Of a DNA stretch of 57,424 nucleotides, positions 1-57,424 are shown one piece after another. Source of the stretch: Cyanobacteriota bacterium (GTDB taxonomy: Bacteria > Cyanobacteriota > Sericytochromatia > UBA7694 > JACMQJ01). The DNA is taken from assembly GCA_038060635.1 (NCBI GenBank), contig JBBTGK010000308.1, positions 1-57,424 on the forward strand, in the 5' to 3' direction. The notes below the pieces were generated by a model. That model was not told the origin of the DNA and searched no databases. It worked only from the letters and a program-made list of their open reading frames with translations. Numbering within the stretch: the first letter of the stretch is position 1; each line of letters starts with the position of its first letter. A program made the position numbers and the translations under genes.

Positions 1-54
1 CTCTTCATTTTCAGAAAGATTAGGTCTTTTAAAAGGTTGGTTGCTTTGTGCCAT
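1..54 (-). CDS. 5' end of an unidentified gene leaving the left edge (partial)
   Basis: The reverse complement of 1-54 reads ATG GCA CAA AGC ... = MAQSNQPFKRPNLSENEE with no stop before the edge. It is too short to assign a family. Confidence 0.3.
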   Translation of the reverse strand, partial: MAQSNQPFKRPNLSENEE

Positions 55-261
55 TTTTACAAAAAAATAAAATAAACATTACAATTCTAGCACATCAGCA
101 ATTAAAATTTTAAATTTAAATATAAAAAATAGAAAAAATCTATCTTGACTTATTTTTTTTTAGATATATTATTACAATGTATAACTATAAATTAATTTAA
201 TAATCTTTTTATTACTTTATAATTTTTACTGTTTGATAATATTTTTTGATTAAAGGAAATA

Positions 262-1404
262 TTGATTATTATGTTTTATCTGGAATATGATTCTATCGAA
301 AAAAATGAAAATTTAAACAATTCTAATTGGGTATTAGTTTACTCAACAGTTGATAGTATAAATAAAAATGTTTTAGATAATATAAAGAAAAAAGTCCCAA
401 AGGCAGATGTATTTGGAACAACATCTTTTAATGGAGTTTTTACACCTAATGGATTTAAAACAGGATGTTTTTTATTAGCAGGAGAAAAAAATGATAATAT
501 TGAAACAACCTCTATTATAAAAGAATGTACTAAAGAAAACTCTTTTAAAGTTGCACAAGAAGCCGCATTAGAATTAAAAAACTCTGCAAATAGACTACCT
601 GATGTTATTTTATTTCATCCTACTCCAGGTTTTGAAGAATCAATTTTAAACGGATTAGAAAGCATTTTTGATGCAAAAACACCTATTTATGGTGGTAGTG
701 CAGCCGATAATGATTTATCTGGAAATTGGTTAATTTTTAAAAATCAACAAATAGTAAAAGAAGGATTTTTAATAGTCGGTTATTATGCACCTAAATTTTA
801 TTCCTCTTTTATAAGTGGTTATTTACCAACCAAAAATACAGGAATAGTAACTAAAGCAGAAGGAAGAACTATATATGAAGTTGATAATAAACCTTTTACA
901 GATGTTTATCAAGAATGGACTAATGGTTTACTAAAAGATGAACTGAAAGAAAATGAAAATTCTGTTGTACTAGGAAAAACAAGTTTAAAGCCTCTTGGTA
1001 AAATGATTTCATCTTCTGGTAATTTACAGCAATATATTATTTCTCATCCTCATATAGTTTCACCAAAAGAAAAGTCTATTTCACTTTTTACAGATTTCAA
1101 TGTAGGTGATGAAATAACACTTATGTTTGGTTCTGAAGGTGCATTATTAAAAAGAGTAGAACAAACCGTTTCAAGAGCAACTCATAAAAAAGATTTAGAA
1201 CTAAAAGGCGGTATTCTTATTTATTGTGCAGGATGTGTTGGTGTTTTAGGTGATAAAGTTGATGAAGTAGTTGAATCTTTTAATATTAGTACAAAAAATA
1301 TTCCTTTTCTTGGTGCTGCCACTTTTGGAGAGCAGGGATGTATTAAAACATCAAAAAATTTAAATCTACATGGAAACCTGATGTGTAATACAATTTTATT
1401 TTGA
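262..1404 (+). CDS. FIST-domain-like sensory protein
   Basis: 380-aa ORF. The mid-protein 'YGGSAADNDL' and C-terminal 'YCAGCVGVLG...FGEQG' resemble the FIST_N/FIST_C consensus as I recall it. The start is either TTG 262 or ATG 271. The gene ends in TGA. Confidence 0.55.
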   Translation: MIIMFYLEYDSIEKNENLNNSNWVLVYSTVDSINKNVLDNIKKKVPKADVFGTTSFNGVFTPNGFKTGCFLLAGEKNDNIETTSIIKECTKENSFKVAQEAALELKNSANRLPDVILFHPTPGFEESILNGLESIFDAKTPIYGGSAADNDLSGNWLIFKNQQIVKEGFLIVGYYAPKFYSSFISGYLPTKNTGIVTKAEGRTIYEVDNKPFTDVYQEWTNGLLKDELKENENSVVLGKTSLKPLGKMISSSGNLQQYIISHPHIVSPKEKSISLFTDFNVGDEITLMFGSEGALLKRVEQTVSRATHKKDLELKGGILIYCAGCVGVLGDKVDEVVESFNISTKNIPFLGAATFGEQGCIKTSKNLNLHGNLMCNTILF

Positions 1405-1570
1405 TATATATGTTTTTTTTAACCTTTATTACCAATTGTTAATATTAGATTAAGTTGTATTTTTATATGTGATAGAATTAACTTTGTTTTATAAAATGTG
1501 GGTATTTTACTTATTCTCGTTTTATAAAATAAAGTTTATTTCTTTTGTTTTTTAAGGTTTTTTTAATTGT

Positions 1571-3484
1571 ATGTGTGGTATAGGTGGAGTTCTTGATCTT
1601 GCCTTTCAGATGATTCCTAATTTAGGAATAAGTTTAGAAGCGATAAATAAGATACAAAAACATAGAGGTCCTGATGGTGAGGGCATTTGGAAACATAATA
1701 AAGATTTTTTAGGTTTTGCTCATCAAAGATTAACAATAATAGATCTTAGTACTGGACATCAACCTATGTTAGATACAAAAACATCTAATTGCATAACATA
1801 CAATGGTGAAGTTTATAACTACATAGAATTAAGAAATGAATTAAAGTCAGATTTTGATTTTAGAACAACATCAGATACAGAAGTTGTACTTAATTCTTAT
1901 ACAAAATATGGATCTGAATGTGTAAAAAAGCTTAGAGGAATGTTCTCTTTTTCTATATGGGATGATAAGAATGATACCCTATTTTGTGCAAGAGATAGAT
2001 TTGGAATAAAACCATTCTACTATACAATTTCAAATGGCAAATTCTATTTTTCGTCAGAAGCTAAATCTTTATTGCCTTTTATGGATAAAGTAGAAATAAA
2101 TTTAGATGGATTTAAAGATTATCTTACTTTTCAATTTTATTTAGAAGGTAAAACTTTATTCAAAGATATACACGAATTACCGCCAGGACATACTTTAACA
2201 ATAAAAAATGGAAATATAAAAATAGAAAGATATTGGCAAGTTTACTATGATCTAGATTTTGATCATACAGAAAAATATTTTCTCGAAAAAGTAAACGAAT
2301 TATTAAGAGAATCTGTAGATTTACATCTTAGAAGCGATGTTCCTGTTGGAGCTTATTTAAGCGGAGGATTAGATTCTAGCATAATTGCGTCTGTTGCCTC
2401 TCAAAATAACTCTGAAAATTTCTTGGGTTTTACAGGTAAATTTTCATTAGGAGATGAATTTGATGAAAGTCATTATGCAAGAGAACTTGCAAAATTTAAA
2501 AACTTTGAATTACTTGAAGTTGACATAAAATCTCAAGATTTTGTTGATTCTATAAGAAAAGTTATTTATCATCTTGATAGCCCGGTTGCAGGACCAGGTT
2601 CCTTTCCACAATATATGGTTTCCAAACTTGTAAAAAACCATAGAAAAGTTGTTTTGGGTGGACAAGGCGGAGATGAAATTTTTGGTGGATATACAAGATA
2701 TCTAGTTGCATATTTTGAGCAATGTATAAAATCAGCAATTGATGGTACAGCAAACTCAGGAAATTTTATAGTTACCTATGAATCTATTATTCCTAACCTT
2801 ACTGCATTAAAAGGCTATAAGCCTATGTTAAAGCAATTTTGGAAAAATGGGCTTTTTGATGATATAGATAAAAGATATTTTAGTTTAGTTAATAGAGCAC
2901 CAGAACTTGGAAATGAAATAAATTGGTCTGCATTAACAGATTATGAGCCTTATGAAAGCTTTAGAAAGATATTTAAGGCAAAAAACGTTCAAAAAGAATC
3001 TTATTTTGATAGCATGACTCATTTTGATTTTAAAACCCTTCTGCCAGCACTTTTACAAGTAGAAGATAGAGTTAGTATGGCTCATGGAGTTGAATCTCGT
3101 GTTCCATTTTTAGATCATCCCCTTATAGAACTTGCTGCTACAATTCCATCAAATATAAAATTTAAAGATGGGACAATGAAAAATGTGTTAAAAAATTCTA
3201 TGAAAGAATTTTTACCAGATGTAATATTAAATCGTAAAAATAAAATGGGATTCCCTGTTCCTCTTAATGATTGGATTTCAGGGGAATTAAATGAATTTAC
3301 TAGAGAAATTTTTTCAAGCCAAAAATCACTTGGAAGAGATCTTATAAATAATAAAATTATCTTAGAAAACCTTGAAAAAGAACCTAAATTTGGCAGAAAA
3401 ATTTGGGGATTGTTATGTATAGAGCTTTGGCATCAAGAGTTTATTGATAAAGCTCATGAATTTAAAAAATTAGTTAGTTATTAA
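1571..3484 (+). CDS. Asparagine synthase (glutamine-hydrolysing)-like amidotransferase, copy 1
   Basis: N-terminal 'MCGIGG' supplies the Cys2 Ntn-glutaminase nucleophile. 'SGGLDSS' is a PP-loop ATP-pyrophosphatase motif. 637 aa, placed at the head of a polysaccharide gene set. Confidence 0.9.
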   Translation: MCGIGGVLDLAFQMIPNLGISLEAINKIQKHRGPDGEGIWKHNKDFLGFAHQRLTIIDLSTGHQPMLDTKTSNCITYNGEVYNYIELRNELKSDFDFRTTSDTEVVLNSYTKYGSECVKKLRGMFSFSIWDDKNDTLFCARDRFGIKPFYYTISNGKFYFSSEAKSLLPFMDKVEINLDGFKDYLTFQFYLEGKTLFKDIHELPPGHTLTIKNGNIKIERYWQVYYDLDFDHTEKYFLEKVNELLRESVDLHLRSDVPVGAYLSGGLDSSIIASVASQNNSENFLGFTGKFSLGDEFDESHYARELAKFKNFELLEVDIKSQDFVDSIRKVIYHLDSPVAGPGSFPQYMVSKLVKNHRKVVLGGQGGDEIFGGYTRYLVAYFEQCIKSAIDGTANSGNFIVTYESIIPNLTALKGYKPMLKQFWKNGLFDDIDKRYFSLVNRAPELGNEINWSALTDYEPYESFRKIFKAKNVQKESYFDSMTHFDFKTLLPALLQVEDRVSMAHGVESRVPFLDHPLIELAATIPSNIKFKDGTMKNVLKNSMKEFLPDVILNRKNKMGFPVPLNDWISGELNEFTREIFSSQKSLGRDLINNKIILENLEKEPKFGRKIWGLLCIELWHQEFIDKAHEFKKLVSY

Positions 3485-3502
3485 TTAGAACTAAAAGGAG
3501 TT

Positions 3503-4453
3503 ATGAACATGAAAGTTTTAATCACAGGAGGATCAGGTTTTATTGGTTCTCACTTAGCAGAAAAATTACTTGAAAGAGGCGATCAAGTATTAGTAATAGA
3601 TAATTATCAAACAGGTAGAAAAGATAATTTAGTGCCACATGATAATTTAAAAATTGTAGAAGGAACAATTGCTGATACAAATTTAGTAAATTCTCTTTTT
3701 GCAGATTTTAAACCAGAGATTGTTGTTCATGCAGCAGCATCTTACAAAGATCCAGATAATTGGATTGAAGATGTTATGACAAATGAACTTGGTACAGTTA
3801 ATATTGTTAGAGCAAGTAAAAATGTTGGTGTAAAAAGAGTAATCTATTTCCAAACATCTCTTTGTTATGGTTTAAAACCAATGGAACAACCAATAACATT
3901 GAATCATATAGTTAAACCAGAAGGAAGTAGTTATGCTATCAGTAAAACAGCTGGTGAATCGTATGTTCAACTTAGTGGTTTAGATTTTATATCTTTCAGA
4001 TTAGCAAATGCTTATGGGCCAAGAAACTTAAGCGGACCATTACCTACTTTTTATCATAGATTATCAGAAGGAAAAGCTTGTTTTGCAATGAATACAAGAA
4101 GAGATTTCATCTATGTATCAGATTTAGTTGAAGTTGTTGTAAAAGCAGTTGATGGAAAAGGAACAAAAGGAGCATATCATATATCTACAGGTAGTGATTA
4201 TTCTATAAAAGAGCTTTTTGATGCAACTACAAAAGCAATGGACATAAAAATGGAAAAAGAAGTAGAAGTAAGAGAAAGAGGAGAAGATGATGTTTTTACA
4301 ATATTAATAGATCCATCTAAAACAAATCAAGATTTTGATTGGAAAGCTTCTACACCACTTGAAACAGGCGTTAAAAATGCAATTGAGTGGTATAAATCAC
4401 ATGGAATTACACAAACATTTACACATTTAAAAAATGTAGATGGAAAACACTAA
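3503..4453 (+). CDS. NAD-dependent sugar-nucleotide epimerase/dehydratase (extended SDR)
   Basis: 'ITGGSGFIGSHL' Rossmann GxxGxxG motif and 'YAISK' catalytic YxxxK. The AGGAG at 3496-3500 fits the second ATG at 3509 (MKVLITGG) better than ATG 3503. Confidence 0.9.
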   Translation: MNMKVLITGGSGFIGSHLAEKLLERGDQVLVIDNYQTGRKDNLVPHDNLKIVEGTIADTNLVNSLFADFKPEIVVHAAASYKDPDNWIEDVMTNELGTVNIVRASKNVGVKRVIYFQTSLCYGLKPMEQPITLNHIVKPEGSSYAISKTAGESYVQLSGLDFISFRLANAYGPRNLSGPLPTFYHRLSEGKACFAMNTRRDFIYVSDLVEVVVKAVDGKGTKGAYHISTGSDYSIKELFDATTKAMDIKMEKEVEVRERGEDDVFTILIDPSKTNQDFDWKASTPLETGVKNAIEWYKSHGITQTFTHLKNVDGKH

Positions 4454-4467
4454 AGAGGTAAAATAAT

Positions 4468-5511
4468 ATGGATGAATTTAAAAATCAACATATCCTTGTT
4501 GTTGGTGGAGCAGGTTTTGTAGGTTCTAATTTAGTAAAAACAATACTAAAAAGTGATCCATCTAAAGTTACAGTAGTTGATAATCTTTTATCTGCCGAAA
4601 AAACTAATTTACCAGATGATTCAAGAGTTAATTTTATTCATGGTTCTATTACTAATGATGAAGTTTTATCTCAATTATCTAGTGATTTAGATTATGTTTT
4701 TCATCTTTCTACTTATCATGGAAATCAAAGCTCTATACACGATCCAATTGCAGATCATGAAAACAACACTTATACAACTTTGAAACTTTATGAAAAAATA
4801 AAAGATTTCAAAAATATTAAGAAAGTTGTTTATTCTTCTGCTGGTTGTGTTGTTGCAGAAAAAACATTTGAAAAAGCTCATGCTACAACTGAAGAAACAC
4901 CTGTTTCTTTATATTTAGATAGTCCATACCAAATATCAAAAATAATAGGTGAGTTTTATTCTAACTATTATATGAAGATGTATGGCTTACCTGTAGTAAA
5001 AGCAAGATTCCAAAATGTTTATGGACCTGGTGAAGTTCTTGGAGCTGGTGATTGGAGAGGAACTCCTGCTACCGTTTGGAGAAATGTAACCCCTACATTT
5101 GTTTATAAAGCGTTAAAACATCAACCTCTTACTGTTGAAAATGCAGGAATTGCTACTCGTGATTTTATTTATGTTGATGATATTGTTAGAGGTCTTATGC
5201 TTTGTGCTACAAAGGGTGAAAAAGGCAGTGTTTATAATCTTGCAAGTGGCGTTGAAACAAGTATTGCTGATTTAGCAACAAATATAAATGAAATTTCTGA
5301 GAACCCTACTCCAGTGAACTTTTTACCAAAAAGACATTGGGATAACTCAGGAAAAAGATTCGGAAGCACTGATAAAGCTAAAGAAGATTTAGATTTTATT
5401 ACAAGAGTAGATATCAAAGAAGGTTTAACTAAAACAATTGAATGGACTAAAGCTAATTTAGAACATATTGATAAATGTATTAGTAAACATGATAAATATA
5501 TGAATAAGTAA
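4468..5511 (+). CDS. NAD-dependent sugar-nucleotide epimerase/dehydratase (extended SDR)
   Basis: 'VVGGAGFVGSNL' GxxGxxG motif and 'YQISK' YxxxK. An AGAGG Shine-Dalgarno lies upstream. The gene sits 14 bp after the previous SDR gene. Confidence 0.9.
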   Translation: MDEFKNQHILVVGGAGFVGSNLVKTILKSDPSKVTVVDNLLSAEKTNLPDDSRVNFIHGSITNDEVLSQLSSDLDYVFHLSTYHGNQSSIHDPIADHENNTYTTLKLYEKIKDFKNIKKVVYSSAGCVVAEKTFEKAHATTEETPVSLYLDSPYQISKIIGEFYSNYYMKMYGLPVVKARFQNVYGPGEVLGAGDWRGTPATVWRNVTPTFVYKALKHQPLTVENAGIATRDFIYVDDIVRGLMLCATKGEKGSVYNLASGVETSIADLATNINEISENPTPVNFLPKRHWDNSGKRFGSTDKAKEDLDFITRVDIKEGLTKTIEWTKANLEHIDKCISKHDKYMNK

Positions 5512-5539
5512 TTATTATAAATATATTAATTATATCTTC

Positions 5540-5575
5540 GTCAGTCTGATTAAACCTAGACTGACATTTTTTTTG
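5540..5575 (+). terminator. Rho-independent terminator after the SDR gene
   Basis: An 8-bp perfect stem (GTCAGTCT 5540-5547 / AGACTGAC 5558-5565) with a 10-nt loop, followed by an 8-nt T run (5567-5574). Confidence 0.75.
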
Positions 5576-5590
5576 AATTAAAGAGAACAA

Positions 5591-7066
5591 ATGACAGAAG
5601 AAAAGAAACCTAGTTTTTTAAAATCTACCTTAATATATGGAATAGGCGGAATGTTAAATAAATTTTTATCATTTTTTCTTTTACCATTATTTACAGCTTA
5701 TCTAACACCTAAAGATTATGGAGTAACTGCAATTTTAGGAACAATGACATTTGTTCTTACCTCTATATTTACACTTGGTTTTGGAACATCAATTGGTTTA
5801 TCTTTTTTTGATACAAAAAATGAATTTAGAAAAGAAGAATCTATACATACAGCATTGATAATTCTACTTTTAAGTGCTGGTCTTATGTTTTTATTTGGAA
5901 GTATATTTTCTATAAAATTTGCGGAACATTTTTTAAATGACAAAGAACATTATAATTTTGTTATTTTATCATTAATATCTAATTTTTTTAATATAATAAT
6001 GACACCGTTAATTGTTTATTATCAATTTGAAAATAAAGCAAAAAAATATATTATCTTAACTAACTTAACATCTGTTTTAGCAATATTAACAAATGTTCTA
6101 TTTGTTGTTTATTTTAAAAGAGGAGTTCAAGGTCTTTTAGAAGCGGGTGTTATTTCTAGTTTATTAACATTTCTAATTTTTTGTATTGATGTATTTAATA
6201 ACTTAAAATTTAAGTTTAGTAAAAATGTTTCAAAAGTTTTGTTAAAGCAAGGCTTGCCAATGGTTCCATCTTTTGCAAGTTTATTTGTTATTCAACAGAG
6301 TAATAGAGTTTTTTTAGAACATTTTAATGGTTTAGAATCTTTAGGTATCTATTCTATAGGATATAATTTAGGAATGGTTATGAGTATTTTTGTAAACGCT
6401 TTTCAAAATACATGGCTTGCATTTTTTTTGTCATATATGGATAAAAAAAAGGAAGCCGAAGAAGTTTTTGGAAAAATTACAACTTATTATATTTTATCTT
6501 TGGGCTTTATAAATACAATGTTTTTTATATTCGCAGGGTCTATAGTTGCATTTATGACTAAAGATGCTTTTCATTCTTCTTATAAAATAGTTGGATTAGC
6601 AGCTACATCTCATTTTTTAAATGGTCTTTTTGCATTATTACTTCCAGCATTATATTTTGAAAAAGAAGTTAAATATGTTACTTTAATACAAATATTCGCG
6701 GCTGTATTTTCAACAATAACAAATATTTTTTTAATAATTTATTTTTCAGAATTTGGTGCAGCATTAGGTTTAGTAATAGGAACTTTTTATATTGTTTTAT
6801 TTCAATATATTTGGAATTTAATAGGAAATCCTAATTATATAAAAATAAAATATGAGTGGGGTAAAATAGCTTTATTTTCTATGTTATATTGTATTTTTTC
6901 TTCTGTAATGCTTATAAATAGAAATTTAGATAAAACAACAGAAATTATATACTCTTTTTCTTTATCAACTATTTTATTACTATTAACATTAATTCTTTTA
7001 AATAATGAAGATAAAAATAAATTAAAAGCTTTTGTTTTACAAAAGCTTAATAGATTAAAAAAATAA
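5591..7066 (+). CDS. Polysaccharide/oligosaccharide flippase (MOP superfamily, Wzx-like)
   Basis: 491-aa polytopic membrane protein with at least 12 hydrophobic segments. N-terminal 'LIYGIGGMLNKFLSFFLLPLFT' is typical of Wzx/RfbX-type flippases. It sits within sugar-nucleotide genes. Confidence 0.8.
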   Translation: MTEEKKPSFLKSTLIYGIGGMLNKFLSFFLLPLFTAYLTPKDYGVTAILGTMTFVLTSIFTLGFGTSIGLSFFDTKNEFRKEESIHTALIILLLSAGLMFLFGSIFSIKFAEHFLNDKEHYNFVILSLISNFFNIIMTPLIVYYQFENKAKKYIILTNLTSVLAILTNVLFVVYFKRGVQGLLEAGVISSLLTFLIFCIDVFNNLKFKFSKNVSKVLLKQGLPMVPSFASLFVIQQSNRVFLEHFNGLESLGIYSIGYNLGMVMSIFVNAFQNTWLAFFLSYMDKKKEAEEVFGKITTYYILSLGFINTMFFIFAGSIVAFMTKDAFHSSYKIVGLAATSHFLNGLFALLLPALYFEKEVKYVTLIQIFAAVFSTITNIFLIIYFSEFGAALGLVIGTFYIVLFQYIWNLIGNPNYIKIKYEWGKIALFSMLYCIFSSVMLINRNLDKTTEIIYSFSLSTILLLLTLILLNNEDKNKLKAFVLQKLNRLKK

Positions 7067-7071
7067 TTCTT

Positions 7072-10000
7072 TTATTTTTTTTCAAAAGTTACAGTAACAT
7101 ATAATTGTCCTAATGAAGAGTTTATAGTTAATGTAGCATTATGTAATCCTTTTTCTAATAATGTAGGATCAGCTATTATGTTTATTATAGATGAATCATT
7201 ACCACTTAATTTATCTACTGTAAGCCAAGGTTGTTCGGATATTATATTCCAAGAAACAGGAATAGAACCTTTTTTTATAATATTAAAATTACTATTGCTA
7301 ATTTGATTTATTTTACCTAAATCTATTAATGTTTTACTTACATCAATATCATTTTTTATTTCTTCTTTAGTAAAAGAAACTAATAAATCTCTTGTTTCAT
7401 TTCCTAAAGATATTTTTACAGAAGCGTTATAAGTTCCAAAAGATAATAAAGTCGGATTAACGGTTATATTTATAGACCCATCACCGATACCACTTTTAGG
7501 CGTAATATCCATCCATTCTTTTTCTGATACAGCAGTCCAGTTTAATATTCCACCACCAGAATTTGTTATTGTTATATTTTTAGAACTAGATGTAGTAATA
7601 TTTCCAAAATCTATTGAATCATCGCTTAATTGAATTATTGGATCAAGTTCTGGGTTTATATTTGAAATTGAAGATGGATTACTGATTATTTTATCAATAC
7701 CAAAAGTTATATTGTTGTTTCGTGAAAAATTAGCATATATTCCATCTGTTTTGTTATTAGAGCCTCTAACATTCCAAACTTCTATAAATTGGCTATAGTT
7801 AAAGTCAAAAGAATCTAAATTTTCATCATTTATAGTTGTCGCATTATTTGAAAAAACAGGAGTACTATGAATACCTTCAGAATTAAAGTTAGCTCTATAC
7901 ATAGGGTTTAAAAAACTTTGAGTTTTTATACTACCTCTTCTTTGTAAAATAGCGGTTTCATCACCTGAGCTTACACCTTGCCATGCAACATAAAATTCTC
8001 CATTATGTTTTCCATCACTTTGGTTTATAGAAACTCTTGGAAATGAATAATCATTATTGGTATCACTTAAAAGAATATCTCCAATTCCTGCTATACTATT
8101 TTCATTTGTATATTTTATAAAAACACCATTATTACTAACACTTCCATTAGTTTGCCATGTAAAAACTGATTTTCCATCACTTGCCATTGCTACATCTATA
8201 TTTGATTGTATTCCTTCTGTATTAGAATTTAATCTATATTCTGGTTTTGATTCATTTGGGTTTATTAAACTAAATTCTCTTTCAAAAATACCTTCTGTAT
8301 CTCCAGAACCTTCTCCTTGCCAAACAATAAAAAGTTTACCGTAGTTTGTACTTCCTTGATTAAGAGCTATTTTAGGATTTATTCTATAACCACCTGTTGA
8401 AGTATTTACTTGTTTTTCTTCTCCTGTTCCAAAATTACCTAATCTAAAAAGCCAAATTCCATCATTATTAACACTTCCAAGAGTTTGCCATGTAATTGCA
8501 CAAGAATTATCTGTTCCAACAACTATAGCTGGCTTGGATTGAAATCCATCTGTTTTATAATTTACTCTATATTCATTAGGATAAGAGTCATAAGCTGTTG
8601 TATCTGCATTGAATCTTTTTATAAAAATACCTGAATTATCTCCTGAACCTACTCCTTCCCAAGTAACAATAAAAAAACCAGTATCTTTGTTTATTGCAAC
8701 AGATGGATGTTTTTGATCTCCTTCAGTAGTGTTATTTATTTTAAATACATCACCTACATTATTTCCTGATTTATCAATTTTTCTTCCATAAATTCCCCAA
8801 CCAGAACCATCTGTTCCATATTCTTGCCAAACAACTATTGTATTTCCATTTTTATCCATAGCTGATGAGGGGTGCGATTTTCCAAAATAATCATTAATTC
8901 CTAGTTCAAATGCTCCAACAGGTGCAGTTCCATTTGTTACTTCTTCATGTGTTGAAACTATTATTTTATGATATCCTGATTCGGTTGCCTTAAAAAGTAT
9001 TTTACTATCTGTTGTTGTTCCAAAATCATCATTCTCAATATCTGATGTAGAAGTTGTATTACTTGGTTTAAATAATCTTAAATGTGCATTTTTTCCATCT
9101 AATTGAGATAGACTTATTTTATAATATTGTCCAACATTTGCATAAAATTTGTATAGTTTTGATGTCCCACTAAGTGTAACCGTTATTGGATCTCCTTCTG
9201 GTGCTATTCCTGAAAAAACTGAATCAGAGATTGGGTCTTTAATTCCTGGATTCATATTTGAAATTAAAGATGGATTACTAATTATTTTATCAAGACCAAA
9301 AGGTATATTACTATTTCTTGAAAAATTAGCATAGATTCCATCTGTTTTGTTATTAGAACCTCTAACATTCCAAATTTCTATAAATTGGCTATAGTTAAGG
9401 GAGAGAGAATCTAAATTTTCATCATTTGTAGTTGTAGCATTATTTGAAAAAATAGGAGTGCTATGAATACCTTCAGAATTAAAGTTAGCTCTATACATAG
9501 GGTTTAAAAAACTTTGAGTTTTTATACTACCTCTTCTTTGTAAAATAGCGGTTTCATCACCTGAGCTTACACCTTGCCATGCAACATAAAATTCTCCATT
9601 ATGTTTTCCATCACTTTGGTTTATAGAAACTCTTGGAAATGAATAATCATTATTGGTATCACTTAAAAGAATATCTCCAATTCCTGCTATACTATTTTCA
9701 TTTGTATATTTTATAAAAACACCATTATTACTAACACTTCCATTAGTTTGCCATGTAAAAACTGATTTTCCATCACTTGCCATTGCTACATCTATATTTG
9801 ATTGTATTCCTTCTGTATTAGAATTTAATCTATATTCTGGTTTTGATTCATTTGGGTTTATTAAACTAAATTCTCTTTCAAAAATACCTTCTGTATCTCC
9901 AGAACCTTCTCCTTGCCAAACAATAAAAAGTTTACCGTAGTTTGTACTTCCTTGATTAAGAGCTATTTTAGGATTTATTCTATAACCACCTGTTGAAGTA

Positions 10001-10956
10001 TTTACTTGTTTTTCTTCTCCTGTTCCAAAATTACCTAATCTAAAAAGCCAAATTCCATCATTATTAACACTTCCAAGAGTTTGCCATGTAATTGCACAAG
10101 AATTATCTGTTCCAACAACTATAGCTGGCTTGGATTGAAATCCATCTGTTTTATAATTTACTCTATATTCATTAGGATAAGAGTCATAAGCTGTTGTATC
10201 TGCATTGAATCTTTTTATAAAAATACCTGAATTATCTCCTGAACCTACTCCTTCCCAAGTAACAATAAAAAAACCAGTATCTTTGTTTATTGCAACAGAT
10301 GGATGTTTTTGATCTCCTTCAGTAGTGTTATTTATTTTAAATACATCACCTACATTATTTCCTGATTTATCAATTTTTCTTCCATAAATTCCCCAACCAG
10401 AACCATCTGTTCCATATTCTTGCCAAACAACTATTGTATTTCCATTTTTATCCATAGCTGATGAGGGGTGCGATTTTCCAAAATAATCATTAATTCCTAG
10501 TTCAAATGCTCCAACAGGTGCAGTTCCATTTGTTACTTCTTCATGTGTTGAAACTATTATTTTATGATATCCTGATTCGGTTGCCTTAAAAAGTATTTTA
10601 CTATCTGTTGTTGTTCCAAAATCATCATTCTCAATATCTGATGTAGAAGTTGTATTACTTGGTTTAAATAATCTTAAATGTGCATTTTTTCCATCTAATT
10701 GAGATAGACTTATTTTATAATATTGCCCAGCATTTGCATAAAATTTGTATATTTTTGATGTCCCACTAAGTGTTACGGTTATTGAATCGCCTTCTGGTGC
10801 TAAACCAGAAAAAATAGCAGTATTTACAGATTTTGTTTTGAAAGATAAAATATCTTTTTTTAGTTTTTCTGTAGGCGTGTTGGTAAGAGGAATACTGCAA
10901 GAAAGAAGTATTAGAGAAAGAAATGTAAGGTATTTTTTATTTTTCATTTTTACCAT
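7072..10956 (-). CDS. Large surface lipoprotein: 2 x (PPC-like domain + ~7 propeller-type repeats) followed by 2 BACON/Ig-like domains
   Basis: Signal peptide plus lipobox 'LSLILLSC'. The PPC-like module is 'YKFYANAGQYYKISLSQLDGKNAHLRLF...GYHKIIVS'. Units of about 55 aa recur, such as 'GDQKHPSVAINKDTGFFIVTWEGVGSGDNSGIFIKRF'. The C-terminal modules read 'NWTAVSEKEWMDITPKSG...GTYNASVKI' and 'SWNIISEQPWLTVDKLSG...GLHNATLTI'. Its start overlaps the upstream gene's stop (ATGGTAA). Confidence 0.85.
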   Translation of the reverse strand: MVKMKNKKYLTFLSLILLSCSIPLTNTPTEKLKKDILSFKTKSVNTAIFSGLAPEGDSITVTLSGTSKIYKFYANAGQYYKISLSQLDGKNAHLRLFKPSNTTSTSDIENDDFGTTTDSKILFKATESGYHKIIVSTHEEVTNGTAPVGAFELGINDYFGKSHPSSAMDKNGNTIVVWQEYGTDGSGWGIYGRKIDKSGNNVGDVFKINNTTEGDQKHPSVAINKDTGFFIVTWEGVGSGDNSGIFIKRFNADTTAYDSYPNEYRVNYKTDGFQSKPAIVVGTDNSCAITWQTLGSVNNDGIWLFRLGNFGTGEEKQVNTSTGGYRINPKIALNQGSTNYGKLFIVWQGEGSGDTEGIFEREFSLINPNESKPEYRLNSNTEGIQSNIDVAMASDGKSVFTWQTNGSVSNNGVFIKYTNENSIAGIGDILLSDTNNDYSFPRVSINQSDGKHNGEFYVAWQGVSSGDETAILQRRGSIKTQSFLNPMYRANFNSEGIHSTPIFSNNATTTNDENLDSLSLNYSQFIEIWNVRGSNNKTDGIYANFSRNSNIPFGLDKIISNPSLISNMNPGIKDPISDSVFSGIAPEGDPITVTLSGTSKLYKFYANVGQYYKISLSQLDGKNAHLRLFKPSNTTSTSDIENDDFGTTTDSKILFKATESGYHKIIVSTHEEVTNGTAPVGAFELGINDYFGKSHPSSAMDKNGNTIVVWQEYGTDGSGWGIYGRKIDKSGNNVGDVFKINNTTEGDQKHPSVAINKDTGFFIVTWEGVGSGDNSGIFIKRFNADTTAYDSYPNEYRVNYKTDGFQSKPAIVVGTDNSCAITWQTLGSVNNDGIWLFRLGNFGTGEEKQVNTSTGGYRINPKIALNQGSTNYGKLFIVWQGEGSGDTEGIFEREFSLINPNESKPEYRLNSNTEGIQSNIDVAMASDGKSVFTWQTNGSVSNNGVFIKYTNENSIAGIGDILLSDTNNDYSFPRVSINQSDGKHNGEFYVAWQGVSSGDETAILQRRGSIKTQSFLNPMYRANFNSEGIHSTPVFSNNATTINDENLDSFDFNYSQFIEVWNVRGSNNKTDGIYANFSRNNNITFGIDKIISNPSSISNINPELDPIIQLSDDSIDFGNITTSSSKNITITNSGGGILNWTAVSEKEWMDITPKSGIGDGSINITVNPTLLSFGTYNASVKISLGNETRDLLVSFTKEEIKNDIDVSKTLIDLGKINQISNSNFNIIKKGSIPVSWNIISEQPWLTVDKLSGNDSSIINIIADPTLLEKGLHNATLTINSSLGQLYVTVTFEKK
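7650..10815 (-). repeat. In-frame tandem duplication, period 1596 bp (532 aa), inside the 1294-aa lipoprotein gene
   Basis: Copy 2 is about 7650-9219 and copy 1 about 9246-10815. 7865-9129 matches 9461-10725 in every line I compared (about 1265 bp), and 425 aa are identical in the ORF track. The edges (7650-7864; 9130-9219) are diverged. The identical 95-aa antisense ORFs at 8057 and 9653 are 1596 bp apart. Confidence 0.95.
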
Positions 10957-12920
10957 GAACCTGAAGCACCACCTGAAGATAAAGTTCTTTCTATAATTAC
11001 TGGACCGACAAAAGTATAATAATTATTACCATTATTTAATTTACCTGTTACAAGCATATAGTATTCTCTAGACCAATCTCTATCATCTTTTATTTTATCA
11101 TCTAATTTTAGTGTTAGATCTTTATAGTAATAGTTTTGCTCTTTTTTTATTGAACCTTGTTCCAAAATTCCTGATGTAACAAATTCTCCATCTCCATTAA
11201 CAAAACCATTCTTACTTTTAGATAAATATAAATTTACATCATTGAAGTTATTATTATCACTACCTTTTGTTTTTTTTATTCTAAATGTAGCAATATTATT
11301 TTCTATTGATTTTACAGATAGTGTTAATTTTATATCATTAGGTAATGATAAAGTTCCTGTTAAAATTGAACTACTACTTCTAGAAGCACTATATTTAGGG
11401 TTAACTGTAGTTATATTTAATATAGATAAAGCTGTATTTGAATCACTTGAAGGGTTTGAGGCTAAAAAAGTTATTTTTTTATTTAAAACTTCATTTAGTT
11501 TTAAAGGAAAACTAAATAATCCATTTTCATTTGCTAAAATATCAATAAAAGAGCCATTTTCATTTGTGAACAAATAATTTGTAGGTGAAATTCTACTATT
11601 TTTAATAGTTGCTCCTGCACAATCAGTTACTTTACCCGTAAAATAGGCTGTTTCTCCTATTGGTATATTAAAATTAAATGACTTAAACATTTTAGAAACA
11701 CCAATACTTTCTTCTGTGACTCCTTTAAAATATGTATTTATATTTCCTTCAAACTTAATTGATCCATCATAGCCACTTATTGCACAAATAATATTTGTAG
11801 GATTTTTTATTTCTAGTATTTTTATAGATATATCACCTAATTTAAATCCTAATGAAAAATCATTATCATTATTAGCTGTATTTTTACAAAAACCTGCGTT
11901 AATAAATACTGATATATCTAAATCTACACAGATTTTAGATTCAATAGCTCCTGTTTCTTTATCAAACCCTATTTCTAAAGTAAAATTTGCAAAACCAGTA
12001 TCAAGACTAGATTGAGATACAACTTCTCTTGTACTTAAATCTATAATAAAGCTTTGCTTGAAATTAGCTAAATTATTTGATATACCTATCTTATTTGATG
12101 TTATTTTATTGGTTAATGGATCTATTGTAATATCAACTAAAATTCCTTTTGTAGTTGGTAAGGATAATGATCCCAAAGAAGCTGCTATAAAAATAACTTC
12201 GTTGTTTGATTTTATTTTAATATCTTTATTAGTTTTAATAGGAAAAAACCATCCTCTTTTAGTTCCATCTACTTCTATAACTTTCCCATTAAATTTTGTA
12301 GGAGCAGGTGGACCATAATAAGTATCAGCTTTTGTTGTATAAACTTTTGAATCATTTATAGTGCTTTCAATTATAACAAGTGAATCATTGGAAGATAGTG
12401 AATTTTGTATTGTTTTTTTATAGTTAAATTTAATTTTTGATGCATCTTGTATACTATTTTTAAGGTGTGTAGATACTAATTTCCAGTTACTTTTACCTGT
12501 TTTTGTATAAATAGAATAAAAAAATGATTTATCTGAGGTTAAATCTATTTCATAACTTGAATTATTTTTAAGATTAGAAATATAAAAAGCTCTTCTGCCT
12601 TCTATTTCTATCATAGAACTTTGTAAATCTTTTCCATTTGCCTTAGTATTAAATGAATTTAGATTTATTTTATTGAAAGTATTTTCTATTTTTTCATTTA
12701 TCTTATCTATTTTATCGGTTTTATCATCATAAACTTGTATATATTGAAAGTTTGTTTTAAAGTTATTATTTTTATTTTCTTTTGATTCTAAAATATCTTT
12801 ATTATTAGTTTTTATTGTGTTTAATTTATCTATTGGGGTACAAGAAAAAAGAAAAAAAAGTATTCCAGTAAAAATAACTAATATTTTAGTATATATATTT
12901 ATATTCTTAAGATATAACAT
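10950..12920 (-). CDS. Lipoprotein of unknown function with a CarboxypepD_reg-like module and a shared C-terminal domain
   Basis: Lipobox 'FFLFSC'. 'GKVTDCAGATIKNSRISPTNYLFTNENGSFIDI' resembles a carboxypeptidase-regulatory-like beta-sandwich. The C-terminal 'EYYMLVTGKLNNGNNYYTFVGPVII' parallels the C-terminus of the 14705-16468 product. Confidence 0.75.
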   Translation of the reverse strand: MLYLKNINIYTKILVIFTGILFFLFSCTPIDKLNTIKTNNKDILESKENKNNNFKTNFQYIQVYDDKTDKIDKINEKIENTFNKINLNSFNTKANGKDLQSSMIEIEGRRAFYISNLKNNSSYEIDLTSDKSFFYSIYTKTGKSNWKLVSTHLKNSIQDASKIKFNYKKTIQNSLSSNDSLVIIESTINDSKVYTTKADTYYGPPAPTKFNGKVIEVDGTKRGWFFPIKTNKDIKIKSNNEVIFIAASLGSLSLPTTKGILVDITIDPLTNKITSNKIGISNNLANFKQSFIIDLSTREVVSQSSLDTGFANFTLEIGFDKETGAIESKICVDLDISVFINAGFCKNTANNDNDFSLGFKLGDISIKILEIKNPTNIICAISGYDGSIKFEGNINTYFKGVTEESIGVSKMFKSFNFNIPIGETAYFTGKVTDCAGATIKNSRISPTNYLFTNENGSFIDILANENGLFSFPLKLNEVLNKKITFLASNPSSDSNTALSILNITTVNPKYSASRSSSSILTGTLSLPNDIKLTLSVKSIENNIATFRIKKTKGSDNNNFNDVNLYLSKSKNGFVNGDGEFVTSGILEQGSIKKEQNYYYKDLTLKLDDKIKDDRDWSREYYMLVTGKLNNGNNYYTFVGPVIIERTLSSGGASGSW

Positions 12921-12934
12921 TAAAATTACCTTTT

Positions 12935-14683
12935 TTATTGAATATCAAATATTTTAAAAGCTGATGTATATGTTTCATATCCATTTTGAGCACTATTACT
13001 TTTTTTCCAAACTACCATAATACTATTATCATCACCTGTTATAATAGGTGATGATATATTATAGTCTTGTGGTTTATCTATTTCTATTGCGTTTCCAACG
13101 GCTTGACCAAGTCTATTATATGCTTTTACATATATACCACGCTCAATTTTTTTGTATATATTACTAGCTCCATAAAAATAAGTATTTTTATCTGGATAAT
13201 AATTTGTTTTCATATATACAAGTATAAAAGAACCATCTCCTCTAACATGTATTTGTGGTTCTGATTCAAAAGATTCAAAACCTGTATTTAAAGAATTATC
13301 ATTTACAGATTCAAGGTCTCTTGGATTACCATTAGAATCATACATTCTAAATCTTATTTCTGAGTAATTATTCCATGCTAAAATAAAATTATTACTTGAA
13401 TCTAAACCAATAGATGGTCTATCTCCAGAACTTCCCATTGTATATTTTCCTACATTTTCACCATTTGGATTAAATTTTTCAACTACTAAAGAACTACTTG
13501 CATTTCTACTACATGTAAAAAAACTACTATCAGAACCCATTGCTATATTTTGGTTACTTGGTGGACTATATAATGATGTTCCTATATATGAACCTTTAGG
13601 CTTTTCTTCTATATACATTTGTACTCCAAGTGTTGCAATAATAAAATCTCCATCACTATTTTTATTAGAAACAATTCTAAAGGAATTATTATCAATAAAC
13701 ATACTACTTTCTGTAATACGTAATTTTGATATTTCATTTAGATTATTATCAAATATTTTTGCTATTGCTTTTAAGGTATAACTTCCATCATTTATATTTC
13801 CTTCCCCTTCGTTATATCCTAGTATGAATCTATTTTTGTACACAGCTAATTTTGGATTAAAGCTATTATATGAGGTTGATAATGTTATTTTTTGAGATAT
13901 TGCAACTCCATTTTTATCTATAATCATTGCATATAATTTATGTTGAATATATTGATTTGTATTTGGATCACGTCCTGAATTATCCTGATCATCTGCCCAA
14001 ATCATAATATAATTACCATTACTAAGCTTGGCTCCTACAGAAGGAGCCTTTCCAGTTCCATAATTACCATATACTTCGGTTTGCCCAAAAGCTTTTAAAT
14101 TAAGAGCATAAGTACTAGGATATTGGGTAATATCCACAGGTACTATTTTTCTAGGCTTAAAAATAGGTTCTATCGGTATAGTTCCAATATTAGCAATATC
14201 TTGTAAAAACATATCTATTTTTACCGAAGAAATATCAGGTGAAACTGCAAACTCTTCAGAACTACCTCTTGATAAAACCTTACCATTTGCATCTTCTAAA
14301 AACAATAAAACCTTAATTAAATCACCCATATTTGAATCAATTTTAAAAGATATCGGCTGTGATGTATTAACTGATAATTTTCTCTCAAAACTTTTACCAA
14401 GTCTCATAACCCTAATTCTTAAAAAAGCATTAGTCGGAAGCCCTATATCTGGTACGGCTTTAGTATTAAAATCGTTGATATTAATAGAATCATTTTTTTT
14501 ACCCAAATCAGACGGTTTTAAAGAAATAACAACAGAACCTTTATTTTTTATATCTGGAAGACTTATAGTAGTATTACCATCAATATTAGCAACTTCTTGA
14601 AAAGTAAAATTATTAGATGAACATGAAACTATAAAACTTACTACTAAAATTGCAGATATTCTCTTAATTAAAACGTTTAGCAT
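12935..14683 (-). CDS. Lipoprotein with propeller-type repeats (paralogous to the repeats in 7072-10956)
   Basis: Lipobox 'FIVSCSSNNF'. Repeat units include 'KAPSVGAKLSNGNYIMIWADDQDNSG', 'DRPSIGLDSSNNFILAWNNYSEIRFRMYDSNGN', 'SEPQIHVRGDGSFILVY' and 'SSPIITGDDNSIMVVWKK'. Confidence 0.75.
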   Translation of the reverse strand: MLNVLIKRISAILVVSFIVSCSSNNFTFQEVANIDGNTTISLPDIKNKGSVVISLKPSDLGKKNDSININDFNTKAVPDIGLPTNAFLRIRVMRLGKSFERKLSVNTSQPISFKIDSNMGDLIKVLLFLEDANGKVLSRGSSEEFAVSPDISSVKIDMFLQDIANIGTIPIEPIFKPRKIVPVDITQYPSTYALNLKAFGQTEVYGNYGTGKAPSVGAKLSNGNYIMIWADDQDNSGRDPNTNQYIQHKLYAMIIDKNGVAISQKITLSTSYNSFNPKLAVYKNRFILGYNEGEGNINDGSYTLKAIAKIFDNNLNEISKLRITESSMFIDNNSFRIVSNKNSDGDFIIATLGVQMYIEEKPKGSYIGTSLYSPPSNQNIAMGSDSSFFTCSRNASSSLVVEKFNPNGENVGKYTMGSSGDRPSIGLDSSNNFILAWNNYSEIRFRMYDSNGNPRDLESVNDNSLNTGFESFESEPQIHVRGDGSFILVYMKTNYYPDKNTYFYGASNIYKKIERGIYVKAYNRLGQAVGNAIEIDKPQDYNISSPIITGDDNSIMVVWKKSNSAQNGYETYTSAFKIFDIQ

Positions 14684-14704
14684 TTCATATTTTCCTTTTT
14701 AATA

Positions 14705-16468
14705 CTAATTTTTTCTAACTGTAATTGGGCCAATCCAATACCAATAAGCTTGGCTTCCTGTTGCATAAATTTCTATTCTTATATAATAATCCTTAGTATT
14801 TTGAGTCCACTCTTTGGTAGAAAGATCTACGCTAAAGGTTTTTGTTTTTTCCCATGAAGTTTGAGAAATACCTTTTATTTCATCTGAAAGTGCAGAAGTA
14901 TTTTCATGCCCACCAACTCTCAAAGATCCTTTTCCTGGTTGTAAAAAACCACCATCTATTTTTGAAACATCTATTGTAAGAATAGTTCCACTTATCACAC
15001 CTGTTATTTTTAAAGGAGATGTATTAAAAGAACTTGCTCCTGTAGTACTAGAAGTATTTAAAAGGGAGTAAGATGTAGCTACAAAACCATTTCTTATAGT
15101 AATATTTCTTGTAAGCGTTTGACTAATTCTTCCATCTCTATCAACTGATTTCATTGATATAGTTTTTATTCCTGCTGTTGAATATCTATGAAAAAGATCT
15201 TGCTCACCACCACCAAGATAATATAATGTTGGTTGAATAGGAGAACCATCACCCCAATCTAAATCAACTTTTACATCTTTATATGGTCTGCTATCACTAG
15301 TAAATTGAAGTAAAAATCTACCATTTTCATTTTTATCAAGTTCTTCAGGACAAGAAATACAAACTGGAGCAGATGGTGCAACCTCAAATGGGGTTATATT
15401 AATTTCTCTAATAATTCTAGAACTTTCTTTGCCAGAATCATCAAAAGTAGAAAATAAGATATTTCTTGTTCCAACAGAGCTATAAGCATGAGAAATATTT
15501 ATATCTCCTTGAGATAAAACATAATCACTAAAAGAATTTGAACTATCTCCCCAATCAATTTTTAACCTAATATTATCTGCTGGTAATCCTAAATCTTTTA
15601 TTCTTACAGACCAATTATTTGTAATTCCAACATTACCTGTAGCAGGGCAAGAAAGACATTCAGGCATTTCGGGTTCTATATTTATGTTGTTATTAGATTC
15701 AACAGGAATATCTTCATTTAAATCGTATAAAGAATTTATATGCTTTTCTACCAGTGTCAAAAATTGAATATTTTCTTGCTCATTTATAACTACATTTGTA
15801 TCTGGTATTGCTCCTGTAGAATCTGGTGTAACAATATGATCAGTTACGGTTGGTTTTTCATAAATTTCTGCTGGAATAGAATAAACAGGATTAGGAGTCG
15901 TTGTTAATATTGGAGTTGGTACTGGAGTAGCTTTTGTTATTTTAGATGAAATAGGAACATCAAAAAACTGTTTATCTGTACCCTCATAGATATTTACAAC
16001 ATTATCTTCATATTCATTTAAAAAATTTACTTCTATTGCATTAGAAACAGGAACTTCTTGTGTATTATTAGGATTTATTTGAAATAAATTTAAATGAGTT
16101 TCTATATTCTGATTAATTAACACAAGATCTGTAGAACCAATAAAAGTTGTTGTTCCATCAATATTTTTCTGAAAAACTTCTATATTTATAGCTTGATCAG
16201 TTTCAGCTTTTATTCTAAATGTATTTTTATTTAAAGAAATTTTTTCTGTTATTGTATGATAATAAATACCATTTTTTTTTGTCTGAATTAAAATCTTAGC
16301 GTTTTCTTTAATATCTGGTAATTTTATATCTGCATAAAATATTTTACTAGAAGGATTTATTTTAGGTAAATTTAGTACATTTTTACTTTCAATTTCTTTC
16401 AATGCAAAATTATTGCTAGAACAAGCATAAAAAGACAAAGATAAAAGCAAAAAAAGTAAAAAACGCAT
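14705..16468 (-). CDS. Lipoprotein with a Pro/Thr linker, two PKD-like domains and a shared C-terminal domain
   Basis: Lipobox 'LSFYACSSNNF'. The linker is 'TKATPVPTPILTTTPNPV'. The PKD signatures are 'KIDWGDSS...HAYSSVGTRNI' and 'DLDWGDGS...HRYSTAGIKTI', each preceded by C-[LI]-S-C-P. The C-terminus is 'DYYIRIEIYATGSQAYWYWIGPITV'. Confidence 0.8.
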   Translation of the reverse strand: MRFLLFLLLSLSFYACSSNNFALKEIESKNVLNLPKINPSSKIFYADIKLPDIKENAKILIQTKKNGIYYHTITEKISLNKNTFRIKAETDQAINIEVFQKNIDGTTTFIGSTDLVLINQNIETHLNLFQINPNNTQEVPVSNAIEVNFLNEYEDNVVNIYEGTDKQFFDVPISSKITKATPVPTPILTTTPNPVYSIPAEIYEKPTVTDHIVTPDSTGAIPDTNVVINEQENIQFLTLVEKHINSLYDLNEDIPVESNNNINIEPEMPECLSCPATGNVGITNNWSVRIKDLGLPADNIRLKIDWGDSSNSFSDYVLSQGDINISHAYSSVGTRNILFSTFDDSGKESSRIIREINITPFEVAPSAPVCISCPEELDKNENGRFLLQFTSDSRPYKDVKVDLDWGDGSPIQPTLYYLGGGEQDLFHRYSTAGIKTISMKSVDRDGRISQTLTRNITIRNGFVATSYSLLNTSSTTGASSFNTSPLKITGVISGTILTIDVSKIDGGFLQPGKGSLRVGGHENTSALSDEIKGISQTSWEKTKTFSVDLSTKEWTQNTKDYYIRIEIYATGSQAYWYWIGPITVRKN

Positions 16469-16627
16469 TTTATTGAATTATAAAACATGGAAAAAATTTT
16501 ACTAATAAAATTATAACAAAGTAAATATTTTTTTACAATCTAAAAACTGGATAAAAATAAAGTAAAATAATTCTTTTATGGTAGAATTAATAGCTTGATA
16601 CAAAAATAATTAAACATAGAGGTAAAA

Positions 16628-17437
16628 ATGTTTTCTAGTATTTATAAAAAAGAACCTTTGAAAATTGAAGATAATATACCATTTTTTTCTAAATCAGATG
16701 AATATACCGATAACTATGAAAAAATTTCAAGCGATCATTTAAAAATTATGGAAAAAGATAATCATAACCCTTTTATGGATGAAGAGTTATGGAATGAAAT
16801 GGAAGATTCTACCATAAGTCTTATAAAAGAATTTTCAAAAAAAGGTGATAAAATACTTGATGTTGGAGTTGGTTTAGGAAGGCTTTTATCAAAAGTAGAT
16901 TTAGAAGATAAATATGGAATGGATATAAGTACTGGATATTTAAAAGTTTATTCTAAAAAAGGAATAAATGTATGCTATTCATTAATAGAAGATATTCCCT
17001 ATAAAGAGAATATGTTTGATATTGTTACCTGCACAGATGTTTTAGAGCATGTTTTAGATCTAAATAATTGCGTTAAAAATATATTATCGGTCTTAAAGCC
17101 AGGCGGATATTTTATACTAAGAGTACCTTACAAAGAAGATTTAGAAGTTTATGTTAATGAGCCAAATTATAAATTTATACATCTTAGAAGTTTTGATGAA
17201 CATTCATTAAGAATATTCTTTGAAAAAATAATTTCTTGTAAATTTATAAAACAATCCAAAATTGGTTATTTAGTTACTAATCATAGAGTAAAATGCCAAG
17301 TTCCATATATTAGAGATGTTATTTATAGAAATTTATTACGATTAAAAAAAAGAAACATAACACAAAATATGTATAAGAAATATTCTAAAATTTTTCTCCA
17401 TGAAGTTGAAATTAATTTTGTTGTTCAAAAAATATAA
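16628..17437 (+). CDS. Class I SAM-dependent methyltransferase
   Basis: Motif I 'ILDVGVGLGRL' and motif post-II/III 'LKPGGYFILRVP'. An AGAGGT Shine-Dalgarno precedes the ATG. Confidence 0.85.
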   Translation: MFSSIYKKEPLKIEDNIPFFSKSDEYTDNYEKISSDHLKIMEKDNHNPFMDEELWNEMEDSTISLIKEFSKKGDKILDVGVGLGRLLSKVDLEDKYGMDISTGYLKVYSKKGINVCYSLIEDIPYKENMFDIVTCTDVLEHVLDLNNCVKNILSVLKPGGYFILRVPYKEDLEVYVNEPNYKFIHLRSFDEHSLRIFFEKIISCKFIKQSKIGYLVTNHRVKCQVPYIRDVIYRNLLRLKKRNITQNMYKKYSKIFLHEVEINFVVQKI

Positions 17438-17497
17438 ATTCATGAATGATAGCCAAATTTTGGTTTGTAGTATTTTTATATAAGTAAAATATTTAAA

Positions 17498-18817
17498 ATG
17501 AAAAAAATAACAGTCCCAGGCATATTAGTTTTGTATCATAGACATTTGTTGGGTAAAGATGCTGCAACAGTAAATGAGAATATAGAAGCTTTTGAAAAAC
17601 ATTCTAAATTTCCAGTTTGGAAAGTAAATACAGAAATAGTTCCATCTAAAGATCTAGAAAAATTAGAATTTAATGTAATTATCTTTCATTACTCTATTTT
17701 TGCAGAAAAATATCATTTATCTGATGAGTATATAAATTTTATACAACAATCCCAAAATTCACATAAAATAGCTTTTTTTCAAGATGAATATAGGTTTTGT
17801 AAACAAAGATTTAAATTCATGAATGATTTTAATATAGATACTGTTTATACTTGTGTAGAACCTGAATATTATCATCTAGTTTATGGTAAATATACTAACG
17901 TAAAACATATAAAAACTTGCTTTCCTGGTTATGTAAGCAAAGAACTTCCAGAAATCGGTAAAAATTTCTTTGTTCCAGATGAAAAAAGAAACTTAGACAT
18001 TGGTTATAGAGGAAGACAATTAGATTTTTTTATGGGAAAAGGAGCTCAAGAAAAACATGTAATAGGATGGGATTTCAAGAAACTTTGTGAAAATAATAAC
18101 TTAAATTTAAATATTGATGTAGATAGTGAGGAAAACTCAAGACTTTATGGCGATAAATGGTATAAATTTATGGCTAACTGTAAGGGTGTTTTAGGAGTAG
18201 AATCTGGTGTTTCTATATTTGATATAGAAGATAAAGTAATAAAAGCATGTGATATATTTTTGAAATCAAAACCAAATGCAACATTTGAAGAAACTTTTGA
18301 TTCAATTCTTTTTGAATGGGAAAATAATATACCATTAAGAACAGTTAGCCCCAGACATTTTGAAGCATCCGCATTTAGAAACTGTCAAATATTATTTGAA
18401 GGAAACTATTCAGGTGTTTTAAAACCTTATGAACACTATATCCCATTAAAAAAAGATTATTCAAATTTTGATGAAGTAATAAAAATATTTACAAATGAAA
18501 AAGAGAGAAATGAAATAACATCAAGGGCTTATAGAGATATTATAGAATCTGGTAATTATACTTATAAAAAATTTATTGAAGGATTTGATGAACATTTATC
18601 TAATGTAGGGGTAAAAAAAGAAGATTTTAATAAAGATAAAATAGATAAAATAATTAATCGAGGTTTATCTATAAGAAAGGCTCAAAAATTATCTTCTACT
18701 GTTGCAATGTCTTATGCAAGAAGAACTTTTTGGTTTATTATGAAAGACGAAGATAAAAGAAAAGCTTTAAAAAATAATATAAAGAAAATTTTTAGAACTA
18801 TAAAAAATAATAGATAA
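17498..18817 (+). CDS. CgeB-like / Glyco_trans_1_2-type GT-B protein, paralogue 1
   Basis: 'VSPRHFEASAFRNCQILFEG...HYIPLKKDYSNFDEV' resembles the C-terminal half of CgeB-type glycosyltransferases (recollection). It is clearly paralogous to 21534-22787 and 22788-24071. Confidence 0.6.
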   Translation: MKKITVPGILVLYHRHLLGKDAATVNENIEAFEKHSKFPVWKVNTEIVPSKDLEKLEFNVIIFHYSIFAEKYHLSDEYINFIQQSQNSHKIAFFQDEYRFCKQRFKFMNDFNIDTVYTCVEPEYYHLVYGKYTNVKHIKTCFPGYVSKELPEIGKNFFVPDEKRNLDIGYRGRQLDFFMGKGAQEKHVIGWDFKKLCENNNLNLNIDVDSEENSRLYGDKWYKFMANCKGVLGVESGVSIFDIEDKVIKACDIFLKSKPNATFEETFDSILFEWENNIPLRTVSPRHFEASAFRNCQILFEGNYSGVLKPYEHYIPLKKDYSNFDEVIKIFTNEKERNEITSRAYRDIIESGNYTYKKFIEGFDEHLSNVGVKKEDFNKDKIDKIINRGLSIRKAQKLSSTVAMSYARRTFWFIMKDEDKRKALKNNIKKIFRTIKNNR

Positions 18818-18826
18818 ATTTAAAAC

Positions 18827-20140
18827 TTAGTTTATTTCTAATGTTTTGTTATTATAATCATCTGAATGTTTTTTTAGAATATAAAAATAATTCATAGATA
18901 AAACTCCTTGTAAATACACATTTGCCATTCCATGCCCTGCTGTATAAGAATGTAAAACAAAAAGTGTTATTGAAATAAAAAAAGTAAATGATAAAAGAGT
19001 TTTTTTTGTTGAAAATAATATAAAAGATTTAAACATTAAAAAAATAGGAAACAAAAAAAGAATTCCACCTAATATATACCCATAAGCACCTATAAGATCA
19101 AATCTATCATTTTCAACTATTTGACCATAAAGTTGATTATTTTCAGAACCAACACTATGAAATATAATAGATTGAACATGTTTACCAAAAGAATATAATC
19201 CTTCTCCAAAAATTTGAAAAACTTCTTCTCTTGAATTTATACGCTCTATTCCAATAACTTCAAATAAATGTCTTGGTGAAACTTTATTTAAAGATAATAT
19301 TTTTATTAAAAGAAATGGATTTGTTATTACTATATAAAAGACTAATCCTATTAAAGATGATAATGATATAAAAGATAAAGAAAAAAGAGAGAATCTTTTT
19401 TTTAAAGATAACTTTTGTTCAAATAATATAGCAAAAGTATAAATAAAAATTAGAAAAACAGCCCCTAATGTACCAGATCTACTTGCGATAAAAACTAATG
19501 ATAAAGCATTTATTGCAAATTTTATAAAATTAGGTAAAGTACTTTTTTTTATAAAATAATAAATATTAAAGGGTAAAATCATTAATAAAGTTAAGCTTAT
19601 ATCATTAATAGCAATAAAAAATGAAGTTGTTCCAAATCCAACACCTTCATAAGATGATAAGCCTATTTTTGTTATCCCAGAAAAAATTATTGCTGAAGAA
19701 GCTATTGTTGCCCAAGTTGTACATTTTTCTATAAGAATATTTATATCTATTTTATAATCTTGATCTACTTTTAATAAAAAAGAGAGAACTATAAAAATAA
19801 GAAGGATTTTTGAAAAATATTGAATTTCCCATGTAAAAGAATAAAATCTATCATAATTGATATAATAAAAAAGCCAAACTGATTGACAGACCAACCAAAG
19901 ACCTGTAATTAAAGAAAGAAAAGATTTTAAATAAAAATTCTTCAATTTAAAAATAAATGGGAATATTAAACATAAAACAGAAACTCTATAAATTATTCCA
20001 ATAGAAAAACTTATATTTAGATATCTCTGTATAAATCCATTAAAAAGATCAATAAAAACAGGAAAAACAAAAATAGACATTATAAGTATATAATTTAGAC
20101 TTTTTTTCTCTAATATACTTTTTTCCATATCTTTATTCAA
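18827..20140 (-). CDS. O-antigen polymerase/ligase family membrane protein (Wzy-like)
   Basis: 437-aa polytopic membrane protein. 'IASRSGTLGAVFLIFIY' matches the Wzy_C/O-antigen-ligase core. It is adjacent to a Wzz-like gene. Confidence 0.75.
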   Translation of the reverse strand: MNKDMEKSILEKKSLNYILIMSIFVFPVFIDLFNGFIQRYLNISFSIGIIYRVSVLCLIFPFIFKLKNFYLKSFLSLITGLWLVCQSVWLFYYINYDRFYSFTWEIQYFSKILLIFIVLSFLLKVDQDYKIDINILIEKCTTWATIASSAIIFSGITKIGLSSYEGVGFGTTSFFIAINDISLTLLMILPFNIYYFIKKSTLPNFIKFAINALSLVFIASRSGTLGAVFLIFIYTFAILFEQKLSLKKRFSLFSLSFISLSSLIGLVFYIVITNPFLLIKILSLNKVSPRHLFEVIGIERINSREEVFQIFGEGLYSFGKHVQSIIFHSVGSENNQLYGQIVENDRFDLIGAYGYILGGILFLFPIFLMFKSFILFSTKKTLLSFTFFISITLFVLHSYTAGHGMANVYLQGVLSMNYFYILKKHSDDYNNKTLEIN

Positions 20141-20167
20141 TGTAATTACTTATATAAATAAAAAGTT

Positions 20168-21373
20168 TCATGAAAGAAAAATAGCTTTTCTAAATGATTT
20201 CTTAAGGTTCTGTAATTCTTCATATATTTCTTTATGTTCATTTTCCAAACGAAGAACTTTAGATTTTATAGAATAGTATAAAAGAGTTAAAACAATGGTT
20301 ATTAAGCAAATAATAATCATTGCTAATGTTCTTTTGGGACCTTCTTTTTCTGTTGGTGGTGTTGCTTTATCAATAATAATTATATTTACTTTTTCCTTTG
20401 CTTCTTTTAATTTTATTATTTCAAGTTGATTAACTAAAAAATTAAGAATCTCTTCTTTTATTTTTATTTCTCTTAATAACTTCACATAATTTTTTGCTAG
20501 TGATGGATATTGATTTAAATTCATATCATACGAAGAAGTTTTTTTTGTAGGATTTTCTTGTGTTAATAAATTTATCTCTTTTTTTAAATTATTTATTCTT
20601 TCATTTATACTTTTTATTTTAGGACTATTTTCAGAATATAAAACTTCTAATGCTTTTTTTTCAGATTCATTAGAGATAACCTGCATTTGAAGTGTTGATA
20701 TTTTATTTAAGGTTGAATCTCCTTGTTTTTCAGGACTTATAGCTTTATTAGAAAGTTCAAAATTTATCAATTTTGTATTATTAATTTCTAATTCTTCTTT
20801 TACACTATTTATTCTTTTTGTTAAAAATTCATTTTGACTGTTTAATCCTTTGCTATTAACAAATTCAGTTATAAAATATGAAAGATAATTAACATATTCG
20901 TTCGCAATATCTGAAGCCAATTTTGGATCTTTATTTCTAACTTTTACTTCCATATAACCAGAATTATCATTAACAACAGTTACGATTCCTTTTAACATAT
21001 TAATTGCATCATCAAGTTTTTCAATTTTTAATTTTTCTAAAAGATTGAACTTTTTTACGATATGTTCATTTAACGGAACAGAACGTAAAAGTTTTACATA
21101 AATATCATCAAGCGAATTGCTACTACCATTAATCAAATTTGATAAATTTACAGATGATGCAGATGATGTATTTGCAAAAGATAATTCGCCTTTTTCTATA
21201 GTTCCAGCTGGAGATAAAAAAGTTGCTTTAGCTAAATATAGATTTGGCATTCTATAAAGATAAATACCAGACAAAACACTAACTATTATTAAATTTATTA
21301 TTATGTTATTTTTGATTTTTAAAATAAAATCAATTATTTTTATAATTGAAATTAGATATTCTTTTTCATTCAT
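20168..21373 (-). CDS. Polysaccharide co-polymerase / chain-length determinant (Wzz-like, no kinase domain)
   Basis: An N-terminal TM is followed by 'MPNLYLAKATFL'. A long coiled-coil periplasmic region follows, then a C-terminal TM after 'GPKRTLAMIIICLITIVL'. No Walker-A tyrosine-kinase module is present. Confidence 0.75.
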   Translation of the reverse strand: MNEKEYLISIIKIIDFILKIKNNIIINLIIVSVLSGIYLYRMPNLYLAKATFLSPAGTIEKGELSFANTSSASSVNLSNLINGSSNSLDDIYVKLLRSVPLNEHIVKKFNLLEKLKIEKLDDAINMLKGIVTVVNDNSGYMEVKVRNKDPKLASDIANEYVNYLSYFITEFVNSKGLNSQNEFLTKRINSVKEELEINNTKLINFELSNKAISPEKQGDSTLNKISTLQMQVISNESEKKALEVLYSENSPKIKSINERINNLKKEINLLTQENPTKKTSSYDMNLNQYPSLAKNYVKLLREIKIKEEILNFLVNQLEIIKLKEAKEKVNIIIIDKATPPTEKEGPKRTLAMIIICLITIVLTLLYYSIKSKVLRLENEHKEIYEELQNLKKSFRKAIFLS

Positions 21374-21533
21374 TAGTAATTTTCAATATCCAAGTCTAAA
21401 AATTTTTATATGTAAACATTGCACTAAGTTTTATATTTTATAACAAAATAAAAAAATAAACTGTTTTTATTGAATAATATTAATAAAATTATTGTAGAAT
21501 TATATTTCTAAAATGATTTATATAAAAATAAAA

Positions 21534-22787
21534 ATGAAGAAAAAAAAAGTTAACGGGATATTATTACTCTATCATTATCCTTTACATAGAAAAGATGCCT
21601 TTACAATAAATGAGCATATTTTTTCTTTTGGACAAAATTCAAAATTTGATGTTTGGGAACTAAATACAGCTCTAGGATTTGATTCACACTTAAAAGAGTT
21701 AGAATTTGATATAATTATACTCCATTATTCCTTATTTGGTGCTGGTTCTTATTATGACATTTCTGATGATTTTTGTAATTATATAAAAGAAGTTTCATCA
21801 TATAAAATAGCTTTTTTTCAGGATGAATATAGATATTGCCAAAGACGATTTAAATTTATAAATGAAAACAATATCTCTACAATCTATACTTGCCTTGAAA
21901 AAAAATATCATCATTTAGTTTATGGAAAATATACTAACGCTAAACACATAATTCATAATTTAACAGGTTATGTTAGTGAAGATTTATTAGGAATAAGTAA
22001 AAAATTTTCATTACCTTATGAAGAAAGAAAAATAGACATTGGTTATAGAGCAAGACGATTAGAGTTTTATATGGGTAAAGGTGGTCAAGAAAAACATCTT
22101 ATCGGTGAAAAATTTTTACAAATAGCAGAAGAAAAAAAAATTAATTTATCTTTAGATATTGATGTAGAAGAAAAAAATCGTTTGTATGGAGAAGAATGGC
22201 ATAAATTTGTAGGAAATTGTAAATCTATGCTAGGAGTAGAATCTGGAGTATCAGTTTTTGATGTAGAAGATGAAGTAACTAAAGAATATGAAATTATGAT
22301 TAAAGAAAAACCTAATATGGAATTTGATGAATTTTATAACAAAATTCTTTATAAATACGAAGATAAAATACCATTAAGAACTGTAAGCCCAAGAAACTTT
22401 GAAGCAATTGCTTTTGGTACAATTCAAATTCTTTTTGAAGGTAATTATGCAGATATGCTAAAAGCTGATCTGCACTATATTCCATTAAAAAAAGATTTTT
22501 CTAATTTTGACGAAGTTATAAATAAATTGGAAGATAAAAACTATACTAATAAAATAATTGATACGGCATTCAAAGATATTATAGAATCAGGTAATTATAC
22601 TTACAAAAAATTTATCGAAGAGTTTGATAATCATTTATATCTATTAGGATTTACGGCATATAAAAATACAGATTACAAAAAAACACGACATATCCTCGAT
22701 AAAAACGTATTTATAAGAAAAATACTAAAACTTACATCTTATTACTTTAGTCGAATAAAATTAAGGATTTATAGATATATAAAATAA
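21534..22787 (+). CDS. CgeB-like / Glyco_trans_1_2-type GT-B protein, paralogue 2
   Basis: 'IAFFQDEYRYCQRRFKFINENNISTIYTC', 'VSPRNFEAIAFG' and 'HYIPLKKDFSNFDEV' are collinear with paralogue 1. ATG 21534 (MKKKKVNGILLLYH) aligns with the paralogue-1 N-terminus. The ORF could start at 21513. Confidence 0.6.
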   Translation: MKKKKVNGILLLYHYPLHRKDAFTINEHIFSFGQNSKFDVWELNTALGFDSHLKELEFDIIILHYSLFGAGSYYDISDDFCNYIKEVSSYKIAFFQDEYRYCQRRFKFINENNISTIYTCLEKKYHHLVYGKYTNAKHIIHNLTGYVSEDLLGISKKFSLPYEERKIDIGYRARRLEFYMGKGGQEKHLIGEKFLQIAEEKKINLSLDIDVEEKNRLYGEEWHKFVGNCKSMLGVESGVSVFDVEDEVTKEYEIMIKEKPNMEFDEFYNKILYKYEDKIPLRTVSPRNFEAIAFGTIQILFEGNYADMLKADLHYIPLKKDFSNFDEVINKLEDKNYTNKIIDTAFKDIIESGNYTYKKFIEEFDNHLYLLGFTAYKNTDYKKTRHILDKNVFIRKILKLTSYYFSRIKLRIYRYIK

Positions 22788-24071
22788 CTATTTATTCATT
22801 CTACTCTTCTCAAAATTTTTTATTTTCATAAAAATATTTTTAGGTATCATTTTTTCTATTTTATTTTTAATTAAAACTTTAAAATTACCTTCTTTTTCTT
22901 TGATAGATGAATAAAAGAAAAAGGATTTTTCTTTTAAATTTAAGTCTTTATTATCTTCCTTTTTTAAAGAATTATCTATTATAAATTTAACATATTTAGA
23001 ATAATCATATTTACCTGAAAGAACAATATCATTATAAGCATTTTCTACAATTTTTTCTCTTAATTCATCTTTTTTTATAATTTCTAAAACTTCATCAATA
23101 TTACTAAAATCTTTTTTAACAGGAATATAATGTTTCCAAGGTTCTAAAATTCCATTATATTCACCTTCTATAAGAATTTGACATGTTTTTGTTACACAAC
23201 ATTCCAAATGTCTAGGAGAAATTGCAGTTAATTTTAAATTACCATCTAATCCCTTAAAACAATTTTCTTCTACTTCTTCAAAACTAGCATTTGGGTTTTG
23301 TTCAATAAATTTTTCTGTTTTTATTTTTATTTCACCTGTAACATCTAAAATTCCAGCGCCACTTTCAACTCCTATAACATATTTACATCTTAAAAGAAAT
23401 TTAATCCAATCATTTCCTAATAAAAAATCTTTTGAATTTGTAGAAATATTTATATCAATTCCTTTTTTTGGTGCTTTATCTTGAAAAATTTTAGCTATTT
23501 GGTATTTTAAATAACCAAATCGTCCTAATGATGCAGAACTTCCCCAAAGTGCAGCTCTATAACCAATATCGATATCTCTATGTTTTATTTGTTTTTCTAA
23601 TTCTAAAACTATATCATTTTTTTCTTTATCCAAATATCCTGTTAATGCTGGATAAAACTTTGTTTTATCAAAATTTATAGTCGGATATATTTTTTTCCAT
23701 TCTGATTCTGGAGCAACAGAAAAAATATTATTAATTTCGAATTCATTGATGAAATCACATAAAATATCTGTATTAATAAATTCATCTTGAGGTTGCATTA
23801 CTTTTATTGCATTAATTTTTTTTAATACTCGACACCTATCAATTATTAGTTTAAAAACATCTAAATCTGATTTTGAACATACAAACATGGTAGTAAAAAT
23901 AATTAAATCAAAATTTATTTTAGTTAAATAAGAAAGATCTTTTGTTACCCTTACATTAACATAAATTATATTATGTTCATTTGAATATTTTTTAAAACAA
24001 TACAAATGATCTTCCATTGTAGATCTTATAGGATGGTGAAAATTACTATAAACAATTAATATATTAGACAT
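22788..24071 (-). CDS. CgeB-like / Glyco_trans_1_2-type GT-B protein, paralogue 3 (divergent)
   Basis: 'ISPRHLECCVTKTCQILIEGEYNGILEPWKHYIPVKKDFSNIDEV' and 'GKYDYSKYVKFI' parallel the other two. Its stop codon abuts the stop of paralogue 2 (22785-22787 / 22788-22790). Confidence 0.6.
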   Translation of the reverse strand: MSNILIVYSNFHHPIRSTMEDHLYCFKKYSNEHNIIYVNVRVTKDLSYLTKINFDLIIFTTMFVCSKSDLDVFKLIIDRCRVLKKINAIKVMQPQDEFINTDILCDFINEFEINNIFSVAPESEWKKIYPTINFDKTKFYPALTGYLDKEKNDIVLELEKQIKHRDIDIGYRAALWGSSASLGRFGYLKYQIAKIFQDKAPKKGIDINISTNSKDFLLGNDWIKFLLRCKYVIGVESGAGILDVTGEIKIKTEKFIEQNPNASFEEVEENCFKGLDGNLKLTAISPRHLECCVTKTCQILIEGEYNGILEPWKHYIPVKKDFSNIDEVLEIIKKDELREKIVENAYNDIVLSGKYDYSKYVKFIIDNSLKKEDNKDLNLKEKSFFFYSSIKEKEGNFKVLIKNKIEKMIPKNIFMKIKNFEKSRMNK

Positions 24072-24240
24072 AAGTATATTTTTAGCTTTCTTTTGTTAAT
24101 TTTATGATTTTGTCATAATTTTTCAAAAATAATATAGTCAATAATTGTATCAAATTAATATATCAATTAATTATAAAGATTTTTTATTTTTATTAATAAT
24201 GCTTTTGGTGTTAATAAAAAGGGTTTAAGTAATATAAAAT

Positions 24241-25359
24241 TTATGTTTTAATTATTTGATTTAATCTAAAAAAAATATCTTCATTTACAATTTCAGACTT
24301 ATATTCAGAAGAAATTTTTAAAGAATTTAATTTAAAATTTTCTTTTTCTAAAACTGATAAATTATAAAATTTAATTATTTTATCAGCTAAATCATTTTCA
24401 TTTCCAATTTCAAACAAAAAACCATTATTATTATCAAAAATATAATCTTTTAAAGGGTATATATTAGAACCTATAACAGGAACTCCACAAGCCAATGCCT
24501 CAATCCCAGATAAACCTAAGCTTTCTACAAAAGTTGGAAAAATAAAAACATCAAAAGAATTAAAAATATAGCAAAGGTCTTTTTGTTGTACTTGTCCTAA
24601 ATAATTAACTTCTTTTTCTAAATCTAACTCTTTGACCATATTTAAAAAATTCTGTACATCATGCCCAGTACCACTAACTAAACTTTTAAACTTTATACCT
24701 TTTTCTTTTAGAATTTTCAAAGATTTTAAATATATATCCCACCCTTTACCTATTTTTATTCCACCAGCATAACCAATAACAAAATCATCTTTATTTAAAT
24801 CAAATCTGTTTTTACATTCATTTTTATCTAAAGGCATAAATATTTTTGAATTAATTCCTCCTGATGGATAAACATGAATCAAATCTTCAGAAAAATCTAA
24901 TTTTTTAGAAATTTGTGTTTTGTAATATTTTGAAGGGGAAACTAAAAGATCTGCTTTTTTTGATAGTTTTTTAAAAAAAGGAAAAAGGATTTTATGAATT
25001 CTTTCAGATTCCATATTTCCAGATTGTAATGACGGAATATCAGCACCATGAATATTAATAACCATCTTTCTTTTTACAAAAAAGAGTAATATTAATAATG
25101 GAATTGAGCAATGTGTACCATAATTAACATAAATAAGATCATATTTTTTAAATAATCCCTTAAATATTATGCTTATATATAGATTTAAATATTTTATAAT
25201 TTTATCTACTTTATTTTTTCCTCTTCCTGATATAACTGATTTAACAGAAAAATCAATTTTGTATGAAAGAGAAAGAGATGTTTCAAAATTTTTTACAAAA
25301 ACTCCATACTCAGGATTAGTATTTGATGGATACATATTTGAAATCAAAAATATTTTCAT
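24241..25359 (-). CDS. Glycosyltransferase family 4 (GT-B, group 1)
   Basis: The C-terminal 'PTFVESLGLSGIEALACGVPVIGS' is the EX7E-type GT4 signature. Confidence 0.85.
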   Translation of the reverse strand: MKIFLISNMYPSNTNPEYGVFVKNFETSLSLSYKIDFSVKSVISGRGKNKVDKIIKYLNLYISIIFKGLFKKYDLIYVNYGTHCSIPLLILLFFVKRKMVINIHGADIPSLQSGNMESERIHKILFPFFKKLSKKADLLVSPSKYYKTQISKKLDFSEDLIHVYPSGGINSKIFMPLDKNECKNRFDLNKDDFVIGYAGGIKIGKGWDIYLKSLKILKEKGIKFKSLVSGTGHDVQNFLNMVKELDLEKEVNYLGQVQQKDLCYIFNSFDVFIFPTFVESLGLSGIEALACGVPVIGSNIYPLKDYIFDNNNGFLFEIGNENDLADKIIKFYNLSVLEKENFKLNSLKISSEYKSEIVNEDIFFRLNQIIKT

Positions 25360-25371
25360 ATTATATAAAAA

Positions 25372-26577
25372 CTAACTATTAACTATTTTAACTAAATTCT
25401 GAAGTTTTTCTTTCATGATATTCCAAGAAATTTCTTTATTAATAGATGAAGCCTTTTCTACATAATTTTTACTTTCTTCGTAGTTATTATAAATATGAAG
25501 TAATTGTTTACAAAAATCATCTTCATCATTATCTTTGAAGTAATAAATAGAATCATTTGGGAAATATGACATAACACTATCTAAATTAGAACTTATTACT
25601 GGTATTTCATAATGAACATATTCTGCTAATTTATTTGAAAAAGAAAGGTTTGACATAATATCTTTTTTTATCGGTAAAATACCTAAGTTTGCTTTTGAAA
25701 GTATTTCAGGTATTGCTTTATGACTTACTCTGCCATGAATAAAAACAATTTTTGATAAATCAAATTCTTTTACTAAAGATTCTAATAATTCTATTTGATT
25801 TCCATCGCCATAAATATGAAATTCAAAATTAGGTATTTTATCTTTTATTTTAACTAAAGCCCTAACTGCAAAATCTAAATTATATAATTTGGTTATAGTT
25901 CCGTGATAAACTGCAAAAAATTTGTCTGTTTGTTGTTTAACTATTTTTGGCATAGTTTCTTCATCTACAGTATTCATAATTATAGTAATGTCATTTTTTA
26001 ATTTAGCTCTACCAGAAAACTGGTCTTTTAATTGATTATTAACTGTTATTACATAATCTGCATATTGTAAGCTTATTTTTTCAATAAACTTTAAAGTTTT
26101 TATAATAATATGATTTTCAGATAAATTGTATTTAGATACAAAAAACTCAGGCATTATTTCGTGCATATCCAAAACAACTTTAGCTCCTTTTCTTTTAGCT
26201 GGATAAGAACCAAAAACTAAAAAATCTGGAAGAGTATGAACATGAACAATATCGAATTTTTTTGTTTTAAGTAATTTATTTAATTTTAGAGTACAAAGAG
26301 CAAAAAAAGTAAAATATTCAAAAATATATCTTATTTTAGAACCTCTTTTTTTAGGTATATCAATTCTATGAACATTAACGCCATCTACAACTTCAAAAGG
26401 AGTTTCAGCGGTATCTTTTAAACAAATAATATCTAGGTTATGACCAGATTCTAAAATAGCCTGAGCTTCTTTTCTTACTCTGGTATCTTTTGGGTAATAT
26501 TCTTGCAAAAGCATTACAATACTAGCTTTTTTATCTGTTTTTATAGGTGTAATATTTTTTTCTAATTGTCCATTCAT
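25372..26577 (-). CDS. Glycosyltransferase family 4-like (GT-B)
   Basis: GT-B layout: N-terminal 'DIVHVHTLPDFLVF', then 'GRVSHKAIPEILSKANLGILP...FSNKLAEYVHYEIPVISS'. The gene sits 1 bp after the AsnB-like gene. Confidence 0.75.
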   Translation of the reverse strand: MNGQLEKNITPIKTDKKASIVMLLQEYYPKDTRVRKEAQAILESGHNLDIICLKDTAETPFEVVDGVNVHRIDIPKKRGSKIRYIFEYFTFFALCTLKLNKLLKTKKFDIVHVHTLPDFLVFGSYPAKRKGAKVVLDMHEIMPEFFVSKYNLSENHIIIKTLKFIEKISLQYADYVITVNNQLKDQFSGRAKLKNDITIIMNTVDEETMPKIVKQQTDKFFAVYHGTITKLYNLDFAVRALVKIKDKIPNFEFHIYGDGNQIELLESLVKEFDLSKIVFIHGRVSHKAIPEILSKANLGILPIKKDIMSNLSFSNKLAEYVHYEIPVISSNLDSVMSYFPNDSIYYFKDNDEDDFCKQLLHIYNNYEESKNYVEKASSINKEISWNIMKEKLQNLVKIVNS

Positions 26578-26578
26578 T

Positions 26579-28408
26579 TTAACAAAACTCTTGCATCCAA
26601 TAATATAAAGATATAAGAGAAAAAAGTTGTTTTTCTTTATTTATACCTTGTTTTATATGTTGATCAAAAACATCTTTAACTGCATTAAGGTCAAAATAAT
26701 TAGCAAATTTACTATTTTTATCTAAACACAAAAGCTCATAATACTTTGCCCCTACTTTTTCTTTAAACCATTTTTCTGTAGGAGTTTTAAATCCTTTTTT
26801 GGGTCTATAAACTATTTCTTTTGGTAAAACAGATTCTGCGAATTTTTTGTGTATTATTTTACCTTTTTTAATATCAAGTCGATATTTATAAGGCAAAGAT
26901 TCCATAAAATCAACAAGTTCATTATCTAACATAGGAACTCTTCCTTCTACAGAAAAATTCATTGCTATTTTATCTGCACATAAAAGTAAATCATCTGATA
27001 AATTCATTCTTAAATCATTTGACATTAAAGCTTCTACAGGTTTTTTATTTTTTCCATCAAGTAGTTTATAAAAATAGTTGATTGTTTCTAAACTTTTATT
27101 CGTTGTAGTATGAATTAAATTATTTATTTCATCATATTTAAACATCGCATACGTATTATCAAATCTTTTTACTATGTTTTCTTCACCTAAAGCATATAAA
27201 GCTCTTGCTATCTTTTCTTTTTTCTTAAAATAATCTTCATATACAGAAAGACCTTGAATTAAAAACTGAGGTATATGATTCAAATATAATTCACCTTGGT
27301 ATCTAGGATAACCTCCTAATGGCTCATCTGCACCTTGACCAGAAAGAACAACTTTGACATGTTTACTTACCAATTCACTAAGATAATACAATGGAATAGT
27401 AGATGTTGTTCCTAATGGTTCTTCCAATGTTTTTACAAGTTTTTTAAAAACATCATCAAATTCTGTATCATTTATTAAAACTTCAAAATGTTCTGTGCCC
27501 AAAATATTAGCTGTTTCTCTTGCTTCATCAACTTCATTTGCATCATCATTTTCTTTAAAACCAACAGTAAATGTTTTCATTTTTTTATCATAATGTTTTG
27601 TAGCATAATAAGCTACTAAAGCAGAATCTATTCCTCCACTTAATAAAATACCAACATCTACATCAGACATTAGTTGTCTTTTTACTCCATTTTCAAACAG
27701 TGTCCCATATTTTTCTAAAGCGTCATCAAAAGATATAGAATTATCTATTTTAACAGGCTCTATATATGAAAAAACACTAGTTTTATAACTTTCTAAATCA
27801 TATTTTATTATATGTCCTGGAATAACTTTTTTTATGTTATCAAAAAGTGTATAAGGAGAAGGTGTATATCTTAGTCTTAACATAAGTGCTAAGTTTTCTT
27901 TATCTAATTCTGCTTTTGCTAGTTTTTTTACTGGTTTTAATTCTGATGAGAATACAAATTCATTGTTGTTATGGTAGTAATAAATAGGTTTTACACCAAA
28001 TCTATCACGAACTATATATAAGCTGTTATTTCTTTTATCTAAAACTGCAAAAGCAAATATTCCATTAAATTTTTTTACTGATTCTATACCAAATTTGGAA
28101 ATATAATTAACAATAGTTTCACTATCAGAGTGTCCTTTAAAATCTATTTCTGTAAGCTCTTTTCTTAATTCAAGATGATTATATATTTCACCATTAAAAA
28201 CCATTAAATAATTACCACACGATGAGGACATTGGTTGATGACCAGTTGGTGATAAATCAACGATTGATAAACGTCTATGCCCAAAAGTTATTTTATTATT
28301 ATTAAATTCAAACCTTTCTAAACCAAAATCATCTGGTCCTCGATGTTTAATTAGATCTAAAACATCTTTATCAAAAAATAAGTTTACTGAACCTAAAATA
28401 CCACACAT
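26579..28408 (-). CDS. Asparagine synthase (glutamine-hydrolysing)-like amidotransferase, copy 2
   Basis: 'MCGILG' N-terminal Cys nucleophile and 'LLSGGIDSAL' PP-loop. 609 aa. Confidence 0.9.
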   Translation of the reverse strand: MCGILGSVNLFFDKDVLDLIKHRGPDDFGLERFEFNNNKITFGHRRLSIVDLSPTGHQPMSSSCGNYLMVFNGEIYNHLELRKELTEIDFKGHSDSETIVNYISKFGIESVKKFNGIFAFAVLDKRNNSLYIVRDRFGVKPIYYYHNNNEFVFSSELKPVKKLAKAELDKENLALMLRLRYTPSPYTLFDNIKKVIPGHIIKYDLESYKTSVFSYIEPVKIDNSISFDDALEKYGTLFENGVKRQLMSDVDVGILLSGGIDSALVAYYATKHYDKKMKTFTVGFKENDDANEVDEARETANILGTEHFEVLINDTEFDDVFKKLVKTLEEPLGTTSTIPLYYLSELVSKHVKVVLSGQGADEPLGGYPRYQGELYLNHIPQFLIQGLSVYEDYFKKKEKIARALYALGEENIVKRFDNTYAMFKYDEINNLIHTTTNKSLETINYFYKLLDGKNKKPVEALMSNDLRMNLSDDLLLCADKIAMNFSVEGRVPMLDNELVDFMESLPYKYRLDIKKGKIIHKKFAESVLPKEIVYRPKKGFKTPTEKWFKEKVGAKYYELLCLDKNSKFANYFDLNAVKDVFDQHIKQGINKEKQLFSLISLYYWMQEFC

Positions 28409-28491
28409 TAAAAATAACCATAAAAATATAACAATTTCATTATATAAGTAACTAAAATACTCAACAATAAAAATTAACTAAAATCTATAAA

Positions 28492-29310
28492 TTAAATTCT
28501 ATTATTAAAAGATAATTTAATATTAAAATTAGAAACATCAATCATTACTGCTTTTAAGTCTATTCCATAAAAATTACTAAAATGAACTCCATAATTTAAA
28601 TATTTTGTATCATATTCAAATATTCCAGAGAAATAATTTAGAAGCTTTGGTGTTTCAATTGAAGCAAAAATACCATTTAGTCTAAAAGAATTTGCAAAAA
28701 CTAACTCTGCATCTTGATTATTAGTTTTACCAAAACTTATTGGTTTTGATGGGCTATAGGCATACCCTAAATTTAATTCAAAATCATATATTTTTTTACC
28801 TAAAACTCCATAAAAGCTCTGTTGATAAGATGTAAGTAAAGGACCTCTATAATTTACAACTGAATTTGAAAAAAGATCTCTTCCTCCTAAAGCCATAGCT
28901 GGAATAAAATTAGATTCATCAAGAATTTGTATTTTTGCAAAAGCACTTCTATCAAAAGAAGAATTTTTTAAATATGGATTATCAGAATCTTGATTTCCTG
29001 TAAACATTTGATTATAACTAAGACCTACTTCTACTCTTGGAATAAGGTTGATAGAAAAAGAATAAATAAGATTAGGAATACCTGTTCTTAAATATGATCT
29101 TTCTCCTTTCATATAACTAAGTCCTATATCAAATTGTCTATCTTTCATTTCTGCTGTTGGTGAACTTATAGCACCACTATCACCATAAAAAGTATTTCCT
29201 GATGCATAAGAAGTTAAGTTATAATTAACAAAAAAAAGAAAAAGAAATAAAACTAATACCTTTTTTAAAAACATATTCATTAAAAAACCTAGTAAAAAAT
29301 TAACATACAA
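28492..29310 (-). CDS. YjbH/GfcD-like exopolysaccharide-associated outer-membrane protein (short form)
   Basis: A signal peptide is present. 'YGDSGAISSPTAEMKDRQFDIGLSY', 'IYSFSINLIPRVEVGLSY' and 'FAKIQILDESNFIPAMALGGRDLF' are collinear with E. coli YjbH segments ('FGGVGLLQTPTARM...', '[22 protein letters not shown]'), as I recall them. The start may be the internal MNMFLKK (29280). Confidence 0.65.
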   Translation of the reverse strand: MYVNFLLGFLMNMFLKKVLVLFLFLFFVNYNLTSYASGNTFYGDSGAISSPTAEMKDRQFDIGLSYMKGERSYLRTGIPNLIYSFSINLIPRVEVGLSYNQMFTGNQDSDNPYLKNSSFDRSAFAKIQILDESNFIPAMALGGRDLFSNSVVNYRGPLLTSYQQSFYGVLGKKIYDFELNLGYAYSPSKPISFGKTNNQDAELVFANSFRLNGIFASIETPKLLNYFSGIFEYDTKYLNYGVHFSNFYGIDLKAVMIDVSNFNIKLSFNNRI

Positions 29311-29484
29311 TCAAATATAATGATTTTAACAAAAATAATTATAACAAAAATAATCAGAAATTTTGTGTTATTTTACATTCAAAATATTTTTAGAGAATAA
29401 GTTAATTTTAAAAAATAAATTCTTCTATTAAAAAAAAATAGCGTTACAATTAATAAATATTAAAAAATTGAAAAACCTTACATA

Positions 29485-31818
29485 ATGAAAAACATTGAAA
29501 TAAAAGGTAAAAAAGTTCTTATAAATGGAAGCGAAGGAATTCTTTATGGTGGAGAATTTCAATATTTTAGAATACCTTTCTCTACATGGGAAACAGCAAT
29601 AAAAAACTTAGCTGAAGCTAATTTAAATTTTATTAGTTTTTATATCCCTTGGATTTGGCATGAATATGAAGAAGGTGTTTTTGATTTTGAAGGAAAAACA
29701 TTACCAGAAAGAAATTTAAAAGCTCTTTTTGAAATTATAGAAAAACATAAAATCAATGTAATGGTGCGACCTGGGCCATATGTTTATGCAGAGTATCAAG
29801 GATTTGGAGTTCCTGAATGGATAAGAGAAAAATATCCAGAAATTTTAGTTCTTTATGAAGATGGAACTAAATCTCATGAGGTTTCTGTAAGAACTGATAT
29901 TTTTTTAGAATATGTAGAAAAATGGTACAAAAAAGTATTTGAGTTTTTACTCCCATTTTTTGAATCTAATATGATTTTTGGATGCCAAATAGATAATGAA
30001 TCTGGTTTGCCTCAATTTGGAAATGCTCCTTTTATGTCTGACATGAACCCTGATACAATCAATAAATTCAGATCTTATTTAAAAGAAAGATTTTCAGAAA
30101 TAAAAGATTATAATGATTTTTGTAAAAGCAATATTAAAGATTTTTCAAATGTATTACCGCCAATAAAATTAAAAGCAACTACTTTAGAATTTAGAGTTTA
30201 TGCAGAATTTATTGAGCAATATTTATATGATTATTTAGTTATTTTAAAAGGATTTATAGATAAAATAGGAATTAAAACTTTTTTTTATTTGAATGATCCA
30301 TATCTTTGCCAGTGGCCACATAATAGTATAAAAAAATCAGCTATTGCCCCTGTTGGATATGATGTTTATCCAAAATTTACCACTTCTCCAAATACTCATG
30401 ATTTACCTTTTGTAATTTCATATATTTCAGAATATTTTACTTCTATAATGAAAAACGGACCAACTATTGGTGCAGAAGTTGGAACTGGTTGGTTTGATCC
30501 TAGAGTAAATGTTGCACCAGAGGCTACTTTACAGTTATCAATGAATATTATTGCCAGAAATACAAATATACTCTCATATTACATATTACAAGACTGTACA
30601 GAAACAGACGGAACACATTGGATTTTTAAAGCACCTTTAGATATAAATGGAAATACAACTCCAAGATATGAGTATGTAAAAAAAATTGGAGATTTTATTC
30701 ATAAAAACTCAAATATAATATCAAAATCATCTGAACTGTATAGTTCTGTAGCAATTGCTGTTTATACTTTCCCAAGCCTTGATATGGTAAAAGCAAATAT
30801 TAATTTTAGAAATGTAGTAGAAGAATCAAATAAAGCAATGTTACGTTTTAATGGAGCCTCATCAATGATGGGAGTATTAGTTGAATCTGCTTATAATCCG
30901 AAAGTAATAAACCTTGATAGTTCAAGCCTTGAAGAACTAAAAAAACTTAAAGTTATTATTGTTTTTTCATTAGGATATTTTGATAAAGAAACATATAAAA
31001 AGTTAAAAGATTTTGTTTATTCAGGTGGTAGCTTAATAACAATTGGTTATCCTGTAAAAGAATATGAAGATGGAAGTATTATCGAAAATAATGTTTTATA
31101 TCCAGCAGAACAACATCTTAAAGATAATATGTATGAATTTGGTAATGCTTCTGTTGTATCTTCAATAACTTATGATATGGCAAATTATCAACTCTATAGA
31201 AAACAAATAAAACATAAACATTCGCTCAATACGATTGATATGATCCAGCCTATGGCAGAATCGGCTCGTTATATAACAAAATATGGAACATGGTTAAATG
31301 ATGAAAAAGGTAAAAAAGTTTGGGCAAGTAGATTTGTTACTACATGGAAAACTCGACATGGAGTTTATCCTTTATTAAGATATAACAAAGATTCAGTAGC
31401 TAGTTATTATGTACGTTATGGACATGGTAAAAGTATTTTTATTGGAACAATGCTTGGTATTTTTTATGATTCACCTTGTTATTATACAGAAGATATAAGT
31501 AAACGAAACTCTATTATCGATTTTATGACTTCTATTCTTAAAGAATCTGGAGTAAAACCACTTTATGATAAAATTCAAGATATTGAAGTTATTTTTAGAG
31601 AAGAAAAAAATGTTCTTTTAACTTTTATAATAAATAGAGGAAATAAAAAAGAAATAAAATTAGATCATGAGTTTCACCTTTATGACACATTTGAAACACT
31701 ATTTTTTGCAAAAGAATCAATTTTTGATAAAGAATATTTTGAAAAAAATAATATCCTAAAAGGTACAATAGATAAAGATGATGTTTGTGTGCTTAGTTTT
31801 TATTCTTTTAGATTATAA
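29485..31818 (+). CDS. Glycoside hydrolase family 35 beta-galactosidase (cytoplasmic)
   Basis: 'GGEFQYFRIP...NFISFYIPWIWHEYEEGVFDFEG', 'RPGPYVYAEYQGFGVPEW', 'QIDNESG' (acid/base Glu) and 'AEVGTGWFD' (nucleophile Glu, compare human GLB1 'SEFYTGWLD'). There is no signal peptide. Confidence 0.85.
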   Translation: MKNIEIKGKKVLINGSEGILYGGEFQYFRIPFSTWETAIKNLAEANLNFISFYIPWIWHEYEEGVFDFEGKTLPERNLKALFEIIEKHKINVMVRPGPYVYAEYQGFGVPEWIREKYPEILVLYEDGTKSHEVSVRTDIFLEYVEKWYKKVFEFLLPFFESNMIFGCQIDNESGLPQFGNAPFMSDMNPDTINKFRSYLKERFSEIKDYNDFCKSNIKDFSNVLPPIKLKATTLEFRVYAEFIEQYLYDYLVILKGFIDKIGIKTFFYLNDPYLCQWPHNSIKKSAIAPVGYDVYPKFTTSPNTHDLPFVISYISEYFTSIMKNGPTIGAEVGTGWFDPRVNVAPEATLQLSMNIIARNTNILSYYILQDCTETDGTHWIFKAPLDINGNTTPRYEYVKKIGDFIHKNSNIISKSSELYSSVAIAVYTFPSLDMVKANINFRNVVEESNKAMLRFNGASSMMGVLVESAYNPKVINLDSSSLEELKKLKVIIVFSLGYFDKETYKKLKDFVYSGGSLITIGYPVKEYEDGSIIENNVLYPAEQHLKDNMYEFGNASVVSSITYDMANYQLYRKQIKHKHSLNTIDMIQPMAESARYITKYGTWLNDEKGKKVWASRFVTTWKTRHGVYPLLRYNKDSVASYYVRYGHGKSIFIGTMLGIFYDSPCYYTEDISKRNSIIDFMTSILKESGVKPLYDKIQDIEVIFREEKNVLLTFIINRGNKKEIKLDHEFHLYDTFETLFFAKESIFDKEYFEKNNILKGTIDKDDVCVLSFYSFRL

Positions 31819-31827
31819 TATAAAAAA

Positions 31828-32874
31828 ATGACTAATTTTATAACAGTAAATATAATTCCTACAGGTGTAGGTGCTAATATAGGTGGGTTTGCAGGAGATT
31901 CAAACCCTCTAAACTCATTATTAGAAGAAATTTCAGATATCGTAATAACTCATCCAAATACAGTTAATTCAGCTAGTTTGTATTGTGCTACAAAAAAAAC
32001 TTTTTATGTTGAAGGCTTTGCACTAGAAAAATTTATAAAAGGTGATTGGGGATTAAAAAGAAAAGGTAGCAACAAAATAGGGATAATAATAGATAAAAAA
32101 ACTGAAAATAATCTTGTTCATATAATTAATGCTATAAATGCTTGTTCTAGTGTTTTTGGTTCTGAAATTATTGGATATACAATTACTGATGAAGAAATTG
32201 GTGCAAAAGTTATAAAAGATAAAGATGGATTATTTGATGGAGAAATAAAAAATGAAGCCACTATTTTTAGATCTGTTGATAAAATAATAGAAAAAGGAGC
32301 TGAAGCAATTGCTATTTTTGCTTTTTTAGAAAATAATTATCAACAAGATGATGAAAGCTATATAAATGGAAATGGAGCTGATCCAATTGGAAGACTTGAA
32401 GCAAAAATATCTCATCTAATTGTAGAAAAAACTATGTTACCATCTGCTCATGCACCAATAATAGAAAATTATGAAAGAAAAATAGCTGATCCACGAGTAG
32501 CATCAGAAGAAATTGGATTTACTTATATTCCTTGTGTTTTAAGAGGTTTACAATTTGCTCCCCAATTTTTTGATCTTTCTAAAAATAATCTTGAATCTAA
32601 TATAATTACAAACAAAGATATCAACTGTATTTTAGCTCCATATTCTTGTCTTAAACATGAATGGGTTAACGATTGTATAAAACAAAATATTCCTATTATT
32701 GCAATAAAAGAAAATTCAACTGTTTTAAATAATACTCCAGAAACATTAAATATTTCTAATAAAATAATAATTGCTGAAAATTATTTAGAAGCTATTGGTA
32801 TAATAATATCTATGAAGGCGGGTATAAATTATAAATCTGTGAGAAGACCTTTTTATATGGTTGAAAAAATATAA
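31828..32874 (+). CDS. DUF3326-like protein of unknown function
   Basis: The N-terminal 'IPTGVGANIGGFAGDSNP' matches my recollection of the DUF3326 (cyanobacteria/plastid) signature. It starts 9 bp after GH35, and its stop abuts the next ATG (TAAATG). Confidence 0.5.
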   Translation: MTNFITVNIIPTGVGANIGGFAGDSNPLNSLLEEISDIVITHPNTVNSASLYCATKKTFYVEGFALEKFIKGDWGLKRKGSNKIGIIIDKKTENNLVHIINAINACSSVFGSEIIGYTITDEEIGAKVIKDKDGLFDGEIKNEATIFRSVDKIIEKGAEAIAIFAFLENNYQQDDESYINGNGADPIGRLEAKISHLIVEKTMLPSAHAPIIENYERKIADPRVASEEIGFTYIPCVLRGLQFAPQFFDLSKNNLESNIITNKDINCILAPYSCLKHEWVNDCIKQNIPIIAIKENSTVLNNTPETLNISNKIIIAENYLEAIGIIISMKAGINYKSVRRPFYMVEKI

Positions 32875-34206
32875 ATGTATATTATAAAAATAAATAATTC
32901 TAAAAATTCGCTTAATAGAAAAAATGACTTAAGAAGTCTTTTTATAAAAATGAATGATAGAGTAGAAGCTTTGTTTTTTGGAAATGATCCTGTTTTTTTG
33001 ACTTGTACAGCAAAATTACCATTTAATTATGTTTTAAAAAAAGTAAAAGATTTAGATTTAGATTTAGAGATTGTTGAAAAAATATCATCTGAATTTAGTA
33101 TTTTGACATCTTTTCTATTAACTTATTCAGACAATGATAAAATATATGATTTAATTTATTTATGGGGAAGAAATCATTGCGAAGAACTAAACTTAGAAGT
33201 TCAAGCAATTACAGAAGTTAGTAGAAAAGATATTATTAATAATGCTAATATTTGTAGGCATTGTCATACAGAAACACCAACTAATATAAATTTTTGCATT
33301 TTTTGCGGGAATGATAATAATAGAAGTATTAATACTACTAAAGAAAAATTTCAAATAAAAATTAATAAAATTATAGATGTGAATATAAGAATAAAAATAG
33401 CAAAATATTTTACTGAAAATTCAGAAATAAAAGATTATAAAAAAATGTTAGATTGTTTCAGTCATTTACCACATACTTTTGAGATAAAAGCATCTATTGA
33501 TGAGTTAAACAAAGTAATAGAAGTTTTAAATGAATACTCAATAGAATTTAATTATAATGCTTCAAGAAACGTGGATATAATATCTAAAATTTTTCAAAGT
33601 AAAGCCGAATTAGGTAATTTTGAAATAAAAAATGAATATTTTGATCATATTTTATCAAAAAATATTGCAGAAACATTAAAATCATCATCTTCACCTGTAT
33701 TAAGAAAAGCTTTGACTAAATGTATTTTTGAAGTTTATAGAATGGTTGATTTTATAAAAACCACTGAAACTTCTGTAAAAGTTCTTTTAGAACCAACAAA
33801 GAAAGATACCGAAGAAATAATTCTAAAATTTCTTAATTTTATGAAACGTGCTAATAAATTAAATACTTATTTTGAAGAAAAAAGCTTAGAATCGATAAAT
33901 AAAGAAATTCTTTTTATAAAAGATAAAGTTGAAAGATCAAATCAAGAAACTGCGATTGAAATGTATCGACAATCTTTAGAACTTAAAGAAAAAGAAATAG
34001 AAGAATATATGAAATTAAATAAATCTCTTGAAATCATCTACTCTCAAGTTATTTCGGTTACAACTCTCTTAAGTTCAATGAGAACAAAAATTGCTGTTAT
34101 TGATACATATGATATTCAAAATAATAAAGGTGATTTTGCTGAAATAAATAAAATGAAAGAAAATATTCTTCTTAATCTTAAAACGGTAGAAAATACCTTA
34201 TATTAG
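32875..34206 (+). CDS. Zinc-ribbon plus coiled-coil protein of unknown function
   Basis: 'CRHCHTETPTNINFCIFCG' is a CxxC-x10-CxxC ribbon. The C-terminal third is heptad-rich (..KEILFIKDKVERSNQETAIEMYRQSLELKEKEIEEYMKL..). Confidence 0.6.
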   Translation: MYIIKINNSKNSLNRKNDLRSLFIKMNDRVEALFFGNDPVFLTCTAKLPFNYVLKKVKDLDLDLEIVEKISSEFSILTSFLLTYSDNDKIYDLIYLWGRNHCEELNLEVQAITEVSRKDIINNANICRHCHTETPTNINFCIFCGNDNNRSINTTKEKFQIKINKIIDVNIRIKIAKYFTENSEIKDYKKMLDCFSHLPHTFEIKASIDELNKVIEVLNEYSIEFNYNASRNVDIISKIFQSKAELGNFEIKNEYFDHILSKNIAETLKSSSSPVLRKALTKCIFEVYRMVDFIKTTETSVKVLLEPTKKDTEEIILKFLNFMKRANKLNTYFEEKSLESINKEILFIKDKVERSNQETAIEMYRQSLELKEKEIEEYMKLNKSLEIIYSQVISVTTLLSSMRTKIAVIDTYDIQNNKGDFAEINKMKENILLNLKTVENTLY

Positions 34207-34281
34207 TGTAATATTCTGTAAGGGTCTGTCTAAAAATGTATTTTTTAAAAATTACAAGATTAAAAGCCAATATTTCTGTAG

Positions 34282-34302
34282 GGAACGTTTTAAAAACGTT
34301 CC
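34282..34302. terminator. Perfect palindrome between convergent genes (possible bidirectional terminator or operator)
   Basis: GGAACGTTTT-A-AAAACGTTCC with 10-bp arms. No flanking U-run is present on either strand, so it is not a canonical intrinsic terminator. Confidence 0.35.
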
Positions 34303-34323
34303 TAAACAAACACATTGGATAAT

Positions 34324-35421
34324 TTATAATATTAAAAAAAGAAAAAAGAATAAAAAAATTATATTTGGGGCAAAAGCACAAAAAATAGGGCTAAAAATAT
34401 CTAAACTTCCCATTGCAGTAAAAGCAAACATTAACAAGTAATAAGAAAAAATTAAAAGTAAACTAGTTGTAAATGCAAAAGAAGAGTTTTTATTTTTATT
34501 AGAAATAGATATAGGTACAGAAATTATAAAAAATATGAAAGTCATAAAAGAAATAGTTATTTTTTGATAAAGCTGAGTTTCAATAAAACCAGTTTTTTGA
34601 CCCGCTTTTTTTAATTTTTCTATATGATTTTTTAGTTCAAAAAAATTCATCTCTTTGGGTTCTTTTATTTCTCTTGCAATAGAATTAAGTTCATTAAAAA
34701 AAGGTAATGAATAATCTGAAAAATTAACAACTGATGAGTATTTTTTATCATTAATATTATATATAGTTCCAGTATAAAAAAACCATAAATTATTTTTAAA
34801 TTCCGCTTTATCAGCACTTATAATATTTGATATATTACCCAAGTTATCAAATTCTTGAACCAAAGGCTTTAACATTGTGTTTCCATTGAAATTTTTTGCA
34901 TAAAAAATTCTTTTTAAAATACCTTTTTCAAATTCTTGATAAAAAATATTATTTTTTGATATTGGTATATTATTTTTATATTGAGCATAAAACATTTTTT
35001 TTGAAAAATTATTATTTGATTTACTTACAATAAAATTATTAAATATAATAGAAAAAATAGTTAATAAAGAAACGAACAGAAATAATCCTAAAAATAATCT
35101 TATTGTACTTCTACCTGAATTATAAAAAGCTATTAACTCGTTATCTCTAAAAAAACGGCCGATGCTTAAAATAGAAGCTAATAAAACAGACATTGGGATA
35201 CTATAAAAAATCATTTCAGGTAAGCTATAAATAAATAGCTCTAAAAAAAGGTAAAAACTAATTCCATATTTTACAGCCAAATCAACCAAACCAAAAAAAA
35301 CAAAAACAAAGGTATTTATTGACATAAAAAGAGTTATTGAGAAAAAAAAGTAACTAATAAACTCAATAAATATGTATCTATCAATTAGATCTGGTAATAA
35401 TGACTTAATTCCATTATCCAT
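34324..35421 (-). CDS. LptF/LptG-family (YjgP/YjgQ) LPS export permease
   Basis: 365 aa. Three N-terminal TMs, a soluble insert of about 130 aa ('..NLWFFYTGTIYNI..'), then three C-terminal TMs. N-terminal 'LIDRYIFIEFISYFF' is typical of the family. Its start overlaps the upstream stop (ATGGATAA). Confidence 0.8.
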   Translation of the reverse strand: MDNGIKSLLPDLIDRYIFIEFISYFFFSITLFMSINTFVFVFFGLVDLAVKYGISFYLFLELFIYSLPEMIFYSIPMSVLLASILSIGRFFRDNELIAFYNSGRSTIRLFLGLFLFVSLLTIFSIIFNNFIVSKSNNNFSKKMFYAQYKNNIPISKNNIFYQEFEKGILKRIFYAKNFNGNTMLKPLVQEFDNLGNISNIISADKAEFKNNLWFFYTGTIYNINDKKYSSVVNFSDYSLPFFNELNSIAREIKEPKEMNFFELKNHIEKLKKAGQKTGFIETQLYQKITISFMTFIFFIISVPISISNKNKNSSFAFTTSLLLIFSYYLLMFAFTAMGSLDIFSPIFCAFAPNIIFLFFFLFLIL

Positions 35422-36778
35422 TTTCTATTATTTTTAAATATTGATTAGATTCTTTTTCCAAAGAAAAGTCAAGTCCAATTGCTTTTACAATTCTTTCATT
35501 CCATTTTTCAAGGTAATAATATCTATTTATTGTGTATTTTATGGTATTTATTAGGTTTATTCTTGTAAAATCAAAAATTTTAAAATGAATATTCTCTGTT
35601 TCTAATTCGGAGCTTTCTCTAAAGGTGATCGGAATAACTCCATATCTTAGTGCTTTTTTTAAAATATTTTTATTACTAAAATCAAAAGAGATATCTAAAA
35701 TCATATCTGCACCAGAAAAAACTTTGTGAAATTCTTCATCAGATGGATCTAACGACACTGCACTACAATTTGAAGAAAAAGAATAGTTTTTTATTTTTTG
35801 CTCAAAATCAGAAAGATTATAAGATAAAATAATTATTTGTATTTCCATTATAACTAAATATTCAACTATCATATTTAAAAGTAATATCTCATATTTAGTT
35901 AAATTAAAGGCAGGAATGATTAATATAGGTATTTCTGTATGAGATTGAAAATTTAAATCATTTTGGAGTTTTAATTTACAATATACTTTATTTTCAATAG
36001 AGTTCTTTGAATAGTTTTTATAAATCATTTTATTATATTCTGGTGAATACTCTTTATCTATACTTTGAGGTATATATTCTATTTTTGATTCATTTTTTTT
36101 GATTATATCTTCAATAAATTTAGTACTACTATTTTTTATTTTAATCTCTTCAAAAAAATCATTAGATTTTATTATTATTTTATCTGAATAATCTATACCA
36201 CATTTTAGAAAATTAACTTTTCCATAAAATTCTAATTCTCCAGAATAGAAATATTTATAGCTTATATTTGCTGTTTTTAATATTTCAGGTTCAGAAATGC
36301 CTTGATGCTCAAAATTATGTATAGTTAATAAAAATCTATTTTTGTAGTTATTTATTTTTAAAATAACAGGTAAAATACCTAAATGCCAATCATTTAATAA
36401 TATTGAAGCTTTAAACTCTAATATTTTTATTAATTCAAAAACACATAAAGAAAAAAGAGTAAATCTTACTATATTTTCACTATCATAAATAAATTCTCTA
36501 TTATCAAAAAAATATTCATTTGAAATAAAATAAAAATCAATATTATCTTTTTTATAATGATAAAATTTGAATAATAAATTATGTATTTCTATTTCATGTA
36601 TTTTATTTGGTATTATCTCAATTTTATCAAATATTGTTTTATAGTAAGGAAAAACTACTGATATATCTAAAGAGTAATTTAATGAGTAAACTAAATTATA
36701 GATTTTTTTACCTAAATCACCAAAATTACTTAGAGATTTAAACTCTACACAAGGAACAAGAATTTTTTGTTTTTCCAT
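35414..36778 (-). CDS. Glycogen/starch-synthase (GT5) homologue with degenerate catalytic motifs
   Basis: It is collinear with GlgA: 'LLNDWHLGILP' (HDWH), 'TIHNFEHQG' (HNxxYQG) and 'VNFLKCGIDYSDKIII'. However, KTGGL is replaced by 'SNFGDLG', RFEPCG by 'SFDFSN', and the TGGL motif is absent ('FRESSELE'). Confidence 0.7.
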   Translation of the reverse strand: MEKQKILVPCVEFKSLSNFGDLGKKIYNLVYSLNYSLDISVVFPYYKTIFDKIEIIPNKIHEIEIHNLLFKFYHYKKDNIDFYFISNEYFFDNREFIYDSENIVRFTLFSLCVFELIKILEFKASILLNDWHLGILPVILKINNYKNRFLLTIHNFEHQGISEPEILKTANISYKYFYSGELEFYGKVNFLKCGIDYSDKIIIKSNDFFEEIKIKNSSTKFIEDIIKKNESKIEYIPQSIDKEYSPEYNKMIYKNYSKNSIENKVYCKLKLQNDLNFQSHTEIPILIIPAFNLTKYEILLLNMIVEYLVIMEIQIIILSYNLSDFEQKIKNYSFSSNCSAVSLDPSDEEFHKVFSGADMILDISFDFSNKNILKKALRYGVIPITFRESSELETENIHFKIFDFTRINLINTIKYTINRYYYLEKWNERIVKAIGLDFSLEKESNQYLKIIENG

Positions 36779-36924
36779 TATAGTTTATGAAATTTAATAA
36801 GTTTTAGATCTATATTATATACTCAAAAAAATTTGGGTGCAAAAAATAAATATAAGTTCGTACTCACAAGATTCTTATCTTTTTAATTTTTGCTCTTTAC
36901 TTTTCACTAAGTATATATTTAATT

Positions 36925-37530
36925 CTAAAACGAAACAAAATCAGAACGCTTTTTATTAAAAGGTTTTATGTCTGTTGTTGATGTAATTAACAAAGTGCCA
37001 TAAGGATTTGTAAATGCAAGATTTTCATTATATTTGAATTCAAGAATTGCACTAACATTTTTTTTAATTAAGTCTTTATTTTTTAAAGAACCAATTTCAT
37101 AACATGTTAGAATATCATTATAACTATAATTACGTTTTACAGAATATCCAGTTTTAGGATCTTTTTTAGTACTTAACTCATAATCAGTAAGATTAATATA
37201 TACTTTACCATCTTTAGACACAAAAATAGAGTTATTATCAACATCTATGGTACTATTTGGCATTTTTAATTTGATATAGAGGTATTTTTGTTTATCTGTA
37301 AAAAGCCCTCTGGTAGAAATAATATCAGAAAACATTTGTGTTTTTTCTTTACCATCTATTGTTATTGAATGATAATAGGTATCCAATTTATAAGTGTCTG
37401 AAAACAAACCATTTTTAGAAGATTGAATATTAGATATATTTTCAGAATCAGGAGGCAATAAGTTTTCTGTGTTACTATTTGAACAAGAGAATAATAAAGA
37501 TGTAAATAAAACAATAGAAACTTTTTTCAT
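36925..37530 (-). CDS. Lipoprotein of unknown function
   Basis: Signal peptide plus lipobox 'SLLFSCSNS'. 201 aa with no recognisable domain. Confidence 0.65.
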   Translation of the reverse strand: MKKVSIVLFTSLLFSCSNSNTENLLPPDSENISNIQSSKNGLFSDTYKLDTYYHSITIDGKEKTQMFSDIISTRGLFTDKQKYLYIKLKMPNSTIDVDNNSIFVSKDGKVYINLTDYELSTKKDPKTGYSVKRNYSYNDILTCYEIGSLKNKDLIKKNVSAILEFKYNENLAFTNPYGTLLITSTTDIKPFNKKRSDFVSF

Positions 37531-37699
37531 AAGAAAAACAACCTATAAATCTAAAAAATTAATAAATGATATTATATCATTTTTTTAATAAAATAAATCT
37601 AATTTATAGCTAAAAACTGTTTTAAATTTAAAAATCAAAAATATTTTAGGTAAAAAAGTAGAAAAAGATGATGACAAAGAAAAAATAAAAATCCCAAAA

Positions 37700-37966
37700 G
37701 TGGGAGAATTTAAGGTAATATTTAAAAAAGGTGCAAAATATAAAATACTAGATAATAATGCAAATGCCCGAAGCAGTAATGGAAGGTTTTTTAGGTTTAA
37801 AAAAATAATTGATTTACATCAAGAATATCTTAAAAAAAATTGTAAAAAAGAAATTTTAGAAGATGCAAAAGATTTGCTAGAATTGAGAAAAGTAAAAGAA
37901 TTAGAAAAAGATAATGAAAATATTCCTTTTAGCATTGTAAAAGAAAAATTTAATTTTAGGATTTAG
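37700..37966 (+). CDS. Small Lys-rich hypothetical protein (weak call)
   Basis: 88-aa ORF with a GTG start as the only start codon after the upstream in-frame TAG. There is no clear Shine-Dalgarno and no family assignment. Confidence 0.3.
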   Translation: MGEFKVIFKKGAKYKILDNNANARSSNGRFFRFKKIIDLHQEYLKKNCKKEILEDAKDLLELRKVKELEKDNENIPFSIVKEKFNFRI

Positions 37967-37984
37967 AATTAATTAACATCCATT

Positions 37985-38047
37985 TGCAGTACAGACGTTG
38001 AATTGCAATATATGTACATGCGGGGTTTGATTCATTAAACCCTTTAT
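37985..38047 (+). repeat. Conserved 3'-intergenic hairpin element, copy A
   Basis: TGCAGTACAG...TACATG (38015-38020), then stem GGGTTT (38023-38028), loop GATTCATT and AAACCC (38037-38042), then TTTAT. It is collinear with 48828-48891, with a compensatory stem change. Confidence 0.6.
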
Positions 38048-38091
38048 ATAAGTTTAGGAAATTCCTAAAAAATTACTATTTTAAATTATAT

Positions 38092-38730
38092 TCAAGACAA
38101 AAAACTATTAAATGTATCTAAAAACTCTTTTTCTGGTAAAAAACCTTTAATGGTATTTTTATCATTTATAATAAACATAGGCGTTCCACTTATTCCAAAT
38201 AAATCAGCTTCTTCTTTGTCTTTTTTAATTCTAGCTTTAATATTTTCAAGTTCTTTTTCTGATACAGGCTTACTTAAAAACTTATTTTCAATCTCTTTTA
38301 CATTTTCTATAGTTTTAATATTATCTTGATTTTCAAAAACATAGTTATTGAACTCTATAGCCTTATTTTTATCGGTCAAAGCTATTTTTTCAAATAAATA
38401 AGCTAATTCATAAGAAACATCATTTATAAAAGGATAATGTTTATAAACTAGTTTTATTTGATTCGGATATTTATCAAATAATTTATCTACGATAGGTTTA
38501 GATTTAGCACAAAAACCACATTTAAAATCAACAAATTCTATTACTACATTTTTTGCATTTATATTACCTCTAAATGTATAAGTATCATCAATAAAAGGTT
38601 TAATAGCATCTTTTTTTATATCTTGAGTTTTAGAAGAATCTTCTTTGTTTTTATTATTATTTAAATTCGTATTAGTTTGAATAGAACATGATGTTAATAA
38701 AAGAAGAAGTAAAATTGATTTTTTTATCAT
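38092..38730 (-). CDS. DsbA-family thiol:disulfide oxidoreductase lipoprotein
   Basis: Lipobox 'LLLLTSCS'. Thioredoxin-fold active site 'FKCGFCAKS' (CxxC). C-terminal 'GISGTPMFIIND' is typical of DsbA/BdbD. Confidence 0.85.
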   Translation of the reverse strand: MIKKSILLLLLLTSCSIQTNTNLNNNKNKEDSSKTQDIKKDAIKPFIDDTYTFRGNINAKNVVIEFVDFKCGFCAKSKPIVDKLFDKYPNQIKLVYKHYPFINDVSYELAYLFEKIALTDKNKAIEFNNYVFENQDNIKTIENVKEIENKFLSKPVSEKELENIKARIKKDKEEADLFGISGTPMFIINDKNTIKGFLPEKEFLDTFNSFLS

Positions 38731-38937
38731 AAAATTAAGGTTTAAAATATTTATGAACAGGATTATATCATATTCTATTCTATAATTACAGTTATTTTTT
38801 TTAAATAAATTATATTTTTCAATAAAATTAAAGGATTTTAAATCAATGTTTGTTTAATATCCATTTTAATAATTTTGTTTGAGTTAAATACAATTCCTTT
38901 TATAATATAGTAGAATTTATAAACAGAATAATTCATA

Positions 38938-39369
38938 ATGGAAAAAAAAATGTCTGAATCAAATAAAGTAAAAGTAGTTGAATACGATCTTTGGGACAGT
39001 GAAACAGGTGAAGCTGATATTGTTATTGAGTTTGAAAATGGAAAAAAAATCAAAGCTTTTACTATAGATAGTTTTCATGATATTGATGATGTTGTTGATG
39101 TAAATCTTTCTCTTTTTTGTAAATCTTTTGAAATTGCAGATAATTTTACTTCAGAAATTTTAAATTTAAACGATAAATATGAAGCAAGAGTACAAGGCAA
39201 AATAATAAAATATATTAATGACGAAGAAAAAGGCGAATATATTGTTGTTGATGCAGGTAATATTTTTGTATCTATTTTTGATGATTTTTCAGAACAAAAA
39301 AATATTGAGTCATCTTATTTTAAAGGACAAGGACGACTTGATGTAGAAATTGTTGGTGAAGAGTGGTAA
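38938..39369 (+). CDS. Acidic hypothetical protein
   Basis: 143-aa ORF, the first gene of a co-directional signalling cluster. No motif recognised. Confidence 0.55.
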   Translation: MEKKMSESNKVKVVEYDLWDSETGEADIVIEFENGKKIKAFTIDSFHDIDDVVDVNLSLFCKSFEIADNFTSEILNLNDKYEARVQGKIIKYINDEEKGEYIVVDAGNIFVSIFDDFSEQKNIESSYFKGQGRLDVEIVGEEW

Positions 39370-39427
39370 AATTTGTTATCATGTTATATGGAAACAATAA
39401 ATTTAAATAATTTGGAAAAATAAATTT

Positions 39428-39862
39428 ATGAGTGAAGCATTGTTTGAGCAAGAAATAGAGTTAAACGTTCCTATGATACAAGACATAGAAACCGTTGTAA
39501 TGAATACTGCTCGTTCGGTTGCAAAGTTTTCTGATTTTGATGATGATCAAATTGATGAGATGAATCAAGCTCTTATAGAAGCCTGTATTAATGCCATAGA
39601 GCATAGCAAAAGCGAAGATAGAAAATTATACATAAAGTTTATTGTAAATAAAAACGAAATTACAGTTATATTCAGAGATAACGGAAAAGGCTTTGAAATA
39701 GCTAATGTTAATGAAAATCCTGATATAAAAGAAAAATTAAAATCTGACTATAAAAGAGGTTGGGGAATTAAACTTATAAAAACTTTAATGGATAAAGTAG
39801 AAATAGAAAGTGGAAACACAGGTACAATATTAAAAATGACAAAAGTAAAGCAGGAGTTATAA
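39428..39862 (+). CDS. Anti-sigma-factor-type serine kinase (RsbW/SpoIIAB-like HATPase_c)
   Basis: N-box 'EACINAIEHS', G1 'RDNGKGF' and G2 'GWGIKLIKTLMD'. 144 aa, the typical size. Confidence 0.8.
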   Translation: MSEALFEQEIELNVPMIQDIETVVMNTARSVAKFSDFDDDQIDEMNQALIEACINAIEHSKSEDRKLYIKFIVNKNEITVIFRDNGKGFEIANVNENPDIKEKLKSDYKRGWGIKLIKTLMDKVEIESGNTGTILKMTKVKQEL

Positions 39863-39864
39863 TC

Positions 39865-40215
39865 GTGGCAGATGGGTTTGATGTAAAGATAGACAAAAGA
39901 AGTGATTTTGCAATATTAAGAACTGATGGATATGTAAATAATCTTGGGGGAGAAAAAATAGGCGAAGCTGCTGATTCTCTTATGAAAGAAGGGATTATAA
40001 ACCTTATTATAAACTTTGAAAAATCTACTGTAGTTAACAGTATTGGTATATCAATTCTTATTGAAGTTATAGAAAAACTTGTTGATAATGGTGGAAAAAT
40101 TATTTTTTCAAATCTTACAAAAACAATAGCAAAAACTTTTAATATAATGGGTTTAACTCAATTTGCTGAAATATGTGAAACAGAAGCAGATGCTGTTGCT
40201 TCAATATCTGGATAG
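39865..40215 (+). CDS. STAS-domain anti-sigma-factor antagonist (RsbV/SpoIIAA-like)
   Basis: 116 aa. 'INFEKSTVVNSIGISILIEV' has the conserved phospho-acceptor Ser context. The GTG start lies 2 nt after the kinase stop. Confidence 0.8.
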   Translation: MADGFDVKIDKRSDFAILRTDGYVNNLGGEKIGEAADSLMKEGIINLIINFEKSTVVNSIGISILIEVIEKLVDNGGKIIFSNLTKTIAKTFNIMGLTQFAEICETEADAVASISG

Positions 40216-40235
40216 GTAGAGGTTTTTAAAAAAAA

Positions 40236-40736
40236 ATGTTCGGCGGAAATAAAGACCCTGATAAAAAAGGTGTTGAACAACCAAAAAAAATACCTTCTCC
40301 ACCCCAATTTGGAGCTAAACCAATTATAGGTTCTCCTTCTGGTGCAAATAAACCTGTTCCACAAGTACCTGTAAATAAACCAGGAATGGATAATTTTCAA
40401 AGAACAAATAAAGCTCAAAGAGGTATTACGGCTCCATTGAGTTCGTCTAATTCTAATCTTAATCTTACTTCAGAAAACAGAGAATTCACTGAAACTAAAT
40501 TTGATGATGGAATCGTTATACTTAAATATAAAGAGCCTCAAAAAATAGATAATCTTATTCATGATGCGAAAACAAGAGTTGGTGGAGAAAATTCTAAGTT
40601 TTTTAGTAAGGGATGGGTTATTGGAAAGGATATTGCAAAAATATCTCCTGATGGAACTTCAATTACTTTTTATCCTAAAGAAGTTTCGGAACTCGTTCAA
40701 GAGTTAATAGGATACCCAAGTGCAGATGATAATTAA
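40236..40736 (+). CDS. Hypothetical protein with a Pro-rich N-terminal half
   Basis: 166-aa ORF. 'PKKIPSPPQFGAKPIIGSPSGANKPVPQVPVNKPG' is followed by a small globular C-terminus. Confidence 0.55.
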   Translation: MFGGNKDPDKKGVEQPKKIPSPPQFGAKPIIGSPSGANKPVPQVPVNKPGMDNFQRTNKAQRGITAPLSSSNSNLNLTSENREFTETKFDDGIVILKYKEPQKIDNLIHDAKTRVGGENSKFFSKGWVIGKDIAKISPDGTSITFYPKEVSELVQELIGYPSADDN

Positions 40737-40766
40737 TATTGGTAAAAAAGATAGAGCAATTATATC

Positions 40767-42350
40767 GTGAATCATATAATAAACGAGTTTAATAAAATAG
40801 ATGTTGATAAGCTTATATATAATATAAACTCGCTTAATGATGTTTCAATGGAAATTATATCTGATAGCAGTTTAGATGTATCACTTTCTAACCTTCTAAG
40901 GATATTAATGGGAACATTAGGCGTTACTAAAGGAACTATTTTAACTTATGCACCTTTTAAATTAGCTTTTGAATCAGCTGTTGTAAAAGGCTTTGAAGGA
41001 AATCTTTATTTTAGAGCTTTACCAAAAGAAGTTCCTGATATAACAAATTCAAAAGGTGTTTTTACTCTTGAAGAATTAGAAAAAAAGTTTCCTGATTTTG
41101 TAAAAAGAAATAAGCCTATGTTTGAAAAACATATTGCAGCTTCTATGTGGGTTACTTTAGGAATAAGAGGAAGATTAGTTGGAGCTATTTTATTAGGACA
41201 AAAACTTAATAAATTACCTTATGAACAAACTGATATTCTTTTACTTTCAATAATATCTAATCAAATAGCCATTGCTATTTCAAATTTTCAGTTAATTGAT
41301 GAATTGAAAAAAACAAATGATAAATTAAGAAAACAAAATTTTGAACTTGTTGATGCAAATTATGGAATATCTGAAATGAGACAAATAAGTGTAGAATTAA
41401 GTGAAATAATAGATGTTCAAAGTTTATTAGAAACATTTTTAATGAAATCAATTCAATATCTTTCTTGTAGTAAAGCTGTTTTATTTCAATTGGAAGGTGA
41501 TAGTCTTAGAGTTCAGTCTTCTTCAAAAATAATGAATATAAAAAATGATAAGGTTTTTAAAGTTGAAAATGCACCTGAAATGATAAAAAAGCTATTAGAA
41601 ACTGGAGATCCTCAAAGAGGTGATGTTTCTAAGTTTTTTGATATTGATGCAAAACATACAATATGTGTACCACTTAAGTCTGAAAGAGATATATTAGGTG
41701 TAATTTGTCTTTTTGATAAAGAAAGTAAAGTAGAAAAAGAAAATCCTAATCCTTTTACTCCTTTTACAGAGCGAGATGAATCTATGATAACATCTCTTAC
41801 AAATCATACCGCTACATTATGGCAAAAAGCTAAGTTTTATGAAATGGCAACTGTTGATGGACTTACTCAACTTTATGTAAGAAGATTTTTTGAGCAAAGA
41901 ATTGGCGAAGAATTAAGAAAAGCTCAAAGACTTGATAGAAAGTTATCTTTGATGTTTATAGATATTGATCATTTCAAAAAATTTAATGATACTTGGGGAC
42001 ATCAAACAGGTGATGATGTTCTGAGAGTTGTTGCTAAAAAAATAAAAGATAGTGTTAGAAAAGGAATTGATATTGCCGCTAGATATGGTGGTGAAGAGCT
42101 TACTGTTATTATGCCTGAAACAGATGCGAATGGTGCAGTTATTTTAGCTGAAAGAATCCGTTTAAGTATAGAAAAAGCAAATTTAGATAATCCTAATGGT
42201 GGAGAACCATTAAAAGTAACTATTAGTATTGGGGTTTCAACTTTTCCAGATCATGCTGTTAATGTTCAGGATTTGGTGGAAAAAGCTGATATTGCCGTTT
42301 ATAAATCAAAAGCTAATGGTAGAAATAGAGCTACTCTTTATGGTACATAG
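40767..42350 (+). CDS. GAF-GAF-GGDEF diguanylate cyclase-like protein
   Basis: C-terminal 'DGLTQLYVRRFF...DIDHFKKFNDTWGHQTGDDVL...RYGGEELTVIM...GRNR'. The two N-terminal modules of about 150 aa are GAF-like ('MWVTLGIRGRLVGAILLG', 'ICVPLKSERDILGVICLF'). GTG start. Confidence 0.85.
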   Translation: MNHIINEFNKIDVDKLIYNINSLNDVSMEIISDSSLDVSLSNLLRILMGTLGVTKGTILTYAPFKLAFESAVVKGFEGNLYFRALPKEVPDITNSKGVFTLEELEKKFPDFVKRNKPMFEKHIAASMWVTLGIRGRLVGAILLGQKLNKLPYEQTDILLLSIISNQIAIAISNFQLIDELKKTNDKLRKQNFELVDANYGISEMRQISVELSEIIDVQSLLETFLMKSIQYLSCSKAVLFQLEGDSLRVQSSSKIMNIKNDKVFKVENAPEMIKKLLETGDPQRGDVSKFFDIDAKHTICVPLKSERDILGVICLFDKESKVEKENPNPFTPFTERDESMITSLTNHTATLWQKAKFYEMATVDGLTQLYVRRFFEQRIGEELRKAQRLDRKLSLMFIDIDHFKKFNDTWGHQTGDDVLRVVAKKIKDSVRKGIDIAARYGGEELTVIMPETDANGAVILAERIRLSIEKANLDNPNGGEPLKVTISIGVSTFPDHAVNVQDLVEKADIAVYKSKANGRNRATLYGT

Positions 42351-42393
42351 TTGAAATTAAATCGTATTATTTTTGTTATTATTTAGGTATTTT

Positions 42394-43158
42394 ATGAAAA
42401 ATATTTTTCAATTATCTTTACATAAGAAGTTTTTAACTATAGTTTCTACTATTTTACTTCTTTCTTTATCAAATATTGCTCCATCTTATTCTCAAGATAA
42501 TTTTCCTATAAGCTTTCCTGCTGAAATAAAAGAAAAAAATATGGGTGTTAGTTTATTTTATTCTGATAATTTTACCTTAGATAATAAAATTTCTGCTCCT
42601 GAACTTAGAGCAGAAATAAAAGCTAATTTTTTAGAAAATGGTAACGGTGTAATAAGTGAAATATCTTTTCAAAATATGTTTGGTACAAATCCTGCCATAA
42701 TTTCTGGATTAGTTCCCAAAGGAGATGCTTATAGTCAAGATGTAAGTGGTTTAATTGGTTACAGATTTTCTTTTTTTAATACCATATCAATTGCTCCGTT
42801 TGTAAAAGGAAGAGGCTTTGTTACTAGAGGTAGAGGAGGAGATAATATTTATGGAACCGAATTAGGCTCAGAATTAGAATGGAAAATATACCCTGAAAGT
42901 ACTTTTGTTAATATAAAATATGGTTTGTTTTTACCTTTTTTACATAAATATACTGGAGAAGCAGATAAAATAGGTGCTTATAGTTTTTTATTAAATAATT
43001 TAGAATTAAAATTAAGATATAGATTTTTACCAGATTTTGAAGTTATGACAGGTTATCATCTCAGAGAAATTCCAAAACAATTAGGTACTAGTAATTTTTC
43101 AACCAAAGATACCTTTTTTTGGGGTGGGGTTTTATTAGGAATTGCTTACGTTTTTTAA
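42394..43158 (+). CDS. Putative outer-membrane beta-barrel protein
   Basis: Signal peptide 'ILLLSLSNIAPSYSQ', alternating hydrophobic strands, and a C-terminal 'LLGIAYVF' aromatic beta-signal. The ORF track starts at TTG 42373, but ATG 42394 (MKNIFQ) is more plausible. Confidence 0.6.
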   Translation: MKNIFQLSLHKKFLTIVSTILLLSLSNIAPSYSQDNFPISFPAEIKEKNMGVSLFYSDNFTLDNKISAPELRAEIKANFLENGNGVISEISFQNMFGTNPAIISGLVPKGDAYSQDVSGLIGYRFSFFNTISIAPFVKGRGFVTRGRGGDNIYGTELGSELEWKIYPESTFVNIKYGLFLPFLHKYTGEADKIGAYSFLLNNLELKLRYRFLPDFEVMTGYHLREIPKQLGTSNFSTKDTFFWGGVLLGIAYVF

Positions 43159-43260
43159 CGAAAAGTGTATTAATCACAAAAACAACATAACTTTTTGATA
43201 ATTATATGATAATATAATCTTAATAAGATGTTTTGTTGTGTTTCTAAAAAATAAAGTTAA

Positions 43261-45954
43261 ATGGCAGAGTTAAGGACTGTAGAAAGATCTCTTGATGTCG
43301 GAATGCTATCCGTTTCAGGTTCTATTTTGTCATTGCCAGATGATTACATCGTAATTCCTCACTTATTATACAACTCCCGAAAATTTTTAGACTATGTAGT
43401 TACTGTTGTTGGCCCAAATGGTTTTTTTCTTGTTTCATACCAACCTTTTTTTGATAACGATTTTAAAAATGAAAATATAGAAGATTCTATAATTTACCTT
43501 CGAGAATATACAATAAAATTAGCTGACTATATAAAAATGAGGAACATAAAATTAGATTCTTCTCCTAAATTAATAATTGCTGTTGATGATAAACATTTTA
43601 CAGATATACAAGGTGAAGAAGATGACGTAATGATTGTTCCATTAAATAAAATAAAAACACTTATTACATCTATTTCAAAAAAAGATCTTTATTCTAAATC
43701 TAAAGTAAATGAAATTATTTTTTCAATAAGAGCTAACGGCATTTTAAAAAGAGTAAATCAATACCAAATATTAAATGAAATAGAAATATCAGAAACATAT
43801 TGCACATATATGGCTTATGATACTATAACAGATAGAACTGTTTTAATAAAAGAAGTTAAAAATTATACTGATTCTTCAAAAATTGAAGATTTAGAAAAAA
43901 ACGAAGTTTTACGAGAAGCTAAATTGACAATGCAATTAAAACACGAAAATATAGTAAATATAGAGCAAATAATACCTAGAGATAACTCTTTGTACATAAT
44001 AATAGAATGGATAGAAGGAGCCAAAAATATTAGACAAATAATAAATTCTAATAAATATGGTTTTGGAATAGAAACAACAAAAGTAATTATTAATCAAATA
44101 TGTTCCGCTCTTGAGCATTGTCATTCAAAAGGAATTGTTCATAGAAATATTCGCCCAGAAAATATTTTAATAACAGATGATTATTTAATAAAAATAACCA
44201 ATTTTGAATTGGCAAAAAAATCTGACATTCATACTAGAAATACATTTGATCTTAAACAAATGATGAAAGAGAATCCTTATGCTGCACCAGAATTTAGATT
44301 AAACACACATAATATTGACCAAAGAGTAGATATTTATTCTGTAGGTGTTATTTTATATGAATTATTAACAAATAGACTTCCTTATCATTTAGATGAAAGA
44401 TATTGGGAGCCACCAAGTAAATATAATGTAGAACTAAATTCTATTTGGGATAAAATATGTCTAAAAGCATTAAGATTTGATCAACATCAACGTTTTGGAA
44501 CTATTTCAGCCCTTAGAGAAAAAATAAATAATGCTGGAAATCCAATTGATGAACTTTCTACAGAAAAAAGATATTCATCAAGAGAGATTTATAAAAGAAC
44601 TAGAAATAGTATTATTTATCGAGCGTATGATAATAAAAATCAAAGAGAAGTTGCTCTTAAAAAAGTTCTATTTGATAAATTATTTACTTCTGAGCAAAGA
44701 AAACAAAAAATGCACAAGCTTCTTTCTGAAGCAAAGCTTGTAAGTAAATTAGCCCATGAAAATATTGTTACGGTTTACGATTTTTTTATAGAAGATGGTG
44801 ATGGTTATATCGTAATGGAATGGCTTAATGGAAAAACATTAAGAGAATATAAAAATGATATTATTGATTTTTCTGTAGAAGATGTAATAAACATAGGGAT
44901 ACAGATAGCTAAAGCACTTGATTATGCACACAGACAAAATATCATGCATAAAGATATAAAACCAGAAAATATAATGTTTTTTGAAGGAAAAATAACTATA
45001 TTAGATTTTGGACTAGCTAGTTTTTTAGAAACTAAAAATACTGATAAATCTTATGGAACACTTATGTATATGGCTCCTGAACAGCTAAAAGGTGCAAATA
45101 TTCTTGATCAAAGGGGTGATATTTTTTCTTTAGGAATATTGATGTATGAATTAATATATAATGGTGAATATCCTTATACCCCAGATATTATCATGAGTGG
45201 TTATATAGAAAATGTTGATCCATTATTACCAAGCAAAAGAAATATTAATATTCCAATAATGCTTGATTTATCAATAAAAAAATCAATAAAAATAAACCCT
45301 GATGAACGATACCAAAAAATAAATGATCTTATTGCAGATCTTGAAAATATAATTTATAAAAAAGAAGTCAAAGTAAAAAATGAGTTTTTTGAAAAAATAA
45401 AATCGATTGTTACTATTCCCAAGTTAGTAATGTTTTTTATGATTATTTCTTTAATATTTTTTTCTAGTATAAAAATGCTTCAAATGGAAAAAAAAGAAAT
45501 TCTTGAAATAGAAGATATAAATATAACTGTTCCTGCAATTCCTATTAGTTTCTCTTTTGATAGAAAAGCAATAAATTCTTATGATTGGATTTCTGATCGT
45601 TCAAGAAGAGATGATGCTTTAATTCAAATAAAAATAAAATCAAATTATACTTTAAAACAAAGTTTATTTACTATTATCATAAAAAATAGCTCAAATGATA
45701 GTATAAACTTTTTTAATATAAATAATCCAGAAAAAAATATAATTATAAAAGACAATTTAGGAAATAATTATTCTTCAAAAATTCTTTTGAATACAGTTTC
45801 ACAAGAGCTTTTAAAAATAAAACCTAGTTCAGAATCAGAAGGATCTTTTATATTAGATACATTAGCATCTGAAAAAGCAAGTAAAATAGATGTAAGATTA
45901 ATGGAAAATAATGGAAAAAGAAGAAGTTTTTTTGTTACGTTAGATAAACAATAA
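43261..45954 (+). CDS. NERD-like domain + pseudokinase + Hanks-type Ser/Thr kinase + TM + extracytoplasmic domain
   Basis: N-terminal 'LDYVVTVVGPNGFFLVS' is NERD-like. Kinase-1 has 'VHRNIRPENIL' (44140-44148 HRN) and 'NFE' (44200-44208) in place of HRD/DFG. Kinase-2 has 'MHKDIKPENIM' (44947-44955), 'DFG' (45004-45012) and 'YMAPE'. The TM is 'IPKLVMFFMIISLIFFSSI'. Confidence 0.85.
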   Translation: MAELRTVERSLDVGMLSVSGSILSLPDDYIVIPHLLYNSRKFLDYVVTVVGPNGFFLVSYQPFFDNDFKNENIEDSIIYLREYTIKLADYIKMRNIKLDSSPKLIIAVDDKHFTDIQGEEDDVMIVPLNKIKTLITSISKKDLYSKSKVNEIIFSIRANGILKRVNQYQILNEIEISETYCTYMAYDTITDRTVLIKEVKNYTDSSKIEDLEKNEVLREAKLTMQLKHENIVNIEQIIPRDNSLYIIIEWIEGAKNIRQIINSNKYGFGIETTKVIINQICSALEHCHSKGIVHRNIRPENILITDDYLIKITNFELAKKSDIHTRNTFDLKQMMKENPYAAPEFRLNTHNIDQRVDIYSVGVILYELLTNRLPYHLDERYWEPPSKYNVELNSIWDKICLKALRFDQHQRFGTISALREKINNAGNPIDELSTEKRYSSREIYKRTRNSIIYRAYDNKNQREVALKKVLFDKLFTSEQRKQKMHKLLSEAKLVSKLAHENIVTVYDFFIEDGDGYIVMEWLNGKTLREYKNDIIDFSVEDVINIGIQIAKALDYAHRQNIMHKDIKPENIMFFEGKITILDFGLASFLETKNTDKSYGTLMYMAPEQLKGANILDQRGDIFSLGILMYELIYNGEYPYTPDIIMSGYIENVDPLLPSKRNINIPIMLDLSIKKSIKINPDERYQKINDLIADLENIIYKKEVKVKNEFFEKIKSIVTIPKLVMFFMIISLIFFSSIKMLQMEKKEILEIEDINITVPAIPISFSFDRKAINSYDWISDRSRRDDALIQIKIKSNYTLKQSLFTIIIKNSSNDSINFFNINNPEKNIIIKDNLGNNYSSKILLNTVSQELLKIKPSSESEGSFILDTLASEKASKIDVRLMENNGKRRSFFVTLDKQ

Positions 45955-46030
45955 CTTTAATTGTTTTTTCTTAATAATTATTATATAATAACTCATAATG
46001 TTATTTTAATTTTAAAGAGATTCCTTTTTT

Positions 46031-46657
46031 ATGAAAAATTTTACAAAATATTTGCCTGTTTTATTCACATGTTTTATTTTAACATCTTGTGCGTCAGTTA
46101 ATGATTCTAATGCCACCTTGCAAAATACAGATTCTCAAATATTATCATCTGATAATAATCTAACTTATGTTGTTACAGCAAGAGCAATAGTTGATAGAAT
46201 GCCTAAAACTACAAATGTTTCTGATCAAGATAAACTTGTTAAAGATTTTACCGAACAAATAAAAAATTTAAACCGCCCAGCTCTTGAAGGTTTACTAAAA
46301 TATTCGGTAAAAGTTTTACAAGAAACAACACCTGCTGGACAAGATTTACTTAAAATGCCTGTAGTAAAACTTATTCATGCTACTCAAAGTAGATATTTAG
46401 ATGTTCTTACTAACAGTGCTTTTATGAGAAAATCTGATGATATTTTTAGTATTGCAATTATGAAAAACCCAGTTGAACAAGAAAAAGCTGTTCAAAAATT
46501 TGAAAAAACAAGTTTTAAAAGTGTTCCTAAAACTGACTTAAAATTATTAATTCAATATATAAAAGGTGAATTAGGTAATTTTGGAGACTTTTTAGATCCT
46601 AAATCGTCTATTTCTAAAAGATTAGTTAAAACGTTAGAATTAGCCCTAAACGCATAA
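46031..46657 (+). CDS. Lipoprotein of unknown function
   Basis: Signal peptide plus lipobox 'FILTSCAS'. 208 aa, the last gene before a strong terminator. Confidence 0.65.
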   Translation: MKNFTKYLPVLFTCFILTSCASVNDSNATLQNTDSQILSSDNNLTYVVTARAIVDRMPKTTNVSDQDKLVKDFTEQIKNLNRPALEGLLKYSVKVLQETTPAGQDLLKMPVVKLIHATQSRYLDVLTNSAFMRKSDDIFSIAIMKNPVEQEKAVQKFEKTSFKSVPKTDLKLLIQYIKGELGNFGDFLDPKSSISKRLVKTLELALNA

Positions 46658-46691
46658 TATTTTATTTATTATAAAAAAAATTTTATAACTA

Positions 46692-46731
46692 AAGCTATAC
46701 ATAGTATTTTGTGTATAGCTTTTTTGTTTTT
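46692..46731 (+). terminator. Rho-independent terminator
   Basis: Stem AAGCTATACA (46692-46701) / TGTATAGCTT (46712-46721) with a 10-nt loop, followed by TTTTTGTTTTTT. Confidence 0.8.
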
Positions 46732-46808
46732 TATTGTGATTTTTATTATAATTATTACAAAAAACTTAAAAAAATTTATAAATTATGAAATACATCTTGT
46801 TCTTAAAA

Positions 46809-46981
46809 GGTTAAGATGATAAAATTAGGGTTAAGTAGGTTAAGTATAAATTAACCTAAAGAGAATAGTTTATTTTGTGTAACTCTATTTAATTATAGTT
46901 TTTATCACATAAATATATTATTAGTTCGTGTATATTGATTTTTGATTAAGATAGTTTTAAATGATACTTAATCAGATTAAG
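46809..46981 (+). promoter_or_regulatory. Cluster of RTTAAG heptamer repeats upstream of the two-component operon (candidate response-regulator sites)
   Basis: GGTTAAG occurs at 46809, 46829 and 46838 (spacing 20 and 9 bp), with the inverted TTAACC at 46851. GATTAAG (46944) / CTTAATC (46967) form an inverted pair, and GATTAAG recurs at 46975. All lie in the 440-bp gap before 47098. Confidence 0.4.
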
Positions 46982-47097
46982 AAAAAGATAAGTAAATCGA
47001 ATTAGATAGTTTTTTTAGTATTTAGTCTTTTTTATTTGTTCTTTTCTCAATTAAAAATAGTAAAAAAGTGTATTAGAATAGGAGTTAGTTTACTTAG

Positions 47098-47790
47098 ATG
47101 GCAGAAAAAGTACTCTTAGTTGATGATGAAGAAGCAATTATAGAATCAATAGAATTTGCTCTTAAACAAGAAGGCTTTGAGGTTATCAAGGCTGCGGACG
47201 GTCATGAAGCATTACAAAAAGCTCATTTAGAAAAACCAAATCTTTTGGTTCTTGATCTTATGTTGCCAGAAGTAAGTGGATTAGAAGTTTGTAGAATCTT
47301 GAGAAGAGAACGTAATGAAGTTCCAATAATAATGCTAACAGCTAAAGGCGAAGAAATTGATCGTGTAATTGGTCTTGAAGTAGGTGCTGATGATTACCTT
47401 GTTAAACCTTTTAGTTTAAGAGAATTAACAGCAAGAATAAGAGCTTTATTAAGAAGAAGTAAACCAGCAGATTCTGAGAGTGTAGAGCTAGAAACAAGAC
47501 ATTATCTTGATCTTATAATGAACCTAACAGAACACAAAGTTACTGTTAATGATAAACTTGTAGAACTTTCTCCTAAAGAATTTAAAATCCTTTCAATGTT
47601 AATGTCTGCACCAAATAAAGTTTTTTCAAGAGAAGATCTATTAGAACAAGTTTGGGGACTAGATTTTTATGGTGATACCAAAACAGTTGATGTTCATATT
47701 AGATGGCTAAGAGAAAAAATAGAAGATGATGCTAGTAATCCTAAATATGTCCAAACTGTTAGAGGATTTGGCTACAGATTAGGTGGTTAA
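47098..47790 (+). CDS. OmpR/PhoB-family response regulator
   Basis: Receiver motifs 'LLVDDEE', 'LLVLDLMLP' and 'DDYLVKPF'. The winged-helix output has 'TVDVHIRWLREKIE...VRGFGYRL'. Confidence 0.95.
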   Translation: MAEKVLLVDDEEAIIESIEFALKQEGFEVIKAADGHEALQKAHLEKPNLLVLDLMLPEVSGLEVCRILRRERNEVPIIMLTAKGEEIDRVIGLEVGADDYLVKPFSLRELTARIRALLRRSKPADSESVELETRHYLDLIMNLTEHKVTVNDKLVELSPKEFKILSMLMSAPNKVFSREDLLEQVWGLDFYGDTKTVDVHIRWLREKIEDDASNPKYVQTVRGFGYRLGG

Positions 47791-47792
47791 TT

Positions 47793-48800
47793 TTGGCAAA
47801 CTCTAACATAAAAAGTGGTTTTTTAGTCATAGATTCTAATTCTATAGTTCAGTATTTTGACGAAGAAGCTAAAGAAATACTCAATATAAATGAGGATTTG
47901 TTAAATAAAAAAATTGATGTACTAGTGAAAGATAGTTTTTTACTTTTGTCTATTAATGAAGCGATAAAATCAAAAACTGTTTTTACAAAAGAAGTTAAGC
48001 TAGAAGAAGATTTATCAAAAACCCTTTCTTTAAAAATAGAGCCTTTTAAGTTTCTGGATCATGATGGTTTTTTTATTCTTATTTCAGATCTTACCAAATT
48101 AAGAAAATTAGAAGATATGCAAAAAGAATTTGTTGCAAATGTTTCACATGAATTAAGAACCCCTTTAACTTCAATAAAAATGGCTTCTGAATCTCTTCAA
48201 ATGGGAGCAATGAATGATCCTAAAATGAGAGATAAATTTTTATCTAACATACAAAGAGAAGCTGATAGATTAAGCCGTCTAGTTAATGAATTATTAGTTT
48301 TAGCAAGATTAGATAATAAAATTACTTTACAAACTACAAGATTTAATACTTTTGAAATGTTGGATGATATTGTTACTGTAATGAAACATCATGCAGATCT
48401 TAATGATATAACACTAATATCAGATTTTGATGAAGAGTTACCTTTTATCGAAGCAGATAAAGACAGAATACAACAAGTTTTAATAAATCTTACTGATAAT
48501 GGTATAAAGTGTAATAAAAAAAATGGTGCTGTAACTCTTTATGCTAGAAATATAGGTGATAGTATTGAGATTAAAGTTATTGATACAGGTATAGGAATAC
48601 ATAAAGTTGATATTGATAAGGTTTTTGATAGATTTTTTAGAGTTGATAAATCAAGATCACGAGTTACTGGCGGTACAGGCTTAGGCTTATCTATAGTTAA
48701 AGATTTGATAGTCGCTCATGGTGGAGATATTTGTGTAGAAAGTGAAGTTAATGTAGGTACATCTTTTATAATTAAACTTCCTTGGAGACAAAAACGTTAA
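47793..48800 (+). CDS. Cytoplasmic PAS-histidine kinase (HisKA + HATPase_c)
   Basis: H-box 'SHELRTPLTS', N-box 'LINLTDNGIKC', G1 'DTGIGI' and G2 'GGTGLGLSIV'. There is no TM segment. The TTG start lies 2 nt after the regulator's stop. Confidence 0.9.
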   Translation: MANSNIKSGFLVIDSNSIVQYFDEEAKEILNINEDLLNKKIDVLVKDSFLLLSINEAIKSKTVFTKEVKLEEDLSKTLSLKIEPFKFLDHDGFFILISDLTKLRKLEDMQKEFVANVSHELRTPLTSIKMASESLQMGAMNDPKMRDKFLSNIQREADRLSRLVNELLVLARLDNKITLQTTRFNTFEMLDDIVTVMKHHADLNDITLISDFDEELPFIEADKDRIQQVLINLTDNGIKCNKKNGAVTLYARNIGDSIEIKVIDTGIGIHKVDIDKVFDRFFRVDKSRSRVTGGTGLGLSIVKDLIVAHGGDICVESEVNVGTSFIIKLPWRQKR

Positions 48801-48827
48801 TAAGGATTGATAAGTAAATAATATCAC

Positions 48828-48891
48828 TGCACTAGAGATTTCGCTTTGGAACATCTTTACATGTAGGGATTTGAGTCATCAAATCCTTTAT
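48828..48891 (+). repeat. Conserved 3'-intergenic hairpin element, copy B
   Basis: TGCACTAGAG...TACATG (48858-48863), then stem GGATTT (48867-48872), loop GAGTCATC and AAATCC (48881-48886), then TTTAT. It has the same 30-nt spacing from TGCA to TACATG as copy A. Confidence 0.6.
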
Positions 48892-49037
48892 TAGGTTATT
48901 TAAGTTATAAAGCATTATTTTTTATAAAAAAATTAAAAAATGATATTATAAAATTTAAGCATATCTATTATCTAAGCTCTTATTAATGTATAATTTAGAA
49001 TCGTTTTTTAACAATAAGTTTTTCTTTGAGGATTTTA

Positions 49038-50222
49038 ATGAGTAAATATAAAAATGAACTTGCTCTCGGTGCTTTTACTCTAGTTGCAGCATCTATATTA
49101 GGTTATATGATTCTTTCTGTTGGTAAATTCCAATTTGGGCCAGTAACAAATGTAAAAGTTGCTTTTGATAGTGCTTCAGGAATCGTTAAAGATGCCGTTG
49201 TAATGGTTGCAGGAGTAGAAGTTGGTAAAATTAAGAAAATTCATTTAGAAGATAATAAAGCTCTAATGGATATTACTTTAAATGAAAATGTAAAAATTAG
49301 TAAAAATGTAAAAGCCATAATAAGAGCTAAAAGTTTGTTAGGCGAAAAATTTGTTGAATTTATACCAACTAAAAGTGATGATTTTCTTAAGGAAGGCGAT
49401 ATAATAAAAAATACTGTAACTCCTGTAGAAATAGATCAACTTATAACAACATTAGGTCCGTTAATGCTAAAATTAGGCCCTGTTTTAGAAAAAATAAAAC
49501 CAGAAGATATTACAGATATGTTTAAAACTATTTCTGCTGCATTAAAAGGTAAAGAAGATCATATTGCTAGAATTATTACTAATGTTGATTCTTTGTTAGT
49601 TTTCTTCAAAAAAAGTGAAGGTAAGTTTGAAAGTATAATGGGTAATGTTGATTCTTTAAGTAAAGATGCAACTTCATTAATAACAGATAACAAAAGCTCT
49701 ATAAATAGAATAGTAACAAATACTGATAAATTGATGACTAATTTTGGTGGACGTTCAGATCAATTAGCAAAAAGAGTTGATGTAATTGCTAAAAACTTAC
49801 AAGATGTTACTAATGATTTACAAAAAAAATCTCCTAAGATAATTAATAATGTAAATTCTATAACTGATGATATTAAAAATGTAAGTAAAGATTTTTCTAA
49901 AAATAATCCTGAATTTGGTAAAAATATAAATTCTATAACATCTAATATTGATAAAATAGTTTCTTCTATTAATAAAGAAGCTCCTGATTTGGCAAAAGAT
50001 TTATCTAAAATAACAAAAGATTTATCTAGTATTTCTGCTGAACTATCAAAAAAAGGACCTAAGATGGTTGATAATACAGATATATTGTTATCTAAATTAG
50101 TAAAAACGCTTAATCAAATTGATCCTTTTATGACAAAATTAGAAAAATTTGATGATAAAGAGTTAGTAAAAGAAATTGAAAGATTATTAAGACAAATTGG
50201 AATAAGAATACATTTATTATAA
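49038..50222 (+). CDS. MlaD/MCE-family protein with a long helical repeat C-terminus
   Basis: N-terminal TM 'LALGAFTLVAASILGYMIL' and MCE core 'VKVAFDSASGIVKDAVVMVAGVEVGKIKKIHL'. The C-terminal region of about 230 aa has recurring 'N[VI][DN]S[LI][TS]' units. The ORF track starts at TTG 49026; ATG 49038 is preferred. Confidence 0.8.
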   Translation: MSKYKNELALGAFTLVAASILGYMILSVGKFQFGPVTNVKVAFDSASGIVKDAVVMVAGVEVGKIKKIHLEDNKALMDITLNENVKISKNVKAIIRAKSLLGEKFVEFIPTKSDDFLKEGDIIKNTVTPVEIDQLITTLGPLMLKLGPVLEKIKPEDITDMFKTISAALKGKEDHIARIITNVDSLLVFFKKSEGKFESIMGNVDSLSKDATSLITDNKSSINRIVTNTDKLMTNFGGRSDQLAKRVDVIAKNLQDVTNDLQKKSPKIINNVNSITDDIKNVSKDFSKNNPEFGKNINSITSNIDKIVSSINKEAPDLAKDLSKITKDLSSISAELSKKGPKMVDNTDILLSKLVKTLNQIDPFMTKLEKFDDKELVKEIERLLRQIGIRIHLL

Positions 50223-50225
50223 ATT

Positions 50226-50999
50226 ATGAATCAATACGACACACATTCAGCTTTATATGATGCTTTATACCTTGGTTTAAAAGGTGAAAAAGAGTTTTAT
50301 GTTTCTGAATCACTAAAAATAGGCGGAAATATTCTTGAATTAGGTTGCGGAACTGGTAGAATAACAATTCCTATTGCTCAATCGGGTTTAGATATAGTAG
50401 GAATTGATAATTCTGAAGGGCTATTAAAAGAAGCAAATGAAAAAGTCTCTAAAATAAAAAATCTTCCTGGAAATGTAGAGTTTTTGTATGGTGATATGAG
50501 AGATTTTTCTTTAGAAAAAAAATTTGATTTAATAATTATTCCTTACAGAGCATTTTTACATTTACACACCCCTGAAGATCAGAAAAAAACACTTAGAAAT
50601 ATTCATAATCATTTAAACGAGAACGGGAAGTTAATAATGAATATGTTCTTTCCTAGAATAGATGTTATAGATTCAAGCATAAATACATTAGGCAATGCAA
50701 TAAAACAAGTAAAAACACTTGAAAATAATGGTAAAAAAACGATTTTTTATGATAGTAGAACTTATAGTAGTTATACACAACTAATACACCAATATTTTAT
50801 TGCAGAAGAATTGGATGAAAATGGTATAGTTACATCAAAGCAATATTTCCCATTAACCTTAAGATGGGTAACTAAATTTGAAATGGAACATCTTTTTGAA
50901 TTATGTAATTTTAAAATAGAAAACCTTTATGGATGGTTTGATAAAAGAAATCTTTCTGATGAATCAGAAGAAATGATTTGGGTTGTTAAAAAATCATAA
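50226..50999 (+). CDS. Class I SAM-dependent methyltransferase
   Basis: Motif I 'ILELGCGTGRIT', 'DLIIIPYRAFLHL' and 'LNENGKLIMN'. It starts 3 bp after the MCE gene. Confidence 0.85.
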   Translation: MNQYDTHSALYDALYLGLKGEKEFYVSESLKIGGNILELGCGTGRITIPIAQSGLDIVGIDNSEGLLKEANEKVSKIKNLPGNVEFLYGDMRDFSLEKKFDLIIIPYRAFLHLHTPEDQKKTLRNIHNHLNENGKLIMNMFFPRIDVIDSSINTLGNAIKQVKTLENNGKKTIFYDSRTYSSYTQLIHQYFIAEELDENGIVTSKQYFPLTLRWVTKFEMEHLFELCNFKIENLYGWFDKRNLSDESEEMIWVVKKS

Positions 51000-51060
51000 T
51001 AAAGGGAATAATTAGTTAATTGAAATATTTTTTGAATACCTAGTAGATTTAAAATAATAA

Positions 51061-51786
51061 ATGAATAAGATAGAAACACTCTCAATAATTATTCCTGCAT
51101 ATAACGAAGAAAGAACTATAAGCCATATTCTTGATAGATTAAAAGATGTAAAATTAGTAAATAATATAAAAAAAGAAATTATTGTTATAAATGATTGCTC
51201 TAAAGATAATACAGCTCAAAAAATTCAAGAATATATAAATGATAACAAAGAGCTTGATATGAAACTTTTTAGCCATGAAATAAATAAAGGTAAGGGAGCT
51301 GCTATTCATACAGGAATAGAAAAAGCTACAGGTGATTATTTAATAGTTCAAGATGCAGATTTGGAATATGACCCAGAAGAATTTAATGAGCTTATTCATC
51401 CAATATTAAGAGGAAATGCAGATGTTGTTTATGGTTCTCGTTTTATGGGTAGTAAACCACACAGAATATTGTTTTTTTGGCATAGTATAGGTAATAAAAT
51501 ACTTACTACGCTTTGTAATATGGTCTCAAACTTAAATCTTACCGATATGGAAACTTGTTATAAAATGTTTAGAGCTGATATTATAAAAAAAATTTTGTTG
51601 AAAGAAAAAAGATTTGGTTTTGAGCCTGAAGTAACAATAAAAATTTCAAGAATTCCTAATATTAGAATATATGAAGTAGGAATTTCTTATTATGGAAGAA
51701 CTTATGAAGAAGGGAAAAAAATAGGTTGGAAAGATGGAGTAAGAGCAATTTATTGTATTATTAAGTTTGGTTTTTTTAGTAAATAA
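51061..51786 (+). CDS. GT2 polyprenyl-phosphate glycosyltransferase-like (ArnC/GtrB/DPM1-type)
   Basis: 'LSIIIPAYNEE', 'VINDCSKDNT' and 'VQDADLEYDP' (DxD). A soluble GT-A of 241 aa, followed directly by a GT-C-like membrane protein. Confidence 0.85.
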   Translation: MNKIETLSIIIPAYNEERTISHILDRLKDVKLVNNIKKEIIVINDCSKDNTAQKIQEYINDNKELDMKLFSHEINKGKGAAIHTGIEKATGDYLIVQDADLEYDPEEFNELIHPILRGNADVVYGSRFMGSKPHRILFFWHSIGNKILTTLCNMVSNLNLTDMETCYKMFRADIIKKILLKEKRFGFEPEVTIKISRIPNIRIYEVGISYYGRTYEEGKKIGWKDGVRAIYCIIKFGFFSK

Positions 51787-51792
51787 TAATAA

Positions 51793-53031
51793 ATGCAAAA
51801 CATTTTAGAAAAAATATTTCTTAAACCAAAAACTTTTATTTTCTTTTTTTCTTTTTTTATTTGCATTATTTTTTACTTAATAATTCCTGAAAGTTACAAA
51901 CATAATGAAAGTACTGATTACCTTTCTTTTTATGAACCTGTTGCAAAAAATATTGCTTATAAAGGTATTTTGATTGATGATCTTGAAAATTTAGGATTTC
52001 GTTATCCAGCAGGGTTTCCAATAATTTTAGCTATTATTTTTATATTAGCAGATATTTTTTTTATTTCTCATCAAAATGCTGTATTTATTTTTTCTATTTT
52101 GTGTATATCTTTATCATCAATAATTATATATTTAATTTCAAAAAATATATTTGGAGAAAAAAAAGCTCTAATTGCTCCTATTTTATTTACAACTTATCCC
52201 TTATTACTTTGGACAATAAAACAACCTAATTCTGAAAGTCCTTTTATGTTATTTATTTTATATTCTATATATATAATTCAAAAAATATTTAATAATAATG
52301 AAAAAAAGTATGAAATATATATATTAGGTTTTACTATAGCTTATTCTATGTTAATAAGACCAATTGCTATTTTATTACCATTAATTGTTATTTTTTTCTT
52401 ATTTTTACATTATTTAAAAAATAAAAATAAGAAAATTATTGAATATATAATAAATTTTGCTATTGTCTGTGCTATTACTCTATTACCTTGGGAAATATAT
52501 GCTTATTCAAAAATTAATAAAATAATTCTCCTTAGCTCAAATGGAGGTGCTAGTATATACGATGGACTTACTTATAATGTTAATTTAAAAAATTATCGCC
52601 AAAAAATTGAATACTCAAAAGAAATAGATGAATTAATGAATAATATAAAATCTAATACCTCATTAAAATCAAAACCTAGTGAAATTTTATTTGTAGTGAA
52701 AAAAGAGTTTTTAAAAAATCCTATTAATGTAATATATTTATATATTATAAAAGCTGTTAGGGTGCTATATGGAACAGATAGTCAAAGAAATGAAGCTATT
52801 ATATCCATTATTCAAATAATATATTTAAGTTTATTGGCTTTTTGTTTTTTTAAATCAAAATACTACTATTCAAATGATATATTTTATATTTTTTTACTTA
52901 CCATTCTAATATATATTTGGTGTATGGGAATTTTAGTTCTTTCTATAGTAAGATATATGGTTCCATTTATATCTATATTTTTCATTTTTACGCCAATAAT
53001 AATAAAATCAAATAAAGAAATAAAAACTTAA
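51793..53031 (+). CDS. GT-C-type membrane glycosyltransferase-like (ArnT/PMT_2-like)
   Basis: 412-aa polytopic membrane protein. The first loop is acidic ('ESTDYLSFYEP') and is followed by 'RYPAGFP'. The call relies partly on its position 6 bp after a GT2 gene. Confidence 0.5.
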   Translation: MQNILEKIFLKPKTFIFFFSFFICIIFYLIIPESYKHNESTDYLSFYEPVAKNIAYKGILIDDLENLGFRYPAGFPIILAIIFILADIFFISHQNAVFIFSILCISLSSIIIYLISKNIFGEKKALIAPILFTTYPLLLWTIKQPNSESPFMLFILYSIYIIQKIFNNNEKKYEIYILGFTIAYSMLIRPIAILLPLIVIFFLFLHYLKNKNKKIIEYIINFAIVCAITLLPWEIYAYSKINKIILLSSNGGASIYDGLTYNVNLKNYRQKIEYSKEIDELMNNIKSNTSLKSKPSEILFVVKKEFLKNPINVIYLYIIKAVRVLYGTDSQRNEAIISIIQIIYLSLLAFCFFKSKYYYSNDIFYIFLLTILIYIWCMGILVLSIVRYMVPFISIFFIFTPIIIKSNKEIKT

Positions 53032-53666
53032 TTATGAGATAACCAAATATATGTTAAAAGTAAAGTGCAAATAGGTGCTATTACATAAAATATACCTTGT
53101 GGTTTTGGTATTTTTATTTTTACTATAAATAAAACAGCAACTAAGAAAAAAGTTAGTCTTATAAGAAATTCATATAAAGGTTTATTACCATAAAAATAGC
53201 TAGTATAAACTATAGGAAAAATAATAGCTGAAAAAGTAACTGGTAAGCCAGTATAATATTTTATTTTACCTTCTCCAGAAGTTCCATGAACATTAAAATA
53301 AGCTAATCTCATACTTGCACAAGAGGCATATAAAAGAGCAAGAACATAATCAAAAAAAGTATTAAAACCTAAATTGAAACTAATCATTACTGGTGCTACA
53401 CCAAAACTTACTACATCAACAATAGAATCAAGTTGAACTCCAAAAAGCTTTTCTTCCTCTTTTAATGGTAATTTTCTTGCTACCATTCCATCTAACATAT
53501 CACATAAACCAGAGTACATAAAACAAATTATTGCATAAGGCATTGAGTATGGCATTTCTTGATATGAAGAAAGAAAACATGCTGACAAAGAAAGGACAAG
53601 ACCTAACATCGTTATAGCATTTGGTAAATTATATACACCAATAAACATTGAAAAATTCCTAAACAT
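53028..53666 (-). CDS. CDP-alcohol phosphatidyltransferase (phosphatidylserine-synthase-like)
   Basis: 'CDMLDGMVARKL...FGVQLDSIVD' is the D-G-x2-A-R...G-x3-D-x3-D motif, with a slightly longer spacer than canonical. It is a polytopic membrane protein. Its stop overlaps the convergent gene's stop. Confidence 0.8.
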   Translation of the reverse strand: MFRNFSMFIGVYNLPNAITMLGLVLSLSACFLSSYQEMPYSMPYAIICFMYSGLCDMLDGMVARKLPLKEEEKLFGVQLDSIVDVVSFGVAPVMISFNLGFNTFFDYVLALLYASCASMRLAYFNVHGTSGEGKIKYYTGLPVTFSAIIFPIVYTSYFYGNKPLYEFLIRLTFFLVAVLFIVKIKIPKPQGIFYVIAPICTLLLTYIWLSHN

Positions 53667-53736
53667 TAATTATAGTATTTTAGCATTTAGATCAATAATA
53701 TTATTAAATTTCATAAGATAATAATTATTTATTTAC

Positions 53737-55344
53737 TTAATTAACTTTATTTTTTTCCAAAAAAGTATCATAACTACCTTCATAAATAGTTATTTTATTA
53801 TTTTTTATTTCAAAAATTCTATTACAAGTTCTGGCAATAAAGTCTCTATCATGCGAAATAACAATAAATGTTTCAGGAAATTCTTGCAATGCTTTTATTA
53901 GAACTTCTTTTGATGGTAAATCTAAATGATTTGTTGGTTCATCCATTAATAAAAGATTTGTTGGTGTTAATAACATTTTTGCCATTGCCAAACGACTTCT
54001 TTCACCACCACTAAGTAATCTTACATCTTGAAAAACTATTTCATTTCTGAATAAAAATCGTGATAATAAAAATCTTACTTGTGTTAAAGTCCATTCTGGA
54101 ACCATATCATGAATTTCGTTTAATACAGAGTTTTCCATATTTAGCTTATCTGATTGATTTTGAGCAAAATAACCTTGATTTACATTATGACCAAATTCTA
54201 CTTTTCCAGAAGTTGCTTCTTGTTCTCCAATTAAAATTTTCATTAAAGTTGTTTTACCAACTCCATTACCACCTAAAATAGCAATTTTTTGACCTCTTTC
54301 TATTACTATCTCTTCTTTTATAGAAAAAATATGTTTATCATCATAATCCTTAGAAAGATCTTTTAATGTCATTACAGTTCTTCCTGATGGTGGAGGTGCT
54401 GGAAATTTAAAATCAATACTTTGCTCAGTTTTAGGAACTTCAATTCTTTCGATTTTATCAATCATTTTTTCTCTACTTTTAGCTTGTGTAGATCTGTGGG
54501 CACTTGCTCTAAATCTATCAACAAAAACCTGCATTTTTTTTATTTCTTTTTCTTGTCTTTCATGTGCAGATATAATTGTTTCTAAGTTTCTTTCTTTTAT
54601 TATTTCAAAATCTGAATAATTACCAGGATAATCATATAAAACATGATGTTCTATTTCGGTTATTCTTGTAACTATATTATCTAAAAATCTTCTATCATGA
54701 GAGATTAAAACTACTGCGTTTTCATATTCTTGTAAATGTTTCTCTAACCATTCAACAGCTTCTAAATCTAAATGATTTGTTGGTTCATCTAATAATAATA
54801 AATTTGGTTTTTGAAGTAACAATTTTGCTAAGGCAATTCTCATTTGCCATCCTCCACTGAAACTACCTACAGGAGAATCAAAATCTAACTCTTTAAAACC
54901 TAATCCTTTTAAAACTCTAAAAATTTCTCTTTCTAAACCGTCAGAGTTTGTTCTTCCAACTTCTTCTAATAAAACAGAATATTTTTCAATTAAACCATTT
55001 AATTTTTTTTCATCGGTTTCGGTTTGCATTTTATCTAAAACTTCATTTAGTTGGAATTCTAATCCAAAAACTTCAGGGAAAGCACTTTTAACTTCTTCTA
55101 TCAAAGTTAAATCTTTTAGTGCAGGTAATTCTTGACTTAGGTATGTGATGGTTGTTTTTGGTGCTATATAGATACTTCCACTATCAAATTTTTCTTCTTT
55201 TACAAGAATTTTCATTAAAACGGATTTACCGCAACCATTTACGCCAATAAGACCAACTTTATCTGTTGGGCTTATAAACCAATTTACGCCATCTAATATT
55301 TTTTTCTGTGAAAACTCTACAGAAAGATCTGTTAATTTAATCAT
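53737..55344 (-). CDS. ABC-F family ATPase (two ABC cassettes, no TMD)
   Basis: Walker A 'GVNGCGKS' and 'GGNGVGKT'. Signatures 'SGGWQMR' and 'LSGGERSR'. Walker B 'LLLLDEPTNHLD' and 'LLLMDEPTNHLD'. The inter-domain linker is charged. Confidence 0.9.
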   Translation of the reverse strand: MIKLTDLSVEFSQKKILDGVNWFISPTDKVGLIGVNGCGKSVLMKILVKEEKFDSGSIYIAPKTTITYLSQELPALKDLTLIEEVKSAFPEVFGLEFQLNEVLDKMQTETDEKKLNGLIEKYSVLLEEVGRTNSDGLEREIFRVLKGLGFKELDFDSPVGSFSGGWQMRIALAKLLLQKPNLLLLDEPTNHLDLEAVEWLEKHLQEYENAVVLISHDRRFLDNIVTRITEIEHHVLYDYPGNYSDFEIIKERNLETIISAHERQEKEIKKMQVFVDRFRASAHRSTQAKSREKMIDKIERIEVPKTEQSIDFKFPAPPPSGRTVMTLKDLSKDYDDKHIFSIKEEIVIERGQKIAILGGNGVGKTTLMKILIGEQEATSGKVEFGHNVNQGYFAQNQSDKLNMENSVLNEIHDMVPEWTLTQVRFLLSRFLFRNEIVFQDVRLLSGGERSRLAMAKMLLTPTNLLLMDEPTNHLDLPSKEVLIKALQEFPETFIVISHDRDFIARTCNRIFEIKNNKITIYEGSYDTFLEKNKVN

Positions 55345-55430
55345 AATAAGTGTTACATCTAATTTTTATAAAAACGAAAGTTAATTATATCATTTTTTTT
55401 ATTAGTTTTTAAGTTAAGTTTTTTGGTAAT

Positions 55431-56960
55431 TTAAAAACTTAGCCCAAAAAAATCTTTAAGTTTTTCTAAAATATCTGATTTATTTTCTTCTATTTTTTTT
55501 ATGTGTTCTTCTTTATCTATTTCTTTTGTTACAGATTCATTTTTTGCTTTTCTTTTAGCCAAAACATCAGCAATATAAATAGCAATGTCTTTTCTTTGAT
55601 TTATAATTTCTTTAAAAGGGAGTTTATCTAATTTATAACATTCTATATCTGTTAACGCATTTATAGTAGCAGATCTTTTATCTCCAGTCATAAGAGACAT
55701 TTCTCCAAAAAAGTTTCCTTCATGAAGTTGCCCAACTTCAGTCTCTATTCCATCATAATTTAGATGTACAGAAACAGAACCTCTTCTTATCATGTATAAC
55801 CAGTGAGCATCTGAGCCTTGCTTTGTAATCATTTCACCTTTTTTAAATATTGTAGGAAAAATTTTTGTAGCAAGATCTTCTATTTCTGTACTAGATAAAT
55901 TTTTGAAAAGCTCTATATTTTTCAAAAAATTAATTCTCTTTGTCATTTCTTCTAAATGTTTTTTATCTTTTCTTTCATTATTTTCTTCTGTAAGAAAAAT
56001 AGAATATGCTGGTATAGAAATAGGAATATCAGACCTTTTTAAAGCAAAATAGATTAAAGTTCTTATTTCACTATCGGTTGGATCATCTTCTGCAAAATTA
56101 GTTAACCAATATCTTACGGCATATCTATTATAACTTTCAGTAAAATCCATTAAAATACAACTTATTTGTGGGTTTTCAGCAACATTATTTATTTTATCTT
56201 TTCTTAGAACATCTAATACAGTTTGTATTACATTTGTTGGAGAATATCTAAAATCTATATTAAAATAAATCCATCTTCTCCATTTAGATTCTTCCCCCTC
56301 TCTTCTTCCTAAAACAACTATATTACTTTTTGTCATTATACTATTAGGAACAATAACAGTTTCCCAATTTCTTGTTTCTATAGCTGTGTGTCGCCATCTT
56401 ATTTCTACAACTTTACCACTTATTTTATCATCAATTTTTATCCAATCGCCTTCTTTAATAGAATTATCCATTTGTAATGATAAACCACCCATTACATTTA
56501 TTAGGGTATCTTGAAGTGAAAAACCAATAACAGCTGTAACTACAGCAGAAGTAGCAATTAAGCCCGATATATTATATCCATGTTTTGAAGCTAAAAGAAA
56601 AAAAACAACCAATGACGAACCAGCAGTAATGAGATCTTGTAGTATCAAAGGTAACATAATACTTATTTTTGGTAAGGTAACTTTAAAAATAAGAATAGAT
56701 ATCGTGCTTAATAAACCTAAAAACCCAAAAAACTGACTAATAACTTTTATATCATAATGGATATTAGAATAGTTCAAAATATCTAATATAATTGATACAA
56801 TTAATAAAATCAAATGAGTAACAATTAACATACCATTACTTATTAACTTACTTTTTTTATTGTAACCTAATAAAATAATAATAAACGAGGCTAATAAATA
56901 TAGAAAAACTATTAAAAATGAATTATTTTGTATTAAGGATTCGTATATTTTATCAAACAT
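55431..56960 (-). CDS. MscS-family mechanosensitive channel with a C-terminal cyclic-nucleotide-binding domain
   Basis: N-terminal TMs are followed by the MscS core 'GDWIKIDDKISGKVVEIRWRHTAIETRNWETVIVPNS'. The C-terminal cNMP domain reads 'FFGEMSLMTGDKRSATINA'. Confidence 0.85.
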   Translation of the reverse strand: MFDKIYESLIQNNSFLIVFLYLLASFIIILLGYNKKSKLISNGMLIVTHLILLIVSIILDILNYSNIHYDIKVISQFFGFLGLLSTISILIFKVTLPKISIMLPLILQDLITAGSSLVVFFLLASKHGYNISGLIATSAVVTAVIGFSLQDTLINVMGGLSLQMDNSIKEGDWIKIDDKISGKVVEIRWRHTAIETRNWETVIVPNSIMTKSNIVVLGRREGEESKWRRWIYFNIDFRYSPTNVIQTVLDVLRKDKINNVAENPQISCILMDFTESYNRYAVRYWLTNFAEDDPTDSEIRTLIYFALKRSDIPISIPAYSIFLTEENNERKDKKHLEEMTKRINFLKNIELFKNLSSTEIEDLATKIFPTIFKKGEMITKQGSDAHWLYMIRRGSVSVHLNYDGIETEVGQLHEGNFFGEMSLMTGDKRSATINALTDIECYKLDKLPFKEIINQRKDIAIYIADVLAKRKAKNESVTKEIDKEEHIKKIEENKSDILEKLKDFFGLSF

Positions 56961-57424
56961 TAAACTGCTTCTTGAACTTTAATTTCTTCTTTTTGTGCTA
57001 AAAATCTTACAGATAAAACAACAACAATTGCACCTAAAAAACTTGCTGTTATATAAGGATATTGATAACCAGCTACTTTAAAAATATATCCACCCCAAAG
57101 TGGGCCAAATATCCTAGCAAAACTTCCAAGTGATTGAGATACACCAAGTGTAACACCAACTATATTTTTATCAGTTTTTTGACTTATCATACTTGTTAAA
57201 CATGGATTCATTACACTATTTCCAAAAAAGATTAAACCTGTAACAACAAAAACTAAGAAAATATTTGGCATATATGGCATTAAACCTAAACCAACTGTCA
57301 TACAAATAGATGATATTACTAATAGTTTTTTCTCACTATATTTTCTAGTTAATTTTCCTACCAAAAATCCTTGAACTATTGCAGAACATATACCAAAATA
57401 TGCAAAAACCCAAGCATTTTCTTT
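56960..57424 (-). CDS. MFS transporter, C-terminal part (gene continues past the right edge)
   Basis: The reading frame is open from the window edge (KENAWVFAYFGICSAIVQGFLVGKL...). It has hydrophobic helices with 'GPLWGGYIF'. The stop overlaps the MscS start as TAATG. Confidence 0.7.
   Translation of the reverse strand, partial: KENAWVFAYFGICSAIVQGFLVGKLTRKYSEKKLLVISSICMTVGLGLMPYMPNIFLVFVVTGLIFFGNSVMNPCLTSMISQKTDKNIVGVTLGVSQSLGSFARIFGPLWGGYIFKVAGYQYPYITASFLGAIVVVLSVRFLAQKEEIKVQEAV

Follow-up and report, generated by a model that had tools for sequence, protein, structure and literature searches.

What might four closely packed genes for lipoprotein-like products do between the two halves of a polysaccharide biosynthesis locus? 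The question is raised by a stretch of 57,424 nucleotides (the window, meaning the whole stretch of DNA that was analysed). It comes from a groundwater bacterium that is uncultured and, though related to the cyanobacteria, not photosynthetic. An initial interpretation of the DNA (the sequence-only reading) had described the four genes, here A to D, as an operon of display and binding modules inserted into a Wzx/Wzy locus, and had proposed that they encode an undescribed surface coat, adhesin or glycan-capture complex.

Gene layout at the polysaccharide locus

The four genes are co-directional and tightly packed (Table 1), as had been described, with a 7-nt overlap of D and C (ATGGTAA, in which the ATG start of D overlaps the TGG-TAA end of C) and gaps of 14 nt between C and B (12921–12934) and 21 nt between B and A (14684–14704). 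The NCBI annotation starts D at M4, which removes the overlap while leaving the packing tight, and sequences resembling ribosome-binding sites precede B (AAGGA) and C (AAGG). At ~25% GC, ~8.8% of random codons are expected to be stops, and arithmetic from composition gives a probability of ~1e-23 for a chance ORF of at least 580 codons; A–D are therefore real genes.

The left flank, entirely on the plus strand, encodes a FIST protein, an AsnB-like protein, two epimerase/dehydratases and Wzx, while the right flank encodes a methyltransferase, an O-antigen-ligase/Wzy-like protein, a GNVR/Wzz-like protein, two GT4 glycosyltransferases, an AsnB-like protein and a YjbH-like protein. This annotation agrees with the earlier placement of A–D between a Wzx half and a Wzy/Wzz/GT half, and the genes lie exactly between the two halves in both independent assemblies. 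The GC3 of A–D (0.088–0.106) is the same as that of the flanks and their codon usage is native; the claim that they had been inserted is not supported. Since A–D converge on wzx, with stops 5 bp apart, and diverge from the methyltransferase gene, a transcript common to A–D and either neighbour is impossible. The divergent intergenic region holds a promoter-like site, although the frequency of such matches there is not above that in shuffled sequence, and the terminator-like hairpin beyond the D stop falls within wzx, close to the 3' end of that convergent gene.

Table 1 Features of genes A–D and their surroundings (nucleotide positions in the window; residues numbered within each protein).
Feature	Residues (aa)	Position (nt)	Strand	Remark
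Gene A		14705-16468	-	587 aa, NCBI MEK7434582.1
A signal peptide + lipobox	1-16	16421-16468	-	
A N-domain	17-170	15959-16420	-	common to B
A Pro/Thr linker	176-226	15791-15943	-	39% P+T
A PKD-like 1	261-352	15413-15688	-	
A PKD-like 2	356-462	15083-15403	-	
A C-domain	480-587	14708-15031	-	common to C
Gene B		12935-14683	-	582 aa, MEK7434581.1
B signal peptide + lipobox	1-21		-	
B N-domain	22-170		-	FNTKA tag within
B FNTKA tag	72-76	14456-14470	-	
B diverged propeller	195-582	12938-14101	-	~7 blades
Gene C		10950-12920	-	656 aa, MEK7434580.1
C signal peptide + lipobox	1-27		-	
C FNTKA tag	90-94	12639-12653	-	
C central region			-	mostly beta, matches no family
C C-domain	545-645	10986-11288	-	common to A
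Gene D		7072-10956	-	1294 aa, MEK7434579.1
D signal peptide	1-20		-	
D FKTKS tag	39-43	10828-10842	-	
D PPC1	50-165	10462-10809	-	
D 7-blade propeller 1	166-560	9277-10461	-	
D PPC2	582-697	8866-9213	-	
D propeller 2	698-1092	7681-8865	-	
D BACON 1	1105-1185	7402-7644	-	
D BACON 2	1205-1292	7081-7344	-	
D in-frame tandem duplication		7645..10828	-	1596 nt, 532 codons; one PPC + propeller unit
Terminator-like hairpin		7026-7048	-	3' of D stop; 10-bp stem then T-rich tail
Divergent intergenic region		16469-16627		A vs methyltransferase gene; holds promoter-like site
Promoter-like TTGTAA-17-TATAAT		16538..16510	-	upstream TG; consensus match only
YjbH-like gene		28492-29310		right part of polysaccharide locus

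Lipoprotein signals and domain composition

Pattern inspection found a basic n-region, a hydrophobic h-region and a lipobox at all four N-termini (A, ..SFYAC16; B, ..FIVSC21; C, ..FLFSC27; D, ..ILLSC20), the lipobox being defined as [LVIF][ASTVILFY][GAS]C within ~15–35 residues. By these signals A–D look like lipoproteins, in line with the sequence-only reading, and a further 4–5 of the ~45 ORFs in the window carry a lipobox.

The PPC, BACON and propeller modules named previously were recovered, in D and B. Pfam PPC (PF04151; 36.5 bits, cutoff 25.9) and BACON_2 (PF19190; 60.6 bits, cutoff 25) each match two stretches of D, with BACON (PF13004) borderline at 24.3 bits (cutoff 25), and PF04151 also scores in two homologues, one at 29.9 bits and the other, a D homologue, at 25.4 bits, just below the cutoff. 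The blade HMM matches D 14 times (7+7), the repeat being highly self-similar with conserved polar residues in every blade, and B has ~6–7 weak blades of the same type (B versus D propellers, E 2e-6). An AF2 model of one D unit (pLDDT 67, pTM 0.68) comprises a beta-sandwich and seven four-stranded blades. The two units form a tandem duplication with copies at ~7645–9240 and 9241–10828, identical at 100% between 7912–9111 and 9508–10707 and at 73–97% at both ends. Such perfect identity over 1.2 kb probably arose in assembly: between the window and a second assembly the only differences are 25 sites per D copy, the same sites in both copies.

The two PKD domains claimed before lie in A and are best described as PKD-like repeats: each copy shows a WGD[GS] motif and the region matches the PKD domain of PDB entry 4xed (E 0.0025), but the Pfam PKD_4 score stays sub-threshold (16.4 bits, cutoff 27). 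The pair also has a weak match to the NCBIfam 'RbmA-like' model PamR (39.9 bits, cutoff 300). A HMMER search of 1.84 billion representatives with A gave 547 matches at E ≤0.001, and among the matches listed all 149, A itself aside, cover only residues ~245–515, the PKD-like region. The Pro/Thr stalk of A is present as described. Neither Pfam nor NCBIfam gave any family for C at E ≤1, CarboxypepD_reg included, so that a CarboxypepD_reg-like module is not supported there; the single-sequence AF2 model of C failed, with a pLDDT of 34.

Modules are shared pairwise, as the sequence-only reading had noted. The N-domains of A and B are 28% identical over 95 aa (score reached by 2 of 2000 shuffles) and the C-domains of A and C 21% identical over 86 aa (0 of 2000), a likeness that is weak and, judged by shuffling, above chance, and B and D share the propeller repeat. 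Common modules are equally expected from local duplication and domain shuffling, so the suggestion that they mark subunits of one assembly is not supported, and the data do not imply that all four proteins join in one complex.

Relatives and the blade repeat

In ~15 billion proteins and metagenome scans, A, B and C had no relatives beyond generic domains, and a word-indexed search of 5.8 billion clusters with B returned B itself alone. Further copies of the four-gene set came only from re-assemblies of the same population, and A–D appear on these searches to be almost unique to this lineage. The closest relative of D, in Sericytochromatia STL-CYA2 (37% identity), adjoins an S8 subtilase and other lipoproteins rather than a glycan locus; in tblastn the closest relative reached E-values down to 1e-88 and the rest 1e-22 to 1e-35. 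Across 80 genomic loci with D relatives, no A or C relative or B N-domain lay beside them, and a homologue of the window's polysaccharide genes lay within 10 kb at a single locus and at none of the other 79. The sequence-only reading had supposed co-inheritance with the glycan and had named unlinked homologues as evidence against itself; D homologues do occur without A–C and almost always away from polysaccharide-gene homologues.

The blade repeat, 'EFxVNTYTxxxQ...FVVxWxSxxQDGSxxGIxAQR', found in the 14 blades of D and weakly in B, has no Pfam or NCBIfam model, solved structure or known function. This widespread seven-blade repeat is present in secreted proteins of large size from Nostoc, Zoogloea, Planctomycetota, Acidobacteriota, Cytophaga and Thermoplasmata. 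It heads Nostoc proteins whose long RTX-like repeats are rich in Gly and Asp (an assignment made by reading the sequence rather than by family scoring), a Cytophaga protein with a T9SS tail and an archaeal Thermoplasmata protein with FN3, and it is also joined to cadherin-like repeats. In D and in relatives of low GC that resemble Sericytochromatia it comes after a lipobox, the FxTK tag described below and a PPC domain. Such a distribution in extracellular proteins of many phyla fits a binding or adhesin role.

Possible roles of A–D

We favour, with a probability of roughly 0.45, the reading that A–D are non-catalytic, lipid-anchored envelope proteins, expressed as one transcription unit, that bind carbohydrate or other surface ligands multivalently. 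Each protein would be tethered through its lipidated N-terminal cysteine and a low-complexity linker with the tag (degenerate in A), and would display two PKD-like Ig modules in A, a diverged propeller in B, two PPC plus seven-blade units and two BACON domains in D, and the common C-terminal beta domain in A and C. Their job would be adhesion, or the retention and organisation of extracellular polymer, with the Vibrio cholerae matrix proteins RbmA, RbmC and Bap1 as the analogue. That the genes are co-transcribed, that the proteins are exposed at the surface and bind a glycan, and any tie to the neighbouring polysaccharide are what we infer; A–D may instead be turned towards the periplasm, and as they are encoded on the strand opposite to both neighbours, their closeness to the polysaccharide genes may be incidental. 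What stands of the proposed coat, adhesin or glycan-capture complex is thus the binding modules and the extracellular blade relatives, whereas the complex and the glycan link are unsupported.

The V. cholerae rbm cluster (RbmA, RbmC, Bap1, RbmB) sits in the intergenic region between vps-I and vps-II; the secreted proteins encoded there, of beta-propeller and tandem Ig/FnIII type, have no catalytic activity and attach to polymer and surfaces (PMC8295476). A–D likewise separate the two parts of an exopolysaccharide biosynthesis locus, but they lack sequence homology to RbmA, RbmC and Bap1 (PDB sequence searches, E ≤10); their propellers are seven-bladed and of another repeat family, whereas that of Bap1 is eight-bladed with a beta-prism insert; and A–D are predicted to be lipid-anchored, unlike the freely secreted Vibrio proteins. 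In their predicted N-terminal lipid, tandem beta-sandwich/Ig-like modules, BACON domains, lack of a recognised catalytic domain and glycan-related locus they also resemble SusE/SusF-type surface glycan-binding proteins of Bacteroidota. The locus of A–D is, however, biosynthetic (Wzx/Wzy) rather than catabolic and belongs to another phylum, propellers and the FxTK tag are foreign to those proteins, and a Pfam scan that took in 32 flanking ORFs, but not 13 smaller ones located beyond 38 kb, found no TonB-dependent receptor or SusD family.

The propellers of B and D might instead be polysaccharide-active lyases or glycosidases that trim or release the polymer of the locus, with PPC, BACON and PKD as substrate-binding or spacer domains, a reading that we consider unlikely. 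Foldseek matches of the D-unit model (E 1e-9 to 1e-7) were headed by sialidases, the ulvan lyase of PL25, the rhamnose-glucuronate lyase of PL42 and the seven-bladed GH145 BT3686, for which TM was 0.64 on the target, a Nostoc D homologue has a partial blade-level match to GH43, and BACON domains often accompany glycoside hydrolases. RbmB, PslG, AlgL and PelA are enzymes that trim or release polymer in other exopolysaccharide systems. Such loci often include one degradative enzyme, RbmB being an example (PMC8295476). Yet the matches share only ~10% sequence identity with D and spread over five-, six- and seven-bladed enzymes, so the likeness, the six-bladed sialidases included, is generic to the fold and does not extend to family identity. 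Profile matches to known enzymes were looked for, and searches of Pfam, NCBIfam, PHROGs and PDB sequences found no enzyme family in A–D, nor did B or D match GH33, GH145, PL25, PL42 or GH43 at family level in Pfam or NCBIfam. Lectin-type propellers, like D, have conserved polar residues in every blade and enzymes have blade-specific catalytic centres; the invariant residues of D relatives belong mainly to the per-blade repeat motif, not to a blade-specific constellation, and the blade family is unlinked to glycan loci elsewhere. The earlier statement that A–D lack a catalytic motif therefore holds as far as detectable enzyme families go, and is qualified by the enzyme-like propeller fold of D and by the ~45% of A–D residues (the ends of A, the N-domain of B and all of C) that match no family or fold.

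It is also conceivable, if somewhat doubtful, that A–D are no more than lineage-specific lipoproteins of the surface or the periplasm, for instance adhesins that attach to particles, prey or hosts, or variable surface antigens, placed here incidentally and having neither a glycan tie nor a mutual complex. The opposite strand and the non-glycan settings of D relatives agree with this, as do the orphan status of A–C, typical of fast-evolving surface proteins, the frequency of lipoproteins in this genome fragment and the internal duplication of D, as is typical when surface proteins expand. Most BACON and propeller modules, however, are carbohydrate-related, and the locus-like codon usage and exact mid-locus position in both assemblies also count against it, though neither point is strong. 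A periplasm-facing accessory role in polysaccharide export or assembly, comparable to that of GfcB/YjbF, GfcC/YjbG and GfcD/YjbH, is very improbable: the locus contains a YjbH-like gene, and lipoproteins of unknown role are known from such loci, but A–D, unlike the accessory lipoproteins of group 4 capsule and yjbEFGH systems, match none of the YjbF/GfcB, GfcC/YjbG or YjbH/GfcD families at E ≤1, their large multi-domain chains, Ig-like spacers and Pro/Thr stalk are more typical of surface display, and the propeller family is extracellular elsewhere.

The envelope-protein reading that we prefer includes a shared N-terminal tag, F-[KN]-T-K-[AS], which is degenerate in A. Translating the window in six frames yields just three occurrences, each 19–63 residues past the lipobox cysteine of B, C or D. 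Overall the tag lies 17–63 residues past the lipidated cysteine, at the end of the low-complexity tether and before unrelated first domains. D homologues carry it too, as do the lipoproteins encoded next to them in a sister genome, a recurrence that suggests a shared step of sorting, processing or docking. A wider reading, which we hold to be rather improbable, treats the tag as an undescribed lineage-specific signal of this kind, marking a lipoprotein subclass of low-GC non-photosynthetic (Sericytochromatia-like) Cyanobacteriota; A–D would then be the cargo set of a display system, a lipid-anchored propeller and Ig coat tethering the locally encoded polysaccharide. The S8 subtilase lipoprotein next to the D homologue in the sister genome is tagged as well, and could be the tag-processing enzyme or a co-displayed partner.

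Organisation of the lipoprotein gene cluster

Genes A–D form a block of four minus-strand open reading frames between the Wzx half and the Wzy/Wzz/GT half of the polysaccharide locus, with the ATGGTAA overlap and the gaps of 14 and 21 nt exactly as described in the sequence-only reading, and their sizes (582–1294 codons) are not explicable by chance at the base composition of the window. The lipoprotein N-termini assigned to all four products also stood on sequence inspection, each having a basic n-region, a hydrophobic h-region and a lipobox cysteine (4/4), and the earlier observation of the cluster as a whole was correct and carefully made. D and wzx are convergent, with stop codons 5 bp apart, and a terminator-like hairpin at the 3' end of wzx could serve as terminator of the D transcript; A is divergent from the methyltransferase gene and has a promoter-like sequence match on that side. 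The four genes are predicted to be a transcription unit of their own, separate from the transcripts of their neighbours. Their GC3 is the same as that of the flanks, and recent horizontal import, thus unsupported, was dropped as an explanation. A search for tRNA genes returned none and Rfam gave no match at gathering thresholds.

The window has a GC content of ~25%, and the nearest genome with a relative of D, the 'Candidatus Sericytochromatia' MAG STL-CYA2, is also of 25% GC; on these grounds the host is most likely a low-GC, non-photosynthetic member of the Cyanobacteriota. The presence of LptF/G and MlaD genes points to a diderm envelope. Two further ENA assemblies, from replicate samples of Hainich groundwater well H41, cover the region in part (contigs L001 and L083).

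Features of the lipoprotein cluster, its locus and related loci (positions in the window unless a contig is named)
Feature	Position	Strand	Detail
Gene A	14705-16468	minus	MEK7434582.1 (AABZ74_15725), NCBI
Gene B	12935-14683	minus	MEK7434581.1 (AABZ74_15720), NCBI
Gene C	10950-12920	minus	MEK7434580.1 (AABZ74_15715), NCBI
Gene D	7072-10956	minus	MEK7434579.1, NCBI
Left flank genes			FIST, AsnB-type amidotransferase, two epimerase/dehydratases, Wzx
Right flank genes			methyltransferase, O-antigen-ligase/Wzy-like, GNVR/Wzz-like, two GT4, second AsnB-like, YjbH-like
Promoter-like element	16538..16510	minus	TTGTAA-17-TATAAT; A/methyltransferase side
Terminator-like hairpin	7048..7026	minus	10-bp stem; within wzx coding sequence 3' end
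Degenerate tag in A	16205-16222	minus	TFRIKA
Tag in B	14456-14470	minus	DFNTKA
Tag in C	12639-12653	minus	SFNTKA
Tag in D	10828-10842	minus	SFKTKS
Tag sites, L002	7609, 9980, 6917		STL-CYA2
Tag sites, L003	7784, 9980		STL-CYA2
Tag site, L082	309
Identical core of D duplication	7912-9111 and 9508-10707
Sites differing in L083	8098-8926 and 9694-10522		25 in each D copy
Interruption of C in L001	L001 6905-6981		window 12355-12366
Antisense ORF within C	11242-11577	plus	111 aa, TTG start
STL-CYA2 module, L002	3000-13100		JAXLXH010000001
STL-CYA2 module, L003	3584-11647		JAXLXH010000002
AsnB-type amidotransferases	1571-3484 and 26579-28408
ORFs lacking a Pfam match	17498-18817, 21513-22787, 22788-24071		424-439 aa
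Further lipobox-like ORFs	36925-37530, 38092-38730, 46031-46657, 53028-53666		N-termini ending SC/AC

Domain architecture and relatives

Behind its anchor and a short tether, D carries two tandem units followed by two BACON domains, each unit comprising a PPC beta-sandwich and seven blades of ~56 aa. One unit was modelled with AF2 on an alignment of 3 sequences (pLDDT 67, pTM 0.68), and the model has the sandwich and seven four-stranded blades. B joins an N-domain common to A with a strongly diverged propeller of the D type, while A leads from this N-domain through a Pro/Thr linker and two PKD-like domains to a C-terminal domain whose similarity to the C-terminus of C is weak but significant. 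C matched nothing in Pfam, NCBIfam, PDB or PHROG, so that the CarboxypepD_reg domain proposed for it was not confirmed, and its single-sequence AF2 model was unusable (pLDDT 34). PDB sequence searches with A–D and a canonical-propeller profile gave no meaningful match, and the PHROGs search found nothing relevant. In L001, C is broken into two ORFs; a natural frameshift was ruled out, the interruption being a scaffold gap (an N run and junk sequence). The antisense ORF within C is most likely spurious.

The duplication in D spans 1596 nt, of which a core of ~1.2 kb is 100% identical, with identity falling off at both ends. L083, an independent assembly, and the window are identical over 13,432 nt apart from 50 positions, which fall at the same 25 sites in each of the two copies. 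Given this mirroring, the perfect core is probably an artefact of assembly: most simply, the real copies differ at those 25 sites (~97% identity) and each assembler put one variant through both. Such a collapse is more likely than gene conversion or a duplication of very recent date. The duplication itself is real, as D is 1294 aa long in both assemblies and its units have distinct ends, and the copies may number two or more. Of the codons that differ, about two thirds are synonymous, suggesting that selection maintains both units.

A search of 5.8 billion clusters by word index returned only B itself for B and no match for C, and metagenome contig scans with both found nothing. Full HMMER comparison of A with all 1.84 billion representatives gave 547 matches at E<=0.001, and every one of the 149 listed, self apart, covers just the generic PKD-like pair. 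From these searches A–C appear to be orphans but for generic domains. Relatives of D at 56–58% identity lie on two short ENA contigs, one of which encodes a single-unit lipoprotein of 585 aa (P0003) with PPC and propeller. STL-CYA2 has a 610-aa single-unit lipoprotein (37% identity) in two paralogous regions, each a copy of a module of small lipoprotein(s), an S8 subtilase lipoprotein, a 628/661-aa lipoprotein and the PPC-propeller lipoprotein; between the copies, the D-homologue gene is 99.9% identical and its neighbours 75–98%. A YhgA-like transposase gene is present in L002 only, ~1 kb outside the small-lipoprotein end of the module. The D homologue of STL-CYA2 is preceded upstream by the 661-aa lipoprotein, which was considered as a relative of A, B or C and rejected for lack of similarity (best E 0.17), a short tag apart.

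The seven-blade repeat, of consensus EFQVNTYTTxxQxxPxVAMDADGDFVITWxSxGQDGSGxGIYAQRY, is very widespread among large proteins that bacteria secrete. It occurs in Nostoc, Zoogloea, Planctomycetota, Acidobacteriota, Cytophaga and even a Thermoplasmata archaeon, and of the 80 scanned loci from many phyla (L004–L081) one is archaeal. In these genomes it stands at the head of large proteins that continue into RTX-like Gly/Asp-rich or cadherin-like repeats, or bears a T9SS C-terminal tail or FN3. It has no Pfam model, NCBIfam model or solved structure, and could be curated as a repeat family of its own.

A shared tag behind the lipid anchor

Translation of the whole window in six frames contains F-[KN]-T-K-[AS] at three places only, one each in B, C and D. 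This pentapeptide stands there 19–63 residues past the lipobox cysteine (17–63 aa with the related loci included), and A has a degenerate form. D homologues carry it at the same position (AFKTKS in P0003, KFKTKA in STL-CYA2), as do STL-CYA2 neighbours in the forms KFNSKV (661-aa lipoprotein) and TFNTKA or GFSTKA (S8 subtilase lipoprotein). The window's remaining lipobox ORFs lack the tag, and it is present in 6 of the 43 lipobox-like ORFs of other loci, all six in L002, L003 or L082, with none in loci from other lineages. The first domains after the tag are unrelated to one another, and it thus behaves like a portable element, which may be a lineage-specific sorting signal, processing site or docking strand. 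It is the best evidence in the sequences for a common destination of A–D, without showing a complex, and could point to a new route of lipoprotein sorting or processing in the lineage. Four more window ORFs, a DsbA-like thioredoxin among them, have lipobox-like N-termini, from which the 'SC' style of lipobox would seem to be common in the host.

Possible function and its relation to the polysaccharide

We propose that one transcript would yield four lipid-anchored, non-catalytic envelope proteins sharing the tether tag, whose propeller, PKD, PPC and BACON modules would provide multivalent binding of a ligand, most probably a glycan, and so serve in adhesion or in retaining polymer at the surface. 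We assign a probability of about 0.45 to A–D being such binding or adhesive lipoproteins; within this reading, a specific tie to the neighbouring polysaccharide has no better than an even chance. The sequence-only reading had envisaged a single surface complex co-inherited with the glycan. The neighbourhood survey that it proposed showed that the four genes do not travel together, with no relative of A or C and no B N-domain at any of the 80 loci holding D relatives, and by the refuting condition which that reading had set, co-inheritance failed for D, the sole testable gene, with a homologue of the window's polysaccharide genes within 10 kb at only one of the 80. In STL-CYA2 the D homologue shares its duplicated module with two further lipoproteins and the S8 subtilase lipoprotein. 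A single glycan-coupled surface complex is thus speculation, which the comparative data weaken where they apply, and an incidental placement of A–D within the polysaccharide locus is a possible, if still rather unlikely, explanation.

That the propellers are enzymes is improbable. Foldseek matches of the D-unit model in the PDB include sialidases, GH145, PL25, PL42, GH43 and GH93 enzymes and galactose oxidase, at ~10% sequence identity and TM 0.4–0.64, which we read as generic propeller likeness across 5-, 6- and 7-bladed folds. Invariant residues among D relatives fall mostly in per-blade motifs (W-Q/E, G-x-D/G and N-x-T-x-G-x-Q-x-x-P), which the model's strand assignment puts in the loops joining strands B–C and D–A. 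On our inference, these are the loops that in propellers usually make up the side where ligands bind; the same polar motif in each blade is nearer to lectin-type propellers than to enzymes with one central site, although this is suggestive only. A role as periplasmic export accessories is the most doubtful of these alternatives and very improbable.

The rbm cluster of Vibrio cholerae, which lies between vps-I and vps-II (PMC8295476), offers a close positional analogy to A–D; homology was tested and not found. A–D, with their shared tag, represent a new architecture among surface or matrix lipoproteins, a variant from a poorly known lineage. If the binding reading is true, an uncultured and hardly studied branch of the Cyanobacteriota would have its own, lipid-anchored counterpart to the matrix-protein cluster of Vibrio, and A–D would offer a first way into the function of a very widespread propeller repeat with neither curated family nor structure. 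At present they are well-delimited hypothetical surface proteins, of use for annotation and as structural-genomics candidates, and neither overturn nor open a major question.

As regards the locus itself, AsnB-type glutamine amidotransferases are encoded in both halves, one in each, suggesting that the polymer may hold an amidated sugar or uronamide. For three further ORFs of the locus, Pfam gave no match even with the threshold relaxed to E 0.5; they may be additional lineage-specific polymerase, ligase or membrane components.

Follow-up and report, generated by a model that had tools for sequence, protein, structure and literature searches.

Organization of the Gene and the Predicted Protein

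The window, by which the whole 57,424-nucleotide stretch of DNA analyzed here is meant, carries a gene for a predicted lipoprotein of 1,294 amino acids at positions 7072–10956. The gene lies on the reverse strand, as do all features of the window described below, and its limits follow the open reading frame list and the translation. Translation and Pfam matches (PPC, BACON_2, and BACON) give the domain order as a lipoprotein leader, two copies of a module made up of a PPC domain and a seven-bladed propeller, and two BACON domains. The predicted signal peptide and lipobox (residues 1–20, ending in LILLS-C20; 10897–10956) were judged by eye from the translation, and the S-C motif is kept at the equivalent position of the leader in paralogues. 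Unit 1, the N-terminal copy of the module, spans residues 48–579 (9220–10815) and unit 2, the C-terminal copy, residues 580–1111 (7624–9219), both as delimited by an identity profile at an offset of 1596. The BACON_2 domain occupies residues 1109–1180 (7417–7632); PF19190 matches two stretches of the protein and exceeds its gathering cutoff (60.6 versus 25 bits). A second, BACON-like domain at residues 1235–1290 (7087–7254) scores slightly below the cutoff (PF13004, 24.3 versus 25 bits).

Each unit consists of a PPC domain followed by seven blades of ∼56 amino acids with a conserved tryptophan. PF04151 matches two stretches at 36.5 bits, above its gathering cutoff of 25.9, in agreement with an earlier sequence-only reading that had assigned a PPC-like domain and about seven propeller repeats to the unit. 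The propeller repeat family has as yet no Pfam model. An AF2 model of a single unit shows the PPC sandwich and the seven-bladed propeller with a pLDDT of 70.6 and a pTM of 0.70. Foldseek returned only generic propeller similarity (TM 0.4–0.58, 8%–12% identity), sialidase- and glycoside-hydrolase-type propellers being considered, and a profile search of the PDB found nothing.

An Identical Core within Diverged Units

The repeat has a period of 1,596 nt (3 × 532) and is in frame within the single open reading frame. The two units are 98% identical over 1,575 nt and 100% identical over 1,265 nt, the copy of this core in unit 2 (7865–9129) showing no mismatch to that in unit 1 (9461–10725). The in-frame tandem with its perfect core of ∼1.26 kb is therefore as the sequence-only reading had described it, and the 425 identical amino acids that it reported correspond to codons 77–501. 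The flanks of the core are clearly different. At the C-terminal edge of unit 2 (7645–7864) 22 of 220 sites differ from the partner in unit 1 (9241–9460), and at the N-terminal edge (9130–9219, partner 10726–10815) 11 of 90 do so. Outside these limits identity at the 1596 offset falls to random, ∼10/30. The per-column profile that had been proposed as a check thus confines the substitutions to the edges (33/310 differing sites, versus 0/1265 in the core; Fisher p = 1.2e-24), and this uneven divergence with a sharp block of identity is as expected of gene conversion or concerted evolution.

Non-synonymous changes were correctly recognized in the edges and include A76V (NAG/NVG) and L518F/S519D/L520F (SLSL/FDFN). 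Over ∼103 edge codons, the units differ synonymously in 14 and non-synonymously in 18, compared with none in the 421 codons of the core, a distribution that excludes a simple recent duplication, as had been anticipated. Such a duplication might still be entertained if the edges had diverged fast under positive selection, without any gene conversion, and the raised non-synonymous share (18/32 codons) points in that direction. Selection of this kind does not account for the 14 synonymous differences in the edges when the core has none. In addition, the unit-specific edge differences are fixed and the same in every assembly that covers them, and it is the core that is polymorphic, all differences between assemblies falling within 8098–8958. 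Rapid divergence of the edges alone is scarcely credible as an explanation.

The Tandem Junction and the Number of Units

The comparison set comprised the window and five other contigs, all from well H41 in a groundwater aquifer. The assemblies are replicates of this one well, made per sample from short reads (2 × 150 nt) with metaSPAdes v3.13 at a k-mer coverage of ∼5. Three 0.2-μm sequencing runs of the well are on record (ERR3858136–8, project PRJEB36505). The tandem junction path (9130–9460), in which a 21-nt linker joins the end of unit 1 to the start of unit 2, is unique sequence that exits one core and enters the next. Because it occurs in three independent metaSPAdes assemblies (the window and contigs L001 and L138), the tandem duplication itself is genuine. 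A false tandem created by a chimera of strains was ruled out, since the 331-nt path is unique, in frame, and present in all three.

Exactly two units are present in the window and in L001, and L138 is compatible with two; among the H41 assemblies examined, a very thin sampling, there were no contigs with one or three units. The number of copies, two or more, is nevertheless read only from traversal of the assembly graph. The core-junction-core cycle could in reality be walked more than once, giving at least three units, or forms with one, two, and three units could be mixed in the population, the assemblers in either case giving the minimal walk. The 1,265-nt repeat is longer than any 2 × 150 insert, L138 ends exactly 55 nt (that is, k) into the second core, and contig C145 of the same metagenome-assembled genome (MAG) stops where unit 1 of another family member ends. 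Against this, the count of exactly two units comes independently from two assemblies, and no contig links the leader-side edge straight to the BACON-side edge as a one-unit form would. A wrong or variable copy number is considered very unlikely.

Two Core Haplotypes among Assemblies from One Well

Sites that vary between assemblies were tabulated for the window, L001, L138, L139, and L140. All 34 lie in an inner tract (8098–8958) flanked by invariant shoulders (7865–8097 and 8959–9129), and they define two haplotypes, A in the window and B in replicate R2. The window has A at 34/34 sites in both units, L138 (from R2) has B at 34/34, and L139 has A at the 8/8 sites that it covers; L001 and L140 show B at most sites and A at some. 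The tally is one assembly entirely A, one entirely B, and two mosaics; of the three metaSPAdes assemblies, two are uniform. Between A and B, 23 codons are changed synonymously and 9 non-synonymously, the latter conservatively, which indicates that the variation has evolved and is not error. The window is A,A and the R2 assembly is B wherever covered, both being short-read assemblies. Unit 1 of the B strain is not read separately, because L138 never re-enters the second core.

In L001, the R3 assembly, both cores carry one and the same A/B mosaic, and 25 of the 34 sites are mirrored in unit 1 at 9694–10522. The identity of the L001 cores is hence an assembler consensus by construction. Relative to the window, L001 has no difference in 10.9 kb outside the cores and 25 inside (Fisher p = 2e-25). 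The R2 contigs (L138 and L142) differ from the window at three sites in ∼15.4 kb outside the cores. Logan contigs end right before variable sites (the 8410/8411 and 8946/8950 boundaries), which implies that both alleles occur within a single run.

Assembler Consensus and Probable Gene Conversion

By design, metaSPAdes masks bulges into a consensus and spells contigs from the consensus graph (PMC5411777). The warning of the sequence-only reading that a perfect repeat above 1.2 kb is an assembly hazard was well placed, as both the mosaic in the two L001 cores and the stop of L138 at k nt attest. When only the 25 L001 differences in both cores had been seen, the core identity was read as a pure collapse artifact; this was downgraded after L138, L139, and L140 had yielded one all-A and one all-B assembly.

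In its remaining form, the artifact is the main rival explanation: a single genome would have a different core in each unit, A and B, ∼2.7% apart, and the assembler would have collapsed the A/B bulges and walked the consensus edge twice. Apart from the design of the assembler and the use of 2 × 150 nt reads per sample, the twin mosaic of L001, the restriction of its differences from the window to the cores, and the presence of both alleles in one Logan run are all in line with this. A fixed 1:1 ratio in one genome, however, predicts that nearly all assemblies are mosaic. Simulated in this way, a uniform assembly resulted in ∼4% of trials with k = 33 or 55 and in ∼1% with k = 21, although the simulation represents the assembler in simplified form and its result would be weaker if bulge choices were correlated. 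The all-A window and the all-B L138 would each be an event of ∼4%. L138 and L142, with their three further SNPs outside the cores, point to a second strain in the sample of the all-B core, and divergence of paralogues does not readily produce invariant shoulders beside a polymorphic tract. Masking within one genome is considered unlikely. Even if it were correct, older conversion would be needed, because the core would still be ∼4 times less diverged than the edges.

The rarity of uniform A and B assemblies under a 1:1 ratio in one genome favors an alternative in which a real, old tandem duplication was homogenized by gene conversion and two near-clonal strains each have both cores alike (A,A and B,B). 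We place the probability of this reading at roughly 0.6; it presupposes that the proportions of the strains changed strongly from one replicate of the well to another, and in it we infer the phase of A and B as well as the copy number. The 532-residue PPC-plus-propeller module would have been duplicated in frame long ago, and the copies would then have diverged by ∼10%. Homologous recombination between them, presumably gene conversion of the RecA type, would have replaced 1.27 kb in the middle of one copy by the sequence of the other and left the edges of the unit untouched. Alleles A and B of H41, with their 34 mostly synonymous sites, would belong to two almost clonal strains, and the perfect identity in the window would be real for the strain that it represents. 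There would have been more than one round of conversion, or of import and subsequent conversion. The high identity of the core would favor further exchange, the 10% mismatch in the edges would limit the tracts, and two long direct repeats should permit loss or gain of a unit in frame. Repeated overwriting of one copy by the other is the most likely cause of the identical middles, and one uniformly A and one uniformly B assembly, together with only three differing sites in ∼15 kb outside the cores, are the pattern expected of concerted evolution.

Beyond homogenization as such, selection may keep the twin propellers identical. Two co-occurring strains ∼99.98% identical elsewhere would be fixed for alternative core alleles with 3.9% divergence over 861 nt, each allele in both propellers of a bivalent binder, with turnover of alleles by import and intragenic conversion. 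This fuller scenario is regarded as unlikely. On the favored reading, the gene, set in a polysaccharide locus, would encode a surface lipoprotein whose two propellers are identical and which may act as a bivalent glycan binder.

Relatives of the Gene

A search of 40 genomes gave no orthologue with which to compare copy number. At 57% identity, P0020 is the nearest homologue, a complete gene with a single unit. A full-length protein search for other assemblies matched nothing besides L001, the window, and the NCBI twin of the window; the 421-residue core gave nothing above 59% identity, a 101-residue piece gave no match, and an exact look-up of three partial products returned no record. In the JGI metagenomes, an exact 40-mer had 0 matches and a profile scan retrieved only relatives at ≤39% identity and no orthologue.

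A congener with a three-contig genome (G001) has a separate two-unit paralogue of 1,107 amino acids (L012, 1501–4824). This gene was considered as an orthologue and rejected, being a different member of the family and not syntenic. Like the window gene, it encodes a lipoprotein leader and two PPC-plus-propeller units, and it has a homogenized block in diverged units: 471 nt at 95.8% identity, with a perfect run of 214 nt, against 63% identity for the units around it. A perfect run of this length was reached in 0/20,000 permutations. Unlike the window gene, it falls in another clade of the family and lacks BACON domains; the block that was converted is also shorter and older. The conversion or concerted evolution suggested from the sequence alone thus gains support from the uneven divergence, the two core haplotypes in the well, and the patchy paralogue of the congener.

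Comparison with Known Systems

It is well known that gene conversion drives the concerted evolution of paralogues and tandem repeats in bacteria, for example in tufA/tufB of Salmonella. The H41 gene resembles this type in its sharp block of identity within older diverged copies and in that copies within a genome are apparently closer than the same copy between strains. It differs in that two 1.6-kb multidomain modules of a single open reading frame exchange sequence within the gene, and in that the evidence comes from short-read metagenome assemblies only, of an uncultured Sericytochromatia.

Periscope Proteins are surface proteins whose length varies and whose genes contain tandem DNA repeats of high identity (PMC8201768). 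The window gene shares with them a predicted surface anchor (the lipobox leader) and tandem DNA repeats of very high identity, which should favor intragenic recombination. In contrast to the small folded domains of a rod-like Periscope stalk, there are only two repeats here, each a globular PPC-plus-propeller unit of 532 amino acids. Variation in repeat number between strains, as in Periscope Proteins, was not seen in the very thin sampling of the window and L001 (two units) and L138 (compatible). Consensus masking by metaSPAdes, for its part, accounts for the twin mosaic of L001 and the stop of L138 k nt into the repeat, but by itself leaves one uniformly A and one uniformly B assembly unexplained.

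Implications

With respect to method, a perfect repeat above the insert size in a metaSPAdes MAG should not be trusted at face value. Replicate assemblies of one site can separate a consensus artifact from a property of a strain, and here their comparison exposed a 34-site polymorphism that the window by itself does not reveal. For biology, the gene provides a fairly clean further example of a familiar process, homogenization of repeats, in a predicted surface protein from a barely studied lineage, the groundwater Sericytochromatia. If import and intragenic conversion do turn over alleles that selection keeps identical in both propellers, they would give these non-photosynthetic relatives of the cyanobacteria a fast way to vary a surface lipoprotein.

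Two Tandem Units with an Identical Core in the Assembled Sequence

Comparison of the window with itself at an offset of 1596 nt showed no mismatch in the 1265 nt between 7865-9129 and 9461-10725, 22 mismatches in 220 nt between 7645-7864 and 9241-9460, and 11 in 90 nt between 9130-9219 and 10726-10815. Beyond 7645-9219 and 9241-10815, identity at this offset is random. The period equals 3 × 532 and the repeat is therefore in frame, within a single open reading frame on the reverse strand (7072-10956, 1294 aa). The sequence-only reading had described an in-frame tandem duplication of this length, with an identical core of 425 aa and much-substituted edges; all three features were borne out, the identical run being codons 77-501, and the substitutions that it quoted (SLSL/FDFN, NAG/NVG) are found in the sequence. 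The per-column identity profile of the two units shows a sharp block, with 0/1265 mismatches in the core and 33/310 in the edges (Fisher's test, p = 1.2e-24). A simple recent duplication, which had also been argued against, is ruled out even if followed by selection on the edges, since synonymous differences between the units number 14 in ∼103 edge codons and 0 in the core within the window.

The product has an N-terminal signal peptide and lipobox (Cys20), two units that each comprise a PPC domain (PF04151, 36.5 bits) and an unclassified repeat region, and BACON domains at its C-terminal end (PF19190, 60.6 bits). AlphaFold2 modelled one unit (pLDDT 70.6, pTM 0.70) as an all-beta structure in which seven blades of ∼56 aa, each with a conserved Trp, come after a small sandwich. 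A Foldseek search with this model returned generic propellers only (TM 0.4-0.58, 8%-12% identity), including sialidases, GH43/GH93 enzymes, and PL25 lyases, and a profile search of PDB sequences gave no match. The blade (W..S.G.DGSG.GI..RRF...G...G.EF.VN; window 7645-9240 and loci L056-L135) is without a Pfam or NCBIfam model. It is found in hundreds of metagenome proteins, which often also carry cadherin, Calx-beta, FG-GAP, or PKD modules.

The gene lies among other lipoprotein genes and adjoins a Wzx-type flippase and sugar epimerases. A neighboring 656-aa lipoprotein gene contains a weak 33-nt tandem pair (11502-11567, 73% identity). The metagenome-assembled genome (MAG) to which the window belongs comprises 4.27 Mb in 369 contigs, is 75% complete, and has a G+C content of ∼25%. 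An ABC-F protein encoded at 53737-55344 is 78% identical to one in the Candidatus Sericytochromatia MAG STL-CYA1, which indicates that the window's source is a groundwater representative of this class with low G+C (∼25%).

Core Haplotypes and the Assembly Question

The contig derives from the Hainich aquifer, for which each filter replicate was sequenced (2 × 150 nt) and given its own metaSPAdes v3.13 assembly (PMC8672522). A 331-nt junction path of unique sequence leaves the core at its end, crosses the unit-1 edge, a 21-nt linker, and the unit-2 edge, and re-enters the core. The window contains this path, as do metaSPAdes contigs from replicates R3 (L001) and R2 (L138) of the same well. A chimera of single-unit strains cannot generate this path and is ruled out; at least two units thus stand in tandem. 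The core-junction-core cycle is traversed once in two assemblies, and L138 ends after exactly 55 nt (= k) of the second core. No useful further assembly or orthologue came from searches with core or partial proteins or from JGI metagenomes.

The sequence-only reading had cautioned that so long a perfect repeat invites assembly error, and the caution was well placed. Over window positions 1-13432, L001 disagrees with the window at 50 positions, made up of 25 sites of the core that are each changed in both units; the other 10.9 kb outside the cores are without differences. In metaSPAdes, bulges are masked to give a consensus graph, and the contigs are read off from it (PMC5411777), so two unlike cores can be printed as one. 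The two versions of the core, haplotypes A and B, could then be the two cores of one genome, merged by the assembler, and the perfect identity an artefact, of which L001 gave the first hint.

Exact look-ups of the neighboring flippase recovered three more contigs, which reach into the gene from its C-terminal end and raise the variable core sites to 34, all inside 8098-8958. Haplotype A occupies 34/34 sites in both units of the window and 8/8 covered sites in L139 (Logan run ERR3858136); B occupies 34/34 sites in L138, 25 sites in L001 (A at 9), and 27 in L140 (Logan run ERR3858138; A at 4). Both Logan contigs terminate just before variable sites, indicating that the two alleles occur within single runs. 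Between the haplotypes, 23 codons carry synonymous and 9 carry conservative changes (pS 0.086, pN 0.009), which is evolved variation rather than an effect of sequencing errors.

With A and B in one genome, every sample would have them at 1:1, and coverage-led choice between bulges should yield mosaics. Indeed, in a 1:1 simulation, simpler than the real assembler, the frequency of uniform assemblies was ∼4% with k = 33 or 55 and ∼1% with k = 21, but only one of the three metaSPAdes assemblies is mixed; the other two are uniform, one for A and one for B. Among these samples, all replicates of one well, the favored reading is therefore of two nearly clonal strains, one A,A and the other B,B, in a ratio that varies by sample. 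For the B strain, whose unit 1 is never seen on its own in the contigs, B,B is the inferred arrangement. With two strains, L001 would be a consensus of their mixture.

Outside the cores, the R2 contigs and the window disagree at just three positions in ∼15.4 kb. These sites (5037 T>G and 5338 T>A, both in the epimerase gene at 4468-5511, and 16950 T>G) are marks of a second, almost clonal strain. The R2 scaffold L142 has a 10-N gap after ∼65 nt of unrelated sequence (6905-6981; window ∼12355-12366). This artefact of scaffolding at low coverage splits the 656-aa lipoprotein gene into two called products.

Layered Divergence and Probable Recombination between Units

Whether two strains or one genome are assumed, the repeat shows a strong layering of divergence. 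Between units the edges differ by ∼10.6%, and each edge is the same from assembly to assembly; in the shoulders (7865-8097 and 8959-9129) nothing varies at all; in the 861-nt inner tract the units are identical and the haplotypes 3.9% apart. Gene conversion or concerted evolution, as originally proposed, is the best account of this layering. Non-reciprocal homologous recombination between unit 1 (9220-10815) and unit 2 (7624-9219) would have produced the identical core, the mismatched edges confining the tract. The B allele may descend from an older paralogous state or may have come in by import, the second unit then receiving a copy.

Independent support comes from within the family, in the form of a separate two-unit gene of 1107 aa, without BACON domains, in a congener genome (G001; 3 contigs, 5.1 Mb) at G001:C1:1169313-1172636 (L012 1501-4824). 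Its units are 63% identical in DNA except across a 471-nt block, which reaches 95.8% and contains 214 nt without a mismatch, a run length attained in 0 of 20,000 permutations. It is not syntenic with the window gene, and in the tree each gene's two units group together, the two genes falling in different clades. The contig that carries the counterpart of the G001 gene in the window's own MAG (L021, G000:C145:4000-6302) stops precisely where unit 1 does. The repeat has probably broken the assembly there, and this MAG may therefore contain another gene with tandem units, of which only half is assembled. Single-unit proteins of ∼630 aa make up most of the family, and the closest homologue, at 57% identity, is a complete gene with one unit. 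Two identical 632-aa single-unit members lie on different contigs of G001 (L023, G001:C1:312145-313758; L024, G001:C2:90830-92443) and are thus, as proteins, a dispersed pair of exact duplicates.

Concerted evolution of tandem repeats, the favored reading here, is a familiar process. Periscope Proteins are surface proteins with highly identical DNA repeats (PMC8201768), a feature shared by the window gene, for which surface location is predicted from sequence. Two of their defining features were not found: their repeat number varies, whereas no variation was seen among the assemblies from this well (H41), and their repeat is a stalk domain, in contrast to the large globular module here. Judged from the two genes, module duplication and patchy homogenization appear to occur in two clades of this propeller family.

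What the first reader, a model, noticed from the sequence alone, without database searches (positions are those of the whole stretch)
43261..45954. Membrane protein combining a NERD-like domain, a pseudokinase and a kinase in tandem (JAK-like arrangement) with an extracytoplasmic tail
The architecture, read from motifs, has five parts. (1) The N-terminal ~100 aa are NERD-like ('DDYIVIPHLL..FLDYVVTVVGPNGFFLVS'). (2) Kinase-like domain 1 retains the VAIK-type Lys and an APE-like motif, but its catalytic loop is HRN (not HRD), DFG is replaced by NFE, and it has no Gly-rich loop, so it is predicted to be inactive. (3) Kinase domain 2 has HKD-x4-N, DFG and APE intact, again without a canonical Gly-rich loop. 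(4) One TM segment follows. (5) The last ~190 aa lie outside the membrane. Tandem pseudokinase-kinase proteins are well known in eukaryotes (JAKs) but are rarely described in bacteria, and I do not know of a characterised fusion to a NERD domain. It sits at the end of the partner-switch/GGDEF cluster.
Basis: partly seen in the sequence, partly recalled or inferred. Interest (0 to 1): 0.65.

Follow-up and report, generated by a model that had tools for sequence, protein, structure and literature searches.

The report
Membrane NERD–pseudokinase–kinase receptor protein

Summary
The N-terminus is a NERD-superfamily domain, found only by profile methods, and all three nuclease catalytic residues are lost. 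KD1 is a true kinase fold with HRN and NFE and is degraded in all 50 relatives examined. KD2 keeps every catalytic residue in 50 of 50 but has an invariant KRTRNS in place of the Gly-rich loop. One TM helix and a confidently modelled periplasmic Ig-like beta-sandwich follow.

The novelty claim does not hold as written. NERD + inactive pseudokinase + active kinase is the published N-terminal architecture of PglW (type 2 BREX/Pgl, autokinase shown) and of a subset of DndF proteins. A family member aligns collinearly to the PglW and MAD6 models. This protein is not PglW: it scores far below the cut-off, lacks PglW's C-terminal half and has no defence neighbours.

"JAK-like" holds only for domain order, since the predicted 3D arrangement does not match. 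The link to the partner-switch/GGDEF cluster is not conserved.

New here: the family is confined to about 26 Sericytochromatia-type genomes. In about 16 of 27 loci the gene lies directly after uvrB, but not in the window's clade. Most likely it is a receptor Ser/Thr kinase. Interest is moderate.

The parts
43261..45954 (+). Whole gene, 897 aa plus TAA stop
   Evidence: 100% identical database entry P0001 and about 65 full-length homologues
43261..43740 (+). N-terminal NERD-superfamily domain (aa 1-160), catalytically degenerate. The NERD D/E/K positions are V46 (43396-43398) and S59-Y60-Q61 (43435-43443), and about 16 aa of the following hairpin are deleted.
   Evidence: hhalign 98.7%, E 1.9e-16 against stand-alone NERD proteins; 27/50 relatives hit PF08378; alignment; alpha-beta-beta-beta-alpha-beta secondary structure in the AF2 model; no direct Pfam hit
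43756..44550 (+). KD1, pseudokinase domain (aa 166-430): K197 (43849-43851), HRN (44140-44148), NFE in place of DFG (44200-44208), APE (44284-44292), no Gly-rich loop
   Evidence: Pkinase E 1.4e-40; family statistics (DFG Asp is Asn in 41/50, no member has K/D/D); as conserved as KD2
44572..45360 (+). KD2, predicted active Hanks-type kinase domain (aa 438-700): atypical P-loop KRTRNS (44593-44610), K467 (44659-44661), E490 (44728-44730), HKDIKPEN (44947-44970), DFG (45004-45012), APE (45073-45081)
   Evidence: Pkinase E 1.3e-46; K, E, D, K, N and DFG invariant in 50/50; best structural matches are PknB, TM 0.85
45415..45483 (+). Single transmembrane helix (aa 719-741), preceded by a Lys-rich segment
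   Evidence: hydropathy peak in 50/50 relatives; helix 719-741 in the AF2 model
45484..45585 (+). Low-confidence linker (aa 742-775); Pro/Ser/Thr-rich and longer in high-GC relatives
   Evidence: pLDDT <50 over aa 742-764; sequences
45586..45951 (+). Extracytoplasmic (periplasmic) Ig-like beta-sandwich domain (aa 776-897), with invariant W776, N809 and D831
   Evidence: AF2 pLDDT 93.9, pTM 0.85, all-beta; only generic beta-sandwich PDB matches, best E 3e-3, TM about 0.5; weak DUF5643/DUF4352/DUF4232 hits in relatives; no homologues outside the family

Best explanation
The gene encodes a single-pass, N-in/C-out receptor-type Ser/Thr kinase of a lineage-specific Sericytochromatia family. Its cytoplasmic part is the same three-domain module (NERD, then pseudokinase, then kinase) that is known from PglW, MAD6 and DndF.

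Shown here:
- The domain order, folds and motif states.
- The NERD domain of this protein has lost all three nuclease catalytic residues.
- KD1 is degraded at the Mg-binding and catalytic Asp positions, yet is as conserved as KD2.
- KD2 keeps the full catalytic set.
- There is one TM helix and a folded beta-sandwich outside the membrane.

Inferred:
- The periplasmic beta-sandwich detects an envelope or external cue.
- The signal is passed through the TM helix, probably by dimerisation, as in other single-pass bacterial STKs.
- KD2 phosphorylates itself and/or substrates.
- KD1 acts as an allosteric regulator or scaffold. Its nearly invariant activation segment (A318, K319, T325 in 50/50) is a candidate docking or phospho-acceptor surface.
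- The dead NERD domain serves as a binding or regulatory module rather than a nuclease.

In the window genome the protein works as a stand-alone chromosomal signalling gene, not as part of a defence system or of the neighbouring partner-switch/GGDEF genes.
For: - Two Pkinase domains.
- Motif statistics over 50 relatives.
- NERD homology with loss of the catalytic triad.
- TM helix in 50/50.
- AF2 models: pLDDT 81.9 for the full length and 93.9 for the C-terminus.
- KD2's best structural matches are PknB-type receptor kinases.
- KD1 conservation is 53.6% against 51.2% for KD2.
- Collinear match of the module to the PglW and MAD6 models, and the published description of that module.
- No PADLOC hits on the neighbours, and only kinase-fold hits on the protein itself.
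- The window carries housekeeping genes of a diderm: LptF/G, MlaD and others.
- Neighbours are not conserved among orthologues.
- The family is restricted to about 26 Sericytochromatia-type species genomes with a graded identity series, which fits vertical inheritance.
Against: - No biochemical data exist for any family member.
- KD2 lacks the canonical GxGxxG loop (KRTRNS instead), so ATP binding and catalysis are unproven.
- The ligand of the beta-sandwich is unknown and the fold has no specific structural relative.
- Inter-domain packing could not be inspected, because no coordinates or PAE were available.
- The closest known relatives of the cytoplasmic module are all defence proteins.
- In most of the family the gene is coupled to uvrB, which points to a DNA-related role that a pure envelope-sensor model does not explain.
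Confidence: 0.6

Rival explanations
1. DNA-damage or repair-linked signalling. The family is functionally tied to nucleotide excision repair. The kinase is co-expressed with UvrB, and the NERD domain binds DNA or a repair intermediate. The window protein keeps this role even though it has moved away from uvrB.
For: uvrB lies directly upstream on the same strand in about 16 of 27 species-level loci. Gaps range from -8 to +62 nt, with an 8-nt overlap in four loci. Every other genuine neighbour cluster occurs in 7 or fewer loci. NERD belongs to the PD-(D/E)xK nuclease clan.
Against: None of the 7 loci in the window's clade has uvrB adjacent, and the 57-kb window has no uvrB at all. This clade has also lost the D/E/K triad (V/S/Q). 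Only 3 of 50 members keep D-E-K. NERD-less variants are still next to uvrB, so the linkage does not depend on NERD. Adjacency could be an inherited gene order without a functional meaning.
Confidence: 0.2
2. Defence-type sensor or effector. Like PglW, MAD6 or DndF, the protein senses phage attack (here at the envelope) and triggers a NERD-dependent or phosphorylation-dependent abortive response.
For: The NERD-pseudokinase-kinase module is otherwise known only from defence proteins. The NCBIfam MAD6 and PglW models give partial matches. The C-terminal and NERD domains evolve fast (31-34% mean identity), as sensor modules of defence proteins often do.
Against: The nuclease triad is lost in the window protein and in most of the family. 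No pglX/Y/Z, brx, mad or dnd genes are found nearby in the window or in five homologous loci. Scores are far below the model cut-offs (119 vs 990 bits; 254 vs 460 bits). Synteny is stable in related genomes rather than a variable island. The distribution looks vertical and lineage-restricted.
Confidence: 0.1
3. Fully non-catalytic scaffold. Both kinase domains are pseudokinases because the Gly-rich loop is missing, and the protein acts only as a membrane-anchored adaptor.
For: Neither domain has GxGxxG. Some relatives (type P0126) have also lost HRD and DFG in KD2. Membrane-anchored bacterial pseudokinases such as EssB/YukC and MviN are known (PMC12599244).
Against: K467, E490, D565, K567, N570, D582-F583-G584 and APE are invariant in 50/50 members, which is hard to explain without catalysis. 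The replacement loop KRTRNS is itself nearly invariant and forms the beta1-beta2 hairpin in the model. PglW, which has the same module, autophosphorylates.
Confidence: 0.1

Closest known systems
PglW, the Ser/Thr kinase of the Streptomyces Pgl / type 2 BREX system (NCBIfam NF033442)
   Same: Same order of N-terminal NERD, inactive pseudokinase and active Hanks kinase (PMC4365076; PMC12839542). Family member P0025 aligns in a single stretch, residues 48-721, to model positions 48-764. The window's KD1 maps to the first kinase region of the model (202-427) and KD2 to the second (549-662).
   Different: PglW is 1400-1600 aa, cytoplasmic, and continues with an RNAP-alpha-CTD-like domain, three wHTH domains and an inactive STAND ATPase. 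It is encoded with pglX/Y/Z. Here the module is followed by a TM helix and a periplasmic beta-sandwich. There are no BREX genes nearby, the score is 119 bits against a cut-off of 990, and the NERD triad is lost.
MAD6, the kinase of the methylation-associated defence system (NCBIfam NF047741)
   Same: NERD plus kinase. P0025 residues 1-463 align end to end with model positions 1-470 of 612 (352 bits). The window protein scores 254 bits.
   Different: MAD6 has one kinase domain and is a defence-system component. Scores are below the cut-off of 460. No mad genes are nearby. The window's own N-terminus does not hit the model.
The subset of DndF proteins (DndFGH) with NERD + inactive + active kinase
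   Same: PMC12839542 reports an 'identical tripartite arrangement'.
   Different: DndF continues with a P-loop nucleotide-kinase-like core and a sensory alpha+beta domain and is a defence protein. It was not compared by sequence here.
PknB/Stk1-type single-pass receptor Ser/Thr kinases
   Same: KD2's best structural matches (TM 0.85, about 30% identity) and the highest NCBIfam score. Same topology: cytoplasmic kinase, one TM helix, extracytoplasmic sensor.
   Different: PknB has one kinase domain with a canonical Gly-rich loop and PASTA repeats outside the membrane. It has no NERD domain and no pseudokinase.
Janus kinases (JH2 pseudokinase followed by JH1 kinase)
   Same: A pseudokinase lies immediately N-terminal to an active kinase in one polypeptide. 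Full-length JAK1 is the top collinear Foldseek hit.
   Different: TM 0.25 and rmsd 21-26 A, so the relative orientation is not shared. There is no FERM-SH2. JAKs are not membrane-spanning. The two arrangements have independent origins: both of this protein's kinase domains are bacterial Hanks-type and 33% identical to each other.
SmdA of Staphylococcus aureus (a membrane-anchored NERD protein in cell division)
   Same: A precedent for a membrane-tethered, cytoplasmic NERD domain that lacks several conserved NERD residues and has a role outside defence (PMC9040797).
   Different: It has no kinase domains, its TM helix is N-terminal, and it comes from an unrelated lineage.

Membership tests
Hanks-type protein kinase (Pfam PF00069), KD2 | Kinase fold above the gathering score | tested here: met
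   159.6 bits, E 1.3e-46 for aa 431-719 alone; PknB TM 0.85
Hanks-type protein kinase (Pfam PF00069), KD2 | Catalytic residues: beta3 Lys, alphaC Glu, HRD Asp, catalytic-loop Asn, DFG Asp | tested here: met
   K467, E490, D565, N570 and D582 are present and invariant in 50/50 relatives
Hanks-type protein kinase (Pfam PF00069), KD2 | Gly-rich GxGxxG nucleotide-binding loop | tested here: not met
   Replaced by KRTRNS (aa 445-450); T447 and S450 are invariant in the family
Hanks-type protein kinase (Pfam PF00069), KD2 | Phosphotransfer activity | not testable with these tools
   Needs an autophosphorylation assay
Pseudokinase (sequence definition: kinase fold lacking at least one of the beta3 Lys, HRD Asp or DFG Asp), KD1 | Kinase fold | tested here: met
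   Pkinase 139.8 bits, E 1.4e-40; pLDDT mostly 80-96 over aa 166-430
Pseudokinase (sequence definition: kinase fold lacking at least one of the beta3 Lys, HRD Asp or DFG Asp), KD1 | Loss of catalytic Asp residues | tested here: met
   HRN and NFE in the window. In the family the DFG Asp is Asn in 41/50, the HRD Asp is Asn in 30/50, and no member has K/D/D
NERD (Pfam PF08378, PD-(D/E)xK clan) | Match of this protein to the Pfam model at the gathering score | tested here: not met
   No hit at E<=10 for aa 1-167
NERD (Pfam PF08378, PD-(D/E)xK clan) | Homology to NERD proteins by profile comparison | tested here: met
   Subclade profile against 132 stand-alone NERD proteins: 98.7%, E 1.9e-16, 140 columns. 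27/50 relatives hit PF08378. The family profile retrieves Pfam-confirmed NERD proteins
NERD (Pfam PF08378, PD-(D/E)xK clan) | Catalytic D...ExK triad | tested here: not met
   V46, S59 and Q61, with the Lys position falling in a deletion. Family counts: VSQ 19, DER 18, DAH 5, DEK 3
PglW (type 2 BREX kinase, NF033442) | Domain order NERD, pseudokinase, kinase | tested here: met
PglW (type 2 BREX kinase, NF033442) | Score at or above the curated cut-off (990 bits) | tested here: not met
   119.4 bits for the window protein; 184 bits for P0025
PglW (type 2 BREX kinase, NF033442) | C-terminal DNA-binding (wHTH) and inactive STAND half | tested here: not met
   After KD2 the protein has only a TM helix plus a 122-aa beta-sandwich. 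The model match stops at about position 764 of 1391
PglW (type 2 BREX kinase, NF033442) | Encoded with pglX, pglY/brxC and pglZ | tested here: not met
   No such genes among the ORFs scanned in the window or in the homologous loci
MAD6 (NF047741) | Score at or above the curated cut-off (460 bits) | tested here: not met
   254 bits for the window protein; 352 bits for P0025
JAK-type pseudokinase-kinase unit | Pseudokinase immediately N-terminal to the kinase | tested here: met
   KD1 aa 166-430, KD2 aa 438-700
JAK-type pseudokinase-kinase unit | Shared spatial arrangement of JH2 and JH1; FERM-SH2 receptor-binding module | tested here: not met
   JAK1 hits have TM 0.25 and rmsd 21-26 A. No FERM or SH2 in the Pfam scan. 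The predicted packing itself could not be inspected
Partner-switch (RsbW/STAS) + GGDEF gene cluster | Conserved adjacency or co-occurrence with the kinase gene | tested here: not met
   The cluster is present upstream in the window but absent next to the 73% orthologue and the other relatives

The most novel reading that the evidence does not exclude
The family could be an undescribed envelope-to-genome signalling device. It would be a receptor kinase whose periplasmic beta-sandwich senses an external or envelope cue, and whose NERD-pseudokinase-kinase module was inherited in an operon with uvrB and couples that cue to DNA repair or nucleoid transactions. The pseudokinase would regulate the kinase allosterically, as a bacterial analogue of JAK JH2-JH1 control. 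The window protein would then be a derived form that lost both the nuclease triad and the uvrB linkage and was rewired to another output.
Probability: 0.15. Interest if true: 0.7.

Novelty: new variant of a known kind. Interest (0 to 1): 0.45.

Why it matters
The NERD-pseudokinase-kinase module has so far been discussed only as part of large cytoplasmic phage-defence proteins (PglW, DndF, MAD6), and its role there is still unclear. Here the same module sits in a compact receptor format: one TM helix and a small periplasmic domain. It is conserved in a whole bacterial class, lies outside defence islands, and carries a dead nuclease domain. That gives a simpler system for asking what the pseudokinase and NERD domains contribute to kinase control.

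It also provides a clean bacterial case of a strongly conserved pseudokinase fused to its partner kinase. The repeated uvrB-kinase operon arrangement in most of the family is a testable lead towards Ser/Thr phosphorylation control of, or by, nucleotide excision repair in the non-photosynthetic relatives of Cyanobacteria.

Tried and rejected
- Direct Pfam and NCBIfam scans of the N-terminus gave no hit, so the NERD call had to be made through the family and by profile-profile comparison.
- The search for homologous proteins with the N-terminal profile and the C-terminal profile returned only two fragments of the same family each. The word pre-filter is saturated or insensitive for these AT-rich or divergent domains.
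- PADLOC hits (PD-T4-6, mad6, MkoA) all fall on the generic kinase fold and were not taken as evidence of defence.
- The Foldseek search of the C-terminal model found only generic beta-sandwiches (adaptin appendage, BsuPI, NPC2, SOD, arrestin), so no functional inference was drawn.
- The genome scan did not retrieve real PglW or MAD6 loci. The Actinomycetota hits were PASTA-type PknB kinases and an unrelated caspase-like tandem-kinase protein. The comparison with PglW and MAD6 therefore rests on NCBIfam profiles and the literature, not on a pairwise alignment.
- Kwon et al. 2019 (PMC6997932) could not be read.
- The 2025 review of bacterial pseudokinase families does not mention PglW, NERD or tandem arrangements.
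- Promoter-like sites are at chance level (39 against 35.8 +/- 7), so no promoter was assigned.
- I considered that KD1 and KD2 arose by a recent internal duplication. They are 33% identical, which is no closer than KD2 is to unrelated bacterial kinases, so this is left open.
Full report
**Observation.** The window contains an uninterrupted ORF at 43261..45954 on the + strand (ATG to TAA, 897 aa). The region has about 25% G+C. An identical protein and about 65 full-length homologues exist in public data, mostly from Candidatus Sericytochromatia MAGs. Identity runs in a graded series from 73% down to about 27% at 99-100% coverage. After that, hits cover only a single kinase domain.

**Kinase domains.** Pfam finds two separate Pkinase domains. 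KD1 (about aa 166-430) scores E 1.4e-40 and KD2 (about aa 438-700) scores E 1.3e-46 when scanned alone.

I aligned 50 full-length relatives (A1) and counted residues at the key positions.
- KD2 has the beta3 Lys (K467), alphaC Glu (E490), HxD (D565), K567, N570, DFG (582-584) and APE invariant in 50/50.
- KD1 has HR[N30/D19], [N41]F[G/D/K/E] in place of DFG, and a variable beta3 position (K23/R12/Q9). No member has the full K/D/D set.
- Neither domain has a GxGxxG loop. In KD2 the loop is replaced by KRTRNS (T447 and S450 invariant), which still forms the beta1-beta2 hairpin in the model.

KD1 is as conserved as KD2 (53.6% against 51.2% mean pairwise identity). Its activation segment, AKK.D..TRSTFDLRQM..ENPYAAPE, is nearly invariant, with A318, K319 and T325 in 50/50. 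So KD1 is a selected, functional pseudokinase and not a decaying duplicate. KD1 and KD2 are 33% identical to each other.

**N-terminal domain.** The window's N-terminus does not hit NERD in Pfam even at E<=10. Three results still place it in the NERD superfamily.
- 27 of the 50 relatives hit PF08378 (best E 5.1e-15).
- The family N-terminal profile, searched exhaustively against 1.84 billion representatives, recovers the family first (about 17 representatives). It then recovers more than 1000 small proteins, and those tested are Pfam-confirmed NERD proteins.
- As a stricter test, a profile made only from the window's own degenerate subclade aligns to 132 independent stand-alone NERD proteins with 98.7% probability, E 1.9e-16, over 140 columns.

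That alignment, together, puts the NERD catalytic D, E and K opposite V46, S59 and a deletion/Q61. About 16 residues of the following hairpin are also missing. Across the family the triad is VSQ in 19, DER in 18, DAH in 5 and DEK in only 3. The domain is therefore NERD by descent but a dead nuclease in this protein and in most relatives. The AF2 model shows the alpha-beta-beta-beta-alpha-beta pattern expected for a PD-(D/E)xK core.

**Membrane and outside part.** A single hydrophobic segment occurs in 50/50 relatives. In the model it is a helix at aa 719-741, preceded by a Lys-rich stretch. This implies a cytoplasmic N-terminus and an extracytoplasmic C-terminus. The window encodes LptF/G and MlaD, so the organism is a diderm and the C-terminus is periplasmic.

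After a low-confidence linker, aa 776-897 fold as a seven-stranded beta-sandwich (separate model: pLDDT 93.9, pTM 0.85). Foldseek finds only generic Ig-like sandwiches (best E 3e-3, TM about 0.5). A few relatives give weak hits to DUF5643, DUF4352 and DUF4232. A profile search found no homologues outside the family. The ligand is unknown.

**Comparison with known systems.** PglW of the Streptomyces coelicolor Pgl system (type 2 BREX) is described with NERD (aa 12-130), an atypical kinase domain without a predicted ATP site (195-490) and a Hanks Ser/Thr kinase (537-704/816). Autokinase activity was shown, and the invariant lysine K677 was targeted by mutagenesis (PMC4365076).

[quoted passage not shown] It reports an identical tripartite arrangement in a subset of DndF proteins and detects PglW in 1035 taxa (PMC12839542).

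The relationship is visible in sequence. Family member P0025 aligns in one stretch, 48-721, to positions 48-764 of the NCBIfam PglW model, and 1-463 to positions 1-470 of the MAD6 model. The window's KD1 and KD2 map to the first and second kinase regions of the PglW model respectively.

The protein is nevertheless not a PglW or a MAD6.
- Scores are far below the curated cut-offs (119 vs 990 bits; 254 vs 460 bits).
- PglW's C-terminal wHTH/iSTAND half is absent.
- No BREX, MADS or Dnd genes are nearby.

The PADLOC matches are all to the generic kinase fold.

**JAK analogy.** Foldseek's two best hits for the full-length model are full-length JAK1, with 765-783 aligned columns. TM is only 0.25/0.21 and rmsd is 21-26 A, while single PknB domains reach TM 0.85. 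So the analogy holds for the order pseudokinase-then-kinase, not for the geometry. There is no FERM-SH2. I could not inspect the predicted inter-domain packing, because only pLDDT and pTM (0.64) were returned.

**Genomic context.** Upstream in the window are an RsbW-like kinase, a STAS protein, a GAF-GGDEF cyclase and an unannotated 261-aa ORF. Downstream are a 208-aa putative lipoprotein, an OmpR/HK pair and MlaD. None of these is conserved next to relatives, including the 73%-identical orthologue. The partner-switch/GGDEF association is therefore positional only. The only terminator-like hairpin on the + strand (46691-46722) follows the downstream lipoprotein ORF, so those two genes may be co-transcribed.

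**Distribution and the uvrB linkage.** A scan of one genome per species (185,579 species) with a KD1-specific profile found the family in 26 genomes. Almost all are labelled Sericytochromatia or basal "Cyanobacteria bacterium". Identity then drops sharply to unrelated kinases.

Clustering all flanking ORFs of these loci showed one recurrent neighbour, uvrB. It lies directly upstream on the same strand in about 16 of 27 loci, with gaps of -8 to +62 nt and an 8-nt overlap in four. Every other genuine neighbour cluster occurs in 7 or fewer loci.
- All loci that keep a D-E-K/R or D-A-H triad and have upstream sequence available show the linkage.
- So do the NERD-less variants (about 770 aa) and the variants without the beta-sandwich (about 760 aa).
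- None of the 7 loci of the window's V/S/Q clade shows it, and the window has no uvrB.

This suggests an ancestral uvrB-kinase operon that the window's lineage has lost, along with the nuclease triad.

**Interpretation.** The best-supported reading (0.6) is a receptor-type Ser/Thr kinase. A periplasmic beta-sandwich sensor connects through one TM helix to a catalytic KD2. The conserved pseudokinase KD1 regulates KD2 or scaffolds its substrates. The dead NERD domain acts as a binding or regulatory module.

The domain anatomy is shown; the signalling steps are inferred. Rivals are:
- a DNA-repair-linked role inherited from the uvrB operon (0.2);
- a PglW-like defence role (0.1);
- a fully non-catalytic scaffold (0.1).

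S. aureus SmdA is a precedent for a membrane-tethered, degenerate NERD domain with a role outside defence (PMC9040797).

**Verdict.** The cytoplasmic module is already known and partly characterised. The receptor format, the lineage restriction, the dead nuclease and the uvrB linkage are new. This is a new variant of a known kind, and interest is 0.45.

Noticed in passing
Loci L011, L013-L020, L022-L026, L028, L031 (for example L018 uvrB 3567-5477, kinase gene from 5470): In about 16 of 27 species-level loci of this family, uvrB lies directly upstream on the same strand. The gap is -8 to +62 nt, and four loci have an 8-nt overlap. No other genuine neighbour recurs in more than 7 loci. The window's own clade lacks the linkage, and the window has no uvrB.
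   Followed up: partly
Proteins P0126, P0127 (loci L023, L026) and loci L022, L024, L025: The family has architectural variants. One form of about 760 aa has the TM helix but almost no extracytoplasmic tail, and in P0126 KD2 has also lost HRD and DFG. Another form of about 770 aa appears to lack the NERD domain but keeps the beta-sandwich.
   Followed up: partly
Protein P0132 (470 aa): A NERD domain with an intact ExK motif (EVKDWHG) is fused to a single KD1-like kinase domain (HRDIRPEN, LNFDSAK) and also starts with MAELR. This suggests that NERD plus the 'NF' kinase is an older unit shared with MAD6-type proteins.
   Followed up: no
window 46031..46657 (+) and 46691..46722 (+): A 208-aa ORF with a lipoprotein-like signal (…FILTSCAS…) and no Pfam or PADLOC hit starts 77 nt after the kinase gene. 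It is followed by the only + strand terminator-like hairpin in the region, so it may be co-transcribed with the kinase. It is not found next to the 73% orthologue.
   Followed up: partly
window 42373..43158 (+): A 261-aa ORF lies directly upstream. It has an N-terminal hydrophobic segment, a C-terminal aromatic residue (…IAYVF) and no family hit. It may be an outer-membrane beta-barrel protein.
   Followed up: no
window 38938..42350 (+): A co-directional set of ORFs: an unannotated 143-aa ORF, an RsbW-like HATPase_c_2 kinase, a STAS protein, an unannotated 166-aa ORF and a GAF-GAF-GGDEF cyclase. It looks like a partner-switching module coupled to c-di-GMP synthesis. It is not linked to the kinase gene in other genomes.
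   Followed up: partly
window 7072..16468 (-): Four consecutive large ORFs of 1293, 655, 581 and 586 aa. Only the first has Pfam hits (BACON_2 and PPC domains), and the other three have none at E<=1e-5. This may be a cell-surface or secreted protein cluster.
   Followed up: no
Locus L036 (Streptomyces sp. NPDC079141), ORF 3979..6753: An unrelated bacterial tandem-kinase protein: a caspase-like N-terminal region followed by two Hanks kinase domains. The first carries 'MNFG' in place of DFG. Tandem kinase arrangements in bacteria are therefore not limited to the NERD-linked module.
   Followed up: no
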